From Escherichia coli (GTDB lineage: Bacteria > Pseudomonadota > Gammaproteobacteria > Enterobacterales > Enterobacteriaceae), in the NCBI GenBank assembly GCA_005400705.1, contig GCA_005400705.1_4079.1: a stretch of DNA of 64,000 nt, one strand, 5' to 3'. The notes beneath the pieces are model-generated. The model was not told the DNA's origin and ran no database searches. It saw nothing but the letters and a program-made list of their open reading frames with translations. Positions 1-64,000 of the stretch are shown here, piece after piece. Every line of letters begins with the position of its first letter. Within the stretch, counting starts at the first letter, position 1. Both the position numbers and the translations under genes were made by a program.

Positions 1-1
1 T

Positions 2-307
2 ACTAAATGGATTGCATATTGGGAGGATTCACCAGTTGCAATTGAAATGACTGTGATTACAACAGTACTTGAAACTGGTTACATCAAAGCCATTATAGTT
101 GATAAGAAAGTCCGTACTCTTGATGAAATTAATCCATATCCAGCCCGAAATTCTAAAGTTTTTGGTGTGTTGGTTGATGGTAAATTTATGATAGAAAAAG
201 ATGCAAAGGAATATGTAATTAATAAACTTCAAACTACATCAGAAAAAAAGGAAGTATTGGATCAAAACTCTGTTGATGCAATCAAAAAAGCATGGGGACT
301 AAAGTAA
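2..307 (+). CDS. hypothetical protein (5' end probably outside window)
   Basis: Frame is open from window start to stop at 305-307; first in-window ATG at 47. Confidence 0.45.
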   Translation, partial: TKWIAYWEDSPVAIEMTVITTVLETGYIKAIIVDKKVRTLDEINPYPARNSKVFGVLVDGKFMIEKDAKEYVINKLQTTSEKKEVLDQNSVDAIKKAWGLK

Positions 308-308
308 T

Positions 309-731
309 ATGTTCACACTAAGTAATGCAAAATATCTTTTTCTTATTAGTATTATTGGTTGGGTTATGGCTCCAGTGCTAAATGCACTGGGGTTTTCCGA
401 TGAACATAAACTTTTAAATGTTTCAGGTTTAATTCAGGGTATTTCATGGTATACATTAATTACATTTTCAGTGTGCATCAATACATTTGCCCGTGAACAT
501 CGACGTTTGTTATATCTGAAAGTATTTGGAACTACCCGATATAGTTTTGTTTACACTTTCATTTTAGTACCGTGTATGTTATATGCATTTGTATTTGATT
601 ACTATACATATCTATGGGTATGTGGAACTATGTTTGTTATGTTGGAATACATCAGAACTGTTCAAAACTCATATGCCGATGAATTTCATGATCTAGAAGT
701 TAAACGAAAATTAACGGAGCTAAACAAATGA
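309..731 (+). CDS. hydrophobic membrane protein
   Basis: 140 aa ORF, several hydrophobic segments, tight tiling with neighbours. Confidence 0.5.
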   Translation: MFTLSNAKYLFLISIIGWVMAPVLNALGFSDEHKLLNVSGLIQGISWYTLITFSVCINTFAREHRRLLYLKVFGTTRYSFVYTFILVPCMLYAFVFDYYTYLWVCGTMFVMLEYIRTVQNSYADEFHDLEVKRKLTELNK

Positions 732-1153
732 GAGGTTATAATAAGATTTGTATTTTTGTATTTTTAGTTTGTGCATTCAATTCGTTTGGTTACTACTGTA
801 CAGAAAATAATATTTCATATGGTTTAAATCCTTTGTGGTTTACAATTTCTAATGTAGCACAAATTGGTATTGCTCTTATGTCTGCACTTATGTTCTGTCC
901 AATTGTCACTATGGATACTGATCATGAAAGGCTTGGATTTCTCCGTGATACTGGAGACGAACCTTACAGTAGATTGATTGTGTTGTATCCATTTATTGTT
1001 ATTTTAGGTACTAACATCCAACTTGGGTCATTATCTAATAGTGTTACATCAGCAGCTATTGCTATATTTGCATTCACATTTTTTATGGTACACAAATCAG
1101 TACTTAATTGGTATATCACAAAAATGGCAGAAGAAGGTACTAAAAATACTTGA
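728..1153 (+). CDS. hydrophobic membrane protein
   Basis: 141 aa ORF, start overlaps upstream stop (ATGA). Confidence 0.5.
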   Translation: MRGYNKICIFVFLVCAFNSFGYYCTENNISYGLNPLWFTISNVAQIGIALMSALMFCPIVTMDTDHERLGFLRDTGDEPYSRLIVLYPFIVILGTNIQLGSLSNSVTSAAIAIFAFTFFMVHKSVLNWYITKMAEEGTKNT

Positions 1154-1178
1154 CATAATTTAGTATGTTATATATAAT
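1150..1178 (+). promoter_or_regulatory. sigma70-type promoter TTGACA-17-TATAAT
   Basis: ttgaca at 1150-1155, tataat at 1173-1178. Confidence 0.6.
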
Positions 1179-1212
1179 TATTTTGTTAAAAACAAATTAG
1201 AGTAAGGAACTT

Positions 1213-1464
1213 ATGAACATCGATAAGGTCAAAGAACTTAGTGCTGCACTAATTAAGAATGAAGAAGTTTGTGAAGAACTTCGCAGTACTATCAAAGTTG
1301 AGTACGCACGACTCCAAGGTATGCTTCAAGAATCAGAATGGGTAGTAACTAAATCTATCGAAGCAATCTATAAGGATATCGAATCCCTTTTCAACAAGAA
1401 AAGTAAGATTGAATCTGATTCATATAACAAACGTAAAGAGTTATCTACTGCACTTGGTATCTAA
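1213..1464 (+). CDS. hypothetical protein
   Basis: 83 aa ORF, RBS aaggaac upstream, promoter upstream. Confidence 0.6.
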   Translation: MNIDKVKELSAALIKNEEVCEELRSTIKVEYARLQGMLQESEWVVTKSIEAIYKDIESLFNKKSKIESDSYNKRKELSTALGI

Positions 1465-1470
1465 AAGTAT

Positions 1471-1499
1471 TTGACATAACAAATAATATGGAGTACAAT
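1471..1499 (+). promoter_or_regulatory. sigma70-type promoter TTGACA-17-TACAAT
   Basis: ttgaca 1471-1476, tacaat 1494-1499. Confidence 0.55.
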
Positions 1500-1538
1500 G
1501 TGCTCCTAATTTAATTATCAGCTAAAAAGGAAAACATT

Positions 1539-1799
1539 ATGAAATCTATTCTCGTTGCAGTTAACCTGGTTGCTTCCCCATCTTTCAACTTCAAACAAGT
1601 TGTTGCTGATAATCTGAAGAAGATCTGTCCAAACGCTGAATTAACTTTCTGTGTGTTTGATTCAGAAAAAGTAACTAAAGTTGATCTAAACTATCTTTTG
1701 AACGAAGTAAAAAGCGTTTCTGGTGAAAGTAACTTAAAAGTTCTTCATGATATTGCTGATGATTATGATGATACACTTGTAATTTCGGAGAAATTCTAA
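1539..1799 (+). CDS. hypothetical protein
   Basis: 86 aa ORF, RBS aaaggaaa upstream. Confidence 0.6.
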   Translation: MKSILVAVNLVASPSFNFKQVVADNLKKICPNAELTFCVFDSEKVTKVDLNYLLNEVKSVSGESNLKVLHDIADDYDDTLVISEKF

Positions 1800-1804
1800 A
1801 TAAA

Positions 1805-2224
1805 ATGTTTAGATTTCTTCAGTACTTAATCATTAAGTTCTTTGGTTATCATACGATTGAAGGAAAAGCTACACTTGCACATAAAATCTTTGTAGCATTA
1901 TGTACGGGTGATTATGACGTATTGAATAAGTACTGTAAATCGCAAGCATGTATTGATATAATGGCACTTCGTATCTATGAGTGCCAGTTCAATAGATATA
2001 ATTTTTACCAGTACAGATTTGATAAAGAAGAATTTGATAGCATCAAAATGCTAAAGAATTTATGTAACAATAAAAAGAATATGCATATATCAGAATTTGT
2101 TGCTTTGTATTTTTATTTAAAAAGTTCATTGTATATGAACACGATGCAAAGATTCGATACTAGAATTAATGTATTCACCGATAAAGAATTTTATATATAC
2201 GATAAATTCTTAGATAAGGTTTAA
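1805..2224 (+). CDS. hypothetical protein
   Basis: 139 aa ORF, co-directional tiling. Confidence 0.5.
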   Translation: MFRFLQYLIIKFFGYHTIEGKATLAHKIFVALCTGDYDVLNKYCKSQACIDIMALRIYECQFNRYNFYQYRFDKEEFDSIKMLKNLCNNKKNMHISEFVALYFYLKSSLYMNTMQRFDTRINVFTDKEFYIYDKFLDKV

Positions 2225-2225
2225 T

Positions 2226-2723
2226 ATGACAACTGTTTATATTGATAAACGATTAAATTTATTGATTACCGATTCTAGAGTTACGTCAACTATACCACGA
2301 AACTTATTTGGTTTTTTTCCACTAAGACCAAAATATCAATATGGAGTTGTTAATCAAAAAACTTTATATGTACATGACCGTTTATTCAGTGCTAGTGGGG
2401 CAGTAAGTGAAATTGATAAAGTACTGGATTGGTTAATTAATAAAGTACCAGTTATACCTGACAGAAAGTTAAGTTGCCATTGTGTGCTTCTTTCTAAAGA
2501 TTATGTTATTCATATGATTTTAACTAAAGGAAAGTTTATTAAAAAACTTGAATATCTACATGAAGACTACACTTTCTTTATGGGAAGTGGTGGAGAATAC
2601 ATGGTAGATGCTGCTATTCATGAAGAACATACAACTTTATATGATAAAGTGTTTAGTACTTTCATGGATGTGCATAACCATGATTGCTTCACAGATGATA
2701 ATATTAATGTATATCGATTTTGA
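2226..2723 (+). CDS. hypothetical protein
   Basis: 165 aa ORF, co-directional tiling. Confidence 0.5.
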   Translation: MTTVYIDKRLNLLITDSRVTSTIPRNLFGFFPLRPKYQYGVVNQKTLYVHDRLFSASGAVSEIDKVLDWLINKVPVIPDRKLSCHCVLLSKDYVIHMILTKGKFIKKLEYLHEDYTFFMGSGGEYMVDAAIHEEHTTLYDKVFSTFMDVHNHDCFTDDNINVYRF

Positions 2724-2744
2724 TTTCGTCATTAGGAGATGTAA

Positions 2745-3710
2745 GTGAAAAAGCTTGATTTAAATACAATTGCCGAAGAAGTTCTGGATGAATGTTTTGC
2801 TAATGAAGAAGTCAACACACTAGAAGCCTTAGATTTCGTTGAAGATAAAGATGAAAATGAAGGTAAAGTACAAAGCAGTTTCAAATATAATATTACACTT
2901 AAGCGACCACCAAATGTTTCCAATGAAGATCTAATTCGTGATATTCAAGCTGGTATCAATGTAAAGAAAAACACTGAACTGTTAGTTCGTTACAATTATG
3001 GACTGATTATTGATGTAGCAAGTAAATGTACTTGTTATATCCCATTTGAAGATAAGATTTCATATGGTGTTGAGGGGTTCATGAGAGCACTAAAAACCTT
3101 TGATCTTAATAAGAATGTGAAGTTCATTACCTATGCTTCTTCTAGTATTTACATGACAGTTTATAACGAAAGTTCTGACGCTAACTATATGGTACACTTC
3201 CCACGTTATATGAGTGTTCATAAGATCAAAGTAAAAAGATTCTGCCAGGAATATATGCGTAAACATGGTGTTCGCCCAACTCCTGAAATAATCTCAGAGG
3301 GTACTGGGATTGAGATTCAGCATGTTAATAATTGTTTGTTATTTCAAAGCGAATACACTTCACTGGATGCACCATTAGACGGTGTTACAGATGGTACACT
3401 AGGTGACATTATTCATTCACCTGCTTCTGATTTTAACCTCAATGTTGATAGTATTCGTGCACCTTTACGTTATGCTATCAATGAACTGACTAACGAATTG
3501 AGTACTAAAGAACGTGAGATTATCCAGCGTGTTCATGGTCTAGGTGAATATGAACCTGAAACGCTTCGTGAGATTGCTGATAATGGTTTTGTTGATGATA
3601 ATGGAAAATATGTTAAATCCCGTTCATCAATACACCGAAAGTACAGTGAAGCTATGCAAAAGCTTAAGAAGCTAGTACTTGCAAAAGGGTACGAATACGA
3701 AGATTTCTAA
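2745..3710 (+). CDS. sigma-70 family RNA polymerase sigma factor-like protein
   Basis: 321 aa, GTG start with RBS aggaga; region-2-like YGVEGFMRALKTFDLNKNVKFITYASSSIY and region-4-like LSTKEREIIQRVHGLGEYEPETLREIADN...VKSRSSIHRKYSEAMQKLKKL. Confidence 0.65.
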   Translation: MKKLDLNTIAEEVLDECFANEEVNTLEALDFVEDKDENEGKVQSSFKYNITLKRPPNVSNEDLIRDIQAGINVKKNTELLVRYNYGLIIDVASKCTCYIPFEDKISYGVEGFMRALKTFDLNKNVKFITYASSSIYMTVYNESSDANYMVHFPRYMSVHKIKVKRFCQEYMRKHGVRPTPEIISEGTGIEIQHVNNCLLFQSEYTSLDAPLDGVTDGTLGDIIHSPASDFNLNVDSIRAPLRYAINELTNELSTKEREIIQRVHGLGEYEPETLREIADNGFVDDNGKYVKSRSSIHRKYSEAMQKLKKLVLAKGYEYEDF

Positions 3711-3717
3711 AGAAAAA

Positions 3718-3744
3718 GGGTTGGCTTATGCCAACCTTTTTTTA
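3718..3744 (+). terminator. intrinsic terminator
   Basis: gggttggc-ttat-gccaacc hairpin followed by T7 run. Confidence 0.7.
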
Positions 3745-4268
3745 TGGGATGAAGTAAAAGTTTGTGATATAATTATCTTGTACAATTCTGTTGGCATGAT
3801 ATTCATGTACCTGATCCACTCGAAAACGTAGAGGGCAGTTGAGCAGTCCGACAGTGCGAACAGCAAAAGAAACCCGTTAGATGTGGGCATAGTTTGAACC
3901 CCTCACGGCAATGCGGCTGTATAAAGAACCACGTTAGGATAGCTGGTGGTTCCTTGATAGACATATAAGGATAACACCTTACGAATTATCTAAGGGAGAG
4001 TTATCAAATTTTGTACAGGAAAGTTGCGTCCAGAATTTGAGTACTCACATTAAGTATTTGATTGCATAGATACTTAATGAAGATACACTATGTTTAAAAG
4101 TGTAGACCGTCATATGAAACTGAAGTAGAGAGAAACAGGATGACCCGCTTTCGCACTCGTTATGAGTAATCTTCAATGCAATAGCTCTGATACCATCAGC
4201 GTCAAATTTCCCTCCTTGTGGGGGGGAAGAAAAATCCCTTCCTCAAATCCCGTCAATATTAAAAGTCC
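3745..4268 (+). ncRNA. candidate structured non-coding RNA (unclassified)
   Basis: About 520 nt without ORF, locally GC-richer, nested helices e.g. gataac-a-cctta-cgaattatc-taagg-gaga-gttatc and gaaccac...gtggttc. Confidence 0.25.
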
Positions 4269-4297
4269 TTGACAGTTATTAATCATTCGCGTAGAAT
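4269..4297 (+). promoter_or_regulatory. sigma70-type promoter TTGACA-17-TAGAAT
   Basis: ttgaca 4269-4274, tagaat 4292-4297. Confidence 0.5.
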
Positions 4298-4361
4298 ACG
4301 TAGTATTAGAAGCGAACAGACATCTCTTCGAGATGGATGATTAACCATTAAGGAATATCAA

Positions 4362-4571
4362 ATGAATTCAGTAATCTTTTTAGTAGTCGCTTTCTCTGTT
4401 AATTCCGGTGTACAAATTACCCCAATGAACTCAATGAACCAATGTTTTTCTGTACGTGACAGTACTTATGATCAAGTAAACCACATGTCACTTATGACAG
4501 TTAGTAAAGAAAGTATGTGGTGTTACAATAGTAATACTAACACAAAGCTTATTGTAGGACAAACTCAATGA
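4362..4571 (+). CDS. hypothetical protein
   Basis: 69 aa ORF, RBS aagga upstream, hydrophobic N-terminus. Confidence 0.45.
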   Translation: MNSVIFLVVAFSVNSGVQITPMNSMNQCFSVRDSTYDQVNHMSLMTVSKESMWCYNSNTNTKLIVGQTQ

Positions 4572-4798
4572 GTTATGGTGTTCGTTTTGAGATTCGTTCT
4601 ATTGTCATCAATGCAGAGAAACAAGTATCGTTGGATGGTGATATACGTGAAATTTATCTATCATGTATCCGTGCGAAATCTGAAGCAGATGCCTTAGTAC
4701 AAATGTATAGTTTTAACTTTTCAAATGGATTCTATTTGGTACGAGTTGTTGAAGTTAAAAAAGTAATTCTTGGTTGTTGCATAGAAGGAATAATGTAA
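4568..4798 (+). CDS. hypothetical protein
   Basis: 76 aa ORF, ATGA overlap with upstream gene. Confidence 0.45.
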   Translation: MSYGVRFEIRSIVINAEKQVSLDGDIREIYLSCIRAKSEADALVQMYSFNFSNGFYLVRVVEVKKVILGCCIEGIM

Positions 4799-5587
4799 AT
4801 GAGCACTATCGATGAACTGATTCAACGGAATTCAAAATATTACCAACCATCAGAAATTGTGGATAACATTACTAAATCTGAGTTTGGACCGAACACACGC
4901 AAACTCATTCATGTAATGTCACGTGATGGCTTTAAATGTGATTGTTGTGGTGAATCAAATGTAGTATTCACTTTACACAAGCACAGTACTAAAGAACGTT
5001 ATAAATTCAGACCTTATGTACTTAAAGGGAAACGTCTTGTACGCATGACGTTAGACCATAACGTACTGGACTGTCTTCAGGGCGGTAATGATAAAGAGAA
5101 CATGACTGCACTGTGTGAAGATTGTAACGCATTACGCCAGCATAAGTTTGCTGAATACAGTGAGTTTAAACACTGGTATCATAACGCGGATCGTTCAATC
5201 GAGCCTGACGTTAACTACTGCTTCATTGAGTACATTAAGAATGCAAAAGATACATACATTCTTAAATCAATGTCACCTATTACCGTGTTTCCTGAGAACC
5301 TATTCACTACATTAAAGAATAGTTTTATTGTAGGTGATATTGATGCATTCAAGTATTTTGACAAAGGTGCAAAACATTTTGAAATTCAATGTCTTAGTAC
5401 TGCACTATGTGAACTCATTAAAATTTACATAAAAGAGTGTTTGGGTATTGACAATGTACGTGTACCAGAGTATACTTTTTCTATTGAATTCGATTGTGAA
5501 TCAATCAAAGAGTTTGGAATTCTTTTCAATAAACAAATAGAACTTGCAATTCAAAACGAAATCAAGTACTATACTACTAACATTTAA
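4799..5587 (+). CDS. HNH-family endonuclease (homing endonuclease-like)
   Basis: 262 aa; CDCCG ... TLDHNVLDCLQGGNDKENMTALCEDCNALRQHK matches the HNH CxxC/H-N/CxxC/H pattern. Confidence 0.65.
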   Translation: MSTIDELIQRNSKYYQPSEIVDNITKSEFGPNTRKLIHVMSRDGFKCDCCGESNVVFTLHKHSTKERYKFRPYVLKGKRLVRMTLDHNVLDCLQGGNDKENMTALCEDCNALRQHKFAEYSEFKHWYHNADRSIEPDVNYCFIEYIKNAKDTYILKSMSPITVFPENLFTTLKNSFIVGDIDAFKYFDKGAKHFEIQCLSTALCELIKIYIKECLGIDNVRVPEYTFSIEFDCESIKEFGILFNKQIELAIQNEIKYYTTNI

Positions 5588-5602
5588 TCAGAGGAAATTA
5601 TC

Positions 5603-5785
5603 ATGCAAATCATCATTCTTATCGTTGGTATCATGTTAGGTGTTTATGGTCACTCATGGATGAACGAGAAGTTTCCTAATACGCGTCCTGAATATTGCAG
5701 TACTAATGTATTCCAGAATGGTGAGAAACCAAAGGAAAGTATTGGTAAAAAGCTGGACAAAGTACTTGATGTAATCAACGAATAA
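5603..5785 (+). CDS. hypothetical small protein
   Basis: 60 aa ORF, hydrophobic N-terminus. Confidence 0.45.
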   Translation: MQIIILIVGIMLGVYGHSWMNEKFPNTRPEYCSTNVFQNGEKPKESIGKKLDKVLDVINE

Positions 5786-5794
5786 GGGGAAAGT

Positions 5795-5995
5795 ATGTTT
5801 AAATCAAATTCGAATGTTGGTAAGAAGGTTCAATTACTTGAGGATGTATCCACTCTGAGTGGGATTTTCCCAAGAGGTCACATCATGACTATTATTGCCG
5901 AAACATCCCGTGGTTGGGACTTGGAAGATGCTGATGGTAATCGCATCCTTGAGGCTGGCTTCTATGGTCATCGTGAATATAAAATTATCGATTAA
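5795..5995 (+). CDS. hypothetical protein
   Basis: 66 aa ORF. Confidence 0.45.
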   Translation: MFKSNSNVGKKVQLLEDVSTLSGIFPRGHIMTIIAETSRGWDLEDADGNRILEAGFYGHREYKIID

Positions 5996-6092
5996 GGATA
6001 TAAAATGATGTTAGAGGCTATCATTGGTATTGTTAGTTTTAGTCATCTGTGTTGCTTGCTTTGGGTATATGATGATTTTTGGTGATTAATAC

Positions 6093-6120
6093 TTGACAGA
6101 AGATATCAGTACTGTATAAT
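6093..6120 (+). promoter_or_regulatory. sigma70-type promoter TTGACA-16-TATAAT
   Basis: ttgaca 6093-6098, tataat 6115-6120, AGTACTG in spacer. Confidence 0.6.
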
Positions 6121-6150
6121 GTTTATATCAAACGAAATCCACTTTAACAA

Positions 6151-6444
6151 ATGATAGGAAATATTATGTCTTTTTCTAAAGAAGAACGTGACCTTATTAA
6201 AAAAGCAATTTGGTTTTATGCTAATGAAGGGAAGTGCGATGAAGAAAAAGCACGTGAACTGTGTAATATCCTTGAGAAGAAACAAGAACTGAAAGTGTTT
6301 CGTATCCGTGATTTGGATGAAGGGGATCGTATTGTCCTAGCTGAAACAAAAGAAGAAGCAGAACAAATCTTCACTGATAAAAACGAAAATCCACATTGGA
6401 TGGAAGAAGTCTGTGATGTTAAAAAAGGTACTTATATCGATTGA
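6151..6444 (+). CDS. hypothetical protein
   Basis: 97 aa ORF; alternative start at 6166. Confidence 0.5.
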   Translation: MIGNIMSFSKEERDLIKKAIWFYANEGKCDEEKARELCNILEKKQELKVFRIRDLDEGDRIVLAETKEEAEQIFTDKNENPHWMEEVCDVKKGTYID

Positions 6445-6532
6445 CAGTACTGAATAATAGCAGTATAATGTTTATATCAAAGGGAATGCAGTGAAAGGAA
6501 AGACAGCATAATCGTACTCGTCACTGCGTTCC
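6441..6532 (+). promoter_or_regulatory. promoter (TTGACA-17-TATAAT) followed by long 5' stem-loop
   Basis: ttgaca 6441-6446, tataat 6464-6469, stem gggaatgcagtga (6482-6494) pairing tcactgcgttccc (6520-6532). Confidence 0.55.
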
Positions 6533-6562
6533 CGCCCTTTTAAATTAAATGAGGAATTAACT

Positions 6563-6871
6563 ATGTTTCAAACTAACACTCAAGGTTTTGTAATCATCGA
6601 TTTGAATCAAAACAGCGGTTATTGGATGAAACCTACTGACGCATGTATGCAGTTTGATTTCTTAGGTTACAGAATTAGTGTAAGTACTGGTGCTTCTGTA
6701 CTGAGAGGTGGTTGTATCGTTGAACATCTGGTAACTGATCCAGAAGGTCGTGAGTATGAAATCGCAGGTTCAGTACAAGATGCCATTATGTTTGTATGTC
6801 AGCGTGAAATGAATGGTTCGAATTCAAATGCACTGACTCATGCTCTTTCTCAAGAAGTGGAGGTTCGTTAA
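6563..6871 (+). CDS. hypothetical protein
   Basis: 102 aa ORF, RBS gaggaa upstream. Confidence 0.55.
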   Translation: MFQTNTQGFVIIDLNQNSGYWMKPTDACMQFDFLGYRISVSTGASVLRGGCIVEHLVTDPEGREYEIAGSVQDAIMFVCQREMNGSNSNALTHALSQEVEVR

Positions 6872-7116
6872 TGAAATATATTGTAGCAGTACTAATCGCT
6901 TTTCTACTCACTGCATGTGATGCTTCTACCAAAGAACGTACAAGTGATTTTGTTCTACCTGCTGAATTAAAAGAAGCAGGGTGTAAGATTTATCGTATGC
7001 AACAAGATGGTGCTGGTGCGACTTTGTACACTGTGTACTGTCCTAATGCAAACACTTCTACGTCGCATACGAGTGGGAAAATTCGTATGAATACATCAGT
7101 GGTTCATGGAGAATAA
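6871..7116 (+). CDS. putative lipoprotein
   Basis: 81 aa; signal peptide with lipobox LTAC. Confidence 0.5.
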   Translation: MKYIVAVLIAFLLTACDASTKERTSDFVLPAELKEAGCKIYRMQQDGAGATLYTVYCPNANTSTSHTSGKIRMNTSVVHGE

Positions 7117-7118
7117 CA

Positions 7119-7487
7119 ATGAGTCTTGATACAACTCGTGCAGCAAATATCTTAGAACGTTTGAATGATGAAGAATATCTTGCTAATGCAAAATATCAGC
7201 TTGAAAAACTCATTCGAAATGTAAAATATGTTGATATCACTACACAGCTTCCACTAGATGAATATCATAAGCTAAACGAAAATATTGTATATCACCCAAA
7301 TGAAATTTGGATTGAGTGGGAATCATGGACCCATTCGGTTCTCCGTATCGAGGGCTATTGTGTGAAATATGAAAGTTCACCAGGTGATTTTACAAAAAAA
7401 CTGTCGATATTGTGCACTGACACACATGAAATAGTTGAGGTGAATTTGAATCATATGAAGGGTTGCCGTTGGGGAGATCTTAAATGA
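7119..7487 (+). CDS. hypothetical protein
   Basis: 122 aa ORF. Confidence 0.5.
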   Translation: MSLDTTRAANILERLNDEEYLANAKYQLEKLIRNVKYVDITTQLPLDEYHKLNENIVYHPNEIWIEWESWTHSVLRIEGYCVKYESSPGDFTKKLSILCTDTHEIVEVNLNHMKGCRWGDLK

Positions 7488-7759
7488 TTAAAAAACTATT
7501 GACTGTGTTTGTTGTATTCTGTACAATGTTTCTTACAGCATGTAATGATGACGGCAGGTTTAGTGCAAAAGACTTAGTTCGTCAGGATTGTACATTCACA
7601 GGCAAGTCTTTTATTAACGAGTATGAAATATGTACACAATCAGGTCGTATCTGTGGTGGTTGGGAAAAACGTCAGGAGCGATTGTATGTATATGAATGCC
7701 CTGGACATCACAACAAAGTACTAAGCACACACAAACTTGTTTATGATAAGGTTGAATAA
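7484..7759 (+). CDS. putative lipoprotein
   Basis: 91 aa; signal peptide with lipobox LTAC, Cys-rich. Confidence 0.5.
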   Translation: MIKKLLTVFVVFCTMFLTACNDDGRFSAKDLVRQDCTFTGKSFINEYEICTQSGRICGGWEKRQERLYVYECPGHHNKVLSTHKLVYDKVE

Positions 7760-7974
7760 TGACTACCAATGAAATGATGCAGGTTATTTGGGATAAAGGT
7801 TGTGATATTAAAATCACTAGTACTGATGTTCGTGTATTCAAAACTGAATATATGGAGTACTTGGATCTTGATACTTATAATAATATTGTATCAATCGAAC
7901 ACAAAGGTGCAGTACTGGAAACGATTGATGTAGTACTCAAGAAAGCTACCGACCTATTAGGAGTGGCAGTGTGA
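7759..7974 (+). CDS. hypothetical protein
   Basis: 71 aa ORF. Confidence 0.45.
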   Translation: MTTNEMMQVIWDKGCDIKITSTDVRVFKTEYMEYLDLDTYNNIVSIEHKGAVLETIDVVLKKATDLLGVAV

Positions 7975-8117
7975 ATAACAAAGAGTGGGAAGATTACCGC
8001 AAGAAGTGCCGAGAGTTTGATAAAGAACTCACAGGTGCAGTGAACGCGGTAATGTGGGTATCTGCAATTATTGCAGTACTTGGTTTGGGTGCTATTATTA
8101 TTAATAAATTATTGTAA
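7971..8117 (+). CDS. small membrane protein (GTG start)
   Basis: 48 aa ORF below the ORF-track cutoff, GTGA overlap with upstream stop, C-terminal TM segment. Confidence 0.3.
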   Translation: MNNKEWEDYRKKCREFDKELTGAVNAVMWVSAIIAVLGLGAIIINKLL

Positions 8118-8125
8118 GGACTAAT

Positions 8126-8326
8126 ATGTTTACTTTATATCTTGCAGTAGTACTAACTAATGGTGAAATCACTCGCACCGTTGGTGAAGGTGTATATAAA
8201 ACACCTGAGCAGTGTTACTCTGCAACTCATTGGCCTCGTGATGCTGGTGATGAATCTCGCACTGAATACAAATGTATGAAGGTTAAAGGTGATTTTGTAA
8301 ATCTAAAGGTTATTGAGACTAAGTAA
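8126..8326 (+). CDS. hypothetical protein
   Basis: 66 aa ORF. Confidence 0.45.
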   Translation: MFTLYLAVVLTNGEITRTVGEGVYKTPEQCYSATHWPRDAGDESRTEYKCMKVKGDFVNLKVIETK

Positions 8327-8844
8327 TGGATATTAATGAGTTGTTGAAATTAGTGTTTAATCGTGAACGCCGCGATACAAGACCAATTGAATATCAAGAT
8401 GTGATACGCATTGAAACTGATTTCTGTTATGGTAAAACAACTCATGACCTTTTGAATCTCTCTGGAAAACGCTATGCTGATGTTTGTTTTTCAGAGAGAA
8501 GTGATGGTTCAGAAATAACGAGTACTGATATTGTTTGTTACGCACGCAGTGCTGATAAATCTTATGAAATAGAACTTATATATTCCCCTAGTTCTAAAAC
8601 AAATCATCACCGCCATATTTTATATGATGTTTACACACCACCTGGTATTGCTGAATATTTTGTTATTGATTATAGTACTGAAGAAAATGTGTTTCAACAA
8701 AGTTTGATTCATAACTTTGAGGTGAATGATCCATTAGTACCAAAGTTGTTCAAACTACTTGACACCATAGATGTTGATTTTGAATTTGTTATGTGCATTA
8801 GAACTTCTTTATTCAATGAATTCATGGAACTTTTTAATATATGA
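8326..8844 (+). CDS. hypothetical protein
   Basis: 172 aa ORF. Confidence 0.55.
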   Translation: MDINELLKLVFNRERRDTRPIEYQDVIRIETDFCYGKTTHDLLNLSGKRYADVCFSERSDGSEITSTDIVCYARSADKSYEIELIYSPSSKTNHHRHILYDVYTPPGIAEYFVIDYSTEENVFQQSLIHNFEVNDPLVPKLFKLLDTIDVDFEFVMCIRTSLFNEFMELFNI

Positions 8845-9062
8845 ATAGATACTATGTTGTGTATGAACACGTCTCTGAATTTAATAACATACGCGGGTTT
8901 TCCAGAGTAGTCACCAAGATGGATGTATTCATTCGTGCTCTTAGTGAAGTAGATGCACTGTTTAAATTGTTTGATGAAATTACAAAGTATAACACACCTA
9001 AAACACACCGCTATGTGGAAACTGTACATAGCATTATGCTAACTGAAAGTGATGAGGAATGA
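8841..9062 (+). CDS. hypothetical protein
   Basis: 73 aa ORF, ATGA overlap. Confidence 0.45.
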   Translation: MNRYYVVYEHVSEFNNIRGFSRVVTKMDVFIRALSEVDALFKLFDEITKYNTPKTHRYVETVHSIMLTESDEE

Positions 9063-9065
9063 TAA

Positions 9066-9284
9066 ATGAATTTATATCTAGTTGAAGGTTTAGTACAAGT
9101 CTATAAACCAGAAGGTGAAGGTCAACGTTTTTCACACGTAGAAGAATTTAAGTACGTTGTACAGGCTGATGGTCAGTACGATGCGGAAATTCAAGTAGAT
9201 GAATCATTCCGTAAGAAAAATGAAATTGGTAAATTTCAATACCAGAACTTACAATATAAAGTATGGCCTAGTATAAATGACTAA
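9066..9284 (+). CDS. hypothetical protein
   Basis: 72 aa ORF. Confidence 0.45.
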   Translation: MNLYLVEGLVQVYKPEGEGQRFSHVEEFKYVVQADGQYDAEIQVDESFRKKNEIGKFQYQNLQYKVWPSIND

Positions 9285-9492
9285 GATGTGGTGGTGTCAT
9301 GGTGTATATAACGTGTATGTAAATGGTAGATATAAAATGTCTAGTACCTATACAAGACGTGTTAATGCGAACAACCAAGTTGATGCTGCTTGTGAGATCA
9401 TTGAGTGGTATGCTGAGTTCAATGCACCTGACTATATGTACGAAATAGTTACAATAAATGTTGTACAAATCGATACATCTTTGATACAATAA
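9277..9492 (+). CDS. hypothetical protein
   Basis: 71 aa ORF. Confidence 0.4.
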   Translation: MTKMWWCHGVYNVYVNGRYKMSSTYTRRVNANNQVDAACEIIEWYAEFNAPDYMYEIVTINVVQIDTSLIQ

Positions 9493-9524
9493 CCACATCA
9501 AAAAAATTGCATCTGAGGATACTT

Positions 9525-10187
9525 ATGTTAGTTAATCTTAATTTCATCACTTCACCTGACTGGGCATTACGTGGAGTTTCTTTAAACTTCAAGGAAACTA
9601 TGTTTGATTACATTGGTGAGTGTACATTGGTAAATGCAACTTTTGACCCAAATCATCCGTTCTGGGCTGAAATTCATGATCCAACTGTAAACAACAATAC
9701 ATCTGTTATGACTATTGTCCAGACTAAACATGCAGGTATCCTTGCAGGTTATCGACCTGGACATGCAATTGAACACTTCACTGATTACGATGTAGTGGAT
9801 GAATACCCAATGATCCATGAAGATGGAAGTCTATACACATCTGAGGACTTCCGTGCTATCTTTAATAGTACTGATGATATTCTACCAAGTGGACGTCCAC
9901 GTCCTGAGTCTTATCTTATGCATCCATCTTATGGTGTAGCAGATACGCTTGAACAGATTATGAATAAGTACAAGAACCTAATTGAAGGTCCAGAAGAAAT
10001 TGTCCTGTGCTATCACCCAGTACTGAAGTCTGAACAACCAAAGGATGGTGGATGGCGTTGGCATAAGAATGGTGAGTATATCGGTACTAAACGAAGTAAA
10101 GAACGTTTTGAGTACTTGTATGATGAGCCAGATGTTGATGTGGTTTTGTGTTATAATTTTATTAAGGTGAAAAAGAAATGTATCTAG
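9525..10187 (+). CDS. hypothetical protein
   Basis: 220 aa from ATG 9525 (RBS gagga); ORF-track start 9507 lacks an RBS. Confidence 0.55.
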   Translation: MLVNLNFITSPDWALRGVSLNFKETMFDYIGECTLVNATFDPNHPFWAEIHDPTVNNNTSVMTIVQTKHAGILAGYRPGHAIEHFTDYDVVDEYPMIHEDGSLYTSEDFRAIFNSTDDILPSGRPRPESYLMHPSYGVADTLEQIMNKYKNLIEGPEEIVLCYHPVLKSEQPKDGGWRWHKNGEYIGTKRSKERFEYLYDEPDVDVVLCYNFIKVKKKCI

Positions 10188-10417
10188 TACTAAGTTTTGT
10201 TGTTGCACTATTGTTTATGTTTTATCCTACACTAGTAGCATTAGCCACTAAACGACCGATTGTAGATATCACTACTGTATTCTTGCTAAACGTGGCATTA
10301 GTACTGGTTTCTATTATCATTCCCGTGAGCTTTACTGTTATTGATATTGTGTCGGTATTACTCTTCGTAATCAGTTATCTTATGCTTATTGAAGAAAAAC
10401 CAGTTGACAACCATTAG
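10178..10417 (+). CDS. small membrane protein
   Basis: 79 aa, two hydrophobic helices. Confidence 0.45.
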   Translation: MYLVLSFVVALLFMFYPTLVALATKRPIVDITTVFLLNVALVLVSIIIPVSFTVIDIVSVLLFVISYLMLIEEKPVDNH

Positions 10418-10431
10418 TAGTACTGTATAAT
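10404..10431 (+). promoter_or_regulatory. sigma70-type promoter TTGACA-16-TATAAT
   Basis: ttgaca 10404-10409, tataat 10426-10431, AGTACTG in spacer. Confidence 0.55.
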
Positions 10432-10477
10432 GGTTCCTGTAGTCTGAAACTTAACACTTAAACTTGAGGTAAAAAAT

Positions 10478-10804
10478 ATGCTATCAGTACTAATTTCAAT
10501 TCCGTCTTTAATTCTGATTTGGCTTCTGGTTTACGAATGCTTTATTACTGATGATAATGATAAAAAAGAGTTCTCTGAGTTGTTTATGCTTGATTCACCG
10601 ATTGTGCGTATTTTCTATACAGTCGTTGTGGTTTCAGTAATTGTATGGGTTTTGAGTTTTATCTTCCCACTCGGTGCAGTAGTTAAAACTTTGGATTTAG
10701 TTGAGAACTTTGTTGCAATTATGTGGCTAATCAAAGCACTATTTGCAGGAAATGTTAAAATTTGGATTGATATTATCAAATTCAAGTTCACGAATAAGAT
10801 GTAA
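10478..10804 (+). CDS. small membrane protein
   Basis: 108 aa, multiple hydrophobic segments. Confidence 0.5.
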   Translation: MLSVLISIPSLILIWLLVYECFITDDNDKKEFSELFMLDSPIVRIFYTVVVVSVIVWVLSFIFPLGAVVKTLDLVENFVAIMWLIKALFAGNVKIWIDIIKFKFTNKM

Positions 10805-10831
10805 CAGTCAAAATACCTCTATAGTATTAAA

Positions 10832-10862
10832 TACTTCTGTACATATATATAGTACAGAAGTA
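10832..10862. promoter_or_regulatory. perfect palindrome (terminator or operator)
   Basis: tacttctgtac-atatatat-gtacagaagta. Confidence 0.4.
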
Positions 10863-10882
10863 TTTCTCGTTAGAGGTTTGTT

Positions 10883-11242
10883 ATGAAAAGTTATATAAAA
10901 TTAATAGCACTTGTGTGTGCATTATTTTCATGTTTTAGTTATGGTGCAGCAGCAGAAACATATTGTCGTAGTACTAAGGGAACGTGGCATGTATTGACTA
11001 ACGACCCTAGAAATGGTAAAAATATAGTTGTTGATGGCGTGATTTATCGTTTTAAAGTAGAAAGTATTATTGGTAATAAAAAAATCTCGACTTATAGAGA
11101 TGATTCTGGTACATTAGCAAACGTAATATTAATTGTAGACCCAAGAACTGGTAATGGTGATATCTATATAGTAATTTACTTGGACTCATCGGTACGCCGT
11201 GACCTAGATATAGATAAATTGAACTTACACTGTGAAATATAG
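10883..11242 (+). CDS. secreted protein (signal peptide)
   Basis: 119 aa, N-terminal signal peptide MKSYIKLIALVCALFSCFSYGAAA. Confidence 0.5.
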   Translation: MKSYIKLIALVCALFSCFSYGAAAETYCRSTKGTWHVLTNDPRNGKNIVVDGVIYRFKVESIIGNKKISTYRDDSGTLANVILIVDPRTGNGDIYIVIYLDSSVRRDLDIDKLNLHCEI

Positions 11243-11253
11243 GACTTAAAAAA

Positions 11254-11631
11254 ATGGTAAACACTATTTTACTTTTGTTGTTGAATATTCCAATTATTCT
11301 GTCTTTTTTAATTTCTATTTTTATGGCAGGATATTGTTTAGTTGCAGTAATTCATTTTATTTTAACAAACAAATATGTCCTAATTTCTAAGCTTGATTCT
11401 ATTTTTGCTTGCGATTCAATGGCTTATAACTTATGGTTAATTTGTTCTTGCATTATGGGAGTAACTTTCCTTCTGCATGTATTTGATGTCCTTGACCAAA
11501 AGTTCGTATACATCAGTACTGGATTGGCTCTTTATCCTGCTACGTGGTACTTGATTTACGTTGGTGATATATGGTATAGTACTTATAAAGAATATCAGTA
11601 CAAGAAATCACTTAACGTTGGAGGAAAATAA
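11254..11631 (+). CDS. membrane protein
   Basis: 125 aa, hydrophobic. Confidence 0.5.
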   Translation: MVNTILLLLLNIPIILSFLISIFMAGYCLVAVIHFILTNKYVLISKLDSIFACDSMAYNLWLICSCIMGVTFLLHVFDVLDQKFVYISTGLALYPATWYLIYVGDIWYSTYKEYQYKKSLNVGGK

Positions 11632-11633
11632 TC

Positions 11634-11984
11634 ATGAAAATTATTTTATTTTTTGTATGTATGTTAATGTGTGGATTGTCATATGCTGAACCATTGGAAG
11701 GTTTAGTTTGTACAGATGGTAATATTAAACATATCTATCAAGGTGATAGTGACGATCGAGATATTGTATATATTGATGGACAATCATATACGTTTGTTAA
11801 AGTGCATACAGTAGGCGACATTAGCTTCACTGAGTTTTCTAACGACACAGACCCTAACTTCTTAGCGTTTATTGAAGTAGATGTATATGAAGATAGTAAT
11901 GGTACACAATATGCTAAATTAGTTATGATGCGTCGTGGTGCTAAAGAAACTAGTTTTGGTGGCTTGTGTAAATATAAGGATTGA
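11634..11984 (+). CDS. secreted protein (signal peptide)
   Basis: 116 aa, signal peptide MKIILFFVCMLMCGLSYA; loosely resembles 10883 product. Confidence 0.5.
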   Translation: MKIILFFVCMLMCGLSYAEPLEGLVCTDGNIKHIYQGDSDDRDIVYIDGQSYTFVKVHTVGDISFTEFSNDTDPNFLAFIEVDVYEDSNGTQYAKLVMMRRGAKETSFGGLCKYKD

Positions 11985-11988
11985 TATT

Positions 11989-12180
11989 ATGTTGATTTAT
12001 CAAAGTGAAAATATTCGTGTTATGCAGCATCCCTACTTACAAATCTTTGATGTGCAGCAGTATATGGAAGGTGATGACCCAAGAACCTATGGTCGTAAGT
12101 ATGATTACTTCACTGTAAAGCAGTGTAAAAATATTAACGAAGTACGACAATTAGTTCAAGAACTTCAAAACAAAGGTTGA
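11989..12180 (+). CDS. hypothetical protein
   Basis: 63 aa from internal ATG with RBS aagga. Confidence 0.4.
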   Translation: MLIYQSENIRVMQHPYLQIFDVQQYMEGDDPRTYGRKYDYFTVKQCKNINEVRQLVQELQNKG

Positions 12181-12206
12181 CTTCGGTCAGCCTTTTTTGT
12201 TATAAT
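12175..12206 (+). terminator. fused terminator-promoter: hairpin GGTTGAC-TTCG-GTCAGCC, T-run, TATAAT
   Basis: Hairpin 12175-12192, T6 run, tataat 12201-12206; TTGACT inside stem lies 18 nt upstream of the -10. Confidence 0.65.
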
Positions 12207-12234
12207 TCTCTTAATAAATTAGAGGATTTTAATT

Positions 12235-12675
12235 ATGTATGTATATCGTTTTGAACTTAAATTTAGTTACATTGAACCTAACTTAGATCCTGCACGAACT
12301 GTAGGTCCGTTTGCACGGTATTCAACCAGATACAGTACTAAAAATGGATTTGACCGTTTGCTCATGACTACACCTTCTCAATTCCAACCTGAACCAACTG
12401 AGGATGGGATCTATTCAATCAAAAGTGGATGGGTATTTGGCTGTCAAAGTTTGAAAGATTTGTTCAGATTCTTCACTATGGACTTAGGTAAATTGCATCG
12501 TGCTGGGTTTGCTATATCTGTATATGAAGTTCCAGACCACCATGTAGACATTGGTCGTAATCAGGTTCAGTACTATTGCGGTAGTGCTAAATTAGTTCGT
12601 ATCATGTCAGTTAAGGAAGCAAAGGATGAGTTCCGACAAAGTAAAAGAGAAACAAATGAGGTAATATATGGATAA
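12235..12675 (+). CDS. hypothetical protein
   Basis: 146 aa ORF, RBS agagga. Confidence 0.55.
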   Translation: MYVYRFELKFSYIEPNLDPARTVGPFARYSTRYSTKNGFDRLLMTTPSQFQPEPTEDGIYSIKSGWVFGCQSLKDLFRFFTMDLGKLHRAGFAISVYEVPDHHVDIGRNQVQYYCGSAKLVRIMSVKEAKDEFRQSKRETNEVIYG

Positions 12676-13012
12676 AACTCAAATAGAATTAAAGAAATTT
12701 GTTTCATTCTATCTTCCTGATGACCCACGTAATTCACAAAAAGATATTGAATATTATAATATCCTATCTAAACAGTTAATGAGAAAGTTTCAACAGTGTT
12801 TAACAATATTCAATACAGATGGAAGACGTAGATACCGAATCGTTTCAATGAATGATGAAAACGCAAATTTCTTTGATTACGATGTAGTCTTTAGGGCATA
12901 TAATGATGATCGTATAAAATTAAATTATGATCAAATTATACTTGACCTGAATGTTATATGTGTTATAATTACTCACATAGCCGAACTTAATGGTTTTAAA
13001 GAATGGTATTGA
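12668..13012 (+). CDS. hypothetical protein
   Basis: 114 aa ORF. Confidence 0.5.
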   Translation: MDKTQIELKKFVSFYLPDDPRNSQKDIEYYNILSKQLMRKFQQCLTIFNTDGRRRYRIVSMNDENANFFDYDVVFRAYNDDRIKLNYDQIILDLNVICVIITHIAELNGFKEWY

Positions 13013-13026
13013 ATATAGGATAACAT

Positions 13027-13293
13027 ATGAAGCTTAAATTACAATATAATGGATTTACTTTACGTAATGATACTGAATTTATTAATCGTTCTCCTGGTGC
13101 TGAACTGTTTTTACGAGAGATGAACATTCCTTTCATCATTACTACAGTGGGCGACCGTGAAGTTCTACAATACGCAGAGCATCCGATCATTGATGTTCCT
13201 TGGTACTCTGAGCATATGTACATGGATATGGCACGTCGCTACAACTGTAAGTTCGTAGTTGAAGGTGATAAAATTACAGTCGAATTTAAATAA
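13027..13293 (+). CDS. hypothetical protein
   Basis: 88 aa ORF. Confidence 0.5.
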   Translation: MKLKLQYNGFTLRNDTEFINRSPGAELFLREMNIPFIITTVGDREVLQYAEHPIIDVPWYSEHMYMDMARRYNCKFVVEGDKITVEFK

Positions 13294-13304
13294 GGTAAAT
13301 TAAA

Positions 13305-13598
13305 ATGATCAGTACTTCAGTTAATGAAAGCATCGTCGCTGACGTAGAAATGGTTAAAGAATGTGCAGATGAAACTCTTCGTGATATGTACATTAATGAT
13401 TTAATTACTGAATACGGTAGTCGTGGTGTACACGAATTTATTCGTTTAAGTGGAGAGTTGATGAAAAATCGAATTCGTATGAAGCTTAACGTACATCCAA
13501 AAGCATGGGCATTTACATTAAAATACGCAGAAGATATTGTGAATTTGCGTCGAACTGAAGTATATGAACGTTTGCACAATGGTATGTTAGATAAATGA
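13305..13598 (+). CDS. hypothetical protein
   Basis: 97 aa ORF. Confidence 0.5.
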   Translation: MISTSVNESIVADVEMVKECADETLRDMYINDLITEYGSRGVHEFIRLSGELMKNRIRMKLNVHPKAWAFTLKYAEDIVNLRRTEVYERLHNGMLDK

Positions 13599-13650
13599 TT
13601 GTAAAATAGGAATTCTTAAATGAATTCCTTTTTGTTTATAAGGTATAGTA

Positions 13651-13872
13651 ATGAAATATATAGTACTTGTACTGATATTATTCAGTACTGTTGTAAGTGC
13701 TAAACAAAAAGAATATGTTAAATGTATAAATTATGAAGAGAAATATGTTGAAACATATAAAAAAAGTATAATTAAAAACGTTTCGATTACTAACAGAGCA
13801 ACAATCATTGTACTTAAAAATGGGTTAATTATGCTATATAAACCACACGTTAAATGTGAAATTATTAATTGA
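13651..13872 (+). CDS. secreted small protein
   Basis: 73 aa, signal peptide. Confidence 0.45.
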   Translation: MKYIVLVLILFSTVVSAKQKEYVKCINYEEKYVETYKKSIIKNVSITNRATIIVLKNGLIMLYKPHVKCEIIN

Positions 13873-13879
13873 GGAAATT

Positions 13880-14452
13880 ATGAATCGTAAAGGTCGTTTT
13901 AAAGTATCAAAAAAGAACAAAAGTTCTAGGTTTAAACCTATTGTTTTAACAGTTAAATCTAACAAAGAATTAACTGCACTTAGTAAAAAGATAATTTCAT
14001 CTAAGATTGAAGTATCATACGTAAATTCATTAAAATATATGAATGTCAAACCACTGGACCAACTCATTTCACTTATATTTGAACGTAATGATTTTGAGAT
14101 ATCAGTAGATGATTATAGAGCCTATAATGCTGGTTTCATTAATGTTACTTGTAATAAAAAACTAACTGAGTTGGAAAATTTGTCATGTATAATAAATCTA
14201 GATAAAGGTGTAGTGAAGTACCATTTTGTACATTTCACTAATATCAATAATGGAATGGGTGTACAATCCAGACCTATAGTGCCTACGTGTGATGTTACTA
14301 AATTAGCAAAGCTCAATGATGAAGAATATTTTCAAGAAAGCATTGTAACTGAGCATTTAGATGATATAATAGCTACTTACAAAGAATGCATATGGGTGTT
14401 GAATGCTATAAAACCTAAATTGTGTTTAATGAATATTGTTCGTGATTTATGA
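13880..14452 (+). CDS. hypothetical protein
   Basis: 190 aa from ATG 13880 (RBS gaggaa). Confidence 0.5.
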   Translation: MNRKGRFKVSKKNKSSRFKPIVLTVKSNKELTALSKKIISSKIEVSYVNSLKYMNVKPLDQLISLIFERNDFEISVDDYRAYNAGFINVTCNKKLTELENLSCIINLDKGVVKYHFVHFTNINNGMGVQSRPIVPTCDVTKLAKLNDEEYFQESIVTEHLDDIIATYKECIWVLNAIKPKLCLMNIVRDL

Positions 14453-14465
14453 ATGGGGAATCGTA

Positions 14466-14909
14466 ATGAGTTGGGTAAATGTTAATAGTATTGAACTTAA
14501 CGAACAAGATATTTTTGCATTTGTAAATTTAACTAATAACACAGTACTAAAAGGGCGTTTGTTCAGTGCGAGTGATGGATATAAATGGATCTCTTTGATG
14601 GATGATAGTGGTGTGATTTATAATGTAATGCAATTACCCCAATGGGTATATAGTAACACTGCCGACGATGTTCTTGCCGCAGTTATGCGTGAGTTTGAAA
14701 AACTCCCAGGTGGTGATATCAAAAACAAAGTTTTTAATGCAGAACGGAAAAATTATACAGCACAGCAGTTGGAATCCCTTGCCATTGCTGCTTATCAAGC
14801 TGCTATTAAGAAGCCAGAGTGCGTTATTCTTAAGTATGTACCAGACTTAAAACTTACGTTGGAAGACATGGATGCATTCATTTTTACATCTGAACTTGAT
14901 CAGTACTAA
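14466..14909 (+). CDS. hypothetical protein
   Basis: 147 aa from ATG 14466. Confidence 0.5.
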   Translation: MSWVNVNSIELNEQDIFAFVNLTNNTVLKGRLFSASDGYKWISLMDDSGVIYNVMQLPQWVYSNTADDVLAAVMREFEKLPGGDIKNKVFNAERKNYTAQQLESLAIAAYQAAIKKPECVILKYVPDLKLTLEDMDAFIFTSELDQY

Positions 14910-15024
14910 TTTAACTTTGGGACAACCATTCTTATTATGATATAATGTTTTATGTCATTCGATATAAATGACAACGGAACTATAAATATTATAGTAAAAT
15001 TTATCTCTTATAGGAGTTATAAAA

Positions 15025-15408
15025 ATGGTTGATAAATGGAATAAGAAAGATCCATCACATGATGTTGATATTTCTGGTCTAGACAATGCACATAAGCACA
15101 AGTATCTAGATTCACTAGGTCTTCTAAAACCGGACCAAAGTCTTGCACATGATCGTCCATCCCGTGAAAAAGCATTTAGCCTAGAATCACTAGGTCATGA
15201 GCTTAATCGTGTGTTTGAGGATCACCCAATCTATGTACGTGATATTATCGAGAAACTTAAAGTAACTCCTAAAGAGCACTTTAAAGCAACAGTACACTCT
15301 GCATTCCGTGCATTGCATGATTCTCTCAAGAAAACTCACAATCTTCGTAAAATTCATGATGAAATCGTGAATGCAATCGAAAGTGAAAAACATAAGTTCA
15401 AGAAGTAA
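15025..15408 (+). CDS. hypothetical protein
   Basis: 127 aa, RBS taggag; shares YLDSLGLL motif with 15655 product. Confidence 0.55.
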   Translation: MVDKWNKKDPSHDVDISGLDNAHKHKYLDSLGLLKPDQSLAHDRPSREKAFSLESLGHELNRVFEDHPIYVRDIIEKLKVTPKEHFKATVHSAFRALHDSLKKTHNLRKIHDEIVNAIESEKHKFKK

Positions 15409-15414
15409 TAAAAA

Positions 15415-15448
15415 GGGGTTGACTAAGGTCAGCCCTTTGTTGTATCAT
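15415..15448 (+). terminator. fused terminator-promoter (GGGTTGAC-TAAG-GTCAGCCC)
   Basis: Hairpin 15415-15436, then TTT; candidate -10 tatcat 18 nt after the stem TTGACT. Confidence 0.55.
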
Positions 15449-15477
15449 AACTTCTCAATATAACTGAGGTATCATAT

Positions 15478-15591
15478 ATGCAAGGTTTGAAATTTGTAGT
15501 TGCTGCACTCATCGCCGCAGTACTGGTTGGTGGTGTATTCTATGTAGTGGATCAAAAAGTAAATCCACCTGCACAAGAACAATCTAAGTAA
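15478..15591 (+). CDS. small membrane peptide
   Basis: 37 aa ORF between two terminator hairpins, RBS gaggt, single TM helix. Confidence 0.35.
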   Translation: MQGLKFVVAALIAAVLVGGVFYVVDQKVNPPAQEQSK

Positions 15592-15599
15592 CAAAATAA

Positions 15600-15630
15600 G
15601 GTTGACTTCGGTCAGCCTTTTCTTTATACT
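15600..15630 (+). terminator. fused terminator-promoter (GGTTGAC-TTCG-GTCAGCC)
   Basis: Hairpin 15600-15617, T-run, tatact 15625-15630 (17 nt spacer from stem TTGACT). Confidence 0.6.
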
Positions 15631-15654
15631 ATAAATATAGTCATAGAGAAAAAA

Positions 15655-16932
15655 ATGAAATCTATGGAGAGAAATCAAATGCCAAGTAATTTTACTGATA
15701 AAAATGGTGGTAACATGGCTGGTCACTCTGATAAATGGAGTGAACGCAACCGCCGTCCAAATAGTTATCAAGCAGGTCAAGGTTCACGTGGGTCACGTAA
15801 TCAAGGAACTGGTCTAGCTGGTAAAGCAAACGCAGAAGCAGGTGAAGTTAAGAGTACTGAGAACATGACTGAGCTAGAAAAGCTACGTTATGTTAATTCA
15901 TTGGGACTTCTTAATGCTACACAAAAACAACGTCTAGCTGATATGGAACGTGAAGAAAAAGAAAAATCTGCTCCTGCTAAAGAAGAACCAAAACAAGAAG
16001 CACCAAAGGCGGTTAACCCTGTCAAAGAACTGTCTGATAAGTTAGGTAAGATTTTTGCTAATAAACCACAACTTATCCAAGGTATTGTGAAAGAATTGCA
16101 ATCTGTACCTAAAGAAGAATTAAAAGTCAAAGCACAAGCTGTACTTGATGCAATGAGTGGAAATACCAGTACTGAACCAACTGAAGTATTCAGTACTATA
16201 ATGCGTGCACTTGAAGGTACGCAACAAGGTGATGTGCCTGCACAAGAGGAAGTAAGTCTTGAAAGCGTACTTAAAACATTTGATAGTATTGGTAAAGAAG
16301 ACCGTGCTAATGCTCAACAAGTTAAGAATGTACTAGCTAAGTTAGAAAACCGTCTGGAAGGTAAAGACGATAAGATTAAATTAGTATCTGATGCAGTTAA
16401 CGATGCACTTAAATCTTACGTACAAGGTGAAAAGAGTCGTTTTGTAACTGCAATGGATGCTGCATTCAATACTATGAAAAAGTATGAAGCTGATCACGGT
16501 GAGAAGGTTACACGAGATGGTTATCTGATGCGTGATGATGAAGAAGGTGCAGTAGAACAGAACGATGTTCATTCAGACGAAGAAATTGATGACATGGAAG
16601 CTGAACTGTCACAAGACCGCCAAATGACTGAAAAATCCCATAACGAACTACAGAAATTAATGCAATGGGTTGCAGATGTTGGTGAAAAAGCTGGTGCTGA
16701 TAAGAAGAGTATAAACCGAAATCTTAGTTGGATTAAAGATAAAGTTGGTAACAACGCTCGTAAACTACAAAAAGCGTGGACTGATGTAGTGAATGGTGCT
16801 GTTGACATTGATGTTGAATCCGGTGAGGCATATGATTATGCATTGACTACACTTGATGACTCTTTCCGTGATTACGAAAATGGAAATGTAACTCCTTGGG
16901 AAAAGGACATCATGAGCAAATACGGTAAATGA
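15655..16932 (+). CDS. hypothetical charged (K/E/D-rich) protein
   Basis: 425 aa, largest plus-strand ORF, predicted coiled-coil-like; N-terminal YVNSLGLL motif. Confidence 0.65.
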   Translation: MKSMERNQMPSNFTDKNGGNMAGHSDKWSERNRRPNSYQAGQGSRGSRNQGTGLAGKANAEAGEVKSTENMTELEKLRYVNSLGLLNATQKQRLADMEREEKEKSAPAKEEPKQEAPKAVNPVKELSDKLGKIFANKPQLIQGIVKELQSVPKEELKVKAQAVLDAMSGNTSTEPTEVFSTIMRALEGTQQGDVPAQEEVSLESVLKTFDSIGKEDRANAQQVKNVLAKLENRLEGKDDKIKLVSDAVNDALKSYVQGEKSRFVTAMDAAFNTMKKYEADHGEKVTRDGYLMRDDEEGAVEQNDVHSDEEIDDMEAELSQDRQMTEKSHNELQKLMQWVADVGEKAGADKKSINRNLSWIKDKVGNNARKLQKAWTDVVNGAVDIDVESGEAYDYALTTLDDSFRDYENGNVTPWEKDIMSKYGK

Positions 16933-16942
16933 TAAAACAAAA

Positions 16943-16974
16943 GGTTGACTTCGGTCAGCCTTTTTTTGTAAATA
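16943..16974 (+). terminator. fused terminator-promoter (GGTTGAC-TTCG-GTCAGCC)
   Basis: Hairpin 16943-16960, T7 run, weak -10 taaata. Confidence 0.6.
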
Positions 16975-17003
16975 CAAAAGAGGAATTAAGAAGAGGGATT
17001 ACA

Positions 17004-17255
17004 ATGAAAAAATATATTATATTTGGAATTGTATTATTTTCCAGTACTACTTATGGTGCAGATTATCATTGCTCCGTAGCAAGGCAGGATTTCAGAAATG
17101 GGGAGTTCTATACTACCTCATACACAAAAGGAATAATACACGACACCGACAGAACTATTGGATTTAATGCGTTTGACAACAAAGATTCATATACTTCAGG
17201 TATACTATCTGAGCGTAAGACGGATGTACTCGGAATAGAAAAAGAGTTTCGGTGA
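17004..17255 (+). CDS. secreted small protein
   Basis: 83 aa from ATG 17004 with RBS; signal peptide; ORF-track start 16929 lies in the terminator. Confidence 0.5.
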   Translation: MKKYIIFGIVLFSSTTYGADYHCSVARQDFRNGEFYTTSYTKGIIHDTDRTIGFNAFDNKDSYTSGILSERKTDVLGIEKEFR

Positions 17256-17259
17256 TTCC

Positions 17260-17589
17260 GTGGCAATGTGTAATGACATTGAAAGTACTAAAAAAATTTA
17301 TTATAATAATGAAATAAATTATCGTTTTCATAATTTAACCACAAATAAAAGTTTACTATTTTACAATTGTAAAGAAGTAAAACTCCCACCAGACAATAGC
17401 TGTACTCCAACTAATCAACCCCCAGCACAATGTAATACTCCCTCTGAACCTGATAAAAATAAAAAAGACAAAGATAAAGATAAAAAAGAAGACAAAAAAC
17501 CTTTAAAAGATAAAAAGAAAGATAAAAAACCTAATCCGTTTAAAAATAATAAACCAGCACAACCCGATATGACGTGTAAAATAAAATAA
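17260..17589 (+). CDS. hypothetical protein with K/D-rich low-complexity tail
   Basis: 109 aa; KDKDKDKKEDKKPLKDKKKDKK. Confidence 0.4.
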   Translation: MAMCNDIESTKKIYYNNEINYRFHNLTTNKSLLFYNCKEVKLPPDNSCTPTNQPPAQCNTPSEPDKNKKDKDKDKKEDKKPLKDKKKDKKPNPFKNNKPAQPDMTCKIK

Positions 17590-17598
17590 GGATATAAA

Positions 17599-18018
17599 AT
17601 GAAAAAGATTTTTTTAAGTATTATTTTAGTACTTTTTAGTTTTAATGTATATGCAGCAGATGCTAAACAGGTTGCTAATACAGTAAAAGATGTTATAGTA
17701 GACAATGCTCCTACCTTAGAGGAAATTGGGGTAAAAACTTGTGATATTGTAATATATAATTTAGTTAATGATGAACGAGTTATGTTGAATACGTATGAAC
17801 AAGTAGTCCCATTGGTTGAATCTGGTGCTGCTTTTAGCTTTACATATAAAGTTAAATTAACAGGAGGGGTTGAAGTTAATCTTGACATTGATACCGCTTC
17901 AGTACTAAAAGATAAACTAGGATATGTGTTCAATCGTATTCGTGAAGAAGGTCATCTTAAGTATGTTTATGAAAGTAAAATACTAAAACGTGCAATAGTT
18001 ATAGAAAACTGTAAATGA
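17599..18018 (+). CDS. secreted protein (signal peptide)
   Basis: 139 aa, signal peptide MKKIFLSIILVLFSFNVYA. Confidence 0.55.
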   Translation: MKKIFLSIILVLFSFNVYAADAKQVANTVKDVIVDNAPTLEEIGVKTCDIVIYNLVNDERVMLNTYEQVVPLVESGAAFSFTYKVKLTGGVEVNLDIDTASVLKDKLGYVFNRIREEGHLKYVYESKILKRAIVIENCK

Positions 18019-18026
18019 TAATAAAA

Positions 18027-18059
18027 GGGTTGACTTCGGTCAGCCTTTTTTGTTATGAT
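18027..18059 (+). terminator. fused terminator-promoter (GGGTTGAC-TTCG-GTCAGCC)
   Basis: Hairpin 18027-18045, T6, tatgat 18054-18059. Confidence 0.65.
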
Positions 18060-18087
18060 GTTGATATTAACTACAGAGGATAAAGTA

Positions 18088-18729
18088 ATGACTAAGCAAG
18101 AAATATTCAAAACTTTAATTGACATTTTGCGTCCATCAAAAACTCGTTGTGCGATGGAGTTTGATATTCCTTATGCTGAACGCGTAATCTTTCCACAAGT
18201 TAAAGCTGCTGGACTTACTTTGCTTGGAATGGGGATGTACTCTGTAGTAGTTGAACATAAAAACTATCCTGGGCGTGCATTTAAAGTAACCACTTCACGC
18301 TGGGATGGTTTTCGTGCTTATGCAATGTACTGCATTGAAAACGCAGGAACCAAGTTTCTTCCAGTGATCTACAGTGCAAACGAACAAGGAAACTTTGGAT
18401 GGTATGAGATGGACAAGTACTATCCTATAATTAAACAAAAAAATAATTATGATGACTTTGTTAGTACTAAAATTGGAGATTTATATTCTTATGCACATGC
18501 TGGTCAGTATGCTACTTCAGTGAATGATATGCGTGGAAATTCTGAAGAGATTGCTATTGCGACGGTCGCTGCTAACATCATGAAAGAGTTTCACGGGTGT
18601 TTTGTACCAGACATTCATTCCAGTAATGTCATGATGGATAAAGATGGCAATGTATTCATTACTGATCCTCTTTCGTGTGATGTACGTAGAGAAATACCAG
18701 TTACTGAAGAAGATCCAGTTTTTTATTGA
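18088..18729 (+). CDS. kinase-like (phosphotransferase-fold) protein
   Basis: 213 aa from ATG 18088 (RBS gagga); DIHSSNVMMDKDGNVFITDP resembles the APH/protein-kinase catalytic loop and metal-binding Asp. Confidence 0.45.
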   Translation: MTKQEIFKTLIDILRPSKTRCAMEFDIPYAERVIFPQVKAAGLTLLGMGMYSVVVEHKNYPGRAFKVTTSRWDGFRAYAMYCIENAGTKFLPVIYSANEQGNFGWYEMDKYYPIIKQKNNYDDFVSTKIGDLYSYAHAGQYATSVNDMRGNSEEIAIATVAANIMKEFHGCFVPDIHSSNVMMDKDGNVFITDPLSCDVRREIPVTEEDPVFY

Positions 18730-18791
18730 CAGAACTGATGTAATGAGGTATTCTTAATAAACCATTAAAAAGTGCGGTAAAGGATAAAATC

Positions 18792-19073
18792 ATGCGTTCA
18801 TTTGAAAACTTAATAGGTAAGAATCTTTTATCTGAAATTGATGCAGACGTTAAAGAATTATCCAAATCAAAAAGTTACATTCATTTGGATGAACTATTTG
18901 TTAAGTACGGTGAGATTGGTTTTAAGTCATTATTTGTTTTTACTATGAAAGTACATAGTTTAAAGTACTTCGATTTGAGTGCTAAAGATGGTGAACCGAA
19001 TCTATATTACATGTATTACCTTAAGAACAAAGATGAAGCTAATACATTACTCTCTGAATATATATTGGGGTAA
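18792..19073 (+). CDS. hypothetical protein
   Basis: 93 aa ORF. Confidence 0.5.
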   Translation: MRSFENLIGKNLLSEIDADVKELSKSKSYIHLDELFVKYGEIGFKSLFVFTMKVHSLKYFDLSAKDGEPNLYYMYYLKNKDEANTLLSEYILG

Positions 19074-19075
19074 AA

Positions 19076-19414
19076 ATGGAACAATATTTTGAATTAATAA
19101 ACAAAGTATCATTTTATGTAGTATCTTTGGTTTGGGTGTATTATATGTTTTGCTACATTATTGCATTCTTCCGATACACTACTTTATATGAACGTATCTA
19201 CTATGATGCCCCAATTTCATTCTTGATGTTTTGTGCATGTACGTGGGGAATATTAGAAGTACTGATATGTGGGTATAGTACTGATGAATTAAATCTGGTA
19301 TCGGTGTTGACTGGGTTTTCATTTGTTGTTATGATAGCTGCCGTTCCAGTATGGTTGTTCTTTGGACTAGTTCATCGCATTGATATATGGCGTTCTAATA
19401 TCCCTGAAAAGTAA
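19076..19414 (+). CDS. small multi-pass membrane protein (paralog family M)
   Basis: 112 aa, 3-4 hydrophobic helices, C-terminal RSNIPEK. Confidence 0.55.
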   Translation: MEQYFELINKVSFYVVSLVWVYYMFCYIIAFFRYTTLYERIYYDAPISFLMFCACTWGILEVLICGYSTDELNLVSVLTGFSFVVMIAAVPVWLFFGLVHRIDIWRSNIPEK

Positions 19415-19417
19415 GGA

Positions 19418-19765
19418 TTGGTAATGATTTATTACACTAACATGTTTGCCTATGCTGTTGCTTGCATTTACATTGTTTACTTCTTATTCGGTGGAGTACT
19501 GTGCTTCTTTAAGTACAAAACGTTGTTCAACCGAATGTACCCAAATCATCCAATTGTAGTTGTACTTTTGATTCTTTCAGTTTCTCAAATAATCGTTGAA
19601 ACTACAATGGGTATCAGTAGTGTACATTATAGTTTTGGTACTATAGTAATTATTACTATGCTTATTGCATACATTTTAGTACTTGGATATGGTATCTTTG
19701 GTAATATTGGTATGAAAATGTATCATCGAATTAAAACATTACGTGATAATCTACCGGAGCGTTGA
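19418..19765 (+). CDS. small multi-pass membrane protein (paralog family M)
   Basis: 115 aa, C-terminal RDNLPER. Confidence 0.55.
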   Translation: MVMIYYTNMFAYAVACIYIVYFLFGGVLCFFKYKTLFNRMYPNHPIVVVLLILSVSQIIVETTMGISSVHYSFGTIVIITMLIAYILVLGYGIFGNIGMKMYHRIKTLRDNLPER

Positions 19766-19766
19766 T

Positions 19767-20111
19767 ATGTATAATTTGAACCTAATCTCATATATTATAA
19801 CAACACTGTTTACATTCTATGCCTTTGTTGGTATAATCCTACTGTACTTTAAATTTTATAAAGTGTTTAACCGTTTCTATCCTTCAATGGAGAATGAGTT
19901 TTTCTTTGTGTTGTACGTATGTTACACATTCATGGCTACATGTTTCACTGTAGTCGATGGTGTCATCGGCATTAAAACTGCTGCACCAAATGGTAGTACG
20001 CTGGTTGCATTTATTCTTACCGGATTCCTTGCAACTTATATTGCCTTCATTGCAACATGGTCAGTGGTTGAATTTCTCTTGCGACTACGAAAGAATATGC
20101 CGAATCGATAG
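19767..20111 (+). CDS. small multi-pass membrane protein (paralog family M)
   Basis: 114 aa from ATG 19767, C-terminal RKNMPNR. Confidence 0.5.
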   Translation: MYNLNLISYIITTLFTFYAFVGIILLYFKFYKVFNRFYPSMENEFFFVLYVCYTFMATCFTVVDGVIGIKTAAPNGSTLVAFILTGFLATYIAFIATWSVVEFLLRLRKNMPNR

Positions 20112-20120
20112 GAGACATAT

Positions 20121-20375
20121 ATGTTTGCATTGCGTAACAAAAACACTAAAGAAATATTATGTTTAGATACCGTATGGGATTGTGCGGGATCAACTACAGT
20201 TCTTGAAGAAGGAACTGGATATTGCGTGTTTGTTGTACATGATAGGAATGAACTCGAATTATTACTTGCTGAGTTCAATGCTGGTGGTAATCCTAACAGT
20301 ACTGAATACCCTGAGATTATCAATCCAGCACCACCAGGCTCTTATGAAATTCTACAACTGTGGGAGTTGAAGTAA
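20121..20375 (+). CDS. hypothetical protein
   Basis: 84 aa ORF, RBS aggaga. Confidence 0.5.
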   Translation: MFALRNKNTKEILCLDTVWDCAGSTTVLEEGTGYCVFVVHDRNELELLLAEFNAGGNPNSTEYPEIINPAPPGSYEILQLWELK

Positions 20376-20755
20376 TGCGTCAAATGCACAAAGTAACCGA
20401 GCTAAACAAGCGTCTGGTTAAACAATCAATGTTCGAGGATAAAGAGTCTTATTATAACTTTAAACGTGCTGTAGAGGCTGCTATCCACATTCAGAAGCTT
20501 AAAGAACGTGGTTGTATTATTCTGGAAAATGGGTCGGAAGTTGTAACGGATGACTTTAGTGTAGCGTTTGATGTTTCACCTGACGGGACGCTATCAATGC
20601 CCCGCTTAGGAACTGGAAACATGACTGTTTGGGTTGGCTTCACTATGGGGAATGTACCTGGTACTGTGTACGTAGATGATGCGGAATTGAAAGACAGTTT
20701 CAAAAACTTATCTTATCTTGAACCACAATACGCACATGAAATGAATTTATTTTGA
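20375..20755 (+). CDS. hypothetical protein
   Basis: 126 aa from ATG overlapping upstream stop (TAATG). Confidence 0.5.
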   Translation: MRQMHKVTELNKRLVKQSMFEDKESYYNFKRAVEAAIHIQKLKERGCIILENGSEVVTDDFSVAFDVSPDGTLSMPRLGTGNMTVWVGFTMGNVPGTVYVDDAELKDSFKNLSYLEPQYAHEMNLF

Positions 20756-20756
20756 G

Positions 20757-20815
20757 TTGACAAACACATTCAGTACTGTATAATGCTTATCAAGGGGATG
20801 AACTTCTCATCCCTA
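20757..20815 (+). promoter_or_regulatory. promoter TTGACA-16-TATAAT plus 5' stem-loop
   Basis: ttgaca 20757-20762, tataat 20779-20784, stem gggatga-acttc-tcatccc. Confidence 0.55.
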
Positions 20816-20831
20816 CAATCGAGGAACTACC

Positions 20832-21386
20832 ATGATTACTTTTAAGAAAACTGCTAACCACATCCATGAAATCTACATTAACGGTCACAAAGCTGGCCTT
20901 CTTCGTTTACTCGCCCATCATCCTGATGTTACCGTATCTGATAATGAACCTAAAGATTGGCGTGTATTTTTCTTTGGAAAGTACAGTGATTTTCAAGTAT
21001 CAAACCTGAAGAACATTCGTTCAGTATGCACGTTAACTGAAATTAAAGAAAAGTTAGAAAAAGCATTGAAAACTAATCCAGATGGTGTTCTTCCACCTGA
21101 TAACTTTGTAGAGAAAGGTTATGCATTAGCTCATTTCAAAGATGGTACTATTCAATCTATCAGTACTGAATATGAATATCAATGGACTGAGTACTTCACT
21201 TATGGATCGCGTAATACATTGATGGCTTCACGTAGTAAATTGGAAGAAGTACTGACTCGTATGAATGAACGCGAACGTCAATTTTATGACAAACCAGAAA
21301 TGTGGAGTTCAACTTACATTGACCGTATTGACTATGTTATTATGACTCCAATCTTTGACACTGCTTACTATGATTCTTTGAAATAA
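20832..21386 (+). CDS. hypothetical protein
   Basis: 184 aa, RBS gaggaa. Confidence 0.6.
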   Translation: MITFKKTANHIHEIYINGHKAGLLRLLAHHPDVTVSDNEPKDWRVFFFGKYSDFQVSNLKNIRSVCTLTEIKEKLEKALKTNPDGVLPPDNFVEKGYALAHFKDGTIQSISTEYEYQWTEYFTYGSRNTLMASRSKLEEVLTRMNERERQFYDKPEMWSSTYIDRIDYVIMTPIFDTAYYDSLK

Positions 21387-21397
21387 GGATAACTTAT

Positions 21398-21574
21398 ATG
21401 AAACTACGTACTCGTAATCGACTGATGGATGCACTGTACCATGAACAGCTTTCACTGAATGAAGTGAAGCGACAGTTAATGTACACATATCTGTTACCCG
21501 CTCGCATTGCAAAACAACGTGCTAAAGAATTGCTGAAAGAAGCAATCGAGTACTGGGAATCTGATTCATACTAA
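21398..21574 (+). CDS. hypothetical small protein
   Basis: 58 aa ORF (below ORF-track cutoff), RBS aagga. Confidence 0.4.
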   Translation: MKLRTRNRLMDALYHEQLSLNEVKRQLMYTYLLPARIAKQRAKELLKEAIEYWESDSY

Positions 21575-21613
21575 TATTACGTGATATGTCACGTTAATTA
21601 AGTGAGGCGATAA

Positions 21614-21865
21614 ATGAAAATATTATTAGTTTTAATACTACTAATAGTTTTACCATTTACTTTAGTATCCCCTGGACTTGCATGGAATGTATTTGTGTAC
21701 TTAGTATGTACTATTGTAGTAAATGGTATCTTGTTCTTAGTTCTATTCATAAATGGAATAGGACACGGTGGAGGATGGACCAGTACTGCTGATATTGTAC
21801 ATAAAACCACTATGTCTTTATTTGTAGTGTGGAATTTATTCTGGACTTGGTTTGTGTTCTTCTAA
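21614..21865 (+). CDS. small membrane protein
   Basis: 83 aa, hydrophobic. Confidence 0.5.
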   Translation: MKILLVLILLIVLPFTLVSPGLAWNVFVYLVCTIVVNGILFLVLFINGIGHGGGWTSTADIVHKTTMSLFVVWNLFWTWFVFF

Positions 21866-21874
21866 TTAAAAAAT

Positions 21875-22246
21875 ATGAATATAGATTTGAAAGGTGCAAC
21901 CCGAACTGTTATCCTCATTGGGGAATACGCTATCAAGATTCCAACCTTTAAAAGTTGGAAGCTATTCTTAACAGGGATGATAGCTAACCTCAATGAACGT
22001 TCGTGGATGCAGTACTCCAAGCGTAGTGATACTGGTATCTGTCCTACTTTGTGGTCATCATGTACTGGACTAGTAACTGTACAGAAACGTTGTAAGCCAG
22101 TGCAACATAGGGGTTTATTTTGGGTGGAGTTGTGTGCTTTAGCATTGAATACAGAGTTAAGTACTGACTTCTTCTATTCAGATGCGAAGCCAGAAAACTT
22201 TGGGTATCTGGGTGGTAAGTTAGTTAAACTTGATTATGGAGATTAA
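21875..22246 (+). CDS. kinase-like small protein
   Basis: 123 aa; EYAIKIP (Lys motif), DAKPENFG (catalytic-loop-like), KLDYGD (DFG-like). Confidence 0.4.
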   Translation: MNIDLKGATRTVILIGEYAIKIPTFKSWKLFLTGMIANLNERSWMQYSKRSDTGICPTLWSSCTGLVTVQKRCKPVQHRGLFWVELCALALNTELSTDFFYSDAKPENFGYLGGKLVKLDYGD

Positions 22247-22247
22247 T

Positions 22248-22517
22248 ATGTACGCACTGTATAATAAAGAAAAGAAACGATTTGCTAAGGTTGAAATTTC
22301 GATTGATACATTTGATATGTTGGAGTACTGTATTGTAACTGACCTATCTGCTAACTTGTATTACGTTCATGATGACGTATCAGTACTGCAACGATTGCTT
22401 GAGAATTCCAAAAGTCAATGCCAGGACATCCATGATGGTTCATCTTATGAAACACCTGAGTGTCCCCACGGGCAACTCGATGGGTATGAGATTGTTAAGT
22501 TGGGAATTGTTGAGTAA
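22248..22517 (+). CDS. hypothetical protein
   Basis: 89 aa from ATG 22248 with RBS ggaga. Confidence 0.5.
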   Translation: MYALYNKEKKRFAKVEISIDTFDMLEYCIVTDLSANLYYVHDDVSVLQRLLENSKSQCQDIHDGSSYETPECPHGQLDGYEIVKLGIVE

Positions 22518-22523
22518 AAGGTA

Positions 22524-22552
22524 TTGACACCGTACTCATTTAACTGTATTAT
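22524..22552 (+). promoter_or_regulatory. sigma70-type promoter TTGACA-17-TATTAT
   Basis: ttgaca 22524-22529, tattat 22547-22552. Confidence 0.5.
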
Positions 22553-22582
22553 GTATGTACACCAACTAATGAGGAATCGGAA

Positions 22583-22942
22583 ATGGCATCTTTATCTGAA
22601 ATCACTGAACTGAATCCACTGGTAATTAGTACTGTTCAACGCACCAAGACGTTTTACTTCCGTCCTGCTGATGGATGGAAACGTGGAATGAATGGTGACT
22701 ATCGAGTACTGGAAGATTCGCTCATCGAGCGTATCAACTCTGAACTACAGAAGTATGAAGGTGTTAAAGTTGTCCGTTCAACTTCTCGTTATTTTGAGTA
22801 CTACATTGAGTCTTCAACTGTAAATGAAAACTCATCATTCTCGGTGGATAACACTGATATTCTTCGCAATGCAGTTGGTTTGCTATGCAACATTGCAGAA
22901 GAAATGGGATTAACTATCACCACAATGAGTGAGTTAGAATAG
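22583..22942 (+). CDS. hypothetical protein
   Basis: 119 aa, RBS gaggaa. Confidence 0.55.
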   Translation: MASLSEITELNPLVISTVQRTKTFYFRPADGWKRGMNGDYRVLEDSLIERINSELQKYEGVKVVRSTSRYFEYYIESSTVNENSSFSVDNTDILRNAVGLLCNIAEEMGLTITTMSELE

Positions 22943-22952
22943 AATAAAAAAA

Positions 22953-22984
22953 GGGTTGACTTAGGTCGGCCCTTTTGCTATTAT
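22953..22984 (+). terminator. fused terminator-promoter (GGGTTGAC-TTAG-GTCGGCCC, G-U wobbles)
   Basis: Hairpin 22953-22972, TTTT, tattat 22979-22984. Confidence 0.55.
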
Positions 22985-23012
22985 ATCTATATCGAAACGA
23001 AGGAGACAAACC

Positions 23013-23786
23013 ATGACCCGTCAAGAGAAAGCAATCCAAATCGAAAAAAACTTCAATAGCATGATGGCTGCACTGGAATGCCTTCTTGATACACAAGCTA
23101 ACTCTATCAACTCTCTGATCGTATCAGGTAAAGGTGGTGTTGGTAAAACTTATAACGTTGACCAACGGTTGCAGAAAGCTGATGATAACTTTGAAATCGA
23201 CTACAAGAAAATCAGTGGTAAAGTAACTACTTTGGGTCTGTACGAAGCACTGTATCGTTCACGTCATGCCGCATCAGTACTGTTACTTGATGACGTTGAT
23301 ATCTTCTCTGACGAGACTAATATTGATTTGCTTAAAGCTGTGTTGGATACGTCAGAGAAGCGTGTAGTTTCTTACGCGACTTCTGCTAAGTACCTGGAAC
23401 AGCAGGGTATCCCTAAGCAGTTTGAATTCCGTGGTAAAGTAATCTTTCTGACTAACAAAAACCTGTCACAGATTGCTAAAGGTAAAAGCAGCTTAGCACC
23501 ACACATCGATGCACTGATCACTCGTAGTATCTTTGTTGACCTGCAACTGTTCACCAACGAAGAAGTGATGATTCACATTGAGAACATCATGAACAAAACT
23601 AACATCCTTGAAAACAATGGTGTTAACAAAAATGGTTGTAAAGCAATCCTGAATTGGATGCTGAACAACGAAGAACGTTTGCGTAGTCCATCACTGCGTA
23701 TGCCAGTACTGATCGCTGGTTTGTATAATAAATTCCCATACGATTGGGAATCAATGGCAGAGAATATGTTCCTTGAGAAAATTTAA
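23013..23786 (+). CDS. P-loop NTPase (AAA-like ATPase)
   Basis: 257 aa; Walker A GKGGVGKT, Walker B VLLLDDVD. Confidence 0.6.
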   Translation: MTRQEKAIQIEKNFNSMMAALECLLDTQANSINSLIVSGKGGVGKTYNVDQRLQKADDNFEIDYKKISGKVTTLGLYEALYRSRHAASVLLLDDVDIFSDETNIDLLKAVLDTSEKRVVSYATSAKYLEQQGIPKQFEFRGKVIFLTNKNLSQIAKGKSSLAPHIDALITRSIFVDLQLFTNEEVMIHIENIMNKTNILENNGVNKNGCKAILNWMLNNEERLRSPSLRMPVLIAGLYNKFPYDWESMAENMFLEKI

Positions 23787-23853
23787 TTACATGTATTGAC
23801 AGTACTACACTATGGTAGTACTATAACTTAATATTCACCACCGGAGATACGAT

Positions 23854-24192
23854 ATGCTTGAGTTTTTTAATTCAGATACAATGCTTAGTATTACTTTGAT
23901 TTATCTGTTTGGTTTTTTCTTTTATCATGCACTAGTTGTAGTACTATGGTATTTTAAAAAGAAAATCGTTTTCAAACTGTATCCTGATGGAAACATTTCA
24001 CTACTTCTTTTCACTATTATCCAAGGTATGTTTGCAATTGTTGGTCTTATCGCACACTTAATTTATTGTGCTAATCCACAGTTGAACTCAATATCACAAT
24101 ATATTGTATTCCTTGGATTACTAATTTGGGTGCTGATATACTTGTTTAATCTCATCATTAATGGAAGAGCAAAAATTCGTGGGGACTTCTAA
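23854..24192 (+). CDS. small multi-pass membrane protein (family M)
   Basis: 112 aa, hydrophobic. Confidence 0.5.
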   Translation: MLEFFNSDTMLSITLIYLFGFFFYHALVVVLWYFKKKIVFKLYPDGNISLLLFTIIQGMFAIVGLIAHLIYCANPQLNSISQYIVFLGLLIWVLIYLFNLIINGRAKIRGDF

Positions 24193-24539
24193 TGTTTGAA
24201 TCTTATCTTGAGTTTTTAAAGAGTAGTTCTGTTGCACATTCAATTGCAGGGATTATTCTAACAGGTTATGTAACATTTTGGGTAGTTATGTTTCTAGGAT
24301 GGTATTTTAAACGACAATTCTATAAGCGTAATGGTGAAGATTTTATGAATTCTTTCATTAATCAATCGTTGTTTGCATCAACATTGATAGCATGTATTGT
24401 AGCAACACTCACAGGAAAGGTACTGCCAGCATTCTCCGCAGTTTACGGTACATTGGGTATGATATGTGTAGTTTTTTACTTGACCATTAAAATTTGTTGT
24501 GTTATGATTGAACTTCGAAATAAGATACCGGAGGAATGA
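24192..24539 (+). CDS. small multi-pass membrane protein (family M)
   Basis: 115 aa, C-terminal LRNKIPEE. Confidence 0.5.
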   Translation: MFESYLEFLKSSSVAHSIAGIILTGYVTFWVVMFLGWYFKRQFYKRNGEDFMNSFINQSLFASTLIACIVATLTGKVLPAFSAVYGTLGMICVVFYLTIKICCVMIELRNKIPEE

Positions 24540-24874
24540 TGGAGTACTTTATTGATTTACTGCCGTGGTATATGAAAGTTAGTACTTTGTACTATATTAT
24601 TAGTGCTGGATTCTACTTTCTGATGTGGTTCTTTAAACGACCAATTTCAGTATTCATCGCTGATAACATGCTGCAATTAAAATTACACGCATGGTTTGGT
24701 ATGGCGATGATTATGCCTATTATTCACTACTCAATGATTAGTAGAGGTTTCCGTTCTAATGGTGAACCAATTGTATTAGTATTCTATTGGGGTTCAACTA
24801 TTGCATATGTAAGTTTGTTGTTGTTCCCAGTCGTTCATAAGTTACGTGCTAAAATTCCTGATGCGAGGTACTAA
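24536..24874 (+). CDS. small multi-pass membrane protein (family M)
   Basis: 112 aa, C-terminal LRAKIPDARY. Confidence 0.5.
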   Translation: MMEYFIDLLPWYMKVSTLYYIISAGFYFLMWFFKRPISVFIADNMLQLKLHAWFGMAMIMPIIHYSMISRGFRSNGEPIVLVFYWGSTIAYVSLLLFPVVHKLRAKIPDARY

Positions 24875-25188
24875 TGGATATAGTAACATTGATTTACACG
24901 TTGTATTCATTCTATTTCATTATGTGTTGGGTTGGATTTTTATTTGTACTCAAGATGTTTGATTATGTTGAAAAACAGATAAAAGAATTTTGTATTCCTT
25001 TTATCGGTTCAACCATTATTAGTGTTTCTTGTGTGTATTTTTTGGTTTTTGATCCACCAGATAACACTGCAATGATTGACTTGATGTTACTACCAACAAC
25101 TGTTACTTTTTTATGTAGTCTGATGCCGCCGATTAGCCGTGGACTAACAGAATTTAGACGCAATCAAAAGCGTAAACGAGGGATGTAA
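24874..25188 (+). CDS. small multi-pass membrane protein (family M)
   Basis: 104 aa, basic C-terminus. Confidence 0.5.
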   Translation: MDIVTLIYTLYSFYFIMCWVGFLFVLKMFDYVEKQIKEFCIPFIGSTIISVSCVYFLVFDPPDNTAMIDLMLLPTTVTFLCSLMPPISRGLTEFRRNQKRKRGM

Positions 25189-25556
25189 TGGAAATTGCTC
25201 TTATTATCTTAACTGCTATGCTGTTTATTAGTACTGTGGTTATAATTGGTAAATTCTTTTGTGTATCATTTTTAGAAACGGTATACGATGAAATTGCTGA
25301 TGATTATGAATTACAAGCCGGATTTTTCATTACGTATTGGCTTAGTTTATTTTGTCTAGTCATTGCTTGGATTTTACATATCTTTAAATGGGGTATGGTA
25401 GACGGTGATCCTATTATGGCAATTATTGTTCTAGTGTTTGGTATCCTTGGTGGTGCAGTGCATAATCTAATGGTTATCTGGCAAACTGTTCAATATGTTT
25501 TGGTTCCCTATTTCGAAAAGATGCACAGTACAATTAAAAAACGTAAACGAGGTTAG
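25188..25556 (+). CDS. small multi-pass membrane protein (family M)
   Basis: 122 aa, basic C-terminus KKRKRG. Confidence 0.5.
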   Translation: MEIALIILTAMLFISTVVIIGKFFCVSFLETVYDEIADDYELQAGFFITYWLSLFCLVIAWILHIFKWGMVDGDPIMAIIVLVFGILGGAVHNLMVIWQTVQYVLVPYFEKMHSTIKKRKRG

Positions 25557-25557
25557 T

Positions 25558-25920
25558 ATGAACGGGATAGAATTATCTTTCGTTGGTCAATTACTAGTAA
25601 TGGCGTATACATTTATCTTCTCACTGAATGCATTCGTGTGCATTGGGAAGTACTTCCATAAGCGACCATTATCAAATATATATGATGTAATCCAAAAGAG
25701 ATATAGTCCAGCATATACTGTGTTGGGTACAGTATTCAATTTTGGTTTTATTGTATTAATAATTGGACTGTTCACATCCTCTTTGAATACAATAACCTTC
25801 GGTCTTATGATATGTTCATTGGTATTAGCCGTAATTATATGTTGTTTAGTACTACACCTTGTGATACTATTATATATAAAGATCTCTGAAATCCACCAAC
25901 GTTTGGGTATGAGGAAATAA
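25558..25920 (+). CDS. small multi-pass membrane protein (family M)
   Basis: 120 aa from ATG 25558. Confidence 0.45.
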   Translation: MNGIELSFVGQLLVMAYTFIFSLNAFVCIGKYFHKRPLSNIYDVIQKRYSPAYTVLGTVFNFGFIVLIIGLFTSSLNTITFGLMICSLVLAVIICCLVLHLVILLYIKISEIHQRLGMRK

Positions 25921-25921
25921 T

Positions 25922-26293
25922 ATGAGTTACCGTGAGATATTTTCCATTATTTCAATTATTATGTTCAGTACTGGAACACTGGTATGGTTATTATATTTCT
26001 TCTGTATTAATCCAGTGTATAATATGTTATGTAATATTAAATCAAGTGCCGGATATATCACTTTTATGGTCTTTATGGGATATTATTGTCTAAGCATTTT
26101 AGGTGTTGTTTTGGTTGTTATATTTGATGTGGGGCCAAATAGTGATGGTATGGAAATACATGAATTAATAACCATGTTTGGATGTATGATACCAACAGCA
26201 CTACTGTTTGTAGCTACTGGTAGTGGATTGATAAAATTATATAATTATTTAAAATCCATTCATAATTCCATTCATAATAAGCGTATGTCATAA
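25922..26293 (+). CDS. small multi-pass membrane protein (family M)
   Basis: 123 aa, hydrophobic. Confidence 0.5.
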   Translation: MSYREIFSIISIIMFSTGTLVWLLYFFCINPVYNMLCNIKSSAGYITFMVFMGYYCLSILGVVLVVIFDVGPNSDGMEIHELITMFGCMIPTALLFVATGSGLIKLYNYLKSIHNSIHNKRMS

Positions 26294-26335
26294 TAAAAAA
26301 TCCAGTACTATTAAGTACTGGATGTATAAGGAGTT

Positions 26336-26998
26336 ATGATGAAATCAAAATTAGGTTTGTTTTATAAAAACTATTTTGTTAAACAACGTAAATTTATAAA
26401 AAAATATTTCTCTGGTGAGAAGTCTAGTCCTATAATTTTTAAAAGACCAAGTTATAATACTTACTTAGCTTGTGCTAAACAGTCTAAGAAATTTATTACT
26501 CTTTTAAATAAAAACAAAATTAAAGCTTCTTATGTTGAAACGAGAAGAAACTCATCAATAACTCCTGGTGATTTTATTGAGTACGGATGTTTCAATATTA
26601 AGTATAATGATAATACATACTTTATGGATATTGATTGTAATACATCCAATCTTTTTAACATTGTAGTAAATCCATTAAAACAATATAATGTTTATGGTGA
26701 TTCTATTATCAAATTAATCAAAAACAAAGATGGCTTTGATTTTGAAATAAATGTTTTAGATGATAATTTTGACGAAGTACCCGTAAACCCTGAAATCTGT
26801 GATATTTTAAACAGTTTAAAAGGTAGTACCTACAATATATCATCTGATTTAATGTTTCAGTACTCATTAATCCATAAAGATATTGAAAAGTATATTGAAT
26901 GCTCCAGAATTTTGAATTTTCTCTATGATGAATTTAAAAAGAGTTCTAAAATAACTGCATACACTTTGTACAATATTCCTAAAATGGTGAATCTTTAA
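26336..26998 (+). CDS. hypothetical protein
   Basis: 220 aa, RBS aaggag; 3' end converges on the minus-strand array. Confidence 0.55.
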   Translation: MMKSKLGLFYKNYFVKQRKFIKKYFSGEKSSPIIFKRPSYNTYLACAKQSKKFITLLNKNKIKASYVETRRNSSITPGDFIEYGCFNIKYNDNTYFMDIDCNTSNLFNIVVNPLKQYNVYGDSIIKLIKNKDGFDFEINVLDDNFDEVPVNPEICDILNSLKGSTYNISSDLMFQYSLIHKDIEKYIECSRILNFLYDEFKKSSKITAYTLYNIPKMVNL

Positions 26999-27604
26999 CA
27001 AATACAGTACTGGCAACTCCACCGTCTGTAATATATTGTCCAGTACTGTAAATTTGTATACCATCGGTTAAGTAAGTTCTGTATAAAGTTGCTGTAACAT
27101 ATACGTTATTCATATTCATCTCTATTGGTAGTACACATTTGGTATAGGCCGACACATCTGTTTGTGTACCTATACCCAATTGACCTGCGTTATCGCCTGT
27201 GTTATTACCAGTTGCGTAAACACCCAATGAAGTTATAATATGATTAGAAAAATATGAATAACCCAAACTCTTGAGATTCTCTACTGTACAACGTACCATC
27301 TGACATAAGGGCAAAAACTGTTGTATCAGATGAAGCTATTTTTGTTACAGAAGGTTGTATGTTCTGTTTTGATGATGTGATAATTCTTCGAAAGGGTAGC
27401 ATTGTATCCTCCAAATGTAAATCATTATTATATTTAGGACAAAAAAATGCCAGTACAAGGCACTGGCATAAAATCTAAGCAGAAGGCATATCCTTCATCT
27501 TAATAAATGAAAATTGTGTACCAGTATTTGTGGTTCCAATTTCTTTATTTCAGGAAGAGTTGGTTTAATATTTCCGTACTTGACCATTCTTGCAAAAGGT
27601 AACA
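26979..27604 (-). pseudogene. decayed ninth copy of the RCC1-like leader-peptide family
   Basis: Intact start MLPFARMVKYGNI near 27604 hits a stop after about 35 codons; C-terminal fragment ORF 26979-27314 still has GQLGIG. Confidence 0.5.
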
Positions 27605-27678
27605 TAATTCCCTCCTTTTATTTGTTATACTATATTTAATACAAATAAGAAAGCCAGTATCAAGTACTGGCTTTTACA
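27605..27678 (-). promoter_or_regulatory. family cassette: hairpin GCCAGTA-CTTGA-TACTGGC, TATAAT-like element, AAGGAGG RBS
   Basis: Conserved block preceding each RCC1-like paralog. Confidence 0.5.
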
Positions 27679-28869
27679 TTACAATTGTCTAGGTGTATCC
27701 AGTACATATCTATTTGTACGAGGACCACCATCATCATCAGTTCCGGTTGAATATATATTTTTCATATCAGCAGTTAGGAAAGTACGATACGAACCGCGAT
27801 ATATTTTTATTTTATCATACATAGAATATGTTATTTCTGACGGCAATGGACATGCAGTAAATTTACCAATGGTAACATCAGAACCAACACCCAATGTGCC
27901 AGCATAACTACTCGCATTTAAACCAGTTGCATATACACCTGCACTCGTAACTAGTATACTAGATTGTGTTGGGTATCCAGTATGAATTGAATACAAAGTA
28001 CCGGGTGGTAAGGTTGTACTATTGTTTCCTAAAACTCCATTAACAGTGCTAGATGTAGTTTTATTTCCCCATGCTCCATTATTAGCTAATCCACCAACTA
28101 GAAACTGACGTGCTCCTGTATTTGGATTCTCCACTAAAGCACTGACTGAACCCATTGAGCATACAGTGTATTGTAACGTTTTTGTGTATGTTGTACTTGG
28201 CTGATATAAAGTATATTCATTATATAAAGTCCATGTAGTGCTGGAACTTATACCGGATGTACCACCACCAATATATAAATTATTTTGTGTATCAAAAAAC
28301 ATTGCACAGCTATTTGTTGACATTATTTGTGCAATATCAACATCTGGTGTTACAGCTTTAACAAATGAACCATCGGTTATTTGTTGAGTTTTTCCAGTAC
28401 CATCAGCGAATTGTTTAGCCCCACTCCAACCAGTACTCCATATTGTATTATTATCCATTAAGAAAGTAAACCACGTAGTACCTGCATACATCTGTTTAAT
28501 TGAAGTACTTGAACTTTGTGTGAACAAATTTTCAATATATTGGTTATAACTTAAAAATGATGTAGTACTAGTTTCTAAACCAATATGACTACCATATCCA
28601 CAATAAAAATAATTTAAGTCATTATCTTGTACTAACAAAGTTCCTTCTGACATCCAACAATCGTTAACGTTTTCTCTAATTAATGTCCATGTTCTTAATG
28701 CAGTGTTGTTTCCTCTCCCAAACTTCCCAAAACTATTATTGCCTCGTGCGTATAGTTGACCATCAGTATAAAGTACAACAACATCACTATTGATTGGTAT
28801 TATTTTCTTAATTTGAAGAGGCTCAGGTGTAATATTTCCATAATCAAACATTCTAACAAAAGGTAACAT
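27679..28869 (-). CDS. RCC1-like repeat (beta-propeller) protein with MLPFVRMFDYGN leader, paralog 1
   Basis: 396 aa from ATG with RBS aaggagg; G-x-F/L-G-x-G repeats; ORF-track extension MPVLDTG... reads through the upstream hairpin. Confidence 0.7.
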   Translation of the reverse strand: MLPFVRMFDYGNITPEPLQIKKIIPINSDVVVLYTDGQLYARGNNSFGKFGRGNNTALRTWTLIRENVNDCWMSEGTLLVQDNDLNYFYCGYGSHIGLETSTTSFLSYNQYIENLFTQSSSTSIKQMYAGTTWFTFLMDNNTIWSTGWSGAKQFADGTGKTQQITDGSFVKAVTPDVDIAQIMSTNSCAMFFDTQNNLYIGGGTSGISSSTTWTLYNEYTLYQPSTTYTKTLQYTVCSMGSVSALVENPNTGARQFLVGGLANNGAWGNKTTSSTVNGVLGNNSTTLPPGTLYSIHTGYPTQSSILVTSAGVYATGLNASSYAGTLGVGSDVTIGKFTACPLPSEITYSMYDKIKIYRGSYRTFLTADMKNIYSTGTDDDGGPRTNRYVLDTPRQL

Positions 28870-28939
28870 ATTTCCTCCTTTATTCATTATACTATATTTA
28901 ATACAAAAAGAAATGCCAGTATCAAGTACTGGCATAATA
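28870..28939 (-). promoter_or_regulatory. family cassette (hairpin, TATAAT, AAGGAGG)
   Basis: Near-identical to the other inter-paralog blocks. Confidence 0.5.
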
Positions 28940-30118
28940 TTATCGGTTAAATTTAAAATCTGTTATGTGTGTCCATGTATGATTTAATGGTGTACTCATT
29001 GGTGTAAAGCCAGCAGGGTCTGACAAAGCTGTACCACGTGCGTACATAAATTGATTGCCAGTACAATCCATTATAGCATAAGAACGTGTTGCTGTGCCAC
29101 ATTTGAACCCAACTGCACTACTTGGGGTCGGTAATACTTCAAATGTAGGTGCATTTGAACTACCACCCCCATCTTTTGTTCCAGCTATGTACAGAACTCC
29201 ATTAGTATCAATGATTAAGTTAGTCCAATATGCTTGTTCTCGACCAGCATAAAAATATGTTAAATCACCGGGTACAAATGGTAACGTTCCTTTATATATT
29301 GTGGTATTAACATTCACTGGTGCACCAGCTACACCCCATGAACTCATATAGTTTCTCCCACTTGCGTAGAATGTAGTTCCTTTACCGTAAAGTATTAATG
29401 TTGCTTGACTTGTTCGCATTGCATTATATTCAAACTCAGGATCATCAGTAGCGTCCTTAAAAATCTGTGTCCATGTTGTTATATTGCCAGTAGTTGTAAC
29501 ACCCATTTGATAATAATAATTATCACCAGTAGCATAGAATTCTTTAGGGCCAGTTTGTACAATTGCATTCCCATTAGTTAACCAAAAATCTAATGTATTA
29601 GTCTTGATCTTGGTTGGTGTGTAATTCGCCACGGTATTTCCTTTTCCGAAATAACCATTAGCGTTATTTCCATGACCCCATAAATCACCATTAGTTGTGC
29701 GTAGGAATAATGTACCAGTATTGAATCCAACTTTTTCTATAGTACTTATGTCAATACCAACAGCAGTGTACTTCGTTGTAAAATCTTGAAAAGTACTCCA
29801 ATAATTTGATGAACCATTAAACATGGTTTGTCTGCCAGTGTACTTCACTTTATTATCGTTAGTGATAAGTAATGTCCCCCACACTGACGCGAACATTAAC
29901 TTAACATTTTCCATAACAAAGTATGGCTTACCGTATGCTGACGCGGTAGTGTTTAAACCTAATAGTTGTCCATCATTACTACAACCCCATACTTCGCCGT
30001 TATCCAAAAGCATCAACATAGTAGGTTTGCCAGATGATACATCCAAAAAGAAATCTTTTGGTGTTGGTACACCAGGTGTGATATTCCCATAATCAAACAA
30101 TCTTACAAAAGGTAACAT
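28940..30118 (-). CDS. RCC1-like repeat protein with MLPFVRLFDYGN leader, paralog 2
   Basis: 392 aa; conserved leader and RBS. Confidence 0.7.
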   Translation of the reverse strand: MLPFVRLFDYGNITPGVPTPKDFFLDVSSGKPTMLMLLDNGEVWGCSNDGQLLGLNTTASAYGKPYFVMENVKLMFASVWGTLLITNDNKVKYTGRQTMFNGSSNYWSTFQDFTTKYTAVGIDISTIEKVGFNTGTLFLRTTNGDLWGHGNNANGYFGKGNTVANYTPTKIKTNTLDFWLTNGNAIVQTGPKEFYATGDNYYYQMGVTTTGNITTWTQIFKDATDDPEFEYNAMRTSQATLILYGKGTTFYASGRNYMSSWGVAGAPVNVNTTIYKGTLPFVPGDLTYFYAGREQAYWTNLIIDTNGVLYIAGTKDGGGSSNAPTFEVLPTPSSAVGFKCGTATRSYAIMDCTGNQFMYARGTALSDPAGFTPMSTPLNHTWTHITDFKFNR

Positions 30119-30189
30119 ATTTCCCTCCTTTATTCATTATACTATATTTAATACAAATAAGAATGCCAGTATCAAGTACTGGCATTATG
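30119..30189 (-). promoter_or_regulatory. family cassette (hairpin, TATAAT, AAGGAGG)
   Basis: gccagtacttgatactggc hairpin and tatagtataatgaataaaggaggg. Confidence 0.5.
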
Positions 30190-31299
30190 TTATTTTGGTA
30201 AATCAATTTTAGTAAAGACTGCAACATCTTCACTTGCTCCTGGTATTGCGTAATAAGAACCAGTACTATACACATCTCCATTTTTGGTTAATATCGATGT
30301 CAAACCATCACTAAAAAGAACATCCCTAATCTCACTAACTTCAACTGGTAATTGTAAATTGGTAGCACTATATATAGCACCAGTTTGAGAATTGTTTAAT
30401 CCCAAACCACGGTTCGCCCCAACACCCTTCTGATATGTACTAGTAATTACCATTTGTGTAGCAGTATTTAAGGCAGGTGAATTCGTCATAAACAACGGAG
30501 AACTATTAGGCAAAGTACTTACAGGAACGGCACGGAATGTAGTCGTACCTGAACTAAGAAAGTTTGGAGTTTGACCACATACGAAATATGATGTACCATT
30601 ATAGTAATTGAATGCATTACCACCAATGGCTGCATCGATTACACCAGAACTACGCAATCCCCAAGTGTTAATTTGTGTTTGGTTCCCCGTACCATGCTGT
30701 CCACTACTATTCCATCCAGAACTATATAGCTTATTATCTAATGTAAGATACATACTATCATTCGCATTGGTCATTACTTTACGAACGTTCGTAGCACATT
30801 GAGTTAATGTGTAAATTGATGAGGAACCAATACCCAAAGAACCACGATATCCATTATCTCCTGCACCATAGAGTACTGAATTAGTGCTAAGTACAAATAT
30901 TAAACCATTTGTACATACAATATTAGCAATTTCACTTACTGGTATAGCATTGGTAAACCAATTAGTCCTTTCAACTAATACAGTACTGTAAGAAGTAGTT
31001 GTAGAAGATGAGAACCAGTACGTTTGACCTGATGTCCATATCGTATTATCATTTTTAATAATAACAAGTGTACGATCACCCACGAAAAAATTAGAAACAT
31101 CTGTACTTACTAATATCCATGAAGATACCGTGTTGGTATTACCATTTCCAGATTCACCACCTTGATTTCTACCTATGTAATATAAATCATGTGAATCAGT
31201 CAATAAGAATTGACCTTGTGTAGAAGCACCAACTTTAATTATATTTTTAGGACCAGGTACAATATTTCCGTACTTAACCATTCTTGCAAAAGGTAACAT
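30190..31299 (-). CDS. RCC1-like repeat protein with MLPFARMVKYGN leader, paralog 3
   Basis: 369 aa; GSLGIG, GQHGTG motifs; only 10 nt downstream of paralog 4 (likely co-transcribed). Confidence 0.7.
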   Translation of the reverse strand: MLPFARMVKYGNIVPGPKNIIKVGASTQGQFLLTDSHDLYYIGRNQGGESGNGNTNTVSSWILVSTDVSNFFVGDRTLVIIKNDNTIWTSGQTYWFSSSTTTSYSTVLVERTNWFTNAIPVSEIANIVCTNGLIFVLSTNSVLYGAGDNGYRGSLGIGSSSIYTLTQCATNVRKVMTNANDSMYLTLDNKLYSSGWNSSGQHGTGNQTQINTWGLRSSGVIDAAIGGNAFNYYNGTSYFVCGQTPNFLSSGTTTFRAVPVSTLPNSSPLFMTNSPALNTATQMVITSTYQKGVGANRGLGLNNSQTGAIYSATNLQLPVEVSEIRDVLFSDGLTSILTKNGDVYSTGSYYAIPGASEDVAVFTKIDLPK

Positions 31300-31309
31300 A
31301 ATTCTCTCC

Positions 31310-32440
31310 TTAATTTAATAATGCCCCTGGCAAATCCACTTTGACGAATTGTGCATATGCTGAGGAATTTTGATCAAAGTTTGGTCCCAATCCATAAAAT
31401 GAGCTAATGCCGTCTTCATTTGTGTATATGATATAAACGTTCTTTACATCATTTCCGCATATAAATCGAATGTCTTTCGTTTGTGTTCCCGCTGGAACAT
31501 TACGAAGGTTCACAACGCCATTACTTGCATTGTTATCAGCCGACGCAATTGGTAATTGATTTTGACCATATTGACCACGCATATTTTTTGCATCTAAACC
31601 AAACACAGTATTTGATACCGCACCAACTTTCAAAAATGAACCAAAACTATTATTGAATGACTTTGGAAATGTACCACTATAAACACTTCTCCCATCTGAT
31701 AATACCGCTGAACTGAATTTCCCGTTATTCGATATGGCAAATTCATTGTAAGGAAGTGTACCCATTTTGGTATATACAGAATATGAATTAGTGGAAGTAT
31801 TATCAATAATCTTATTACCATTATATCCAATACCATACTGGTATCCGTCTGCATCTTGAACTATACACAAAGGACCACTTGGGGTTTGTGTCAACGAAAC
31901 AACACGTTCAACTTGTATATCACCAAATGTATTTCTTCGCCATGTTCTATCTATTATAGTACTAGTATTACCCAAAGATAATTCCACACTATATAATAGA
32001 TTGTTTTCAGTAAAAATGGCAACATAATATGCGTGGTTAATAACTTGCTTCATCCCAGCATCAATAACTTCCTGTGGAATATGATCAGTAACATCCAACC
32101 AATCAAGGTTAGATGATGCAATATCTGGAGTACTGAATTTGTCAAATCTAGTTGAGCCACAAACTAGCACTCTATCATCATTTGTCAAAGCCACTGTGCT
32201 AGTCTGCATATTAGAACTGAATGATTTAACATTACTAATGTTAGACTTGTACCAACCCTTATCAGCAGCACCCACCGTGAATCCGGTTCCCATTGATCCA
32301 CTTGTACTTGTACCATAAGCCCACATCTCACCACTATATGTTAGTGCCATACAGTGGCTTCCATTTGCTTGGAAATCCTTTATACCAGTGGGAGCAACCA
32401 CTGTATTCCCATAATCAAACATTCTAACAAAAGGTAACAT
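31310..32440 (-). CDS. RCC1-like repeat protein with MLPFVRMFDYGN leader, paralog 4
   Basis: 376 aa from ATG 32440 (RBS ggag); ORF-track start 32455 adds 5 codons without an RBS. Confidence 0.65.
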   Translation of the reverse strand: MLPFVRMFDYGNTVVAPTGIKDFQANGSHCMALTYSGEMWAYGTSTSGSMGTGFTVGAADKGWYKSNISNVKSFSSNMQTSTVALTNDDRVLVCGSTRFDKFSTPDIASSNLDWLDVTDHIPQEVIDAGMKQVINHAYYVAIFTENNLLYSVELSLGNTSTIIDRTWRRNTFGDIQVERVVSLTQTPSGPLCIVQDADGYQYGIGYNGNKIIDNTSTNSYSVYTKMGTLPYNEFAISNNGKFSSAVLSDGRSVYSGTFPKSFNNSFGSFLKVGAVSNTVFGLDAKNMRGQYGQNQLPIASADNNASNGVVNLRNVPAGTQTKDIRFICGNDVKNVYIIYTNEDGISSFYGLGPNFDQNSSAYAQFVKVDLPGALLN

Positions 32441-32515
32441 AACTAAAATCTCCATATAATAATTATAATGTATTTACAAAAAAATACCAGTACATATTTC
32501 AGTACTGGTATAATG
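32441..32515 (-). promoter_or_regulatory. family cassette variant (hairpin ACCAGTACTGAAATATGTACTGGT, TATAAT)
   Basis: Palindromic hairpin plus tataat. Confidence 0.45.
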
Positions 32516-33688
32516 TTATGGTAAAATAATAGCTTGTAACGAACTCATACCCAATGTTGGGACACTCGCCTGTGGTGCTGGTGCATTCACTTTTGGTGAT
32601 GAAACCGCATAAGTCATTCCTGTACCCAAATCTGGATCAAAAACTACAGAACAATAATCCCCATTGTATATAAGTCCATTAGTATATCCTTGTGCACTTT
32701 GAATGCATTTCGTGAACGTACCAATGTCAGTAGTGGCATTTATTAAGTTCCTCCCACGGTAGCCACAGGTGTATATGAAATTATCAACACCTATGTACAT
32801 ACTCGCAGAACCAGAAGAACTACATAGATAAGACATATAAGCACGCATGTTTTTAGGAGCAACTGACAATGTACCAGCATAGAATTTATTATTCATACTC
32901 GAAATATCACCATCACCCAAAGCACCAAAACTCCCCCAACCAGTACCATAATATCTCTTATCACTCAAGAATATAATACAGTTGTTATTACACATCTTGA
33001 CTTGATATATCAATGAAGGATCAACCCCAGGGAATGATTCAGTGTATGTTAGAACAGCCAGATCAGTACTAGCATTACATTGATGATATGTATTAGTACC
33101 AGCGGACAATATTGTACCATCAACTAATAGAATCCTCGAAGTGCCAGTACCAGCAATACAAGCAACAGCATTACCTGTATATATTTGTCTGAAAGTAAAG
33201 AAACCAACAGTCTTACTCCCCTGTCCACTCCAACCAGTATTATCAACACCACATGCCCATACTGAACCATCTTGCATGATCATCATTACACCATAGCGTT
33301 CTATCGAAATATAGACAATCTTCGTAGTATCAACTGCACTAAATCTAGAAGTTATATCAGTCCAAACCTTTACACTCACCGCCGTCGCACCGAAAGTAGG
33401 ATCTTCCCCTGCTATCATTATCCTACCATTGTTAGTCAGATACATTGTCTGACTATAACCAGTACTACAAAACTTAACACTATCAGTCTCTGGAACTTTT
33501 AACCACTCGTTGTAACGTGTTACGTTAGTGTTATTACCTAACTGATAATAGTTATTCATCCCAGATACATATAACACACCATCCTTTATTAAACTATAAG
33601 TCGCACTATAGTCACTACAGGTATAACGTGTACCCACAGGTCGCTCAACGACGTTCCCATAATCAAACATTCTAACAAAAGGTAACAT
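32516..33688 (-). CDS. RCC1-like repeat protein with MLPFVRMFDYGN leader, paralog 5
   Basis: 390 aa; GALGDG motif. Confidence 0.7.
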   Translation of the reverse strand: MLPFVRMFDYGNVVERPVGTRYTCSDYSATYSLIKDGVLYVSGMNNYYQLGNNTNVTRYNEWLKVPETDSVKFCSTGYSQTMYLTNNGRIMIAGEDPTFGATAVSVKVWTDITSRFSAVDTTKIVYISIERYGVMMIMQDGSVWACGVDNTGWSGQGSKTVGFFTFRQIYTGNAVACIAGTGTSRILLVDGTILSAGTNTYHQCNASTDLAVLTYTESFPGVDPSLIYQVKMCNNNCIIFLSDKRYYGTGWGSFGALGDGDISSMNNKFYAGTLSVAPKNMRAYMSYLCSSSGSASMYIGVDNFIYTCGYRGRNLINATTDIGTFTKCIQSAQGYTNGLIYNGDYCSVVFDPDLGTGMTYAVSSPKVNAPAPQASVPTLGMSSLQAIILP

Positions 33689-33768
33689 AATTAAATCTCC
33701 AAAATTAAAATAATTAGATAGTATTTACAAAAAATACCAGTACATATTTCAGTACTGGTATCGTAGCG
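33689..33768 (-). promoter_or_regulatory. family cassette variant
   Basis: Same hairpin type as 32441-32515. Confidence 0.45.
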
Positions 33769-34911
33769 TTAAAATGGCATCTTAACCTCTTTATATACTA
33801 ATATATCACCGGATAAACCAGGAAACGCAGAACCATTACCACATGCATATATAGTACTATCATTCCACACTGCTTGATGGTAATTGCCTATAGTACATTT
33901 ATAATTCGATAAATCAGTCACACCAGGTGTTAGTACATAATATACTGGTCCACTAGGTAAATTAAAATCAAATCTACCAAAGTAGTTCAAACCAGATGAA
34001 TAGGACTTGTCATTAGCAAATATTACAGTACCATCTTCTGTAAAAGAACTGTGAGAAATGTCTTTGAGATTGTTCACAACACCAGACGGTATTGATGTAT
34101 TCAACGTAAAGGACGTCAATGGTGCTGCACTTGGTGTGTTGTTCGCCGTGTAACCATAATATGCATAACCAGCTACATATACACTCGAATCTGAACAAAA
34201 TAAAAATGCACTCCTATAACCCAACCTAATACTCTCTATAGTCTTACTAAAAGTAACTTTAGTAAAGGTAGGAACTAAACCACTATATCCTACCCCACAT
34301 GTACCAAAATCATTCTTCCCAGTACTGTACAATTCGTTATTATTTGTAAGGTAAAATGACGCAGCAGCACCGCTATCTAAAGTACTGTAAACGTCTTTTA
34401 CATTACTCGCAATCAATTTAAATGCACTCAATACGGTAGCCGAACCATTGTTAGACAGCGTTGTTGAATCCGTGCCTTGTCCTATTGTATATAAATCTCC
34501 AGTACTAGTCAAAACAAATATACCATTAGTCGCCATAACAATTCTGTCATTCTTTAAATTAAATGAACTAAAAAGTGTACTTATATCAGTAAAGGTAGTA
34601 TAACGCCCACTCTGCCCTATACTCGATAAATTCCCACTCAAATAAACCTTATTATCATTACCAACAGCTACATAACAACCCCACCCAGCATATATCTGAT
34701 CAATGCCTTGTATCGGTATTTGTAACCATTCACTACCAGTTACCGAAGCAGTACTTCCAGTTCCAAGTTCACCAGAGTTATTAGCTCCGAATACATATAA
34801 ATTCCCACTATCCGATAAAACAACTGTATTACCAACTCCAGTTTTTATATCCTTGATACCATTCTTAGGAGCAACATTCCCATAATCAAACATTCTAACA
34901 AAAGGTAACAT
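33769..34911 (-). CDS. RCC1-like repeat protein with MLPFVRMFDYGN leader, paralog 6
   Basis: 380 aa; GELGTG motif. Confidence 0.7.
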   Translation of the reverse strand: MLPFVRMFDYGNVAPKNGIKDIKTGVGNTVVLSDSGNLYVFGANNSGELGTGSTASVTGSEWLQIPIQGIDQIYAGWGCYVAVGNDNKVYLSGNLSSIGQSGRYTTFTDISTLFSSFNLKNDRIVMATNGIFVLTSTGDLYTIGQGTDSTTLSNNGSATVLSAFKLIASNVKDVYSTLDSGAAASFYLTNNNELYSTGKNDFGTCGVGYSGLVPTFTKVTFSKTIESIRLGYRSAFLFCSDSSVYVAGYAYYGYTANNTPSAAPLTSFTLNTSIPSGVVNNLKDISHSSFTEDGTVIFANDKSYSSGLNYFGRFDFNLPSGPVYYVLTPGVTDLSNYKCTIGNYHQAVWNDSTIYACGNGSAFPGLSGDILVYKEVKMPF

Positions 34912-34983
34912 ATTTCCCTCCTTTATTCATTATACTATATTTAATCAAAAAGAAAAGCCAGTACTTGAGTACTGGCATAGTTT
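34912..34983 (-). promoter_or_regulatory. family cassette (hairpin, TATAAT, AAGGAGG)
   Basis: gccagtactcaagtactggc hairpin, tatagtataatgaataaaggagg. Confidence 0.5.
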
Positions 34984-36111
34984 TCAAAAAGGTAAATCAA
35001 TTTGCTTAGTAATAATAGTATCTAACGGTATTGAACACAATGAGAAATTCTTTCCACCCGTATTTTCAGGATTATATCCATTCATCCATACATTATTACC
35101 TTCGTAAAATGTATTCCAGTATAAAGCCCCACTATATCGTGTATTCGAATTGAACGATGGAAAGTTGAATTCTTGGAATGATGTAAAATATGGAATGGAA
35201 CTTGAACTACTTCCCGTAAATGGGGTATACCCAGTTGCTATTAGTTTGTTTGTATCTGCATTAATTAAAAATACAACACTAGTCGAATAGTCCAACGAAT
35301 CAGGATGATATATATTACTCATATCACCTATAGTAAAACCAACATCAAAAACTTTACTATGTGCACCACTACCAGCAAAAGTAGTTCCAGTTGCATATAT
35401 TTTATTATCAGATGTTATCATTACAAAACCAGCACCAGAAACAAAACTGCATTTTATATCATAAGATATATCATCAAACAACGGAACAAATGTGGTTGCA
35501 TCACCCGATGTTGCTTTAACTTGAAAGCTGTTATTTGAACCTGAACCATATACAGTTCCATCGTTTTTAATCTTAAACAATGTATCGCCAAGGTAACCGC
35601 CAAATATATTATCCACATTAGTGTCAAGTACAGTCCACGCTGAAACATAATTTTTATGTCCTAAACCTAATGCACCACTTCGATTCCATCCTCTTCCATA
35701 AAGTGTTCCGTCTTTCATTAATATAAATGCTGTATAACCACATAACATTTTTTTAATTTGGGTAACATCTATACCAGTGAAATACACACCCCAGTCAGTA
35801 TATCCTTGTTGGAAAGTATCAGAATTCGTGAATGCATATGTTGAACCTGAACCATATATTTTATCACCTTTAATAACAACGGAAAACAATCCTAACCATA
35901 AGTCATCAACTTCAGTTGTGATTTGTTGAACTGCTCCTAACGATACAAACTGTGTACTTAAACCCGCATTATAGTTTGAATCTTCACCGTGTGCATATAC
36001 AGTGCCATCTTGCATTAGAAACATTTCAAGAGTGTAACTAACAACACTTTTCTTTATATTATTAACTTCGATTATATTCCCATAATCAAACATTCTAACA
36101 AAAGGTAACAT
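34984..36111 (-). CDS. RCC1-like repeat protein with MLPFVRMFDYGN leader, paralog 7
   Basis: 375 aa; GALGLG motif. Confidence 0.7.
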   Translation of the reverse strand: MLPFVRMFDYGNIIEVNNIKKSVVSYTLEMFLMQDGTVYAHGEDSNYNAGLSTQFVSLGAVQQITTEVDDLWLGLFSVVIKGDKIYGSGSTYAFTNSDTFQQGYTDWGVYFTGIDVTQIKKMLCGYTAFILMKDGTLYGRGWNRSGALGLGHKNYVSAWTVLDTNVDNIFGGYLGDTLFKIKNDGTVYGSGSNNSFQVKATSGDATTFVPLFDDISYDIKCSFVSGAGFVMITSDNKIYATGTTFAGSGAHSKVFDVGFTIGDMSNIYHPDSLDYSTSVVFLINADTNKLIATGYTPFTGSSSSSIPYFTSFQEFNFPSFNSNTRYSGALYWNTFYEGNNVWMNGYNPENTGGKNFSLCSIPLDTIITKQIDLPF

Positions 36112-36183
36112 AATTCCCTCCTTTATTCATTATACTTTATTTAATACAAATAAGAATTCCTGTATCGAGTACTGGCATTCAAT
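36112..36183 (-). promoter_or_regulatory. family cassette (hairpin, TATAAT, AAGGAGG)
   Basis: gccagtactcgatacagg hairpin-like, tataatgaataaaggagg. Confidence 0.45.
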
Positions 36184-37332
36184 TTATTGTAAAAAGGACA
36201 TATCTACTTCTGTATAACTAAGAATGTTTTGACCAGCAATTCCACCCATTACTACTATTGCATACCCACAATAATATAATTTCCCAGTGTCCGTAAGTAT
36301 AAGTGAACCAGAAGGTGTTCTTACCAAATTACACGAACTATTAAAAGAAGTATACGAAGGAGTATAGGAGTACTGATCAATATTATTACCAACACCTAAT
36401 TGACCACCCCTATTCGAACCAGATGCATAAAGTACTTCATCTGCTTTGACAATATGTGATGCCATGTTACCAACACATGCATATACACCATATACCCCTG
36501 TACTCAATAATGTAGGAGTCTTGTATTGAATATCAGTACTAGTAGATGTTCCACCTGTGCCAAATTCATTACCATATTGTGCTCCGTACTGCTTCCCACA
36601 TGCGTACAAATTATTATCGGACTTAATAAAAAATGTACTCTGATAACTTACATCAAAATCTATAACATCCGAAGAAATCATCGTTACCCCAGTAATCGAA
36701 GTTTGATTACCAGTACCCAACTGGTAGTAATAGTTAAAACCACAACCCCATAAAGTATTATCTTCTCGCAAATAAATGTTACCAACAGCCTTTTTAACAG
36801 ATGTTATAGTACTGACCTTCTTGAAGGTATTAAATGAATCAATGTTAGTACCATCTCCAAAGGAGGATATGTTCGATGCGTTATTAGCACCACAACAATA
36901 TAATGTCCCATCCTTCAGTACTAAATTTACCTTCATATCATTAAAACTGCTCATATACTCAATATCAGATACACTAATACCACCTGATGTTATCCACGTA
37001 GTACAGTCCGTCCATAACGTCTTCCTATCAGTTACCCCAGTAAATGCCTCCGTGTTACCAGTGATAAACACTTTACCAGTACCCTTTTCTTCATACAATT
37101 GACAATCACTACTGTTATCTTCCAATAAAACCCTCTGTACATTCTCTGCACAAAGAATAAATTTACTCGATGCTACACCTGTTCCAGTACCCCAATTCGT
37201 CGCAGAAGATGCATACAACTTATGTGTTAGTGTATCATGCAAATACATAGAACCACTAGAATATATTTTAAAACGCCCAGAGTTGGTAGGTGCTTCATTC
37301 CCATAATCAAACATTCTAACAAAAGGTAACAT
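36184..37332 (-). CDS. RCC1-like repeat protein with MLPFVRMFDYGN leader, paralog 8
   Basis: 382 aa; GQLGVGNN motif; first gene of the minus-strand block. Confidence 0.7.
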   Translation of the reverse strand: MLPFVRMFDYGNEAPTNSGRFKIYSSGSMYLHDTLTHKLYASSATNWGTGTGVASSKFILCAENVQRVLLEDNSSDCQLYEEKGTGKVFITGNTEAFTGVTDRKTLWTDCTTWITSGGISVSDIEYMSSFNDMKVNLVLKDGTLYCCGANNASNISSFGDGTNIDSFNTFKKVSTITSVKKAVGNIYLREDNTLWGCGFNYYYQLGTGNQTSITGVTMISSDVIDFDVSYQSTFFIKSDNNLYACGKQYGAQYGNEFGTGGTSTSTDIQYKTPTLLSTGVYGVYACVGNMASHIVKADEVLYASGSNRGGQLGVGNNIDQYSYTPSYTSFNSSCNLVRTPSGSLILTDTGKLYYCGYAIVVMGGIAGQNILSYTEVDMSFLQ

Positions 37333-37375
37333 AATTCCCTCCTTTATTCATTATATCATATTTACCCCATAACCC

Positions 37376-37404
37376 TTGACATCCTTTCAGTACTGGTGTA
37401 CTAT
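37376..37404 (+). promoter_or_regulatory. candidate promoter TTGACA-17-TACTAT in divergent region
   Basis: ttgaca 37376-37381, AGTACTG in spacer. Confidence 0.4.
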
Positions 37405-37429
37405 AGAAGGAATATAAGGAGAACTACAC

Positions 37430-37657
37430 ATGACAGCTACACTTAAGTACTACATTAATACTCTAAATGAACTAGAGTACGCGAAGTTTCTCGCGGATTG
37501 TTCGTGGCTAATAGAGCTAAAAACACATAACAGTACTGGATGTAACCTTATGCTGAACAGTGCACTTGATACCCTTGTAGTGAGTATTTTACACAGCAAC
37601 ATCTGCGTGGATAGCAATAAACAATTATCAAAAATCTTAGTACTGGTAGCTATATGA
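37430..37657 (+). CDS. small protein, tandem family A
   Basis: 75 aa, RBS aaggag. Confidence 0.5.
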   Translation: MTATLKYYINTLNELEYAKFLADCSWLIELKTHNSTGCNLMLNSALDTLVVSILHSNICVDSNKQLSKILVLVAI

Positions 37658-37866
37658 ACACTATGAACATTAAACAGTACTACATCGATGCACTACCAAC
37701 AAAAGGTCTACGAGAAAGCCTACTGTATACACAAAATAATTTTATACACTACAAACGTTATCCTAAACTCCTGAACTCGTACAGGAATAATAACATAAGA
37801 AATGCTTTACAAGGGGTAGAAAGTATGCAATACTATTACATCCTTACCCTTTTAATCGAGTACTAA
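37654..37866 (+). CDS. small protein, tandem family A
   Basis: 70 aa; QYYIDALP N-terminus, C-terminal LTLLIEY. Confidence 0.5.
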   Translation: MNTMNIKQYYIDALPTKGLRESLLYTQNNFIHYKRYPKLLNSYRNNNIRNALQGVESMQYYYILTLLIEY

Positions 37867-37867
37867 T

Positions 37868-38053
37868 ATGTATAAAGAATTCTACTGTAGTAAGCTGCAC
37901 AAACAATACAGAGATTCATTTCCCAATGAACCTATGGACATGAATAGTCCCTTTTATAATTTTGACTTCAGACTGGAGACACGTTATGCAATAGAACATC
38001 AATTTCCTGAAACTAAGTACTTAGCTATCATGAACCTCATCTTTAAGTTCTAA
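37868..38053 (+). CDS. small protein, tandem family A
   Basis: 61 aa. Confidence 0.45.
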   Translation: MYKEFYCSKLHKQYRDSFPNEPMDMNSPFYNFDFRLETRYAIEHQFPETKYLAIMNLIFKF

Positions 38054-38274
38054 AAGAGTACTATATGAAAACTATGAACATTCATCAGTACTACTTAGAT
38101 ATTCTCCCTAAAGATGTGCAGAACATCCTTAAACAAGAATTCAGTACTTTAAAAAAACCTTAAAAGATCCGCACCGAATGTACTCATCCTGCACCAAATA
38201 AATGTAGTTGATAATATTCTACAAGGTGTACCAGGAACCGAGTACTTTAATATAGTAAGGCTAATTACATTACA

Positions 38275-38460
38275 ATGAATCATATAAGCTACTATTACCA
38301 AAAACTATCCGACCGAGACAAGTACAGCCACAACTCCCATGTATGGTACTACAAACGCGGTAGTATAAGGGACAAACAACATTACTTCTGTACTGCTATA
38401 AAAGAAACACTAACAACTAAGTACACGTACAGAGCAGTACTGAAACTTATTGATATGTAA
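38275..38460 (+). CDS. small protein, tandem family A
   Basis: 61 aa; C-terminal YTYRAVLKLIDM. Confidence 0.45.
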   Translation: MNHISYYYQKLSDRDKYSHNSHVWYYKRGSIRDKQHYFCTAIKETLTTKYTYRAVLKLIDM

Positions 38461-38470
38461 AGAGAATACT

Positions 38471-38656
38471 ATGAATACATTTGAGTACTATACAAATAAA
38501 CTATCTATGCCAGAAAGATCTCATCTCTATGTGTGGAGAAATGCGTATAAAAGCGGCAATAAACTTATACAAAGAAATTCCCTTACAGTGTGTACAAATT
38601 TAATTAAAGCAGAGTACCGCACATATATTGAAGTACTGAAACTAATCTCTATCTAA
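38471..38656 (+). CDS. small protein, tandem family A
   Basis: 61 aa from ATG 38471; C-terminal EVLKLISI. Confidence 0.45.
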   Translation: MNTFEYYTNKLSMPERSHLYVWRNAYKSGNKLIQRNSLTVCTNLIKAEYRTYIEVLKLISI

Positions 38657-38664
38657 GGTACTCT

Positions 38665-38844
38665 ATGCAAGAATTCTATATCTATAAACTTCAGCACAAA
38701 GATAGATACAACTATAATAAATTCCAAAGGTACTACACAGTCGGGAACAAAAGAGATAAAAAACGATACTTTCTATCATGTACAGTAGAAGCACAAAACG
38801 AAAAGTACACGTACAGAGAAGTACTGAAACTCATCTCAATCTAA
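38665..38844 (+). CDS. small protein, tandem family A
   Basis: 59 aa (below ORF-track cutoff); C-terminal YTYREVLKLISI. Confidence 0.4.
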   Translation: MQEFYIYKLQHKDRYNYNKFQRYYTVGNKRDKKRYFLSCTVEAQNEKYTYREVLKLISI

Positions 38845-38852
38845 GGAATAAT

Positions 38853-39032
38853 ATGCAAGAATACTATATAGAACACATAAGCATTAAAGACCGTTTCATG
38901 TACGACACCTTCGTGAAGTACTACAACCTGGCAACTAACAGTACTAAAAATATTAATCTCAATAGCTGCATTCATCACGCACTAACAAAAGATAATCCCT
39001 TCAGGGAAATCCTCGCACTAGCATCTGTATAA
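38853..39032 (+). CDS. small protein, tandem family A
   Basis: 59 aa from ATG 38853 with RBS aagga. Confidence 0.45.
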   Translation: MQEYYIEHISIKDRFMYDTFVKYYNLATNSTKNINLNSCIHHALTKDNPFREILALASV

Positions 39033-39042
39033 AGGAAACCAA

Positions 39043-39702
39043 ATGAAACTTAATGCACACAGCAAACAATACCTTAAGCACTTTAAGTACCTCAACAGTA
39101 TTCAAGCAGAATCTATTACATCTGCATATACGTATCACCCTAATGTACTAAAGAAACGAAATAAAAAGAAAAAATCCAGAAATGTTCTCGTATCTAAGAA
39201 CCTCAAATCGTACTTGAAGAAAAATAATATAGCTCTTGCTTTTATTAATATCTATAATACTGATTTAAAAGTATTGAGTACTAATACCAGCACAAAAGCA
39301 CTAAAGAATGCATCTATCTATATACACATGGATAATATCCCGTGCACTATAATTCTATCTTTCGGGAATGTATACTTCTTCGGGAATTGTAATAGCACCC
39401 ATGATATCAGTACTGCACAATTCCAAATCGGCGATATGTACTGCATGGGTTCAGAAAAAATACACGATAACATGCACTTCTTCCAAAAGCAACGTACTAA
39501 CGAAACTGATACAGTACTGCAATTCCTCAAAGAATTACAAAACAAAGAATTATCCGAGGAAGAAGAATTCATGTACAGTACTGTAATCGATAATCCAGAA
39601 CTCTATAAAAACGCGTACAATCTAACAAAACATGTACAGGAACTTATCAGTACTGATAAGAAATTTCATCACCTCATTACGTATATTTCAAACTATGTAT
39701 AA
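39043..39702 (+). CDS. hypothetical protein
   Basis: 219 aa, RBS aaggaaa; interrupts family A array. Confidence 0.55.
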   Translation: MKLNAHSKQYLKHFKYLNSIQAESITSAYTYHPNVLKKRNKKKKSRNVLVSKNLKSYLKKNNIALAFINIYNTDLKVLSTNTSTKALKNASIYIHMDNIPCTIILSFGNVYFFGNCNSTHDISTAQFQIGDMYCMGSEKIHDNMHFFQKQRTNETDTVLQFLKELQNKELSEEEEFMYSTVIDNPELYKNAYNLTKHVQELISTDKKFHHLITYISNYV

Positions 39703-39877
39703 AGAATACTACAAAGATAAAATCCCAATGCATCTACAACACCATATACCAAACGTTGCATTGGGTATCAAAGATCACGCAAAGATAATGTTCCAACAAT
39801 GTACTAAGTACACGCTCATATACGATGATAATCCATATATGCTGTACTACGTAGTAATGCTAACATTCAGGTACTAA
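39695..39877 (+). CDS. small protein, tandem family A
   Basis: 60 aa from ATG 39695; MYKEYYKDKIP ... LTFRY. Confidence 0.45.
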   Translation: MYKEYYKDKIPMHLQHHIPNVALGIKDHAKIMFQQCTKYTLIYDDNPYMLYYVVMLTFRY

Positions 39878-39878
39878 T

Positions 39879-40058
39879 ATGAATACTTATAAAGAATTCT
39901 ACCTCTCGTACCTTAATTCCGATATAGTAACATCCAATACATTCAGTACTAAAATTATCTATAATGAATTAATGAAAGAATGTATTAAAGGTGCTATTAA
40001 CCCTAAAGATACGTATGACTTGTACTATGCAGTACTAACCCTTGTTTTCACGAAATAA
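39879..40058 (+). CDS. small protein, tandem family A
   Basis: 59 aa (below cutoff); TAATATG overlap. Confidence 0.4.
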   Translation: MNTYKEFYLSYLNSDIVTSNTFSTKIIYNELMKECIKGAINPKDTYDLYYAVLTLVFTK

Positions 40059-40066
40059 CACATAAT

Positions 40067-40258
40067 ATGAATAACCACAAAGAATACTACATAGAGAAAC
40101 TCCCAATGTATCTCCAACACCTTGTACCAACAGAACCATTGGGTATAGAAAAAAACTACGAAAAAGACTACTTCATTCAGTGCACTAAATCCTCGATATA
40201 TATTGAAGACTATAATCGAGTACTGTATCACATCCTTTTACTAATATATAGGTACTAA
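40067..40258 (+). CDS. small protein, tandem family A
   Basis: 63 aa; C-terminal LLLIYRY. Confidence 0.5.
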   Translation: MNNHKEYYIEKLPMYLQHLVPTEPLGIEKNYEKDYFIQCTKSSIYIEDYNRVLYHILLLIYRY

Positions 40259-40259
40259 T

Positions 40260-40442
40260 ATGCACAAAGAATACTACACACAATTTCTCCCCAGCATTTT
40301 TGAACACTACGCCAGATACAAAGTCCCTATGGATAACGATTTGGCAGTACTGGGATTCAATAACTGCATAGAACGAAGTATAGAAAATAGTAGTAGTTAT
40401 GACCAGCTATATAACACTATCCTACTTATATTCAGGTACTAA
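40260..40442 (+). CDS. small protein, tandem family A
   Basis: 60 aa; C-terminal ILLIFRY. Confidence 0.5.
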   Translation: MHKEYYTQFLPSIFEHYARYKVPMDNDLAVLGFNNCIERSIENSSSYDQLYNTILLIFRY

Positions 40443-40443
40443 T

Positions 40444-40629
40444 ATGCATAAAGAATACTACACACAATTTGTTAAAGGGAACTACAAACATGCCGTACCC
40501 AGAACCCCTTTAAATTCTCATGACCCAAGTACTATATTCTTGTTTAATGACGCAATACGTACAGTACTCAATACTAAAGATGAAGATGTGCAGTACGTAT
40601 TCTTACTATTACTTATATACAGACACTAA
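40444..40629 (+). CDS. small protein, tandem family A
   Basis: 61 aa from ATG 40444; C-terminal LLLLIYRH. Confidence 0.45.
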   Translation: MHKEYYTQFVKGNYKHAVPRTPLNSHDPSTIFLFNDAIRTVLNTKDEDVQYVFLLLLIYRH

Positions 40630-40634
40630 CTAAT

Positions 40635-40844
40635 ATGAATAAAGAACATAAAGAATTCTACTCCAAATACATAAGCCCCTCAGAACAAATGTTTCTAAGG
40701 ACTACTCCACCTTTAAGTACTAATACATTTTTCGGCAGAGTATGCTACAATAATTGTATTCAAATGACTTTAAACGCAAACGAAGATGGTAACAGTACTA
40801 ACCTGTACTCAGGTATCATAGGTATACTATTCCTGTATGAATAA
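40635..40844 (+). CDS. small protein, tandem family A
   Basis: 69 aa. Confidence 0.45.
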   Translation: MNKEHKEFYSKYISPSEQMFLRTTPPLSTNTFFGRVCYNNCIQMTLNANEDGNSTNLYSGIIGILFLYE

Positions 40845-41025
40845 TTACAAAGACTTCTATTTGAATACACTACCTACTGTACTTTCTCTAAGTGCTCAAT
40901 GTAAAATCCCGCTGGATAATGCTTACGCCAGATATAGCTATTCCATAACTGTTAATCGATGTATAGAGAATCATTGCAGTACTAACCAGTACTATAACAT
41001 AATCCTACTTATATTCAGGTACTAA
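40837..41025 (+). CDS. small protein, tandem family A
   Basis: 62 aa; C-terminal ILLIFRY. Confidence 0.5.
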   Translation: MNNYKDFYLNTLPTVLSLSAQCKIPLDNAYARYSYSITVNRCIENHCSTNQYYNIILLIFRY

Positions 41026-41026
41026 T

Positions 41027-41209
41027 ATGAATAAAGAACATAAAGAATTCTATATACGAAAACTAACATTCGTCCCCGTAAGAATATATAAAGAATGCGA
41101 CCCAAGATTATACCTATGGCACTTCAATGAGTGCATAAAAGATTCTATATACCATAAGAACTATAAAGAACAATTGTGCTCAGTACTAACACTAGTACTA
41201 TCATATTAA
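41027..41209 (+). CDS. small protein, tandem family A
   Basis: 60 aa. Confidence 0.45.
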   Translation: MNKEHKEFYIRKLTFVPVRIYKECDPRLYLWHFNECIKDSIYHKNYKEQLCSVLTLVLSY

Positions 41210-41224
41210 TTAATAGAGAATACT

Positions 41225-41416
41225 ATGTATAAAAACTTCTATATAAGTAAACTAAAAGAAAATGAACAAGTATGGATTAGATCTATAATTCCACTGGCAT
41301 TTAATAGATATGCATTTAACAGATGTACCGAGATTGCTATAGACCCTTATAATATTAAAGAGAATGTACAGTATAATCAGTACTACTATATCTTAATGCT
41401 TATATATAGAAAGTAA
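41225..41416 (+). CDS. small protein, tandem family A
   Basis: 63 aa; C-terminal ILMLIYRK. Confidence 0.45.
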   Translation: MYKNFYISKLKENEQVWIRSIIPLAFNRYAFNRCTEIAIDPYNIKENVQYNQYYYILMLIYRK

Positions 41417-42054
41417 TTAAACACAAGTAGACAGGGGAAGCTCCTAGTGAACAACCTTTATGTACAGGCGAATTGTTAAAATTCAGCCTGGACAAATGCG
41501 ATCACTAGGATTCTCCCCAGGCTAAACCCCGTAATCATAGGTAGTCATAAGTAATCATATATAAACATTTATATGAGCACCGTAGAATCACAGAATGATT
41601 ATATATGATTCAGTACTGATTAGTATAGACAAGATTGCTCAAGAATGCACGGAAATGTGTGTGAATGATTCAGTACTGATATCCCACTAAGTAGGCAGAG
41701 GAAGTCTGCCGTACTTTTTAGTTTCCAAGCTCCTTTTCCATTTTTCAAATTACATCAAATGTAATCAAAAGTAATCACGCAATGATTAGTACTGAATTAT
41801 TACTTTCACCTTAATTACAATTACCCTTTTACCCTTCGGGGTAAAATTCCATTACCCCTTGAGGCTCCAGCAAAAAGTTGGTTAGTACTCCATCCTAAAT
41901 CTCGATCCTAAAAATTTTGGAGTACCTATGAAATAAAAGTTGGATCTTCGAAAGTTGAAATTTACGTTGGGACGTTTATGATTTGTGGGATATAATGATG
42001 TTTGTAGTCGGGTAGTTCTCAAGAATATCAGTACTGAATGATGAAAGAAAGCTA

Positions 42055-42082
42055 TTGACTTTATGATTCAGTACTGTATAAT
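42055..42082 (+). promoter_or_regulatory. orphan promoter TTGACT-16-TATAAT with no ORF downstream
   Basis: ttgact 42055-42060, tataat 42077-42082, followed by gttttacat as in the PeSL-type promoters. Confidence 0.5.
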
Positions 42083-42088
42083 GTTTTA

Positions 42089-42200
42089 CATAGAGAGATG
42101 AGTTGCCGCAAACAATTCATTCACTCTACTTCCTGTCGTGAGACAGTACAGAAAGATAGTTCCTCCTATGGGTGGTACATCTTTTAGAACCTCTTTTTTC
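42089..42200 (+). ncRNA. candidate small RNA
   Basis: About 110 nt from the orphan promoter to the T-run ctcttttttc at 42191-42200, no ORF. Confidence 0.25.
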
Positions 42201-42410
42201 GTAATATGAACAGTACTGATATTAACAGAATGGTGTCAGTACTGATTTTAATTTAATGCATTATGCCACCAGCACAAGCTGGTGGATTCCCTCTAACAGT
42301 ATTCAGTACTACATGATGGTCTTCATCCTCCTAGGGTAACATAGTGAGGGCTATGATGGCAGTACTGAATACTCCCTTTCAAAAGATAGATCTATGGTAT
42401 AGTACTGACG

Positions 42411-42600
42411 GATTTTGGGCGTAGTTACCCTGGATGGATTTTGGACGTAGATATGTCTAGCCCTCCAGAAGTCTGGAAGTAAAGATGGCTATCCATCTAG
42501 ACGGCTAAACGGCTAGATTTCTGGATGGCTGGATGGCTAGACGTTTGGACGGCTAAACGGCTAGATGGTTACACGTCTGGAAGTATAGACGGCTAAATCA
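42411..42600. repeat. iteron-like direct repeats
   Basis: gacggctaaacggctagat twice (42500-42518, 42548-42566); ggatggct three times; gtctggaagta twice; gattttgg(g/a)cgtag twice. Confidence 0.6.
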
Positions 42601-43337
42601 AAATTTTATTTTGTTTTTTCCAATAGTTCCCCTACCGCGTGGGGATAGTTTCCCCGCAGTATCTGGAGTTAGATTTTTCTGAATCTGGAATCATTATCTT
42701 ATAAACTGGGGGCAATGTCAACCGCCTGGACGGATATTTTTAAAAATTTTTTCAGTACTGAATTTTGGGCGTAACTATGCACCCGGTGGGCTTGAGTCTT
42801 TCTCGACTTGATGGAACTATTATACAGTACTGGAAAAATAAAGCAATACCCTGGAAGCAAAAAAGTTTTAATTAATTTGCTTGCTATCCTGGGCCGGACT
42901 ATGGTACTATATTTCAGTACTGAGAAAGTGCGTTTACCTGCTAGGGTGCGGGAGTGTATCCTTTTTTTATATCTTGAATTTTGGGCGTAATTCCGCACCC
43001 TCTGGGGTTTCCGCTTTCTCGCGTCTATGTAGTAATTATACGCTTTTTCAGGATCAAGTCAATACCTAAAAACAAAATAATTGAAAATAATTTAACGCGT
43101 TTAAACGGCCCGTAAAGCCCTGGAATGATTGGAATGGTGCAAATGTATAGCTTAGGTGTATTAATGCGTTAGAATGCGTCTGAGGCCGTTTTACGGGGTA
43201 TAGGGATGATTTGGTGGATTGATTCAGTACTGAATGATAGTACTACTATATAGAAAGATAGTTCCCCTGAATGGTTGCAGTACTGAATGATAGTTCCCCT
43301 ATATAGAAAGAAAACTATTTTAAAAGTATTTGTAGAA

Positions 43338-43402
43338 AGTACTTGCAAACTAAGTTTAACGGCGTATAATGTTTTACATCGAGAGCGGGAACACTTCCCG
43401 CT
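43338..43402 (+). promoter_or_regulatory. PeSL-like cassette (promoter AGTACTTGCAAAC..TATAAT, stem-loop GCGGGAA-CAC-TTCCCGC)
   Basis: tataat 43365-43370 within gtataatgttttacatc; hairpin 43385-43401. Confidence 0.6.
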
Positions 43403-43425
43403 ACATATTACGAGAGATTAAAACG

Positions 43426-43788
43426 ATGGCGACTCAAATCACTAAAATTATTGCTAACCTGGTTAACTTTCGCGACGAGATGAAAGATCTTCCGGCAGAA
43501 ACGGTAAAAATTCACATTTCAGCTTATCGGGAACTTATTGCAATGTTACCGCTTAAGCGTGAACAATACGCCGCGACCGTGATGCTTGATGCGATGATCC
43601 ATAAGATGATCGCCAGTGATTTAACGATGGTTTATCAGTATATGGGCGAAAATTTCGCGGTGTATAGTAAACCAGTACCAGGAATGGAAAGTACAGAAGT
43701 ATTACACGGTTTAAATTTAAAACAAGATGCATGGGATAATATGCCTCGTTTCCTGGTATGGGCTGACAGTGGCAAGATTTACGAATAA
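43426..43788 (+). CDS. hypothetical protein
   Basis: 120 aa from ATG 43426 downstream of the cassette hairpin; ORF-track start 43369 is the ATG inside tataATGtttt. Confidence 0.55.
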   Translation: MATQITKIIANLVNFRDEMKDLPAETVKIHISAYRELIAMLPLKREQYAATVMLDAMIHKMIASDLTMVYQYMGENFAVYSKPVPGMESTEVLHGLNLKQDAWDNMPRFLVWADSGKIYE

Positions 43789-43797
43789 GTTTTAGAA

Positions 43798-43860
43798 AGT
43801 ACTTGCAAACTAAGTTTAAAAGCGTATAATGTTTTACATCAGGTGGGGAATAGTTCCCCA
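43798..43860 (+). promoter_or_regulatory. PeSL-like cassette
   Basis: agtacttgcaaactaagtttaaaagcgtataat then hairpin tggggaa-tag-ttcccca 43844-43860. Confidence 0.6.
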
Positions 43861-43881
43861 CTATATAAGAGGATTAAAAAA

Positions 43882-44121
43882 ATGGCTAAATCAAAAATGT
43901 TCTTAGGTCACAAAAACAAAACTCATTGGAATGTAAGCCTTTGGATTAATAACGATGAGTCATTGTACCGGTTGGCCCAGGACTTTATTAACGATAGCAC
44001 TAATCGCAATGATGCGGCCCGTCATATGATGTTATTTTTAGAACAGACTGGACAAGATAAAACACCGGACGGATTCAAATATAGCACTACTGCGATCCGT
44101 GCGGCGATGGTTGGAATGTAA
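43882..44121 (+). CDS. hypothetical protein
   Basis: 79 aa from ATG 43882, RBS gagga. Confidence 0.55.
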   Translation: MAKSKMFLGHKNKTHWNVSLWINNDESLYRLAQDFINDSTNRNDAARHMMLFLEQTGQDKTPDGFKYSTTAIRAAMVGM

Positions 44122-44136
44122 TAGAATATATTTAAA

Positions 44137-44170
44137 GTACTATCGCAAAAAATGATAGTACTTTATAATA
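44137..44170 (+). promoter_or_regulatory. promoter with upstream palindrome AGTACTATC...GATAGTACT
   Basis: Palindrome 44137-44163, tataat 44165-44170; same design at 55759-55794. Confidence 0.5.
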
Positions 44171-44206
44171 GTGTTTTATTCATACACAAACGATAAGGGC
44201 AACAGC

Positions 44207-44473
44207 ATGAATATTAAGTATTTTGCGACGCGTGAACAAGCTCGGATCGCCGCACGCCAGGACGGGGCAACGTTTAAAGATATGGGCGTACAATCGGAAC
44301 GTGGTAAACGTTGGGCCATTATAAAGCGTAGTACCGCCAGATCATTACAGTACTGGTTAGCGGCGTTAAAAAGTCCTGATAGTGTATCGCGTCGAGTGGT
44401 AGAAATAAAGCTCGACCGAAAGGGCAACCGCGTGACCGTGTACCGTACTAAAAAGATAGCAGTACTTGAATAA
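44207..44473 (+). CDS. hypothetical protein (paralog of 55839 product)
   Basis: 88 aa; FATREQARIAARQDGATFKDMG ... DRKGNRVTVY shared with the 55839-56234 product. Confidence 0.55.
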   Translation: MNIKYFATREQARIAARQDGATFKDMGVQSERGKRWAIIKRSTARSLQYWLAALKSPDSVSRRVVEIKLDRKGNRVTVYRTKKIAVLE

Positions 44474-44474
44474 A

Positions 44475-44538
44475 AGTACTTGCATACTATGTTTAAAGGC
44501 GTATAATGTTTTACATCGAGAGCGGGAACACTTCCCGC
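44475..44538 (+). promoter_or_regulatory. PeSL-like cassette
   Basis: aaagtacttgcatactatgtttaaaggcgtataat, hairpin gcgggaacacttcccgc 44522-44538. Confidence 0.6.
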
Positions 44539-44559
44539 CTATAACCTGGAGTAATAAAA

Positions 44560-44790
44560 ATGACTAATATGTATATGACTGAAGTTAAAACTGTAAAAGA
44601 TACTACCACGAATAAAACTACTTACTTACAGCGGATCTGTGGTGTCTGGCAACGTATCAGCAAAATAAAGTACTATAAATTGACATCACATGCTAACCGT
44701 TCGGATTCATTCAGTACTGAAATAAAAGGTAATAAAGTACACCAATACGGCACTTATTATTATTATAGCCTGGATGCGATTGCAGTATAA
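44560..44790 (+). CDS. hypothetical protein
   Basis: 76 aa, RBS ggag. Confidence 0.55.
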   Translation: MTNMYMTEVKTVKDTTTNKTTYLQRICGVWQRISKIKYYKLTSHANRSDSFSTEIKGNKVHQYGTYYYYSLDAIAV

Positions 44791-44820
44791 GCAGTTTACA
44801 AATCTTTACAATTGCCGGTA

Positions 44821-44849
44821 TTGACTTATTTTGTCAGTACTGGCATAAT
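44821..44849 (+). promoter_or_regulatory. promoter TTGACT-17-CATAAT (AGTACTGG class)
   Basis: ttgact 44821-44826, agtactggcataat. Confidence 0.45.
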
Positions 44850-45032
44850 GTATTCATTGGCAGATAAGCCGTAGCCCATAGGGTGCGGGAGTGTATCTAT
44901 AGAAAAAGTAGTTTATTACAGTTACAATTGTGCACCCGGTGGGTTAGCTGTTGTCATGGGGTATATTATACCAGTACTGGATAGTGCTGTCAATACCTTT
45001 TTACTATTCAGTACTGAAAACTATTTTTAAAA

Positions 45033-45065
45033 AGTACTTGCAAACTATGTTTAAAGGCGTATAAT
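45033..45065 (+). promoter_or_regulatory. PeSL-type promoter driving the structured element
   Basis: agtacttgcaaactatgtttaaaggcgtataat. Confidence 0.55.
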
Positions 45066-45150
45066 GTTTTACATCAGGACGGGGAACGAAATAAGTAACT
45101 TCCCGTTAAGTAGCCCAGGAGTAAGGCACACGAAAAACTCCCCTGATAAA
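45066..45150 (+). ncRNA. candidate structured small RNA, copy A (identical copy at 54907-54990)
   Basis: No ORF; closing helix atcagg...cctgat and inner hairpin acgggga...ttcccgt; about 100 nt identical in both copies. Confidence 0.35.
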
Positions 45151-45155
45151 ATAGT

Positions 45156-45183
45156 TTGACAAATGTTTTTAAAAGCGTATAAT
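45156..45183 (+). promoter_or_regulatory. sigma70-type promoter TTGACA-16-TATAAT
   Basis: ttgaca 45156-45161, tataat 45178-45183. Confidence 0.55.
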
Positions 45184-45215
45184 ACTTACATCAACTACTG
45201 AATGAGGGTTACAAA

Positions 45216-45827
45216 ATGAAAACTATCACTACTACTACTTTCGTTATGGCTTTTTCTGAATTGAACGCAGAACAACAAACGTCAGCTATCGAACTGGTTC
45301 GGGATCGGGAACGTTCAAGCGGTGATGATTTCTTTTCTGAGTCAGTGATCGAGTACTATAAAGAAACAGTACTACCAGAATATGGAATTGATGACGCTGA
45401 TTTGCAATTCAGTGGTTTTTGGTCGCAGGGTGACGGTGCATCAATCAGTACTGACCACGTTGACGCTGTGAAGTTTTTACGCAAGATTAAAGCATTAACT
45501 AAGTATCGTTCTATCCGTCACCTGCTGAATGAAGATGATTTGGCGATGAGTGTAAAGCGTTCTCACTCCCACTACTCGCATGAAAACACTGTAAGCGGGT
45601 ACATTGAATCGGGGTACACTGATTTAACCGCAAAACAAGAAACGTTAGTTAATGAGCTTGAGGAACTACTCACTGAAACTATTCGTGAATTATCCCGCAA
45701 GTTGTACCGTGATTTAGAGAATGCATATGAGGATCAATTCACTACTGAAAACATTACGGCACTGATTGAGGGTAACGAATATCAATTCAATGTTATTGAT
45801 GGCGTAGTAGAATCTATCGAATATTAA
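45216..45827 (+). CDS. hypothetical acidic protein
   Basis: 203 aa, RBS gagggt. Confidence 0.6.
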   Translation: MKTITTTTFVMAFSELNAEQQTSAIELVRDRERSSGDDFFSESVIEYYKETVLPEYGIDDADLQFSGFWSQGDGASISTDHVDAVKFLRKIKALTKYRSIRHLLNEDDLAMSVKRSHSHYSHENTVSGYIESGYTDLTAKQETLVNELEELLTETIRELSRKLYRDLENAYEDQFTTENITALIEGNEYQFNVIDGVVESIEY

Positions 45828-45883
45828 TTCAGTACTGAATCAATGGCGGGAGTGGTTCCCGCCTATAACCAGGAGTAAGCATC

Positions 45884-46117
45884 ATGATCGAACAAATTCA
45901 AACGACCACAAGCCGGAGCGGAACGAAAGTACATTACATCGCTGATACTGATAAAGGTGTACCCTATTGTGCTGTACACGTAAATACTGACGGTGACTAT
46001 TGGTTAACTGTATACGGGCGTTACTCGTTTGCTTTTAGTGCACATTGTAAGATCCTGGAAGTAGTGAAGCCTACCGGTAAGAATATCACGCCGGGAAAAT
46101 GTTTTACTAAGCACTAA
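45884..46117 (+). CDS. hypothetical protein (paralog of 47039 product)
   Basis: 77 aa; GVPYCAVHVNT.G.YW.TVYG.YSF ... PTGKNIT shared with 47039. Confidence 0.6.
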   Translation: MIEQIQTTTSRSGTKVHYIADTDKGVPYCAVHVNTDGDYWLTVYGRYSFAFSAHCKILEVVKPTGKNITPGKCFTKH

Positions 46118-46118
46118 A

Positions 46119-46185
46119 AAGTACTTGCATACTAAGTTTAAAAGCGTATAATACTTTATATCGAGGCGGGGGAATGGTTCCCGCC
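46119..46185 (+). promoter_or_regulatory. PeSL-like cassette
   Basis: aaagtacttgcatactaagtttaaaagcgtataat, hairpin ggcggggg-aatgg-ttcccgcc. Confidence 0.6.
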
Positions 46186-46203
46186 TTTACTGAGGATTAT
46201 CTA

Positions 46204-46491
46204 ATGAGCAAAGTAATTAACTATACAGTACTAAGCAAGTCATTATCTATTAGCCAGTGCACCGATGGTTTTTGGCTGTACGATGAAACGCGTGGCATGA
46301 ATTTAGCTATGCGGGAGAAAACTGCTGAGGCGGCGTATTTACAAGCCCTGGAATACTACCAGGAACGTTTAAAGGAAGTAGAAAACAATTATCAAAATTT
46401 AAAAGAGAAAGTAGATAATTTCGTTTGTCAATTCGTTGACGATGACGAGGAAGACGGGCACTACTGCAACCGTTGCGGATCTTACAATTAA
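46204..46491 (+). CDS. hypothetical protein
   Basis: 95 aa from ATG 46204; C-terminal CNRCGSYN. Confidence 0.5.
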   Translation: MSKVINYTVLSKSLSISQCTDGFWLYDETRGMNLAMREKTAEAAYLQALEYYQERLKEVENNYQNLKEKVDNFVCQFVDDDEEDGHYCNRCGSYN

Positions 46492-46554
46492 GTACTTGCA
46501 ATTAGTTTTCAGTACTGTATAATGGTTTACATCAAAGGGAGAAATGGTTCTCCC
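46491..46554 (+). promoter_or_regulatory. PeSL-like cassette
   Basis: agtacttgcaattagttttcagtactgtataat, hairpin gggaga-aatggt-tctccc. Confidence 0.6.
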
Positions 46555-46573
46555 TGGTAATGAGGAAAATAAA

Positions 46574-46795
46574 ATGGCTAATATCACTACTCTTTCCCAA
46601 CTGGAAGCACTGGTTAAATCTATGCGGGAACATGCCGACAAAATCGGCGTACAAGATCCAGCCGTTTGCTTCTGCGACGAATTGAATGATGATACCCTGG
46701 TAATAGCAGAAGTCCAGGACGTTTCTAACTATTCCTCGCGTTACACTGGCGGCGTAGCAAATAAAGGTGACTTCTGTTTATACCTTACAAAATAA
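46574..46795 (+). CDS. hypothetical protein
   Basis: 73 aa from ATG 46574, RBS gagga. Confidence 0.55.
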   Translation: MANITTLSQLEALVKSMREHADKIGVQDPAVCFCDELNDDTLVIAEVQDVSNYSSRYTGGVANKGDFCLYLTK

Positions 46796-46798
46796 CAA

Positions 46799-46836
46799 CG
46801 CGGGGAGATAATAACTCCCCGTTACTTTTTCAGTAC
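46799..46836 (+). terminator. intrinsic terminator
   Basis: cgcggggag-ataataa-ctccccg then ttacttttt. Confidence 0.6.
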
Positions 46837-46958
46837 TGAATCATTTAATAGACGGATCTCGGCACCCGGTGGGTTAGTGACTGTTTCGTCTTGATGTAGT
46901 AATTATGCCAGTACTGGATGCACTTGTCAACAATTATTTTTCAAATACTTTTTATTAA

Positions 46959-47017
46959 AATACTTGCAATTAGTTTTTAAACGCGTATAATGTTTTGCAT
47001 AGGGGGAGCGGTTCCCC
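46959..47017 (+). promoter_or_regulatory. PeSL-like cassette
   Basis: tacttgcaattagtttttaaacgcgtataat, hairpin gggga-gcggt-tcccc. Confidence 0.55.
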
Positions 47018-47038
47018 TGGTAACTAAGGAATAATAAA

Positions 47039-47275
47039 ATGCTTGAACAAATCAAATCAACGTCTTCGAATGTAACGGGAACGGTAGCACACTTTACTAG
47101 TGATGAATCGCGGGGCGTTCCCTATTGTGCTGTACATGTAAACACTGAGGGTAACTACTGGTTTACGGTTTACGGTTCATATTCATTTGGACGGCCAGGG
47201 CATCAAAAAATTCTGGATAAAGTACAGCCAACGGGTAAAAATATCACTGCTGAAATGTTTTATAAAAAATCATAA
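47039..47275 (+). CDS. hypothetical protein (paralog of 45884 product)
   Basis: 78 aa, RBS aagga. Confidence 0.6.
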   Translation: MLEQIKSTSSNVTGTVAHFTSDESRGVPYCAVHVNTEGNYWFTVYGSYSFGRPGHQKILDKVQPTGKNITAEMFYKKS

Positions 47276-47276
47276 A

Positions 47277-47339
47277 GTACTTGCAATTAGTTTTTAGTAC
47301 TGTATAATATTTTACATCGCAAGGGGGAGCGGTTCCCCC
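47277..47339 (+). promoter_or_regulatory. PeSL-like cassette
   Basis: aagtacttgcaattagtttttagtactgtataat, hairpin ggggga-gcggt-tccccc. Confidence 0.6.
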
Positions 47340-47359
47340 TGGTAACTAAGGATAATCAA

Positions 47360-47659
47360 ATGAAAATTGCAATCATCGCCCTGGCTTTATCTGTTTCCTC
47401 TTTCGCTGTTAATGCGTCATTAGATGTAAGTAGTGAAAAATTCATTCAGTGCACTGTTGCAATGACCGATGAAAGTACTGGCGAGATTGTTTTAAAGGAT
47501 TTAGAGATCCAGCCCGAAGCATTTAAAAACGGGCCGTTCCATGAAGAAGACGAAAAAGGTAGCACGACAATTTATTACGATGCAAGTACTAAACGCGGTT
47601 CGGTCACTGTTATGGATACTGAGAAAGTAACTCATACTGGCGTTATTAATTGCCGTTGA
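47360..47659 (+). CDS. secreted protein (signal peptide)
   Basis: 99 aa, signal peptide MKIAIIALALSVSSFAVNA. Confidence 0.55.
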   Translation: MKIAIIALALSVSSFAVNASLDVSSEKFIQCTVAMTDESTGEIVLKDLEIQPEAFKNGPFHEEDEKGSTTIYYDASTKRGSVTVMDTEKVTHTGVINCR

Positions 47660-47680
47660 TAGATACTACGGGGTAACATC

Positions 47681-47911
47681 ATGACTAAGCGAATTGTTTT
47701 ACTTAACGAAAGCAGTACTACACAACTACTTAACGCCGTGCATTATGATATTGAAACGAGCGTTAATCTTATCAGTACTGTAGTACTGTTGGACACTGGA
47801 AAGGTCGCCAATGATAAAGCGATTGCAGGTATACTAACGGATCTTGAGCCTGGTAGCAGTGCACCAATAACGTTAAATGGTAAAGTGTTTAATATTTTAC
47901 TCACTGATTAA
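47681..47911 (+). CDS. hypothetical protein
   Basis: 76 aa. Confidence 0.5.
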   Translation: MTKRIVLLNESSTTQLLNAVHYDIETSVNLISTVVLLDTGKVANDKAIAGILTDLEPGSSAPITLNGKVFNILLTD

Positions 47912-47917
47912 GTACAT

Positions 47918-47941
47918 AGCCCACCTGGTGGGCTTTTTTGT
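47918..47941 (+). terminator. intrinsic terminator
   Basis: agcccacc-t-ggtgggct then T6. Confidence 0.7.
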
Positions 47942-47992
47942 TTTTGTAGTATCGTAGTACTGAGATACTTTGAAAATAGTTTTAAAAAATAG

Positions 47993-48020
47993 TTGACATT
48001 ACCGCAGAAAAGCGTAGAAT
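47993..48020 (+). promoter_or_regulatory. sigma70-type promoter TTGACA-16-TAGAAT
   Basis: ttgaca 47993-47998, tagaat 48015-48020. Confidence 0.5.
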
Positions 48021-48143
48021 GTATTACATCAAGACGGGGAGCACTAAGTAGACCGCCAGTAAGTCGAACGAAAAACTGGACACGTCGAGAAAACTTTGAT
48101 ACACTAATAAACGTAAACTAAACTTTAATTGAGGATTTATAAA

Positions 48144-48626
48144 ATGGCTAATGTAAAATCATTCATCAAAGCACTGGTAGCAAATGAAACTAACGTCGCG
48201 GCAGAGATCCTGGCTGATCTGGATAACGATACCATGAAAGCGGTACGCAATAATTTTAACATCGCTTATAGTACTGCGAAAGAACTACAAGCAAATAAAG
48301 CGGCAGAAATTGAAGCGGCAAAGGCGGCCCGTGAAGCAGAACTACAAGCAACAATTGAAAGTATCCAGGCGGCAGTAGTTGGATTGGATCTGGAAGTAGT
48401 TACAGAGATGGCACAAAAAGCCCTGGCGGTTAAGTATGGGGAAGATAAGCCGGAATCTAAGCCTAAAAAATGGATTCAAAAACGTGTAGCGGTAGTACTG
48501 GACAACGGGGAAGAATATCTGATTCCGGTGCGTGGTAACTGCATTGCGGTAGTACTGGATGCGATTAACTCCAGTGGTATGACTCGCGAGGAATGGATCG
48601 AAGCTCATCGCAAAGTTGAAGCATAA
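48144..48626 (+). CDS. hypothetical protein
   Basis: 160 aa from ATG 48144 (RBS gagga); alternative start 48129. Confidence 0.55.
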   Translation: MANVKSFIKALVANETNVAAEILADLDNDTMKAVRNNFNIAYSTAKELQANKAAEIEAAKAAREAELQATIESIQAAVVGLDLEVVTEMAQKALAVKYGEDKPESKPKKWIQKRVAVVLDNGEEYLIPVRGNCIAVVLDAINSSGMTREEWIEAHRKVEA

Positions 48627-48647
48627 CAATTAAAGTACTGAATCACT

Positions 48648-48675
48648 AGCCCACCTTAAACGGTGGGCTTTTTTG
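48648..48675 (+). terminator. intrinsic terminator
   Basis: agcccacc-ttaaac-ggtgggct then T6. Confidence 0.7.
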
Positions 48676-48823
48676 TGTTTATCGTTTACCAGGCCACCAG
48701 CACCGCCTAGAAACGATTCTAACGCATTAAACTGATTATCTGATGCATTGCCCTAGCTGGTGGCGTTAAGGCTGTAAGAACGCGATTGAGAGCGTTTAAA
48801 GTATTTTGCAAAAAGTAATAAAA

Positions 48824-48888
48824 AGTACTTGCACGATTAAGAGATTAGCGTATAATGTTTTACATCGAGAGGGGGAAACGGTTCTCCT
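48824..48888 (+). promoter_or_regulatory. PeSL-like cassette
   Basis: aaagtacttgcacgattaagagattagcgtataat, hairpin ggggaa-acgg-ttctcc. Confidence 0.55.
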
Positions 48889-48911
48889 TCCAAATCAAAG
48901 GAATTAAAACA

Positions 48912-49139
48912 ATGGCTATCGTAATCACTCGCGTAACTGGTACTACTGGCAATTCTTCTACTGTTGCTGTAATTACTAATAAGAAAGGTGCGGAATTGCA
49001 TTTTGCAATGGATAAATGGGCCGTTAATGAGTTCGGTCAGTGGGCAAGTGTAGCATACATTGAAACCTATCAAGTGCCGTCGATTAGTTTAACTGATTTG
49101 GGCGTTGAGCGTATCCTTTGCCTGGATGAATTAAATTAA
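48912..49139 (+). CDS. hypothetical protein
   Basis: 75 aa from ATG 48912, RBS aaggaa. Confidence 0.55.
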   Translation: MAIVITRVTGTTGNSSTVAVITNKKGAELHFAMDKWAVNEFGQWASVAYIETYQVPSISLTDLGVERILCLDELN

Positions 49140-49140
49140 A

Positions 49141-49206
49141 AAAGTACTTGCAAAGTAAATCAGATAAAGTATAATACATTACATCAAGGGGAGAAATGGT
49201 TCTCCC
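49141..49206 (+). promoter_or_regulatory. PeSL-like cassette
   Basis: aaagtacttgcaaagtaaatcagataaagtataat, hairpin gggaga-aatggt-tctccc. Confidence 0.6.
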
Positions 49207-49225
49207 TGATAATGAGGAAACTAAT

Positions 49226-49369
49226 ATGAAAACTTGTCAATGTGGTAAAAAATCTATTACTGGTTTAAAGCGGGGCGTTGCACTTTGCCAGTACCATTAT
49301 AATTTACAAGTATGGGGTAAAGAATGGGCCGACCAGGTGGAAGCAGCAAAGAAAGCAAAAAGTAAGTAA
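49226..49369 (+). CDS. small Cys-containing protein
   Basis: 47 aa (below cutoff), RBS gagga; CQCG...C..H. Confidence 0.45.
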   Translation: MKTCQCGKKSITGLKRGVALCQYHYNLQVWGKEWADQVEAAKKAKSK

Positions 49370-49388
49370 AAATATTATCACAGTACTA

Positions 49389-49417
49389 TTGACATAGTTT
49401 GATAGTACTGGCATAAT
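49389..49417 (+). promoter_or_regulatory. promoter TTGACA-17-CATAAT (AGTACTGG class)
   Basis: ttgaca 49389-49394, gatagtactggcataat. Confidence 0.5.
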
Positions 49418-49450
49418 AGATTTTATCAAGACAACTAAGAGGAAATTAAA

Positions 49451-49795
49451 ATGGCTAATATCAACACTATCGCAAAACAAAATATCAACCTGTCTTCTGT
49501 TGAAGTTGTACATATTGCCGCTCGGCGTTGGTTCCAGGCTTCATATGGTAACACTTATTTCTCTTTAAGTGTAGACGTAGAAATTGATGGTAATTTTATT
49601 GAAGTAGTAAACGTGCCGTTCCAATATGGATACGGGGATCACTTTGACACTGTAGCAATGGAAGAATTTAGCAAGGTTATTAATATGGAAGATAAGGAGT
49701 TTACACGCGGATCGTACCTTTCACGTTTTTGCCGTGATAATAATATCACTGTTTACAGTTCGGTAACTGATGTTAAACGCAAAAAAGATCTTTAA
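49451..49795 (+). CDS. hypothetical protein (paralog of 55420 product)
   Basis: 114 aa; shared features incl. C-terminal DVKRKKD. Confidence 0.55.
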   Translation: MANINTIAKQNINLSSVEVVHIAARRWFQASYGNTYFSLSVDVEIDGNFIEVVNVPFQYGYGDHFDTVAMEEFSKVINMEDKEFTRGSYLSRFCRDNNITVYSSVTDVKRKKDL

Positions 49796-49875
49796 TTCGC
49801 TTTACTTTATGCAGATACTTTGATATAGTGTCTGCATAGGGGAAAGAAATTAAATTAACTTAAGAGGAACGTATA

Positions 49876-50145
49876 ATGAAAAATATCAGTACTTTAATCG
49901 ATGCAGGTACACATGTTCGGCGGTCAATGGTTGCAACCAGTACTACAAAACAAGTAGCGAGCGGTTATCTTGTATTTGTGCACGATGGTAAACTCCTGGA
50001 ACGTTCAATCAATTTTGATGTTAAAAACAATTGCCGTTTTATTATCTTTCGCCGTGAACAATATAAGATCGACATTCCAGCGAAGCCCATTAGCGGTGCG
50101 TACAACGTGCAATCATTGTTTGAGCGTCAACCATACACCTATTAA
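49876..50145 (+). CDS. hypothetical protein
   Basis: 89 aa, RBS agagga. Confidence 0.5.
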   Translation: MKNISTLIDAGTHVRRSMVATSTTKQVASGYLVFVHDGKLLERSINFDVKNNCRFIIFRREQYKIDIPAKPISGAYNVQSLFERQPYTY

Positions 50146-50196
50146 TCAAAACATCGTTAGCGGTTGATTTAGGCCGCTTATATTGAGGATTATACC

Positions 50197-50469
50197 ATGA
50201 ACGTTAATCAAGTACTGAATGAGATCGAAAGCATCATTAAACCGATGAAGCGTACTGATGCTATGTTAACACCGGAAGAATGCCGCCTATATGAGCGTTA
50301 TAGCGTCGAACAAGTCCAGGCAATGGCTATGGCTACCACAGCCGTTAAACCGCCTGAGAATGCGTTACAGGACGTTACAGGGGATTATATCATCAATCCA
50401 GTACTAGGGAAGATGGCTGCAATCACCGAAGATCAACAAGACTACTTAAGCCAGTACTTAAAAGGTTAA
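50197..50469 (+). CDS. hypothetical protein
   Basis: 90 aa, RBS gagga. Confidence 0.5.
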   Translation: MNVNQVLNEIESIIKPMKRTDAMLTPEECRLYERYSVEQVQAMAMATTAVKPPENALQDVTGDYIINPVLGKMAAITEDQQDYLSQYLKG

Positions 50470-50474
50470 TTAAT

Positions 50475-50684
50475 ATGCTTACTGTACAGGATAAGATCGA
50501 CATCTTAAAGGTTAATATGTATGTGATTGATGCCGTACCTGGTAAAGTATTTGCATACGATGATAGTACTGTAAGCGATTTCTACTATAGCCAGGACGTG
50601 GGGGATCTTTCTGTACAGTCGGTTATTGAAAACGTAGTTAATGCAGCGTATGAGCATTTACTTTCAAATAGTACTTGCAATTAG
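50475..50684 (+). CDS. hypothetical protein
   Basis: 69 aa. Confidence 0.45.
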   Translation: MLTVQDKIDILKVNMYVIDAVPGKVFAYDDSTVSDFYYSQDVGDLSVQSVIENVVNAAYEHLLSNSTCN

Positions 50685-50734
50685 TTTTTAAACGCGTATA
50701 ATGTTTTACATGAAGGGGAGAAATGATTCTCCCC
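50670..50734 (+). promoter_or_regulatory. PeSL-like cassette
   Basis: agtacttgcaattagtttttaaacgcgtataat, hairpin ggggagaa-atga-ttctcccc. Confidence 0.6.
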
Positions 50735-50753
50735 ACTAATTAAGGAATATGAA

Positions 50754-50900
50754 ATGAAAGCATCAAAAAAGAGTAATACCAAGAAAGCATGTTCACCTTT
50801 CGCTGGGGTATTCCCTTTACGTTTCGTTGATGAAGTGGTTTCCTACCCGCCGGGCCTTACTCCTGAGATGGTAGAAAGTTTGCGTAAATCTAAAAAATAG
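50754..50900 (+). CDS. small basic protein
   Basis: 48 aa (below cutoff), RBS aagga. Confidence 0.4.
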   Translation: MKASKKSNTKKACSPFAGVFPLRFVDEVVSYPPGLTPEMVESLRKSKK

Positions 50901-50963
50901 TACTTGCAATTAGTTTTCAGTACTGTATAATGTTTTACATGAAGGGGAGAAATGATTCTCCCC
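50899..50963 (+). promoter_or_regulatory. PeSL-like cassette
   Basis: agtacttgcaattagttttcagtactgtataat, hairpin ggggagaa-atga-ttctcccc. Confidence 0.6.
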
Positions 50964-50981
50964 AATAACAGGAGAAACAAA

Positions 50982-51134
50982 ATGAAACAATACAACGCTC
51001 GGTTTGATGTTACTATCGGTAACGGCAAAGGTCAATTCTCTTTCAGTACTCGCAAAAGTTATACAGAAAACTTCCTGCGTAATTGTGCACTGACCGCCGC
51101 TCAAATTAAACATTACTTTCAGGCTAAAAAATGA
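50982..51134 (+). CDS. small protein
   Basis: 50 aa from ATG 50982, RBS aggaga. Confidence 0.45.
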   Translation: MKQYNARFDVTIGNGKGQFSFSTRKSYTENFLRNCALTAAQIKHYFQAKK

Positions 51135-51220
51135 AATCATTAGCTTACTATAGTTCGGCCCTGGTCGGTACATTGATCGCGGCATTGTTAGTAACCTATC
51201 TATTCTTTATGGTGATTTAA
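51131..51220 (+). CDS. small hydrophobic peptide
   Basis: 29 aa, ATGA overlap, single TM helix. Confidence 0.25.
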   Translation: MKSLAYYSSALVGTLIAALLVTYLFFMVI

Positions 51221-51364
51221 ATGAATCCAACAGGTTTAAATTATAAAAGTTGTTCGGCGTTTACGAAAGCAAATAAAGCGAATGCACGTAAAGCGAAAGT
51301 ACAGGAATACATCAAGCAAGGCATGACGCGAAAGGCGGCGATTCTAAAAGCTAAAAATAAATGA
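51221..51364 (+). CDS. small basic protein
   Basis: 47 aa, start abuts upstream stop. Confidence 0.35.
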   Translation: MNPTGLNYKSCSAFTKANKANARKAKVQEYIKQGMTRKAAILKAKNK

Positions 51365-51371
51365 AAAAAGT

Positions 51372-51402
51372 GGTTGACTCCGGTCAGCCATTTTGCTATT
51401 AT
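51372..51402 (+). terminator. fused terminator-promoter (GGTTGAC-TCCG-GTCAGCC)
   Basis: Hairpin 51372-51389, TTTT, tattat 51397-51402. Confidence 0.6.
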
Positions 51403-51488
51403 ATATTCATTGAGAGATAGCTCACTAGCCCACAGGGTGCATAAGTGTATCTATTATATAAGTATTGAGTACTGAAAACTATTTTTAA

Positions 51489-51554
51489 AAAGTACTTGCA
51501 AACTATCTCAATTGGCGTATAATGTTTTACATCGCAAGGGGAAACGGTTTCCCC
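51489..51554 (+). promoter_or_regulatory. PeSL-like cassette
   Basis: aaagtacttgcaaactatctcaattggcgtataat, palindromic stem ggggaaac-g-gtttcccc. Confidence 0.6.
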
Positions 51555-51574
51555 TGGTAATAAGGAAACGAATC

Positions 51575-51916
51575 ATGACTATCTCAATTGCTCAATCTAA
51601 CTTTGAAAACGAAATCATCGCCCAGGCACTGCGTTTAAATGATGGTCGGGCCGAAATTAATTACGGTTTCAATTCAGGCGGTTGCGAAAAATATCAGTAC
51701 TTTGTAACGGCTGATGGCGGTGTCCTGGGGATCAATACAGTTATTGTAAACATTCAGAAAATTAATTTCAATGATCCAGAAGATAGCCAGTTTTACATCA
51801 CGGGCGTGAACGTGAACTATGAGGATGATTATCTAACTGATGATCACACTGGCGAGAAGTTAGAAAGTGCATACGGTGAAGATGATTATCAGTCCGGTCC
51901 AGAAGATTTTGAATAA
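51575..51916 (+). CDS. hypothetical acidic protein
   Basis: 113 aa from ATG 51575, RBS aagga. Confidence 0.55.
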   Translation: MTISIAQSNFENEIIAQALRLNDGRAEINYGFNSGGCEKYQYFVTADGGVLGINTVIVNIQKINFNDPEDSQFYITGVNVNYEDDYLTDDHTGEKLESAYGEDDYQSGPEDFE

Positions 51917-51930
51917 TATTAAAAAATAGT

Positions 51931-51990
51931 TTGACAATAGATTATAGTACTGTATAATAAGTTACATCAAGGGGAGAAATGATTCTCCCC
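51931..51990 (+). promoter_or_regulatory. PeSL-like cassette (TTGACA-16-TATAAT)
   Basis: ttgaca 51931-51936, tataat 51953-51958, hairpin ggggagaaatgattctcccc 51971-51990. Confidence 0.6.
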
Positions 51991-52010
51991 ACTAACAAAG
52001 AGAAAACAAA

Positions 52011-52223
52011 ATGGCTAATATCTGCACTGTACTGAAAAATGCAAAACAAGTTTTATTTTCTGATCATGAAAATTTCAACAAGGATATTACGGGCGTTCGG
52101 AATATCAAAGATGTAAAAAGTGTTATGGGTATCTATTGCAATATGAAACGTGTTGGTACGTTCGGCGACAAAGTACTATACCAGGCAGGGGATTATAACT
52201 TTACATTAACCATTATCAATTAA
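52011..52223 (+). CDS. hypothetical protein
   Basis: 70 aa. Confidence 0.55.
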   Translation: MANICTVLKNAKQVLFSDHENFNKDITGVRNIKDVKSVMGIYCNMKRVGTFGDKVLYQAGDYNFTLTIIN

Positions 52224-52241
52224 AATATATTACCAGTACTA

Positions 52242-52270
52242 TTAACAATGATTGATAGTACTGGCATAAT
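52242..52270 (+). promoter_or_regulatory. promoter TTAACA-17-CATAAT (AGTACTGG class)
   Basis: gatagtactggcataat. Confidence 0.45.
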
Positions 52271-52314
52271 AACTTTTATCAACAGTAGTTAACTTAACAA
52301 AAGAGAGAAACAAA

Positions 52315-52458
52315 ATGATCGCACTAGATTCATTCATCGACGCAGTACTGGCAAAAACTGGCGAGGATCTGACCGCAGAACAATACGCGATGATCGAACA
52401 ATGTCAGCAAAACGGTAAATCGGTGAAAGATACTGTTAAGATTATCCGCAAGATGTAA
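52315..52458 (+). CDS. small protein
   Basis: 47 aa (below cutoff), RBS agagag. Confidence 0.4.
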   Translation: MIALDSFIDAVLAKTGEDLTAEQYAMIEQCQQNGKSVKDTVKIIRKM

Positions 52459-52563
52459 GATTATAGCCCACTGGTTAACGCTGGTGGGCTATAATTCATT
52501 ACCCTATACAATGCCAGTACTCAACCGTTTATCTCGTTAGAATGCGTTACAGGACGTTTACCA

Positions 52564-52761
52564 ATGATTAGCATGAAATCAGTACAAAAACAAATAGAAA
52601 CATTATCAAAAATTAAACGTAAACAGTACTCGTTAGAATATACAATCAATGGTAACTATCATCTAATGAAAGAGAATAATTTTATCGTCATTGATGAATC
52701 ATTGCAAGTTATTAGTATAGTACTGAAAGCATTAATCAATGACAGAAAAAAATTAAAATAA
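52564..52761 (+). CDS. hypothetical protein
   Basis: 65 aa. Confidence 0.45.
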   Translation: MISMKSVQKQIETLSKIKRKQYSLEYTINGNYHLMKENNFIVIDESLQVISIVLKALINDRKKLK

Positions 52762-52765
52762 TCTA

Positions 52766-52794
52766 TTGACAATATCCTCCAGTACTGGCATAAT
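52766..52794 (+). promoter_or_regulatory. promoter TTGACA-17-CATAAT (AGTACTGG class)
   Basis: ttgaca 52766-52771, agtactggcataat. Confidence 0.5.
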
Positions 52795-52856
52795 ACTTAC
52801 ATCAAGACGAGAACGTCACCAACCCATAGGGTGCACAAATGTAACTATATAATATC

Positions 52857-52929
52857 GATCAATAAATGATCAAAAAAGTACTGGATCAATTTAGCATAAG
52901 GCGTATAATTCTGATCAATTCTTGATCAA
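52857..52929. repeat. cluster of five (T)GATCAA repeats (GATC sites)
   Basis: gatcaa at 52857, 52868, 52884, 52913, 52924, flanking a tataat at 52903-52908. Confidence 0.5.
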
Positions 52930-53090
52930 AGGCAATATACGCAGTTGAATTTATATAGACAGTACAAAGGCGTTACTATCCGTGGTAATGCTGGTGGATA
53001 TGTAGTATCATATGGTTTGAATAAGATAAACACTAGTAGTATTATTGTAGCATTACAGTACTATAGTATTTTTATAATGAGGTTAAAATA

Positions 53091-53348
53091 ATGGCAGTAG
53101 GATACGCGAAAGACGGGGCCGAACAAGACGAGATTCATGCAGTGATTCAGGCCGCCGTTAACCACGCTAGAAAGCAAATTAACGCACAAAGAGAATCACT
53201 GGTACATTGCCTCGACTGCGGCGATAAAATTCCTGAGAATCGACGCCAGGCCGTTATAGGGTGCATGTATTGTATTACTTGCCAGGAGGATCATGATAGT
53301 ACTTTTAAAAGAGATCCGCGTAATTGTTGGCATAGATCTATGAGATAA
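53091..53348 (+). CDS. TraR/DksA-family C4 zinc-finger protein
   Basis: 85 aa; CLDCGDKIPENRRQAVIGCMYCITCQ gives CxxC-x17-CxxC as in TraR/DksA. Confidence 0.65.
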   Translation: MAVGYAKDGAEQDEIHAVIQAAVNHARKQINAQRESLVHCLDCGDKIPENRRQAVIGCMYCITCQEDHDSTFKRDPRNCWHRSMR

Positions 53349-53354
53349 AAAGTA

Positions 53355-53383
53355 ATTGACAGTACTGAAAGATAGTGTATAAT
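53355..53383 (+). promoter_or_regulatory. sigma70-type promoter TTGACA-17-TATAAT
   Basis: ttgaca 53355-53360, tataat 53378-53383. Confidence 0.55.
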
Positions 53384-53412
53384 GTTTTATATCTTAACTG
53401 AGGATAGAAATC

Positions 53413-53769
53413 ATGGGAATACAACATATCACGCGTACTACTGACAATGGCGAGATCACTGGTTATCAAGTACAGGGCAAAGTAGCACAATTGCAGTACT
53501 GGTTTGTTAAACGTGGAATCATTGCACCGGATCTTGATTATGACCGTGTAGCGTTTATTGATTCTCTTTATGTTGATCCTGATAGTCGGGGCAATGGTGA
53601 AGGTAACGAATTAATGAATGCCTTTATCGATGCCGCCGATGATTCAGATTGTATCATCTTAGAATGCGATACGGGAGAAGATAACGCCTTTAATCTTAAA
53701 GAATGGTACGAAGGTTTCGGATTCGAGGTATTGATAGATAGTGAATATCCTATCATGATTTTATCATAG
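53413..53769 (+). CDS. hypothetical protein, possibly GNAT-like acetyltransferase
   Basis: 118 aa; IDSLYVDPDSRGNGEGNELMNAFIDAA loosely resembles GNAT motif A. Confidence 0.5.
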   Translation: MGIQHITRTTDNGEITGYQVQGKVAQLQYWFVKRGIIAPDLDYDRVAFIDSLYVDPDSRGNGEGNELMNAFIDAADDSDCIILECDTGEDNAFNLKEWYEGFGFEVLIDSEYPIMILS

Positions 53770-53830
53770 TACTTGCATTTAGTTTTCAGTACTGTTATAG
53801 TACTTGCATCAAGGGGAAACATCTTCCCCT
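53768..53830 (+). promoter_or_regulatory. PeSL-like cassette (degenerate -10)
   Basis: agtacttgcatttagttttcagtactgttatag, hairpin aggggaa-acatc-ttcccct. Confidence 0.45.
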
Positions 53831-53847
53831 ACTAAGAGGAAATAAAA

Positions 53848-54036
53848 ATGGAAAACTTATCAAGTATTTTAGTACAAGATGATTTCGGTAATCCTGGAAG
53901 TGCTATCATTGTTCGGGGTAATAAAGCAACGTTTGTTATTGCTGGTGGACCCGTACAGCGTAGCATTAAAAATAATGCTGTTACCATTAATAATGTACGC
54001 TATCGCTTAGATAAAGAATTGATTCATAAACTGTAA
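53848..54036 (+). CDS. hypothetical protein
   Basis: 62 aa, RBS agagga. Confidence 0.5.
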   Translation: MENLSSILVQDDFGNPGSAIIVRGNKATFVIAGGPVQRSIKNNAVTINNVRYRLDKELIHKL

Positions 54037-54044
54037 AAAAGTAC

Positions 54045-54104
54045 TGGACAATAGATTATAGTACTGTATAATAAGTTACATGAAGGGGAGAAATGATTCT
54101 CCCC
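54045..54104 (+). promoter_or_regulatory. PeSL-like cassette
   Basis: tggaca-16-tataat (54067-54072), hairpin ggggagaaatgattctcccc. Confidence 0.55.
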
Positions 54105-54122
54105 AGTACTGAGGAAAGAAAA

Positions 54123-54335
54123 ATGCAAGGTCAACTAATCGTTCGTAAATGGTCTGATACTAACGCTAAACCGTGGGATGTACAATACATCGGCCCCAAT
54201 GGTGAATCCAGATATCAACCAGGTGTAACGCATAGTACTGAGCAATTCGCCGCCGCTCATCGTGAACGTCTGTTACAATCAATGCAGCAAGGTTCCGGTG
54301 AAAAATTCATTCAGGATCATTGGCTGAAAGATTAA
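54123..54335 (+). CDS. hypothetical protein
   Basis: 70 aa from ATG 54123, RBS gagga. Confidence 0.55.
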   Translation: MQGQLIVRKWSDTNAKPWDVQYIGPNGESRYQPGVTHSTEQFAAAHRERLLQSMQQGSGEKFIQDHWLKD

Positions 54336-54336
54336 A

Positions 54337-54400
54337 AAGTACTTGCACAGTACTGAATAAAGTGTATAATGTTTTATATCGAGAGGGGAATAGTTCCCCT
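54337..54400 (+). promoter_or_regulatory. PeSL-like cassette
   Basis: aaagtacttgcacagtactgaataaagtgtataat, hairpin gaggggaa-tag-ttcccctc. Confidence 0.6.
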
Positions 54401-54421
54401 CCTAACAAAAAGGAAAGTATA

Positions 54422-54595
54422 ATGATCCAAGTAGAATTATCAGTACTGAAAGATCTATTTTATCGGTTAGGTACTAATGGCGAGTATCCTAAAAGTGATA
54501 CCGCAAAACTTTTTGTATCACTCGACTTATGGCAACGCGAACAATTAGTAATGTCGTGGCGTAAAGGTAAAGCAGATCGCGAGGTGAAAGCATGA
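54422..54595 (+). CDS. small protein
   Basis: 57 aa from ATG 54422, RBS aaggaaag. Confidence 0.45.
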   Translation: MIQVELSVLKDLFYRLGTNGEYPKSDTAKLFVSLDLWQREQLVMSWRKGKADREVKA

Positions 54596-54741
54596 AAGAA
54601 TTCTTATTTGAAGTAGTGTTTCAAGGTGTCGGTAATAACCAACTGATTCGATCAAGTGGTTATAATGTTAACCAGGCATGGAATAACATTAAACAAATGT
54701 ACCCTAACGCTATCACCTATCGCAACCCGAAAGAAGTTTAA
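54592..54741 (+). CDS. small protein
   Basis: 49 aa, ATGA overlap. Confidence 0.35.
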   Translation: MKEFLFEVVFQGVGNNQLIRSSGYNVNQAWNNIKQMYPNAITYRNPKEV

Positions 54742-54755
54742 AAATAATTGAAAAA

Positions 54756-54789
54756 GGGATTGACTCCGGTCAGTCCCTTTGCTATTATA
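54756..54789 (+). terminator. fused terminator-promoter (GGGATTGAC-TCCG-GTCAGTCCC)
   Basis: Hairpin 54756-54777, TTT, tattat 54784-54789. Confidence 0.6.
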
Positions 54790-54873
54790 TACGCATAGAA
54801 ACAAATCAGCCCACCGGGTGCATAAATGTATCTATTGTTTGCTGGTGGCTAGTACTGAAAACTATTTTTAAAA

Positions 54874-54906
54874 AGTACTTGCATTGTACTTAGAATCAAG
54901 TATAAT
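54874..54906 (+). promoter_or_regulatory. PeSL-type promoter driving the structured element
   Basis: aaagtacttgcattgtacttagaatcaagtataat. Confidence 0.55.
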
Positions 54907-54990
54907 GTTTTACATCAGGACGGGGAACGAAATAAGTAACTTCCCGTTAAGTAGCCCAGGAGTAAGGCACACGAAAAACTCCCCTGATAA
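54907..54990 (+). ncRNA. candidate structured small RNA, copy B
   Basis: Sequence identical to 45066-45150. Confidence 0.35.
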
Positions 54991-54996
54991 AATAGT

Positions 54997-55024
54997 TTGA
55001 CAATAGAAAGTAAACGAGTATAAT
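54997..55024 (+). promoter_or_regulatory. sigma70-type promoter TTGACA-16-TATAAT
   Basis: ttgaca 54997-55002, tataat 55019-55024. Confidence 0.55.
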
Positions 55025-55057
55025 ACTTACATCAACCACTGATAAGGAAACATTAAA

Positions 55058-55333
55058 ATGCGGATTCTACTGACAGCTAACGAAATCGAACAAGTACTGA
55101 CTACTAACCTGGAACAATGGAAACGTGATGCAGATATCCAGGCGGTTCAATGGCTTAACGATAAGTTAACGCCGGATGACTTAAGCAAGATTGTAGATCC
55201 TCAATTCTACGAAGATATCCACGACACCGCGTTAAGCGTCGAGGATGTACTTGATAAGCACTACATTGATACTGATTTACAGGTTTACGGTCGTAAAAAC
55301 TTTATCACTATCCACGACATTTACAATAATTAA
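55058..55333 (+). CDS. hypothetical acidic protein
   Basis: 91 aa, RBS aaggaaa. Confidence 0.55.
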   Translation: MRILLTANEIEQVLTTNLEQWKRDADIQAVQWLNDKLTPDDLSKIVDPQFYEDIHDTALSVEDVLDKHYIDTDLQVYGRKNFITIHDIYNN

Positions 55334-55336
55334 GTA

Positions 55337-55398
55337 TTGACAAAGTATCTTAGTACTGTATAATAGTTTACATCAAGTGAGGGGAAACGGTTCCCCTC
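55337..55398 (+). promoter_or_regulatory. PeSL-like cassette
   Basis: ttgaca-16-tataat (55359-55364), hairpin gaggggaaacggttcccctc. Confidence 0.6.
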
Positions 55399-55419
55399 CT
55401 AACAAAGAGAGAAATAAAA

Positions 55420-55743
55420 ATGGCTATGATCCTTACCCAGAAAGTAGAACTGAAAATTGTAACCTCCTTTGACATTAAAGTTAATCGCTGGACTGATCGG
55501 AACGGCAATACTTACCACTCTTGCTACGTGTCTGCATTGATTGGTGATCGTTGGGAAGACCTGGGACACGAAACTTTTACATACGGTTACGGTACGCAAG
55601 GCGAATACACGGGCTTGGAGATCATTAAAGAAACCGTTATAGGTTTCAACCCGAAAGAAAAAGTTATTCACCGCATCGAAAAAGAGATTAACAAAGAAAT
55701 AACAGTTCGCTACTACGATGTAAAACGTAAGAAAGACATGTAA
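55420..55743 (+). CDS. hypothetical protein (paralog of 49451 product)
   Basis: 107 aa, RBS agagag. Confidence 0.55.
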   Translation: MAMILTQKVELKIVTSFDIKVNRWTDRNGNTYHSCYVSALIGDRWEDLGHETFTYGYGTQGEYTGLEIIKETVIGFNPKEKVIHRIEKEINKEITVRYYDVKRKKDM

Positions 55744-55758
55744 TAGAATCCATTTAAA

Positions 55759-55794
55759 GTACTATTTGACATTACACAGATAGTACTTTATAAT
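55759..55794 (+). promoter_or_regulatory. promoter with palindrome AGTACTAT...ATAGTACT
   Basis: ttgaca 55766-55771 inside the palindrome, tataat 55789-55794. Confidence 0.5.
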
Positions 55795-55838
55795 AGACTC
55801 TAGCTTGTAGTACTAACTTAACTAATAGGATGTATACC

Positions 55839-56234
55839 ATGATTACTAAATTCTACGCTACCCGTGAAGCTGCCCGTATTGTTGCACGCGAGGAAGGAGC
55901 AGCATTTAAAGACATGGGCAAAGATGCACCGAAAGGCCAACGCTGGGCCGTACAGTTCAAAGAGATCTCTGATATTGTGAATTCACCGGAGCCAGTACTG
56001 ACAGCAGCAGAACAGAAGAAAGCTGATGAACTGTCAGCAGTTCTTAACGCTCAAGATGACTTTATCGCGGGTTCTGATATTAAAGTTTCCGTAAATTCGA
56101 ATGCATGGACTCACGCGGATCATCTGGCTAACTTGAAGCGTCCAAGTGTACTGATTCGCAACCAACGAGAGATCCGCCACGACCGCAAGGGAAACAGTGT
56201 TACTGTATTCAGTAAACGCCGCCAGGTTATCTAA
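55839..56234 (+). CDS. hypothetical protein (paralog of 44207 product)
   Basis: 131 aa from ATG 55839, RBS agga. Confidence 0.55.
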   Translation: MITKFYATREAARIVAREEGAAFKDMGKDAPKGQRWAVQFKEISDIVNSPEPVLTAAEQKKADELSAVLNAQDDFIAGSDIKVSVNSNAWTHADHLANLKRPSVLIRNQREIRHDRKGNSVTVFSKRRQVI

Positions 56235-56255
56235 TAACTTGCAGTACTAACAACA

Positions 56256-56290
56256 CGGCGGGTTCAGTTCCCGCCTTTTTTTTATAGGAT
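56256..56290 (+). terminator. intrinsic terminator
   Basis: ggcggg-ttcagtt-cccgcc then T9. Confidence 0.7.
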
Positions 56291-56298
56291 AAACTAAA

Positions 56299-56553
56299 AT
56301 GATGAAGGTACAACTATCTAAAGATAATATCTTGCGGGTACACTATAAAGCACCACAGAGAATCATCACAAAGGCCGTACAGCTTGCTAATGAGTTTATT
56401 AATGGTAGTCTATTACCCAGGAAGTTAAGCAACGGGAAACTACGTGTTATCGATGTAGACACTAACAATAGAATAGTAATTGAGAGTACTGGAAAAATTA
56501 ATCTATATGAACACCAACAATACAATAAAAAAATAAAACTAATATCACGTTGA
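56299..56553 (+). CDS. hypothetical protein
   Basis: 84 aa. Confidence 0.5.
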   Translation: MMKVQLSKDNILRVHYKAPQRIITKAVQLANEFINGSLLPRKLSNGKLRVIDVDTNNRIVIESTGKINLYEHQQYNKKIKLISR

Positions 56554-56578
56554 CAGTACTCAATTGTTTTAGTATTAT
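56550..56578 (+). promoter_or_regulatory. promoter TTGACA-17-TATTAT
   Basis: Near-identical to the 56826 promoter and leader. Confidence 0.5.
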
Positions 56579-56606
56579 GTACACATACCAACACGGGAGA
56601 AACAAA

Positions 56607-56825
56607 ATGAAATTATCTAAAATCGAAAAGAAAACTATTGATGAAGCAGTTAAGCACGGTTATACCTTTCGTAATGATTCACATTTTACCAATTTTCAAC
56701 AAGGGTATCGTACTATTAAAAAACTAATTGACAAAGGTTTATTAGTTGAAGTCAATAACGGCAATGGCATTGAGTATCAACCAACACAGGACGCATTTTA
56801 TTTTAAGAAATATAATATTATCTAA
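56607..56825 (+). CDS. hypothetical protein
   Basis: 72 aa from ATG 56607, RBS gggaga. Confidence 0.5.
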   Translation: MKLSKIEKKTIDEAVKHGYTFRNDSHFTNFQQGYRTIKKLIDKGLLVEVNNGNGIEYQPTQDAFYFKKYNII

Positions 56826-56854
56826 TTGACAGTACTCAAATGTTTTAGTACTAT
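56826..56854 (+). promoter_or_regulatory. promoter TTGACA-17-TACTAT
   Basis: Duplicate of the 56550 cassette. Confidence 0.5.
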
Positions 56855-56883
56855 ATGTACATACCAACACGGGGAAAAACAAA

Positions 56884-57126
56884 ATGATTACTTTAGAAAA
56901 ACGTATCAAAGAAACTACATCGCTGGTGGAACTGTTAACAGTACTGAAATGTAAAACAACACCATTCAGCACGCCGGACTTTATTAATATGGTTGATGTT
57001 AATGGTCGCTATCGCATCACGGTCGAACAAGGAGCGGCGAAAGTATTCAGTACTAAAAACACCAAGGAAGTGATCCACGCCGTTAATGTTAAAAAAGTAG
57101 TTGCCATTGATAGTAAAGTACTGTAA
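56884..57126 (+). CDS. hypothetical protein
   Basis: 80 aa. Confidence 0.5.
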   Translation: MITLEKRIKETTSLVELLTVLKCKTTPFSTPDFINMVDVNGRYRITVEQGAAKVFSTKNTKEVIHAVNVKKVVAIDSKVL

Positions 57127-57157
57127 TATAGTTTCATTAACTCAAGGAGAACATGCA

Positions 57158-57742
57158 ATGCGTAATTATACTAAATTCATCCGTACACTGTCAGAAATGG
57201 AAACCAACAAAGAGATCCTTTCAGCTTGTCGGTTAGCTGGCCTGGAGATCATCGGTGCTGGTTCTTCCCGTATAGTATTCGCTTTAAATGATCGGTTAGT
57301 GATTAAGGTCGCGAATTGTGATGCGGGTGTAGAACAAAATGAAACTGAATGTAAGGTATGGAATTTTTTAGACTATGACCGCCCTCAGTTGAAACAGTAC
57401 TTTGCAAAGGTGCATATGCATTTATGCGATCCTGATAATATGTTTATCGTTATGGATCGGTTGAGTACTGCAAGCAAAGGCAGTGTGAAGCACGTTAACG
57501 CGTGCAATGAATTAAAGTACAATATTAAACGTAATGCCATTGAACGCCAGCACCGCTTTGCTGATGCACTACAACACGTTGATGATACCTTATCAACACT
57601 AACTATAAGAGATATCAGAAAACAGAATATCGGCCAGGATCGCAACGGCTTGATTAAAGTACTTGATTACGGTTTAACCCGCAATATCTGGAATCAGTAC
57701 TATAAAAAGCGTGATGTAAAAGCCGTAACTATAACACGATAA
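57158..57742 (+). CDS. protein kinase-like protein
   Basis: 194 aa from ATG 57158 (RBS aaggaga); Gly-rich IGAGSSRIVF, Lys in VIKVA, RDIRKQNIG (HRD-like), VLDYGL (DFG-like). Confidence 0.5.
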   Translation: MRNYTKFIRTLSEMETNKEILSACRLAGLEIIGAGSSRIVFALNDRLVIKVANCDAGVEQNETECKVWNFLDYDRPQLKQYFAKVHMHLCDPDNMFIVMDRLSTASKGSVKHVNACNELKYNIKRNAIERQHRFADALQHVDDTLSTLTIRDIRKQNIGQDRNGLIKVLDYGLTRNIWNQYYKKRDVKAVTITR

Positions 57743-57756
57743 AAAAGATTAAAAAA

Positions 57757-57790
57757 GGGATTGACTCCGGTCAGTCCCTTTGCTATTATA
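57757..57790 (+). terminator. fused terminator-promoter (GGGATTGAC-TCCG-GTCAGTCCC)
   Basis: Hairpin 57757-57778, TTT, tattat 57785-57790. Confidence 0.6.
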
Positions 57791-57871
57791 TATGCATGAA
57801 AACAATCTAACCCACCGGGTGCATAAATGTATCTATTATATAAGTATTCAGTACTGAAAACTATTTTTAAA

Positions 57872-57937
57872 AAGTACTTGCATACTATCTCAATTCGCGT
57901 ATAATGTTTTATATCGAGAGGGGGAAATGGTTCTCCC
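57872..57937 (+). promoter_or_regulatory. PeSL-like cassette
   Basis: aaagtacttgcatactatctcaattcgcgtataat, hairpin ggggaa-atgg-ttctcc. Confidence 0.6.
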
Positions 57938-57959
57938 TGGTACATTAAGGAATAAAATC

Positions 57960-58367
57960 ATGACTACTACCAATCAAGCTCGGAACATCACCAACGATAA
58001 AAATCATGCTGCAATGGTCGCTGGATACATTGAAGCTATGCAATTCAGTACTGTATACAATGAGAACGGCGATTACCTGGAAGATTATGAATTATCAGAG
58101 CAAGCCCATCAAGCGGCAGTGATTGCATGTTCACGTTTCCTTGCTGTACATGGTGAAGATATGGAAACAGTACAAAAACACCATAATCCTGATTATACTT
58201 ATAATCATGCAGGTCATGATCTCTTTCTTACTCGCGAAGGTCACGGCACTGGCTTTTGGGATCGTGATATCGGTCACTATGACGATGTATTCACTAAGTA
58301 CTGCGAAGAAATCAACGTTTGCGATCCCTATGTAGGCGATGATAATCTAATCTATATGGGCGAATAA
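57960..58367 (+). CDS. hypothetical His-rich protein
   Basis: 135 aa from ATG 57960, RBS aaggaa. Confidence 0.55.
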   Translation: MTTTNQARNITNDKNHAAMVAGYIEAMQFSTVYNENGDYLEDYELSEQAHQAAVIACSRFLAVHGEDMETVQKHHNPDYTYNHAGHDLFLTREGHGTGFWDRDIGHYDDVFTKYCEEINVCDPYVGDDNLIYMGE

Positions 58368-58373
58368 AAGTAT

Positions 58374-58432
58374 TTGACAAAGTATATCAGTACTGTATAA
58401 TAGTTTACATCAAGGGGAGAATAGTTCTCCCC
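58374..58432 (+). promoter_or_regulatory. PeSL-like cassette
   Basis: ttgaca-16-tataat (58396-58401), hairpin ggggagaa-tag-ttctcccc. Confidence 0.6.
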
Positions 58433-58456
58433 ACACCAATAAAAGGAAACAAAATT

Positions 58457-58729
58457 ATGTCCAGCTACTCCGCTACTATGATCATTAAAGATATGAACGG
58501 TAATCCTACTTCTGCTGGTGGATCATTTGGAAATATTAACTTAGATGGGCGGTTATCCATGCAATCAGCCATTGATGCAGCGAAAGAAGTTTTTAAGAAT
58601 GAATGTACTGTAAGTAAGCTGGATTATATGGGATTCGCTATCGAGAAAACTAATCGTTTTGTGAACTACAAAAATCCACTGATGATCGATACTAACCTGA
58701 AAGCAAACGAAGTGGAATACTTATTATGA
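58457..58729 (+). CDS. hypothetical protein
   Basis: 90 aa, RBS aaaggaaa. Confidence 0.55.
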   Translation: MSSYSATMIIKDMNGNPTSAGGSFGNINLDGRLSMQSAIDAAKEVFKNECTVSKLDYMGFAIEKTNRFVNYKNPLMIDTNLKANEVEYLL

Positions 58730-58917
58730 CAGTTGAAGAAGTTAAAAAAGTACTGGCAGTACTACGCTATCATAATCATTGTAAGGTGAAGAATGATCCT
58801 GATTATGTTGATTCATCCCTGGAGGAAGACACCTTAAACGCGATAAGCCATATGCAAACATTAGCAAAGCGTATGACCGAAAAGAATAGGCCGGACTATA
58901 TCGGAAATAAAATTTAA
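58726..58917 (+). CDS. hypothetical protein
   Basis: 63 aa, ATGA overlap. Confidence 0.45.
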   Translation: MTVEEVKKVLAVLRYHNHCKVKNDPDYVDSSLEEDTLNAISHMQTLAKRMTEKNRPDYIGNKI

Positions 58918-58986
58918 AAAGTACTTGCATTGTAGTTAGATTAACGTATAATGTTTTATATCGAGAGGGGGAAATGGTTTCCCCTC
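58918..58986 (+). promoter_or_regulatory. PeSL-like cassette
   Basis: aaagtacttgcattgtagttagattaacgtataat, hairpin gagggggaaa-tgg-tttcccctc. Confidence 0.6.
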
Positions 58987-59004
58987 AAGTCCAGGAGATA
59001 CACC

Positions 59005-59268
59005 ATGAACGCTATTGAAATCACTATCAATGCACACGTATACGACAACGTAGTACTGCAAACTACTATGACCGCTAACGATACCAGTACTTTGCGGAAT
59101 ACTGTTATTAGTGCTGTATGTGCCGCTATCGGTGATGTCGCCCTGGAAAATGCAAAACACGTAAACGATGGTTTCACTATGTGCAAACGTGATAACGCAA
59201 AACATATCATCGTAGAAGGTTACGGCGGTGTAGAATATAATGTTTATATGAAAAAAGTACTTGCATAG
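59005..59268 (+). CDS. hypothetical protein
   Basis: 87 aa from ATG 59005, RBS aggaga. Confidence 0.55.
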   Translation: MNAIEITINAHVYDNVVLQTTMTANDTSTLRNTVISAVCAAIGDVALENAKHVNDGFTMCKRDNAKHIIVEGYGGVEYNVYMKKVLA

Positions 59269-59318
59269 TACTGAATAAAGCGTATAATGTTTTGCATAGG
59301 GGGAGATATCCTCCCCCA
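59265..59318 (+). promoter_or_regulatory. PeSL-like cassette
   Basis: aaagtacttgcatagtactgaataaagcgtataat, hairpin gggggag-atatc-ctccccc. Confidence 0.6.
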
Positions 59319-59335
59319 CTAAAAGGAGTATTAAA

Positions 59336-59560
59336 ATGGCTAACTTTGATGAACTGATGCGGGAAGTAGCTAACCTGGCAGAAGAGAAGAAATCATTCGA
59401 TTCTATCTATAACACCGCTCACCGTGATTCAGTACTGGCATGTAACCAGGATCAAAAAGATGAACTAATCGCCACATATCATGAAGCATGGAAGTACTAC
59501 CGACAATGGGAGAAAGAAGAAAGCGAGTCTACCATCGAAGGTATCAATAATCTAATCTAA
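59336..59560 (+). CDS. hypothetical protein
   Basis: 74 aa, RBS aaggag. Confidence 0.55.
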   Translation: MANFDELMREVANLAEEKKSFDSIYNTAHRDSVLACNQDQKDELIATYHEAWKYYRQWEKEESESTIEGINNLI

Positions 59561-59579
59561 AAGTTTTATTTCAGTACTA

Positions 59580-59608
59580 TTGACATAGCTTGATAGTACT
59601 GATATGAT
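59580..59608 (+). promoter_or_regulatory. promoter TTGACA-17-TATGAT (AGTACTG class)
   Basis: ttgaca 59580-59585. Confidence 0.45.
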
Positions 59609-59635
59609 AACTTTACTAACTAAAGGGGAAACATA

Positions 59636-59893
59636 ATGGAACAGTTCACACAATATCGGGTAAATCCAATTGCTACAGCCTACGTAGAAGACCATAAAAC
59701 GTTACCAGTACTGCAACCAGTTAAAGGCCGTATCTATCGTGGCCTTGCCTGGGATACGGCCCAGGATGGATATAAAACCGTCGCCGTGGGGATGTATTGC
59801 GGGAATGGTGAATGGTTTGATCCTAACAATCCGATTGCACTTGACAGTACTGAAAAAATGAAATGGTCCGACTACATCGAAGATATTTCATAA
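59636..59893 (+). CDS. hypothetical protein
   Basis: 85 aa, RBS aagggga. Confidence 0.55.
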   Translation: MEQFTQYRVNPIATAYVEDHKTLPVLQPVKGRIYRGLAWDTAQDGYKTVAVGMYCGNGEWFDPNNPIALDSTEKMKWSDYIEDIS

Positions 59894-59900
59894 AAACTAT

Positions 59901-59961
59901 TTGACAGTACTAACCAGTAATGTATAATGTTTTACATAGAGCGGGGGAATAGTTCTCCCGC
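59901..59961 (+). promoter_or_regulatory. PeSL-like cassette
   Basis: ttgaca-16-tataat (59923-59928), hairpin gcgggggaa-tag-ttctcccgc. Confidence 0.6.
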
Positions 59962-59983
59962 CAATAGTTTGGAGTAAAACATT

Positions 59984-60184
59984 ATGTCTATCGCTATCGC
60001 CCTGGTTGAAGTACTGAAAGAAGCTAAAGCCAACCTTATCGATGTACAGATTAAGGAATTGCAAAACGGCTTAATCGGCTGTACTTGTACCGCTGGTGGA
60101 GCGGCAGACTATCGAGAACACGAATCACTCGAATCACTGGTTCGGTATCTTACCATGATCGTTGATGATTGGAGAATCATCTAA
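59984..60184 (+). CDS. hypothetical protein
   Basis: 66 aa, RBS ggag. Confidence 0.5.
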   Translation: MSIAIALVEVLKEAKANLIDVQIKELQNGLIGCTCTAGGAADYREHESLESLVRYLTMIVDDWRII

Positions 60185-60201
60185 CAAAAAAGAATAAAAA
60201 A

Positions 60202-60234
60202 GGGATTGACTCAGGTCAGTCCCTTTGCTATTAT
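60202..60234 (+). terminator. fused terminator-promoter (GGGATTGAC-TCAG-GTCAGTCCC)
   Basis: Hairpin 60202-60223, TTT, tattat 60229-60234. Confidence 0.6.
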
Positions 60235-60347
60235 ATACGCATAGACAAAAACTAGCCCACAGGGTGCATAAGTGTATCCAAAATATATAGTTAATAACGG
60301 TGAGTAACTATCTGCTGGTGGAGTGAAAACTATTAATAAAAAAAGTA

Positions 60348-60376
60348 TTGACAAAGTATATCAGTACTGCGATAAT
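60348..60376 (+). promoter_or_regulatory. promoter TTGACA-17-GATAAT
   Basis: ttgaca 60348-60353, AGTACTG in spacer. Confidence 0.5.
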
Positions 60377-60429
60377 GTATCTCGTAGGGCGGCAATGGTG
60401 CGACGGCCCACAAAGTTAGGAGATTCAAA

Positions 60430-60762
60430 ATGACTACTTCAATCGCTATCGTTAAAGCTTTCATCCGTACTAATGTTTCCTCTGTATTCATCGACGGCCT
60501 CGACCGTAACGTAGAATACTCAATCATTATCGCACAAACGGCAAACGGTTCTCGGTACATCCTGAATGATAGTGAAGCAAATCACTACTACTTCACTAAA
60601 GCCACTGGCTTTAAACGCATCGATGCTGATGTAGTATACGCTAAGATGAATAAGCTGGTAGACAAGATTAACGCGAAAGGTACTATCGATTTACAGTACT
60701 GGACCGAAACCGATCCAGAATATGGATCACACCGCTACCTGAATCCAGGTATCAAAATGTAA
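60430..60762 (+). CDS. hypothetical protein
   Basis: 110 aa, RBS aggaga. Confidence 0.55.
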   Translation: MTTSIAIVKAFIRTNVSSVFIDGLDRNVEYSIIIAQTANGSRYILNDSEANHYYFTKATGFKRIDADVVYAKMNKLVDKINAKGTIDLQYWTETDPEYGSHRYLNPGIKM

Positions 60763-60763
60763 A

Positions 60764-60830
60764 AAGTACTTGCATAGTACTTAGATTCATGTATAATGTT
60801 TTACATAGAGAGGGGGAAATGGTTCTCCCT
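60764..60830 (+). promoter_or_regulatory. PeSL-like cassette
   Basis: aaagtacttgcatagtacttagattcatgtataat, hairpin gagaggggg-aaatgg-ttctccctc. Confidence 0.6.
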
Positions 60831-60851
60831 CCTAAATTAAGGAGTTTTATC

Positions 60852-61253
60852 ATGACCTTCTCAATCACTTCCTTCGCTGACGTTTTAGTACTGGCTCGGA
60901 CTTTTGGTAAAGATGCACTGGAGTACGCTGTAAGTAATGGCACTATCCAACCGGAACAGTGCCGCATCATTGGAAACTGCAAACGTTGGGCGGTATCCAA
61001 TACTATTGCACTGGAAAACTTCAACGATGGCAACAATGAATATTCTGTTGATGCAGTATTCGAAGCCGTAGACCTGGGCGGTATCTATAACACTAACCTG
61101 AATGATGTGCGTATCGTTCGCACTGGCTTCGGTGCTTATGATGTATCTATCCGTGAAGCTATGGACAAGGGATACATTAGCAAGGACCAGTTAGCTTACA
61201 TCATGCAGCAAACTAAGGAGCGTAACGAAGCCCGTACTATCTTAGGGTTGTAA
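60852..61253 (+). CDS. hypothetical protein
   Basis: 133 aa from ATG 60852, RBS aaggag. Confidence 0.55.
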   Translation: MTFSITSFADVLVLARTFGKDALEYAVSNGTIQPEQCRIIGNCKRWAVSNTIALENFNDGNNEYSVDAVFEAVDLGGIYNTNLNDVRIVRTGFGAYDVSIREAMDKGYISKDQLAYIMQQTKERNEARTILGL

Positions 61254-61321
61254 GCGTTACACATCACCAAACATCATAGGCCGCCTTGTAGCGGCCTTAA
61301 CTATATCAGGAGTACATACAC

Positions 61322-61531
61322 ATGATCTATACAGTATATAGCGTTCTAGGTACTATTGCAGGCGTACACGATAACGTCGATAGTGCTATGCGTACAGTAC
61401 TGCAACAGGTTCCACTAAAGCCTAAGACCATTAAGCAGATGACAGCACGACTAACCAGGGCGACGGCTGGCGTGGAAGTATGGCAGGACTATGGGGATAC
61501 ACAGATAATCGTAAGCGTAACGAAGGATTAA
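61322..61531 (+). CDS. hypothetical protein
   Basis: 69 aa, RBS aggag. Confidence 0.5.
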   Translation: MIYTVYSVLGTIAGVHDNVDSAMRTVLQQVPLKPKTIKQMTARLTRATAGVEVWQDYGDTQIIVSVTKD

Positions 61532-61564
61532 TGCGTAAAAGGATTTAGTACTGATTCAGAAAAA

Positions 61565-61640
61565 AGTCAAGGCGTTTTTAAAATTATGCGTTAAAAAAAT
61601 GCATAGGTAATCCCTTGACTTTTTTGAAATAAAAGGGATT
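61565..61640. promoter_or_regulatory. long inverted repeat at block boundary
   Basis: aaaaaagtcaagg ... ccttgactttttt flanking an internal palindrome atgcgttaaaaaaatgcat. Confidence 0.4.
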
Positions 61641-61750
61641 GGACTATGGCAAAATGCGTAGGGGGGCTAAAGTGCGGGTAACTTAGCGACTTCGATAAAA
61701 GGGTATTACGAATAAAATGTTATTGACTTTTTATATAAATCGTATAAAAT

Positions 61751-61978
61751 ATGATTGATAATAATTTTAAGGGAGTCCCTGTGCGTATTTTAACTCAAGC
61801 AGAACACCACGAAAGACTTATCAATAACATGGCTATGATAATGTATAAGTCCCATGAACGTGGTATTGCCTATAAGCGTGAATTAGTACTGGAACTATTC
61901 ATTGGAACTAACTTTCAGGAAAGGTATGTCAACGATTGGATTTGGTATTTAATTGAAGATATAACGAGTAAACTATGA
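61751..61978 (+). CDS. small protein, tandem family B
   Basis: 75 aa; GTNFQERYV core motif. Confidence 0.5.
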   Translation: MIDNNFKGVPVRILTQAEHHERLINNMAMIMYKSHERGIAYKRELVLELFIGTNFQERYVNDWIWYLIEDITSKL

Positions 61979-62169
61979 TAATTTTAACTAAAAAAGAATA
62001 TCAAGAACTGTTACGTAAAAACTACGTAAAGATTTACAATACAGACACACACGTAGAACGAATGGAGTTATACCTTTTGATTACATTGGGAACTAACTAT
62101 CAGGAAAGATGGGTGATTCAATATATGGATACATTGAAAAATAAAATATTGTCCACGAGGAAACAATGA
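61975..62169 (+). CDS. small protein, tandem family B
   Basis: 64 aa; ATGA overlap; GTNYQERWV. Confidence 0.5.
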   Translation: MIILTKKEYQELLRKNYVKIYNTDTHVERMELYLLITLGTNYQERWVIQYMDTLKNKILSTRKQ

Positions 62170-62375
62170 AAATCATAACACACAGACAAGCATTGGGTCG
62201 TATGGTGAAGTATCTTGAATTGATGGTGTCTATACCAAAGAGCTTACCAAAAACTGAAAGAGCGATACATTCAGCAGAGTATCGTCTGTTAGCAGTACTG
62301 AATACTAACTACCAAGATGAATATGTTGACGATTGGATTCTATCATTAATAGAAGATATAAAGAGTAAACTATGA
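62166..62375 (+). CDS. small protein, tandem family B
   Basis: 69 aa; ATGA overlap; NTNYQDEYV. Confidence 0.5.
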   Translation: MKIITHRQALGRMVKYLELMVSIPKSLPKTERAIHSAEYRLLAVLNTNYQDEYVDDWILSLIEDIKSKL

Positions 62376-62584
62376 TTTTTTTAACACCAGAAGAATATAA
62401 GATACGTTTTGTTTCTGTCCAGAATAAAATCTTAATTATATACAATTCAAATGCAGACCTTAACTTATCAAGGGTATTAGAAAAAGATTTACTTATGGGT
62501 GCATTTTTGGATACAGACTTTCAGGAGTATTATGTAGGGGAATACTTAATTGCACTCAAGAATTATATTAAGAGTAAACTATGA
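62372..62584 (+). CDS. small protein, tandem family B
   Basis: 70 aa; ATGA overlap; DTDFQEYYV. Confidence 0.5.
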   Translation: MIFLTPEEYKIRFVSVQNKILIIYNSNADLNLSRVLEKDLLMGAFLDTDFQEYYVGEYLIALKNYIKSKL

Positions 62585-62796
62585 ATATCATTGCAAACTC
62601 AAATCAATATACCGAACGCGTCGCTGCAAGACAACTTGAAATTCTCATAGTATACGAAGAGACTTCTGATTTAAACTTAGCCGAGGTATTGGAAAATGAT
62701 ATACTATTGGGTGCATTCCTCGGCACAGACTATCAGGAGCACTTCTTGAATGAGTATATAATTGCACTCCAGAAATACATTAAGAGCAAACTATGA
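62581..62796 (+). CDS. small protein, tandem family B
   Basis: 71 aa; ATGA overlap; GTDYQEHFL. Confidence 0.5.
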   Translation: MNIIANSNQYTERVAARQLEILIVYEETSDLNLAEVLENDILLGAFLGTDYQEHFLNEYIIALQKYIKSKL

Positions 62797-63029
62797 AACA
62801 TTTAAGTAATTCCGAGAAGAATAAAATTATCGTTGCTGCAATAAACAAATATTTTACACTTCCTCACACAGAAGGTTTATGTGTAAGAGAACACAGGATA
62901 AACACCACCGATATACGCATGATGGCTGTACTGGGGACTAACTTTCAGAAGGAGTATGTTGATGCACACATTACCGCACTGATGAACTTTATAATGGGAA
63001 AGGTAAATGAAACACTTAACACTAGATGA
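62793..63029 (+). CDS. small protein, tandem family B
   Basis: 78 aa; ATGA overlap; GTNFQKEYV. Confidence 0.5.
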   Translation: MKHLSNSEKNKIIVAAINKYFTLPHTEGLCVREHRINTTDIRMMAVLGTNFQKEYVDAHITALMNFIMGKVNETLNTR

Positions 63030-63264
63030 ATATGAAACTATAGTCCGTAAACTAACCCCTATAGCAAGGATAGTCTACGATGACCCCAGCCTTACATGGA
63101 ACCAAATGCGAGCTAAAGTTAATGAGCTATGGTTGCTGTACTTTATGGGAACGCAATATCAAGATAAGTTTTGCACAGAATATGTCGAACAATTAATGAA
63201 TGTTATACAGGATAAACTAGATGATTATTGGCTCGCAAAACATGAAGACTTTATCAGGAGTTGA
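63007..63264 (+). CDS. small protein, tandem family B
   Basis: 85 aa; GTQYQDKF. Confidence 0.5.
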   Translation: MKHLTLDEYETIVRKLTPIARIVYDDPSLTWNQMRAKVNELWLLYFMGTQYQDKFCTEYVEQLMNVIQDKLDDYWLAKHEDFIRS

Positions 63265-63493
63265 GTATCAAACTGCCCTATTCTCTTTAATCCATACCCT
63301 TAGAAAAAACAATGCCTTACATGGTGCACCTGAAGTGGATGTTATCAACGGTGAACTTTATCTGATGAAATTCATTGGAACAAACTATCAAGATCTGTTC
63401 ATTCAACGATACCTATCAGCATTAAGAAACCAAATCCAATATAAAACCATCAAGGCCAAAAAAGAATGGAATAAACAATGCGACACAGACTAA
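63242..63493 (+). CDS. small protein, tandem family B
   Basis: 83 aa from ATG 63242; GTNYQDLF. Confidence 0.45.
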   Translation: MKTLSGVEYQTALFSLIHTLRKNNALHGAPEVDVINGELYLMKFIGTNYQDLFIQRYLSALRNQIQYKTIKAKKEWNKQCDTD

Positions 63494-63729
63494 ATCACAA
63501 AATGTATTGTAAACTATTGCAGACACTGGCACAGAAACACTATGACACGGTATCTGAAATATTACCCTATGATATCATGCGTTTACTTCACTGTGAGGCC
63601 GAGATGCTTGTACTGATGACAGGCACAGATAAAAAAGCAATTGCCAAATCAATAGATATGTTCATCGAAGCACAATGTCAACACATTAGAACCGAGATAT
63701 GGAGGCGAGAGAATGATAACCCTAAATGA
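63478..63729 (+). CDS. small protein, tandem family B (divergent)
   Basis: 83 aa; overlaps upstream gene. Confidence 0.45.
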   Translation: MRHRLNHKMYCKLLQTLAQKHYDTVSEILPYDIMRLLHCEAEMLVLMTGTDKKAIAKSIDMFIEAQCQHIRTEIWRRENDNPK

Positions 63730-63928
63730 GTATCAGTATCATTGGAGGTTACAAGCTATAAGAAGGAAAGTTGTTAGTATTTCTTTAGACAAGTCTATTG
63801 CACAAGAGGACAAATGTGTTATAATAGCTGAAATGAAGTTGGGTGTTTTCGTAGGGACAAACTATCAAAACATCTACACTGACGTATTGTTAAGTGTCTT
63901 ACGTAACAAGGTGATATCAAAAGAATGA
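63713..63928 (+). CDS. small protein, tandem family B
   Basis: 71 aa; GTNYQNIYT. Confidence 0.5.
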   Translation: MITLNEYQYHWRLQAIRRKVVSISLDKSIAQEDKCVIIAEMKLGVFVGTNYQNIYTDVLLSVLRNKVISKE

Positions 63929-64000
63929 GAAAATTACAAGGCTTTGAATACATCAGGCTCCTGAAAACATGTGGCAGCAGAAGGAGAATGATATCAAGCG
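63925..64000 (+). CDS. small protein, tandem family B (3' end outside window)
   Basis: ATGA overlap start; open to window end. Confidence 0.35.
   Translation, partial: MRKLQGFEYIRLLKTCGSRRRMISS

Follow-up and report, generated by a model that had tools for sequence, protein, structure and literature searches.

A minus-strand tandem array of ten genes, eight intact and two decayed, lies in the 64,000-nucleotide stretch of DNA that was analysed (the window). The genes, numbered p1 to p10 from the head of the array, encode RCC1-like beta-propellers and recur with a period of about 1.2 kb (repeat families D6 and D7). Between them lie cassettes of two types, A and B, which are described further below. 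From head to distal end the features are:

37333-37400, minus strand: head-of-array control region with half hairpin CCAGTACTGAAAGG, TAAATATGATATAAT (37350-37364) and AAGGAGG (5' alignment, motif search)
36184-37332, minus strand: p1, RCC1-like paralog, 382 aa, ortholog group 1 (ORF; Pfam RCC1 / RCC1-like domain; phrog_4219)
36112-36183, minus strand: p1/p2 cassette, type A, degenerate hairpin (only -4.7 kcal/mol, z -1.3), TAAATAAAGTATAAT at 36129-36143
34984-36111, minus strand: p2, RCC1-like paralog, 375 aa (ORF, Pfam)
34912-34983, minus strand: p2/p3 cassette, type A, hairpin 34957-34976, T-run, TAAATATAGTATAAT at 34929-34943, Shine-Dalgarno site (terminator scan; -13.2 kcal/mol, z -5.0)
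33769-34911, minus strand: p3, RCC1-like paralog, 380 aa, the AlphaFold2-modelled copy (ORF, Pfam, AF2, Foldseek)
33689-33768, minus strand: p3/p4 cassette, type B, hairpin 33733-33762, T-run, TAAATACTATCTAAT at 33713-33727, GGAGATTT (terminator scan, motif search)
32516-33688, minus strand: p4, RCC1-like paralog, 390 aa, type B cassette upstream (ORF, Pfam)
32441-32515, minus strand: p4/p5 cassette, type B, hairpin 32484-32511, T7, TAAATACATTATAAT at 32462-32476 (terminator scan; -13.9 kcal/mol, z -5.8)
31310-32440, minus strand: p5, RCC1-like paralog, 376 aa, type B cassette upstream (ORF, ortholog comparison)
31300-31309, minus strand: p5/p6 spacer of 10 nt, GGAGAGAATT, Shine-Dalgarno site only (sequence)
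30190-31299, minus strand: p6, RCC1-like paralog, 369 aa, leader allele ARMVKYGN, 10 nt behind p5
30119-30189, minus strand: p6/p7 cassette, type A, hairpin 30162-30186, TAAATATAGTATAAT at 30136-30150 (terminator scan, motif search)
28940-30118, minus strand: p7, RCC1-like paralog, 392 aa (ORF, Pfam)
28870-28939, minus strand: p7/p8 cassette, type A, hairpin 28913-28935, TAAATATAGTATAAT at 28886-28900 (terminator scan; -11.7 kcal/mol, z -4.5)
27679-28869, minus strand: p8, RCC1-like paralog, 396 aa, from the leader ATG at 28869 (the mechanical ORF extends to 28935)
27606-27678, minus strand: p8/p9 cassette, type A, hairpin 27650-27674, TAAATATAGTATAAC at 27624-27638 (terminator scan, motif search)
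27495-27605, minus strand: p9, 36-codon stub (leader plus about 24 codons), ATG 27605 (three-frame/ORF reading, ortholog match)
27403-27494, minus strand: p9/p10 variant cassette, hairpin GCCAGTGCCTTGTACTGGC at 27447-27469, T-run, CTAAATATAATAA, GGAGG (terminator scan, 5' alignment)
26979-27402, minus strand: p10, remnant (MLPFRRII...) with a frameshift and an internal deletion, distal end of the array (three-frame translation)

The preliminary description counted nine copies, and nine leader copies could indeed be aligned, but the ninth is the p9 stub, a truncated ortholog of phAPEC6 gp010 (which begins MLPFGRMLKYGNIKPTLPEIKKLD), and the p10 remnant, which shares 98% identity with the 3' portion of 121Q gp234, adds a tenth. 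Megablast returned matches to Asteriusvirus phages only, and only in a mosaic pattern. The array structure recurs in more than 35 independently sequenced genomes. The host element is probably an Asteriusvirus-type (RaK2-like) jumbo coliphage and the array its hyperplastic virion-accessory region, a judgement made jointly with that on the recombination mechanism discussed below.

All eight intact paralogs match Pfam RCC1 models (PF00415 / PF13540 / PF25390) as well as phrog_4219. The AlphaFold2 model of p3 (pTM 0.80) matched UVR8, RCC1 and the HERC2 RLD by Foldseek at TM 0.7-0.78 and E 1e-15 to 1e-20, with a TM of about 0.77 for UVR8 and RCC1; residues 1-15 are unstructured in the model, where the low pLDDT may also reflect a modelling failure. 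As modelled, the paralog bodies are variable RCC1-like seven-bladed propellers. Codon-aware alignment of the eight intact genes gave about 19% protein and 39% DNA identity for the bodies, with same-codon use of 42%. The 12-codon leader MLPFVRMFDYGN, consensus MLPFxRMxxYGN, showed 93% nucleotide identity in the same alignment and the same codon for the same residue in 88% of cases, hence identity is high at synonymous sites too. Over the nine copies the 36-nt leader averages 90% identity, the next 54 nt 37% and the 35 columns preceding the hairpin 30%. The proposed alignment of the 5' regions thus bears out divergence right past the block, with 90-93% DNA identity in the leader vs 37-39% beyond; of the 36-40 nt of near-identical coding DNA first reported, 36 nt stand and 40 do not.

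In most copies a strong hairpin and T-run are followed, 15-25 nt downstream of the hairpin, by TAAATA-N3-TATAAT and then by a Shine-Dalgarno site, so that the shared block, from terminator through leader, measures about 100-110 nt. A near-identical block before almost every copy, as initially described, is therefore found for most, but it comes in two classes. Type A, GCCAGTAC..GTACTGGC, a T-run and TTGTATTAAATATAGTATAATGAATAAAGGAGG, lies ahead of p2, p3, p7, p8 and p9; type B, ACCAGTACTGAAATATGTACTGGTAT, T7, GTAAATAC.. and GGAGATTT, lies ahead of p4 and p5. Exceptions are p1, with the promoter-like part and only half a hairpin, in a head-of-array sequence common to 121Q, PBECO4, G17, BF17 and UE-S1; p2, with its degenerate hairpin; and p6, which has neither hairpin nor promoter motif, i.e. 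no cassette. The pair p5 and p6, with their 10-nt spacer, corresponds to the 'paralogs 4 and 3' correctly noted before as 10 nt apart; their adjacency is also found in BF17 and EJP2, and they are probably co-transcribed. The block lies on the minus strand at the coordinates first given, and its recurrence greatly exceeds chance: TATAGTATAATGAATAAAGGAGG occurs five times at up to 2 mismatches vs 0 in 100 shuffles, and ATGTTACCTTTTGTTAGAATGTTTGATTATGG seven times vs 0 expected at the same threshold.

The non-degenerate hairpins fold at -11.7 to -13.9 kcal/mol (z -4.5 to -5.8) and are followed by T-runs. Nine terminator-like sites lie at array gene ends, while a scan of 24000-42000 gave 19 vs 6.8 expected. 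GC-containing hairpins with U-runs at gene 3' ends are predicted to act as intrinsic (Rho-independent) terminators, and such sites in the array were also predicted by the G17 annotators using ARNOLD; the p9/p10 variant element also terminates the G17 array. A generic sigma-70 scan of the array region showed no enrichment (84 sites vs 95.9 expected), and the cassettes contain no conserved -35 at proper spacing, the TTGATA of some hairpin loops not being conserved. TATAAT is a putative -10 element, as initially suggested. The cassette core TAAATA is similar to ATAAATA, reported as a late motif of CBB and GAP32 (PMC5259590), its invariance being partly circular since the same string had been used to define the cassette classes.

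The syntenic locus in seven related phages, among them UE-S1, 121Q, PBECO4, BF17, EJP2 and G17, holds 9-16 such genes, which fall into 36 ortholog groups in differing gene order. Every paralog of the window has a different nearest relative. The body of p5 shares 99.7% identity with BF17 and 99.5% with EJP2, with no ortholog in the 121Q, PBECO4 and G17 arrays; that of p6 is 99.4% identical to 121Q and that of p4 98.8% to EJP2. The only relative of p2 among the fetched loci is in EJP2 (70.6% identical), and p3 found no match among the fetched phage loci, being matched separately by a metagenome locus (L009).

Leaders do not follow their bodies. Orthologs from different phages share 90% protein identity in the body but just 80.8% in leader codons 5-12, compared to 80.7% for non-orthologous paralogs of the same genome and 76.5% for non-orthologs across genomes (permutation p = 2e-4). 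Where bodies diverge by less than 2%, leader codons 5-12 still differ by 8.6%, and in 76 of the 96 ortholog pairs the leader has diverged more than the body. Across unrelated bodies and genomes the VK leader allele is linked to Tyr codon TAC (25:1) and the FD allele to TAT (16:2): leader haplotypes, as read from the sequences, travel as units. All 80 Asteriusvirus copies have CCT as codon 3 and 79 of the 80 have TTA as codon 2; in Munch, most of whose copies are translationally coupled without a cassette, codon 3 is CCA, CCG or CCT.

Breakpoints were looked for, as the preliminary description had proposed, and were found inside the block for p3 and p6. Nucleotides 33-1088 of p3 are 99.6% identical to L009 (4 mismatches), whereas 9 mismatches fall in nucleotides 1-32 and 17 in the last 55 nt, and the two copies carry cassettes of different types, one A and one B; the breakpoint lies at nucleotide 32/33. 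At the p5/p6 junction the window equals BF17 through +13 and 121Q from -4 on, placing the p6 crossover within ATGTTACCTTTTG, between -4 and +13 of the ATG. In the p4/p5 cassette, homology to EJP2 stops about 16 nt ahead of the p5 ATG. A 30-nt mosaic patch near the p6 3' end has no donor that could be found. Leader-body decoupling, haplotype linkage and breakpoints in the block therefore support the original proposal of gene conversion or cassette exchange via the 5' block, beyond shared ancestry.

We consider it probable that the genes are autonomous modules, swapped and partly homogenised at the 5' block. Each module consists of a TAAATA-N3-TATAAT promoter-like element, a strong Shine-Dalgarno site, the 12-residue leader and the propeller, and closes with a predicted intrinsic-terminator hairpin and T-run, directly followed by the promoter-like element of the next module. 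Since the stretch spanning terminator and leader is the sole DNA common to otherwise ancient paralogs, it would form a portable homology patch. Homologous recombination inside it, at variable crossover points, could replace, insert, delete or reorder whole modules, both among phages infecting one cell and inside concatemers. Short tracts of conversion limited to the block could overwrite a copy's leader and cassette with a neighbour's version, resulting in partial concerted evolution. On average, within-genome homogenisation is modest, adding 4 percentage points of identity, the window being the strongest case; distinct leaders are numerous in most genomes (13 among the 16 genes of BF17), and much of the pattern could come from inter-phage exchange rather than intragenomic conversion. 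Transcription would be late, of the gp55 / TAAATA type, and a changing repertoire of binding domains would serve host interaction.

Purifying selection alone, acting on terminator, promoter, ribosome site, an essential leader and initiation constraints on the first codons, would make recombination unnecessary. Part of the conservation is indeed ordinary protein-level selection on an old leader peptide: MLPF is kept at the protein level in GAP32, Eneladusvirus, Erwinia phages and the mostly cassette-free copies of Munch. The UTR-plus-leader RNA folds as unstructured, as efficient initiation would need, and leaders stay diverse in most genomes. However, such selection cannot yield the 9 differences in 32 leader nucleotides plus a different cassette class between p3 and L009, whose bodies are 99.6% identical, nor the excess of leader over body divergence in ortholog pairs; and a synonymous Tyr codon is linked to an adjacent non-synonymous allele in unrelated genes, while the homology flanking each module stops inside the block. 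As a complete explanation it is largely refuted by breakpoints, divergence pattern and codon-allele linkage, and we regard it as unlikely.

Equally unlikely, in our judgement, is site-specific enzymatic exchange of the integron or shufflon kind, with the conserved CCAGTACT...AGTACTGG hairpin as recombinase or nuclease site. The stem is conserved in sequence, beyond structure, over about 60 cassettes, with compensatory changes in distant Munch only; the CAGTACTG palindrome is about 100-fold over-represented across the whole window, and a similar option was left open by the authors describing PeSL elements (PMC4122927). Yet the crossovers vary: one falls within ATGTTACCTTTTG, one at leader nt 32/33, one some 16 nt ahead of an ATG and one some 55 nt ahead of a stop, with no fixed position relative to the hairpin; p6 was exchanged without any hairpin, and in seven annotated phages neither the array nor its immediate flanks showed a recombinase gene. 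Recent tandem duplication, with the 5' block as the least-diverged part of young duplicates or, as a variant, a collapsed-repeat assembly artefact, fits the tandem layout and its period and was the reading of the phAPEC6 authors (PMC7247149), but is ruled out by body divergence with near-random synonymous sites, by paralog groups common to genera-level relatives and by the independently sequenced genomes, leaving it highly improbable.

In relatives the leader also occurs apart from RCC1 bodies: by hhalign, the match of a Kelch protein and of a 245-aa protein to the RCC1 profile is confined to residues 1-19 or 1-22, and on an IMG/VR jumbo contig the MLPF leader heads seven genes, whose bodies are Kelch, Laminin_G_3 / ConA-like or unknown. 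Virion mass spectrometry of phAPEC6 detected 'DNA condensation' and hypothetical proteins of 41.39, 40.25, 41.36, 30.06, 39.30 and 41.23 kDa, for which the authors speculate on an inner-body role (PMC7247149); these masses match leader-bearing array genes in the phAPEC6 record, evidence that concerns proteins of relatives, with few peptides per protein. GAP32 gp001 (MLPFSRIIQYGN) is likewise a virion protein (PMC5259590). The leader may thus be a virion-addressing tag, held at the protein level because it would address or anchor cargo to the virion, like the capsid-targeting leader of T4 internal proteins. More tentatively, cassette plus MLPF leader could serve RaK2-like jumbo phages as a general plug-in system, with the leader as a portable 12-residue tag for virion display or delivery. 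If so, any ligand-binding domain (RCC1, Kelch, ConA-like lectin or others) placed behind the leader would be expressed late and sent to one shared docking site, inside the virion or on its surface; the block of about 100 nt would double as recombination handle for module trade, and the alleles of the leader might be adapted to the docking partner in the phage that carries them.

Conserved 5' parts on exchangeable genes are known from other systems. In the multi-receptor phages CBA120, G7C and K64-1, conserved N-terminal anchor modules dock variable receptor-binding tailspikes or fibres to a common virion site, and recombination at the anchor swaps bodies. Those anchors are folded, of some 100 or more residues, on trimeric beta-helix proteins, whereas here 12 residues precede monomer-like propellers and docking is putative. 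Contingency gene families of bacteria and protozoa show 5'-end concerted evolution, e.g. by conversion mediated by upstream repeats, and likewise use a short conserved 5' block beside divergent bodies as recombination substrate; here, by contrast, the silent-to-expression-site architecture is lacking and every copy appears to be expressed in its own right.

Closest are two systems of T4-type phages. The internal protein (Ip) genes of T4 and T-even phages carry an N-terminal capsid-targeting leader (Repoila et al. 1994, cited in PMC12373910), and their products are packaged inside the capsid and injected with the DNA. There, a leader of 10-12 residues is likewise the sole similarity of otherwise unrelated proteins from hypervariable loci, present in virions (here for the relatives phAPEC6 and GAP32 only) and varying in repertoire between close relatives; the Ip cargoes are small anti-restriction proteins, while those here are ligand-binding folds of 25-45 kDa (RCC1, Kelch, ConA-like). 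To our knowledge MLPFxRMxxYGN does not resemble the T4 leader, and the conserved Glu at which the prohead protease cleaves the T4 leader is absent from its 12 residues, position 9 being D, K, N, E or T. The second system is that of the promoter-early stem-loops (PeSLs), mobile regulatory cassettes that occur in T4-type phages (Arbiol et al. 2010, PMC2839356; Comeau et al. 2014, PMC4122927) and whose neighbouring copies can recombine to release mini-circles. Elsewhere, the window contains classic PeSL-like elements, GGGTTGACTTCGGTCAGCCC-TTTTGC-TATTAT. PeSLs have a consensus sigma-70 early promoter (-35, 17 +/- 1 nt spacer, -10, AT-rich UP element) and flank unrelated ORFans, whereas the cassettes of this RaK2-like jumbo phage have TAAATA-N3-TATAAT without a properly spaced -35, flank a single family of leader-tagged virion proteins, and continue past the ribosome site through the first 36 coding nt. 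In both, a compact composite of terminator stem-loop and promoter elements (predicted here) is repeated in a hyperplastic region, flanking non-essential variable genes, and the insertion, deletion and replacement junctions of close relatives fall inside the repeats, here cassette or leader, at variable crossover points consistent with homologous recombination.

The minus strand carries a tandem gene array, set between plus-strand gene blocks, with eight intact ORFs of 369-396 aa (p1-p8) that begin with MLPFVRMFDYGN or a near variant, and two incomplete copies:

26979-37400, minus strand: tandem gene array
ATG at 27605, minus strand: p9, the ninth copy, a stub of 36 codons; ortholog of the start of phAPEC6 gp010
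26979-27402, minus strand: p10, the tenth copy, a frameshifted and internally deleted remnant; ortholog of the 3' part of 121Q gp234

The distal end of the array (26979-27605), with this stub and remnant, is decaying. All eight intact proteins match Pfam RCC1 / RCC1-like domain models and phrog_4219, and the AlphaFold2 model of p3 (pTM 0.80) is a seven-bladed propeller with structural matches to UVR8, RCC1 and the HERC2 RLD at TM ~0.7-0.78. A homology search with the p3 protein gave 11 matches, including a 97% identical ortholog (P0001). According to megablast the nearest genomes to the window are Asteriusvirus jumbo coliphages, e.g. 121Q, PBECO4, phAPEC6, BF17 and EJP2, in a mosaic match only, the best record covering 57% of the region at 90% identity. 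Adjoining the array on the plus strand, seven consecutive ORFs of ~104-141 aa at 23854-26293, often overlapping or abutting and with hydrophobic membrane-like sequences, make up a second tandem paralog family, which is kept in 121Q (gp224-232).

The array genes share a 5' block that consists of a hairpin with T-run, TAAATA-N3-TATAAT, a Shine-Dalgarno site and a 36-nt leader encoding MLPFxRMxxYGN. The motifs quoted in the preliminary description recur in the window (5-7 occurrences versus 0 in shuffled sequence), and its contention that the start of the coding sequence is more alike than the rest is borne out: the first 12 codons of the eight intact genes have 93% nucleotide identity and use the same codon for the same residue in 88% of cases, whereas the remainder has 39% nucleotide and 19% amino acid identity with 42% same-codon use. 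Mean identity amounts to 85% from hairpin to ATG in type A cassettes and to 90% in the 36-nt leader of nine copies; since it drops to 30% in the 35 columns upstream of the hairpin and to 37% in the 54 nt 3' of the leader, the block is sharply bounded, with the hairpin at one end, codon 12 at the other and a length of ~100-110 nt. One shared cassette in front of nearly every copy, as originally described, applies to most copies, but there are two classes, p1 has only half of the hairpin and p6, 10 nt behind p5, lacks a cassette:

Before p2, p3, p7, p8 and p9: type A cassette
Before p4 and p5: type B cassette

We compared the syntenic locus of UE-S1, 121Q, PBECO4, BF17, EJP2, G17 and the distant Salmonella phage Munch, listing all leader-bearing genes and clustering their bodies at no less than 70% identity; the CMSTMSU locus (L003) was left out because its assembly is full of frameshifts. 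The seven Asteriusvirus arrays, that of the window included, have 8-16 genes each (at least 200 aa) from 36 ortholog groups in differing orders. Ortholog group 1, for instance, heads the array in the window, UE-S1 and 121Q, but is the fourth gene of PBECO4 and EJP2 and the fifth of G17. Among the fetched loci the closest relative differs for every window paralog: p5 is closest to BF17 (99.7% identity) and missing in 121Q; the adjacent p6 is closest to 121Q (99.4%, against just 86% to EJP2); p4 shares 98.8% with EJP2, and nothing in the fetched syntenic loci matches p3.

The leader does not share the history of the body. At leader codons 5-12, orthologs from different phages, with bodies of 90% amino acid identity, are 80.8% identical, non-orthologous paralogs of the same genome, with bodies below 30%, are 80.7% identical, and non-orthologs across genomes 76.5% (genome-label permutation test, p = 2e-4). 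Over 96 ortholog pairs divergence is 19.2% in the leader versus 9.5% in the body, the leader being the more divergent part in 76; where the bodies differ by less than 2%, it is 8.6% versus 1.1%. Leader alleles form haplotypes with the Tyr codon (VK-TAC 25:1, FD-TAT 16:2, MN-TAT 7:0) that are found across unrelated bodies and genomes. Codons 2-4 of the Asteriusvirus leader are fixed, synonymous sites included (TTA 79/80, CCT 80/80, TTT 78/80); in Munch, whose copies are mostly cassette-free and translationally coupled, Pro is encoded by CCA, CCG or CCT. Identical 36-nt leaders occur in 4.6% of the non-orthologous pairs within a genome versus 1.2% between genomes, and in only 9.4% of orthologous pairs. 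Homogenisation of the leader is real but partial, the window being its clearest case with four identical leaders among eight.

Breakpoints could be mapped in three comparisons. p3 and its ortholog in metagenome locus L009 differ at 4 positions in nt 33-1088, but at 9 in nt 1-32 and at 17 in the last 55 nt, and their cassettes belong to different classes (A and B); the 5' boundary falls where the similarity among paralogs stops, which is what conversion from an adjacent paralog would produce. At the p5/p6 junction the window follows BF17 through p5 to +13 of p6 and 121Q from -4 of p6 onward, which places the crossover inside (A)TTATGTTACCTTTTG, where there is no hairpin. The homology between p4 and EJP2 stops ~16 nt upstream of the p5 ATG. 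As the crossover positions in the block vary, homologous recombination is a better fit than cutting at one specific site. Neither the fetched loci nor the window contain a donor for the divergent 3' tail of p3 or for a 30-nt mosaic patch near the p6 3' end. The decoupling of leader and body, the leader haplotypes and the mapped breakpoints together support gene conversion or cassette exchange through the 5' block, the interpretation put forward along with the now confirmed observation.

The array hairpins (-11.7 to -13.9 kcal/mol, z -4.5 to -5.8 versus shuffles) sit immediately 3' of stop codons with T-runs downstream and have the appearance of intrinsic terminators serving the preceding gene. 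They are likewise predicted as terminators in the G17 and UE-S1 annotations, and their stems have compensatory changes in Munch. An array-type hairpin, CCAGTACT..AGTACTGG, is also found outside the array between two plus-strand genes at 26300-26323; it is a terminator in the G17 annotation and could act bidirectionally. TAAATA-N3-TATAAT lies downstream of the hairpins, with 8 of its 10 matches in the 64-kb window inside the array; of 74 cassettes from eight phages, 61 have TATAAT as the second hexamer, which is TATAAC in 7 intact genes. The array cassettes have no -35 element at proper spacing upstream of TATAAT. A generic sigma-70 promoter scan, which found the array region not enriched, lends no support to TATAAT as canonical -10. 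Late transcription of the array genes is a plausible prediction from the motif: its TAAATA core is similar to ATAAATA, described as a late motif of CBB and GAP32, related phages in which a gp55-like factor is encoded (PMC5259590). In GAP32 and an Erwinia phage, GGTAAATA is likewise found ahead of the RCC1-like gene, be it the only one or the first. A riboregulator or structured leader was dropped, the stability of 5'UTR and leader RNA being that of shuffles (z -0.4, +0.7), and no known RNA family is present in 26000-38500, since an Rfam scan (E <= 1) gave four matches only, all far under gathering scores.

The window also contains other repeats. Classic PeSL-like architecture, a terminator hairpin with embedded -35 (GGGTTGACTTCGGTCAGCCC, TTGAC) followed by TTTTGC-TATTAT or TATAAT, is present at ten positions, and such an element is also found in G17 (L007):

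12167-12217: PeSL-like element
15409-15459: PeSL-like element
15592-15642: PeSL-like element
16935-16985: PeSL-like element
18020-18070: PeSL-like element
22946-22996: PeSL-like element
51364-51414: PeSL-like element
54739-54836: PeSL-like element
57740-57837: PeSL-like element
60185-60282: PeSL-like element

About 25 copies of a ~60-100 nt repeat, AAAAAGTACTTGCA-N17-GTATAATGTTTTACATCGAGAGGGGGAAATGGTTCTCCC, precede many small ORFs on the plus strand at 42000-61000 (e.g. 50893-50951, 57868-57964) and look like a sigma-70-type promoter with a 5'UTR stem-loop, as in early-gene regulatory cassettes. Adjoining the first early-type promoter, degenerate repeats with an 8-nt period occupy a short stretch of the strand-switch region (42435-42594; units GGATGGCT, AGACGGCT, AAACGGCT). 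Three copies of a 64-82 nt repeat ending AGGTACTAATATGCATAAAGAATACTACACACAATTT at 40223-41053 may belong to another small gene family whose members have the ribosome site and initial codons in common. In 1-64000 there are 299 copies of the hexamer AGTACT versus 21.6 expected (~14-fold) and 74 of the palindrome CAGTACTG versus 0.7 (~100-fold); AGTACT is found in all three reading frames, at 6.8 per kb outside ORFs of at least 90 aa versus 3.2 inside. The motif makes up the stems of the array hairpins, lies in the spacer of the early-promoter repeats, and has a similar density in all related loci (L001-L012). We found no published work on this over-representation, and the motif may serve genome-wide as a site of protein binding, modification or nicking.

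The leader is not confined to RCC1-like proteins. With the same cassette it precedes a Kelch-repeat protein in BF17 and EJP2 (L005 6645-7550; L006 12675-13571) and a 245-aa protein without Pfam match in 121Q, UE-S1, BF17 and G17 (L002 23726-24463), which align with the RCC1 profile over residues 1-19 and 1-22 only. A 378-kb IMG/VR contig (L017, 872-6140) has seven consecutive MLPF-leader genes, three Kelch, two Laminin_G_3 / ConA-like and two unassigned; it is one of six loci in an IMG/VR scan with the leader-DNA pattern, the others being 121Q itself (two) and chance matches in non-genes (three). The leader is also present in GAP32 and in Eneladusvirus phages (Yersinia, Erwinia), on the one or few RCC1-like genes that they have. 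Residues 1-15 of the p3 model have pLDDT <50 and no secondary structure, followed by a Pro-rich stretch. A signal peptide, lipoprotein signal or propeller 'velcro' strand was rejected, the leader being not hydrophobic, present on non-propeller folds too and unstructured in the model. The structural proteome of phAPEC6 includes eight 'DNA condensation' or hypothetical proteins of the array with 1-5 peptides each (PMC7247149), and six of their masses equal those computed for the products of leader-bearing genes in the phAPEC6 record (41.39, 40.25, 41.36, 30.06, 39.30 and 41.23 kDa); GAP32 gp001 is a virion protein (PMC5259590). Because it is common to unrelated binding folds and to proteins present in the virions of relatives, we infer that the leader may address or anchor its cargo to the virion. 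The phAPEC6 authors speculated on an inner-body role and described unassigned 'hairy' fibres on capsid and tail (PMC7247149). Since the cargoes include lectin-like and Kelch folds, a surface role in host interaction seems somewhat more likely than an injected one.

Genome papers remark only on the number and variability of 'condensation' genes, and we found no published description of the Asteriusvirus cassette, leader or exchange. These 'DNA condensation / RCC1' genes are here recast as what looks like a rapidly changing set of leader-tagged, virion-associated binding proteins, which makes them candidates for a part in host range or surface adhesion. Should the leader prove to address proteins to the virion, it would be a tool for protein display or delivery by jumbo phages and the cassettes natural landing sites for engineering. 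The closest mechanistic relatives of the cassette are the PeSLs of T4-type phages, composite terminator-promoter elements at which recombination shuffles hyperplastic-region genes (PMC2839356, PMC4122927); however, the promoter type of the array differs and its repeat does not stop at the ribosome site but takes in the first 36 coding nt. For the leader, the closest analogue is that of the T4 Ip genes, which lie in hypervariable loci and whose sole common part is a packaging leader (PMC12373910), although there is no sequence similarity and the array leader lacks a conserved Glu cleavage site. PeSL logic was already known; what is new is that the cassette reaches into coding sequence, that its cargo comprises several folds and that it could be of use in engineering. 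Cassette-mediated modular shuffling, known in T4-type phages, is now extended to jumbo RaK2-like phages, in a form whose recombination handle takes in the coding sequence of a common leader peptide.

Follow-up and report, generated by a model that had tools for sequence, protein, structure and literature searches.

Organization of the small-gene array

The window, a 64,000-nucleotide stretch of DNA, comes from an Asteriusvirus (121Q/PBECO4-like) jumbo coliphage. Combining the ORF listing with refined start codons allowed us to place 17 family units on the + strand between 37430 and 41416 (Table 1). Sixteen of the 17 are intact ORFs of 59-75 aa and the remaining one is frameshifted, in agreement with a preliminary description of this DNA as carrying about 17 tandem paralogous genes of that size, one of them truncated, with a 219-aa gene interrupting the series. 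Consecutive genes are spaced at -8 to +15 nt, the exceptions being the frameshifted copy and the 219-aa gene. The back-to-back arrangement with start-stop overlaps described earlier was confirmed at the individual junctions, with ATGA at m01/m02 and TAATATG at m02/m03, m09/m10, m11/m12, m12/m13 and m15/m16. Start/stop coupling and Shine-Dalgarno-like motifs are preserved in the array genes, and the array is, with high confidence, an operon-like packing of tandem paralogues. Several of the products (m02, m05-m07, m17) are strongly basic, with a pI of 9.3-9.6 and a net charge of +4 to +7.

Table 1. Coordinates of the array genes and associated elements in the window
Feature	Position	Strand	Description
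sigma70-type promoter of array	37376..37404	+	TTGACA-17 nt-TACTAT; CAGTACTG in spacer; 10/12 consensus matches
ribosome-binding site AAGGAG	~37416-37421	+	downstream of array promoter
m01	37430..37657	+	75 aa; first operon gene; probable divergent family member
m02	37654..37866	+	70 aa; subfamily III; ATGA overlap with m01
m03	37868..38053	+	61 aa; subfamily I (PHROG 11711)
m04	38065..38278	+	subfamily III copy with frameshift; ORF 38065-38163 = 32 aa
m05	38275..38460	+	61 aa; subfamily II; basic, pI 9.6
m06	38471..38656	+	61 aa; subfamily II; start refined to ATG at 38471
m07	38665..38844	+	59 aa; subfamily II
m08	38853..39032	+	59 aa; subfamily II; start refined to 38853
219-aa gene	39043..39702	+	phrog_29152; embedded in array, non-family
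m09	39695..39877	+	60 aa; subfamily I; 8-nt overlap with 219-aa gene
m10	39879..40058	+	59 aa; subfamily I
m11	40067..40258	+	63 aa; subfamily I; representative used for AlphaFold model
m12	40260..40442	+	60 aa; subfamily I
m13	40444..40629	+	61 aa; subfamily I; start refined to 40444
m14	40635..40844	+	69 aa; subfamily I
m15	40837..41025	+	62 aa; subfamily I; 8-nt overlap with m14
m16	41027..41209	+	60 aa; subfamily I
m17	41225..41416	+	63 aa; subfamily I; closes array
terminator-like hairpin with T-run	41691..41720	+	terminator scan; coincides with fEgEco12 nucleotide 1 = terminal-repeat boundary

The truncated copy, m04, differs from its intact counterpart in BF17 by one extra A in an A-run near 38152, as seen by alignment. 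The run is A7 in the window and A6 in BF17 and fEgEco12, with 5, 6 or 7 residues among records. Beyond the frameshift, m04 can be read on in the +1 frame as far as a TGA overlapping the m05 start codon (ATGA), and the subfamily III HMM matches both pieces. The embedded 219-aa gene is a separate case. It matches phrog_29152 at 4e-116, a PHROG without function annotation, and has no Pfam, NCBIfam or PDB sequence match; hhalign finds no relation between it and the family profiles. The gene is conserved, with homologues only in the Asteriusvirus lineage, and its AlphaFold model is unusable (pLDDT 41).

Sequence relationships within the family

Pairwise phmmer comparison resolved the copies into three groups and an orphan, that is, subfamilies I (10 members), II (4) and III (2, including the frameshifted m04), and the lone m01. 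Identity between paralogues within the array is 17-45%. When the subfamily I HMM was run against all 987 six-frame ORFs of the window, its 10 members were recovered at E 1e-17 to 1e-26 and no other ORF fell below E 0.02. The subfamilies are joined only at the profile level: hhalign aligns I with II over 54 columns (94% probability, E 1e-7) and I with III over 58 columns (93% probability, E 4e-7), and links II and III at P 0.003. As a control for these scores, 100 column shuffles were made, and none reached the observed score for any pair. Judged by these profile comparisons, subfamilies I, II and III are a single homologous family. The alignment and HMM that had been proposed as a check on the array give a family signal far above chance, but one that is not uniform across the copies. 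For m01, which has no pairwise phmmer match to the other array members, hhalign gives a weak link to subfamily III (35% probability, E 4e-4, 62 columns) that nevertheless exceeds all 100 of 100 column shuffles. Orthologues of m01 were found in all genomes examined, and we regard it as a borderline case, a probable divergent member of the family.

All 10 subfamily I members (m03, m09-m17) match PHROG 11711 end to end at E 6e-28 to 4.5e-6, with matches spanning about positions 1-62 of the 62-position profile. This PHROG, which is without function annotation, is the same family as subfamily I but misses subfamilies II and III and m01; no PHROG match at E<=0.01 was obtained for m01, m02 or m04-m08. 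Both features pointed out in the preliminary description, a hydrophobic C-terminus and an N-terminal motif, here (K)E(Y/F)Y..L(P), hold up in a 34-sequence alignment. Tyr8 is invariant, K5, E6, L12, F36 and L59 are strongly conserved, and so is the C-terminal tail I-L-x-L-I-(Y/F)-(R/K)-Y.

Predicted fold and protein character

Structure prediction for a representative, m11, yielded a confident AlphaFold model (pLDDT 91.9, pTM 0.75) with helices at residues 3-9, 14-17, 30-45 and 49-62. No structural relative of the predicted fold was found, and there were no fold matches to known inhibitors. We are confident in predicting that the family is a four-helix mini-domain of about 60 residues. In the 34-sequence alignment, hydrophobic or aromatic residues predominate at the conserved positions, as would fit a shared core, and polar residues predominate at the most variable ones. 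Small membrane proteins of the holin, spanin or exclusion type, which would show a signal/lipobox or a transmembrane helix of about 18 or more residues, were considered and ruled out. The 19-residue Kyte-Doolittle mean peaks at 0.17-0.78 in family members and at 1.28 in m01, and the hydrophobic tail, modelled as the last of the four helices, is only about 11 residues long. The array products appear non-structural, which is consistent with the absence of gp540c-548c from the portion of the phAPEC6 virion mass-spectrometry table covered. That portion does list a 4.7-kDa protein and the neighbouring RCC1-like proteins, and virion mass spectrometry easily misses small proteins.

Genome position and distribution

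In all Asteriusvirus genomes examined, the distant JNE01 among them, the array has the same position, after a divergent RCC1-like array of virion genes. The two arrays are divergently transcribed from a shared 98-bp intergenic region in every genome examined. RCC1-like proteins possibly form the ‘hairs’ of these phages. At its other end, the array closes 274 bp before the terminal-repeat boundary (~41690), and so it does not lie inside the terminal repeat as a module of the SPO1/T5 type would. This boundary follows from blastn alignment of fEgEco12 1-3000 to window 41690-44678, the termini of fEgEco12 having been determined by PhageTerm and restriction digests (PMC13070987).

Searches for relatives of the family led back to the same lineage. 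An exhaustive profile search of 1.84 billion representatives returned 31 matches at E<=0.001; two of these were rejected as spurious repeat proteins, leaving 29 family representatives. Word-indexed searches of 5.8 billion sequences gave 39 and 37 clusters, each of them Asteriusvirus-like, and tblastn matches were confined to Asteriusvirus records. On the strength of these sequence searches, the family is restricted to the Asteriusvirus lineage.

Repertoire turnover and selection

Copy number ranges from 15 to 22 per genome (11 reliable genomes), and the copies fall into at least 57 orthogroups at 62% identity (11-13 genomes) that show cassette-like presence and absence; one orthogroup, I17, is relocated. 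The window itself is a mosaic, with m08 identical to BF17/fEgEco12, m14, m15 and m17 identical to slurp01, and m14-m17 identical to SD-15_S21. Repeats at gene junctions are 52-82 nt long and 64-83% identical, and an exact 32-nt repeat is present at 40629 and 41021. The array ORFs remain intact in 13 genomes. For orthologues of >=80% identity the pooled dN/dS is 0.33, compared with 0.17 for five flanking genes, and single-gene values above the pooled figure rest on few substitutions. The pooled value represents relaxed purifying selection and does not demonstrate positive selection.

The locus had been described as an extreme local amplification of a small protein. Its character as a set of tandem paralogues stands, but because the copies are so deeply diverged the array represents old diversification rather than recent amplification, and its dynamics today are those of a repertoire. 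Since this layout recurs in all Asteriusvirus genomes examined, JNE01 among them, the expansion predates the radiation of the genus. An old, diversified, recombining multigene family is thus the description that we consider very probably correct. The array would have originated by tandem duplication in an Asteriusvirus ancestor, with reshuffling continuing through recombination at gene junctions. The junction, comprising the C-terminal helix, stop, start and N-terminal KEYY motif, is the stretch best conserved at the DNA level, and recombination there would give each phage its own selection from a large pan-repertoire. GenBank already lists the genes as hypothetical proteins and the PHROG catalogue already includes subfamily I, so the finding is solid but only moderately surprising. 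No description of the small-gene family or its cassette-like variation was found in the literature searched.

Promoter and expression

The -35 hexamer, spacer and -10 hexamer of the predicted array promoter are kept in 12 genomes, including JNE01. Six other + strand sites of the same class (TTGACA-N8-CAGTACTG-TATAAT) occur in the window, and promoters of this type also serve the small-gene region of the adjacent terminal repeat. A consensus scan gave fewer sigma70-like sites for the region than for shuffles (22 versus 30), and therefore the promoter argument depends on conservation and not on the match itself. Related phage CBB has RpoD-like promoters before short hypothetical genes, interpreted as an early host-takeover region (PMC5259590). 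Going by the promoter consensus, the array is most likely transcribed early in infection, by host sigma70 RNA polymerase acting at this promoter.

Possible roles of the array

The hypothesis that we favour, and put forward tentatively, is that the array supplies, early in infection, a repertoire of proteins that interact with the host or counter its defences. Each paralogue would be a small module that binds host proteins in the service of takeover or counter-defence, and diversification would broaden the range of hosts or host variants that the phage can handle. No similarity to known anti-defence, takeover or regulatory proteins was detected among Pfam, NCBIfam, annotated PHROGs, PDB sequences or folds. 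An anti-CRISPR or anti-defence locus identifiable by known markers was rejected, as neither the array genes nor the 219-aa gene contain a Pfam/NCBIfam domain and no associated helix-turn-helix (aca-like) regulator was found. Co-transcription and coupling of all copies would fit subunits of one assembly equally well.

Other roles are conceivable for the small proteins. They could serve the neighbouring RCC1-like beta-propellers as chaperones, assembly factors or minor adaptor subunits, with one paralogue per cognate propeller. The two arrays are directly adjacent and diverge from the same 98-bp region in every genome examined, both consist of multi-copy tandem paralogues, and translationally coupled co-expression would suit subunits or chaperones; moreover, RCC1-like gp549 and gp551 appear in the covered part of the phAPEC6 virion table. 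We nonetheless consider this role quite unlikely, as the copy numbers are unequal (8 propeller versus 17 small genes in the window), the small genes have their own operon with a sigma70-type promoter like those of the terminal-repeat small-gene region, and their products are not seen in that same part of the virion table. Yersinia phage fHe-Yen9-04, in addition, has an RCC1-like array but no family member by tblastn, and within the record none is annotated beside the array. A role as DNA/RNA-binding regulators or architectural proteins of diversified specificity, possibly recognising the AGTACT/CAGTACTG palindrome, would fit the basic members listed above. This palindrome saturates the genome; hairpins contain it, and so do promoter spacers, that of the array among them. 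The ~35-copy zinc-ribbon expansion of Bacillus phage G, whose products are putative DNA binders and for which a similar diversification of specificity was suggested, offers a precedent (PMC7824862). We assign a low probability to nucleic-acid binding.

The array could also be evolutionary debris, a recombination-prone duplication tract whose ORFs have little or no function. Copies are freely gained and lost between close relatives, dN/dS is double that of neighbouring genes, and one copy is frameshifted in the window. Several observations make this very improbable: 16 of the 17 ORFs are intact, as are orthologues across the reliable genomes despite the divergence of the paralogues (17-45%), and dN/dS remains well below 1. 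Start/stop coupling, Shine-Dalgarno-like motifs and the promoter are all preserved, and the conserved positions fit the hydrophobic core of a confidently predicted fold.

Comparison with other multigene regions

Numerous short genes without assigned function, behind promoters of host type (predicted in the case of the array) and at or near a terminal repeat, are also characteristic of early modules at the ends of large phage genomes: the host-takeover module in the terminal redundancy of Bacillus phage SPO1, the T5 pre-early region and the CBB RpoD-promoter region. In those modules the genes are mainly unrelated and often have a promoter each, whereas the array consists of a single paralogous family, organised as one operon that lies just beyond the terminal repeat. 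Tandem duplication is known to contribute to the growth of jumbo genomes and has been noted for phAPEC6 (PMC7247149). The array shares lineage-specific tandem duplication with other jumbo-phage expansions, such as the phage G zinc ribbon (PMC7824862) and the Asteriusvirus RCC1-like array. Jumbo phages are rich in orphan genes, and tandem families whose content differs from one near-identical isolate to the next are among the most promising sources of host-range determinants and new immunity inhibitors.

African swine fever virus (MGF100/110/360/505) and poxviruses (‘genomic accordions’) carry multigene families near their genome ends, with inferred roles against host defences. Like the array, these are diverged tandem paralogues by terminal repeats whose copy number and repertoire vary between isolates. 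The array is unrelated to them in sequence and fold, its proteins are much smaller (~60 aa), and the host is a bacterium. By this analogy, the array might be to phages what such terminal families are to large eukaryotic DNA viruses, a recombining repertoire of a four-helix mini-domain not seen before that is specific to each isolate, with each paralogue neutralising a different host defence protein or host-factor variant and the repertoire helping to set host range, a reading that we regard as somewhat unlikely. Should the proteins target host factors, they would amount to a ready-made set of small binders sharing one scaffold; otherwise the array would be a clean case of junction recombination reshaping a phage gene family. 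It is a compact experimental handle, about 4 kb behind one promoter, with a small protein fold predicted at high confidence and natural variants that differ in the copies they carry.

Layout of the small-gene array

Window 37430-41416 holds 17 small plus-strand genes (m01-m17) and one embedded gene of 219 aa. With high confidence, we read this array as an old, diversified tandem multigene family that encodes a novel small helical domain, is organized as one translationally coupled operon and has been reshuffled between isolates. The gene list was compiled from an ORF listing, after which four start codons were refined by hand, and the listing contains no minus-strand ORF of similar length in the array region. 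Intergenic gaps range from -8 to +15 nt, the junctions include ATGA and TAATATG, and for most copies an AGG/GAG Shine-Dalgarno-like element lies within the last codons of the upstream gene (e.g. ...AGG TAC TAA T ATG). The preliminary description had reported about 17 paralogous genes of 59-75 aa with such start-stop junctions, interrupted by one 219-aa gene and one truncated copy, and as an observation it was confirmed as a whole. Its interpretation as extreme local amplification of a small protein was right in part only: a tandem, lineage-specific gene family is indeed present, but the family is an old and diversified one.

Features of the array and its surroundings (window coordinates unless a related locus is named; I-III, subfamilies assigned by phmmer)
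Feature	Coordinates	Strand	Basis or group
RCC1-like genes (8)	27679-37332	-	Pfam
Array promoter site	37376-37404	+	
m01	37430-37657	+	ORF listing; orphan
m02	37654-37866	+	ORF listing; III
m03	37868-38053	+	ORF listing; I
m04, truncated	38065-38163	+	ORF listing; III
m05	38275-38460	+	ORF listing; II
m06	38471-38656	+	ORF listing; II
m07	38665-38844	+	ORF listing; II
m08	38853-39032	+	ORF listing; II
219-aa gene, inside array	39043-39702	+	ORF listing
m09	39695-39877	+	ORF listing; I
m10	39879-40058	+	ORF listing; I
m11	40067-40258	+	ORF listing; I
m12	40260-40442	+	ORF listing; I
m13	40444-40629	+	ORF listing; I
m14	40635-40844	+	ORF listing; I
m15	40837-41025	+	ORF listing; I
m16	41027-41209	+	ORF listing; I
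m17	41225-41416	+	ORF listing; I
Stretch without convincing genes	41417-43368		
Paired CAGTACTG sites	41611/41671, 42029/42069, 42211/42237		
First terminator-like hairpin downstream of array	41691-41710		terminator scan
Repeated intergenic elements	43325-43401, 44473-44567, 45026-45087, 46115-46199, 48798-48916, 51484-51545, 54328-54404, 57866-57966		
DUF7249 paralogues (counterpart of window ~44000-46500)	L012 12645-12884 and 14686-14925; L013 11703-11942 and 13300-13539		Pfam

One diversified family

All-against-all phmmer comparison divided the small proteins into three groups and one orphan, m01, which has no pairwise match to the other members. Run against the window's 987 six-frame ORFs of 30 aa or more, each group's HMM recovers its own members alone, and cross-group matches peak at E 0.03-0.1. 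Profiles enlarged with orthologues from nine related loci (89, 32, 15 and 10 unique sequences for I, II, III and m01) were compared with hhalign, giving I-II at 94% probability (E 1.3e-7, 54 columns), I-III at 93% (E 3.7e-7, 58 columns), III-m01 at 35% (E 4e-4, 62 columns) and II-III at 10% (P 0.003, 57 columns). All four scores lie above every one of 100 column shuffles as well as the reversed control, and the family signal therefore survives proper alignment for 16 units; for m01, the profile match makes membership suggestive. The 219-aa gene is unrelated to the small family by hhalign, which rules out a family member with an insertion. Nor does it offer a clue to function, as PDB, Pfam and NCBIfam gave no match to it, its homologues are confined to Asteriusvirus and its AlphaFold model (pLDDT 41) is unusable.

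Searches of Pfam, NCBIfam and PDB sequences with the members and the family profile gave no match, and the sole match in PHROGs was an unannotated family; subfamily I corresponds to PHROG 11711, which has no annotated function. An AlphaFold2 model of the subfamily I member m11, built from 37 aligned sequences (window copies plus database homologues), reached a pLDDT of 91.9 and a pTM of 0.75; it has four helices (residues 3-9, 14-17, 30-45 and 49-62), and residues 18-29 form an extended segment. When 34 non-redundant sequences were aligned, low-entropy columns are mainly hydrophobic or aromatic (F/Y7, the invariant Y8, L12, F36, C39, I44, Y53, Y54, I56, L57, L59, I60, Y/F61 and Y63), joined by the N-terminal K5-E6, Q17, P24 and T40, whereas the highest-entropy columns (>3.3 bits) are mainly polar. 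Because of this division, we tentatively read the small proteins as having a conserved core and a variable surface. The hydrophobic C-terminus, of about 11 residues, is the last helix of the m11 model; no member contains a transmembrane-grade hydrophobic window, and a membrane-protein reading was rejected on that ground. Members vary highly in charge, with pI from 5.5 to 9.6, and tyrosine makes up 11% of array residues versus 5% in other genes. The array also favors C-ending codons (TAC, 61% versus 39% of Tyr codons; TTC, 62% versus 37% of Phe codons), and its GC skew is negative (-0.13 to -0.24), which sets it apart from the other plus-strand gene blocks and goes with this preference and the high tyrosine content.

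Distribution and copy turnover

Over 3,987 bp, the array region shares 90-96% identity with 34 phage records, every one of them an Asteriusvirus jumbo phage of Escherichia or Salmonella; 121Q, PBECO4, BF17, slurp01, phAPEC6 and fEgEco12 are among them. The 121Q orthologues (gp249-265) are each annotated 'hypothetical protein'. Database searches placed the family in this lineage only. In tblastn against 50,697 phage records, matches were restricted to 36 Asteriusvirus records. Word-indexed searches of 5.8 billion clusters matched 39 clusters with subfamily I and 37 with subfamily II, and each of these came from an Asteriusvirus genome, an E. coli assembly containing such a phage or a short contig from a metagenome. 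When 1.84 billion representative proteins were searched exhaustively with the profile, 31 matches were obtained at E<=0.001, and toward a wider distribution these included only P0058 and P0061, which were rejected as spurious repeat proteins. Two of the most divergent representatives, one from JNE01 and one from a 70-kb metagenomic contig, sit in one shared gene order: a minus-strand RCC1-like array, the plus-strand small-gene array enclosing a gene of about 220 aa, about 2 kb free of genes, and then short plus-strand genes. No description of the small-gene array was found in the Asteriusvirus literature examined, and the array is an uncharacterised case of a known kind of jumbo-phage feature, the tandem gene family specific to one lineage.

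To compare repertoires, copies in 13 genomes or contigs were classified with the enlarged HMMs and clustered at 62% identity, which gave 57 orthogroups. The 11 reliable genomes, which exclude two 'UNVERIFIED' records with many frameshifts, carry 15-22 copies each. Relative order is shared, and presence or absence is cassette-like among phages with DNA identity above 90%: I17, I40 and I42, present in most relatives, are missing from the window, which has II15, I28, I47 and I50, absent from many. I17 occupies two different places across genomes. Copy m08 is identical to its counterparts in BF17 and fEgEco12; m14, m15 and m17 are identical to those of slurp01 and SD-15_S21, and m16 to that of SD-15_S21 only. 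Judged by these identities, recombination has made the window array a mosaic: on the left it is as a whole closest to BF17/fEgEco12, and its right end matches slurp01 and the Salmonella phage SD-15_S21. Gene junctions are the best-conserved part of the units at the DNA level, with repeats of 52-82 nt at 64-83% identity and an exact 32-nt repeat at 40629 and 41021. Unequal or homeologous recombination, a mechanism we infer, could plausibly act on such repeats and would turn copies over.

The truncated m04 belongs to subfamily III and carries a single additional A in a homopolymer run (window 38143-38164); its C-terminal half is legible in the +1 frame, ending in an ATGA overlap with m05. The run has seven A's in the window and TH47, six in the intact copies of BF17 and fEgEco12, and five in CMSTMSU; six alone keeps the frame. 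The variable run length reflects either a site prone to slippage or a homopolymer sequencing error that recurs, and m04 may be a real pseudogene or the product of such an error.

Promoter, terminal repeat and selection

A sigma70-type site (TTGACA, 17 nt, TACTAT) lies 25 nt 5′ of the m01 start codon, followed by AAGGAG, and is conserved across 12 genomes, among them JNE01 with TACAAT as its -10 hexamer. Since the promoter scan found no internal promoter of like strength within the array, the 18 genes look like one operon. The spacer contains CAGTACTG, and six more plus-strand sites in the window read TTGACA-N8-CAGTACTG-TATAAT, four of them in the downstream short-gene region. As nucleotide 1 of fEgEco12, whose direct terminal repeats of 20,993 bp have been confirmed by experiment (PMC13070987), aligns to window 41690, beside the first downstream hairpin, the array on this alignment ends 274 bp before the terminal-repeat boundary, and the ~21 kb that follow in the window are, by inference, terminal repeat. 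In the roughly 2 kb after the array, each strand carries strong sigma70-like promoters; the minimum of cumulative GC skew (~42000) falls there, as does the repeat boundary. Between the short plus-strand genes of the presumed repeat lie repeated intergenic elements (~60-100 bp, 75-94% identical) that probably form promoter or regulatory cassettes. The corresponding region of related genomes contains another small duplicated family, two 79-aa DUF7249 paralogues.

Orthologues of every copy are intact in reliable genomes. Pooled dN/dS is 0.33 (Nei-Gojobori, pairs of at least 80% identity) versus 0.17 for five flanking genes by the same method; per-gene values run from 0 to 0.93, apart from 1.99 for m01, from two pairs with very few substitutions. 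By these ratios, the array is under purifying selection, relaxed about twofold relative to its neighbors.

Possible functions

We tentatively favor, while holding it somewhat short of probable, an early-expressed repertoire of small binding proteins aimed at host factors or defences, because of the type of promoter, the location next to the small genes of the terminal repeat and an apparent absence from virions, together with small size, variable polar positions on a conserved scaffold, an isolate-specific repertoire, relaxed constraint and strict lineage restriction. In the related phage CBB, RpoD-like promoters before short hypothetical genes, some in the terminal repeat, have been read as an early host-takeover region (PMC5259590). 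The small proteins could instead be helpers or adaptors for the adjacent RCC1-like virion proteins, which we consider unlikely. The phAPEC6 paper counts eleven RCC1-like copies and identifies two, gp549 and gp551, as virion proteins by mass spectrometry, and none of the array genes gp540c-548c occurs in the part of its virion table covered (PMC7247149). In a Yersinia phage of another genus that has an RCC1-like array, tblastn detected no family member, and no recognisable small-gene array lies beside it within the record.

It is similarly improbable that the products are nucleic-acid-binding regulators, perhaps tied to the AGTACT palindrome. Near-neutral duplication debris is less likely still. 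In organisation, the array most resembles three kinds of system: multigene families at the genome ends of large eukaryotic DNA viruses, early modules of small genes at the ends of SPO1, T5 and CBB, and lineage-specific expansions in other jumbo phages (PMC7824862; PMC7247149). None is homologous to the family. The interest of the array is moderate, its chief value being as a candidate for functional screening.

RCC1-like neighbors and the AGTACT palindrome

The eight tandem RCC1-like beta-propeller paralogues (369-418 aa; Pfam RCC1, RCC1_2 and WD40_RLD) have, in most of six inspected intergenic upstream regions, an AGTACT-containing hairpin and a TATAAT element. A distinct late-promoter motif was considered as a timing contrast and rejected: TATAAATA is absent before these genes, which carry the hairpin and TATAAT elements instead, and we therefore draw no temporal contrast.

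AGTACT is the top hexamer of the window (299 observed versus 21 expected) and is densest at 36000-60000, and CAGTACTG occurs 74 times versus 0.9 expected; at least 12 other 6-bp palindromes have zero copies. Nothing on this bias was found in the Asteriusvirus papers examined. The hexamer falls about evenly in all three codon frames, as well as in promoter spacers and terminator hairpins, and likewise ranks first among hexamers in 121Q, JNE01, a metagenomic relative and a Yersinia phage of another genus.
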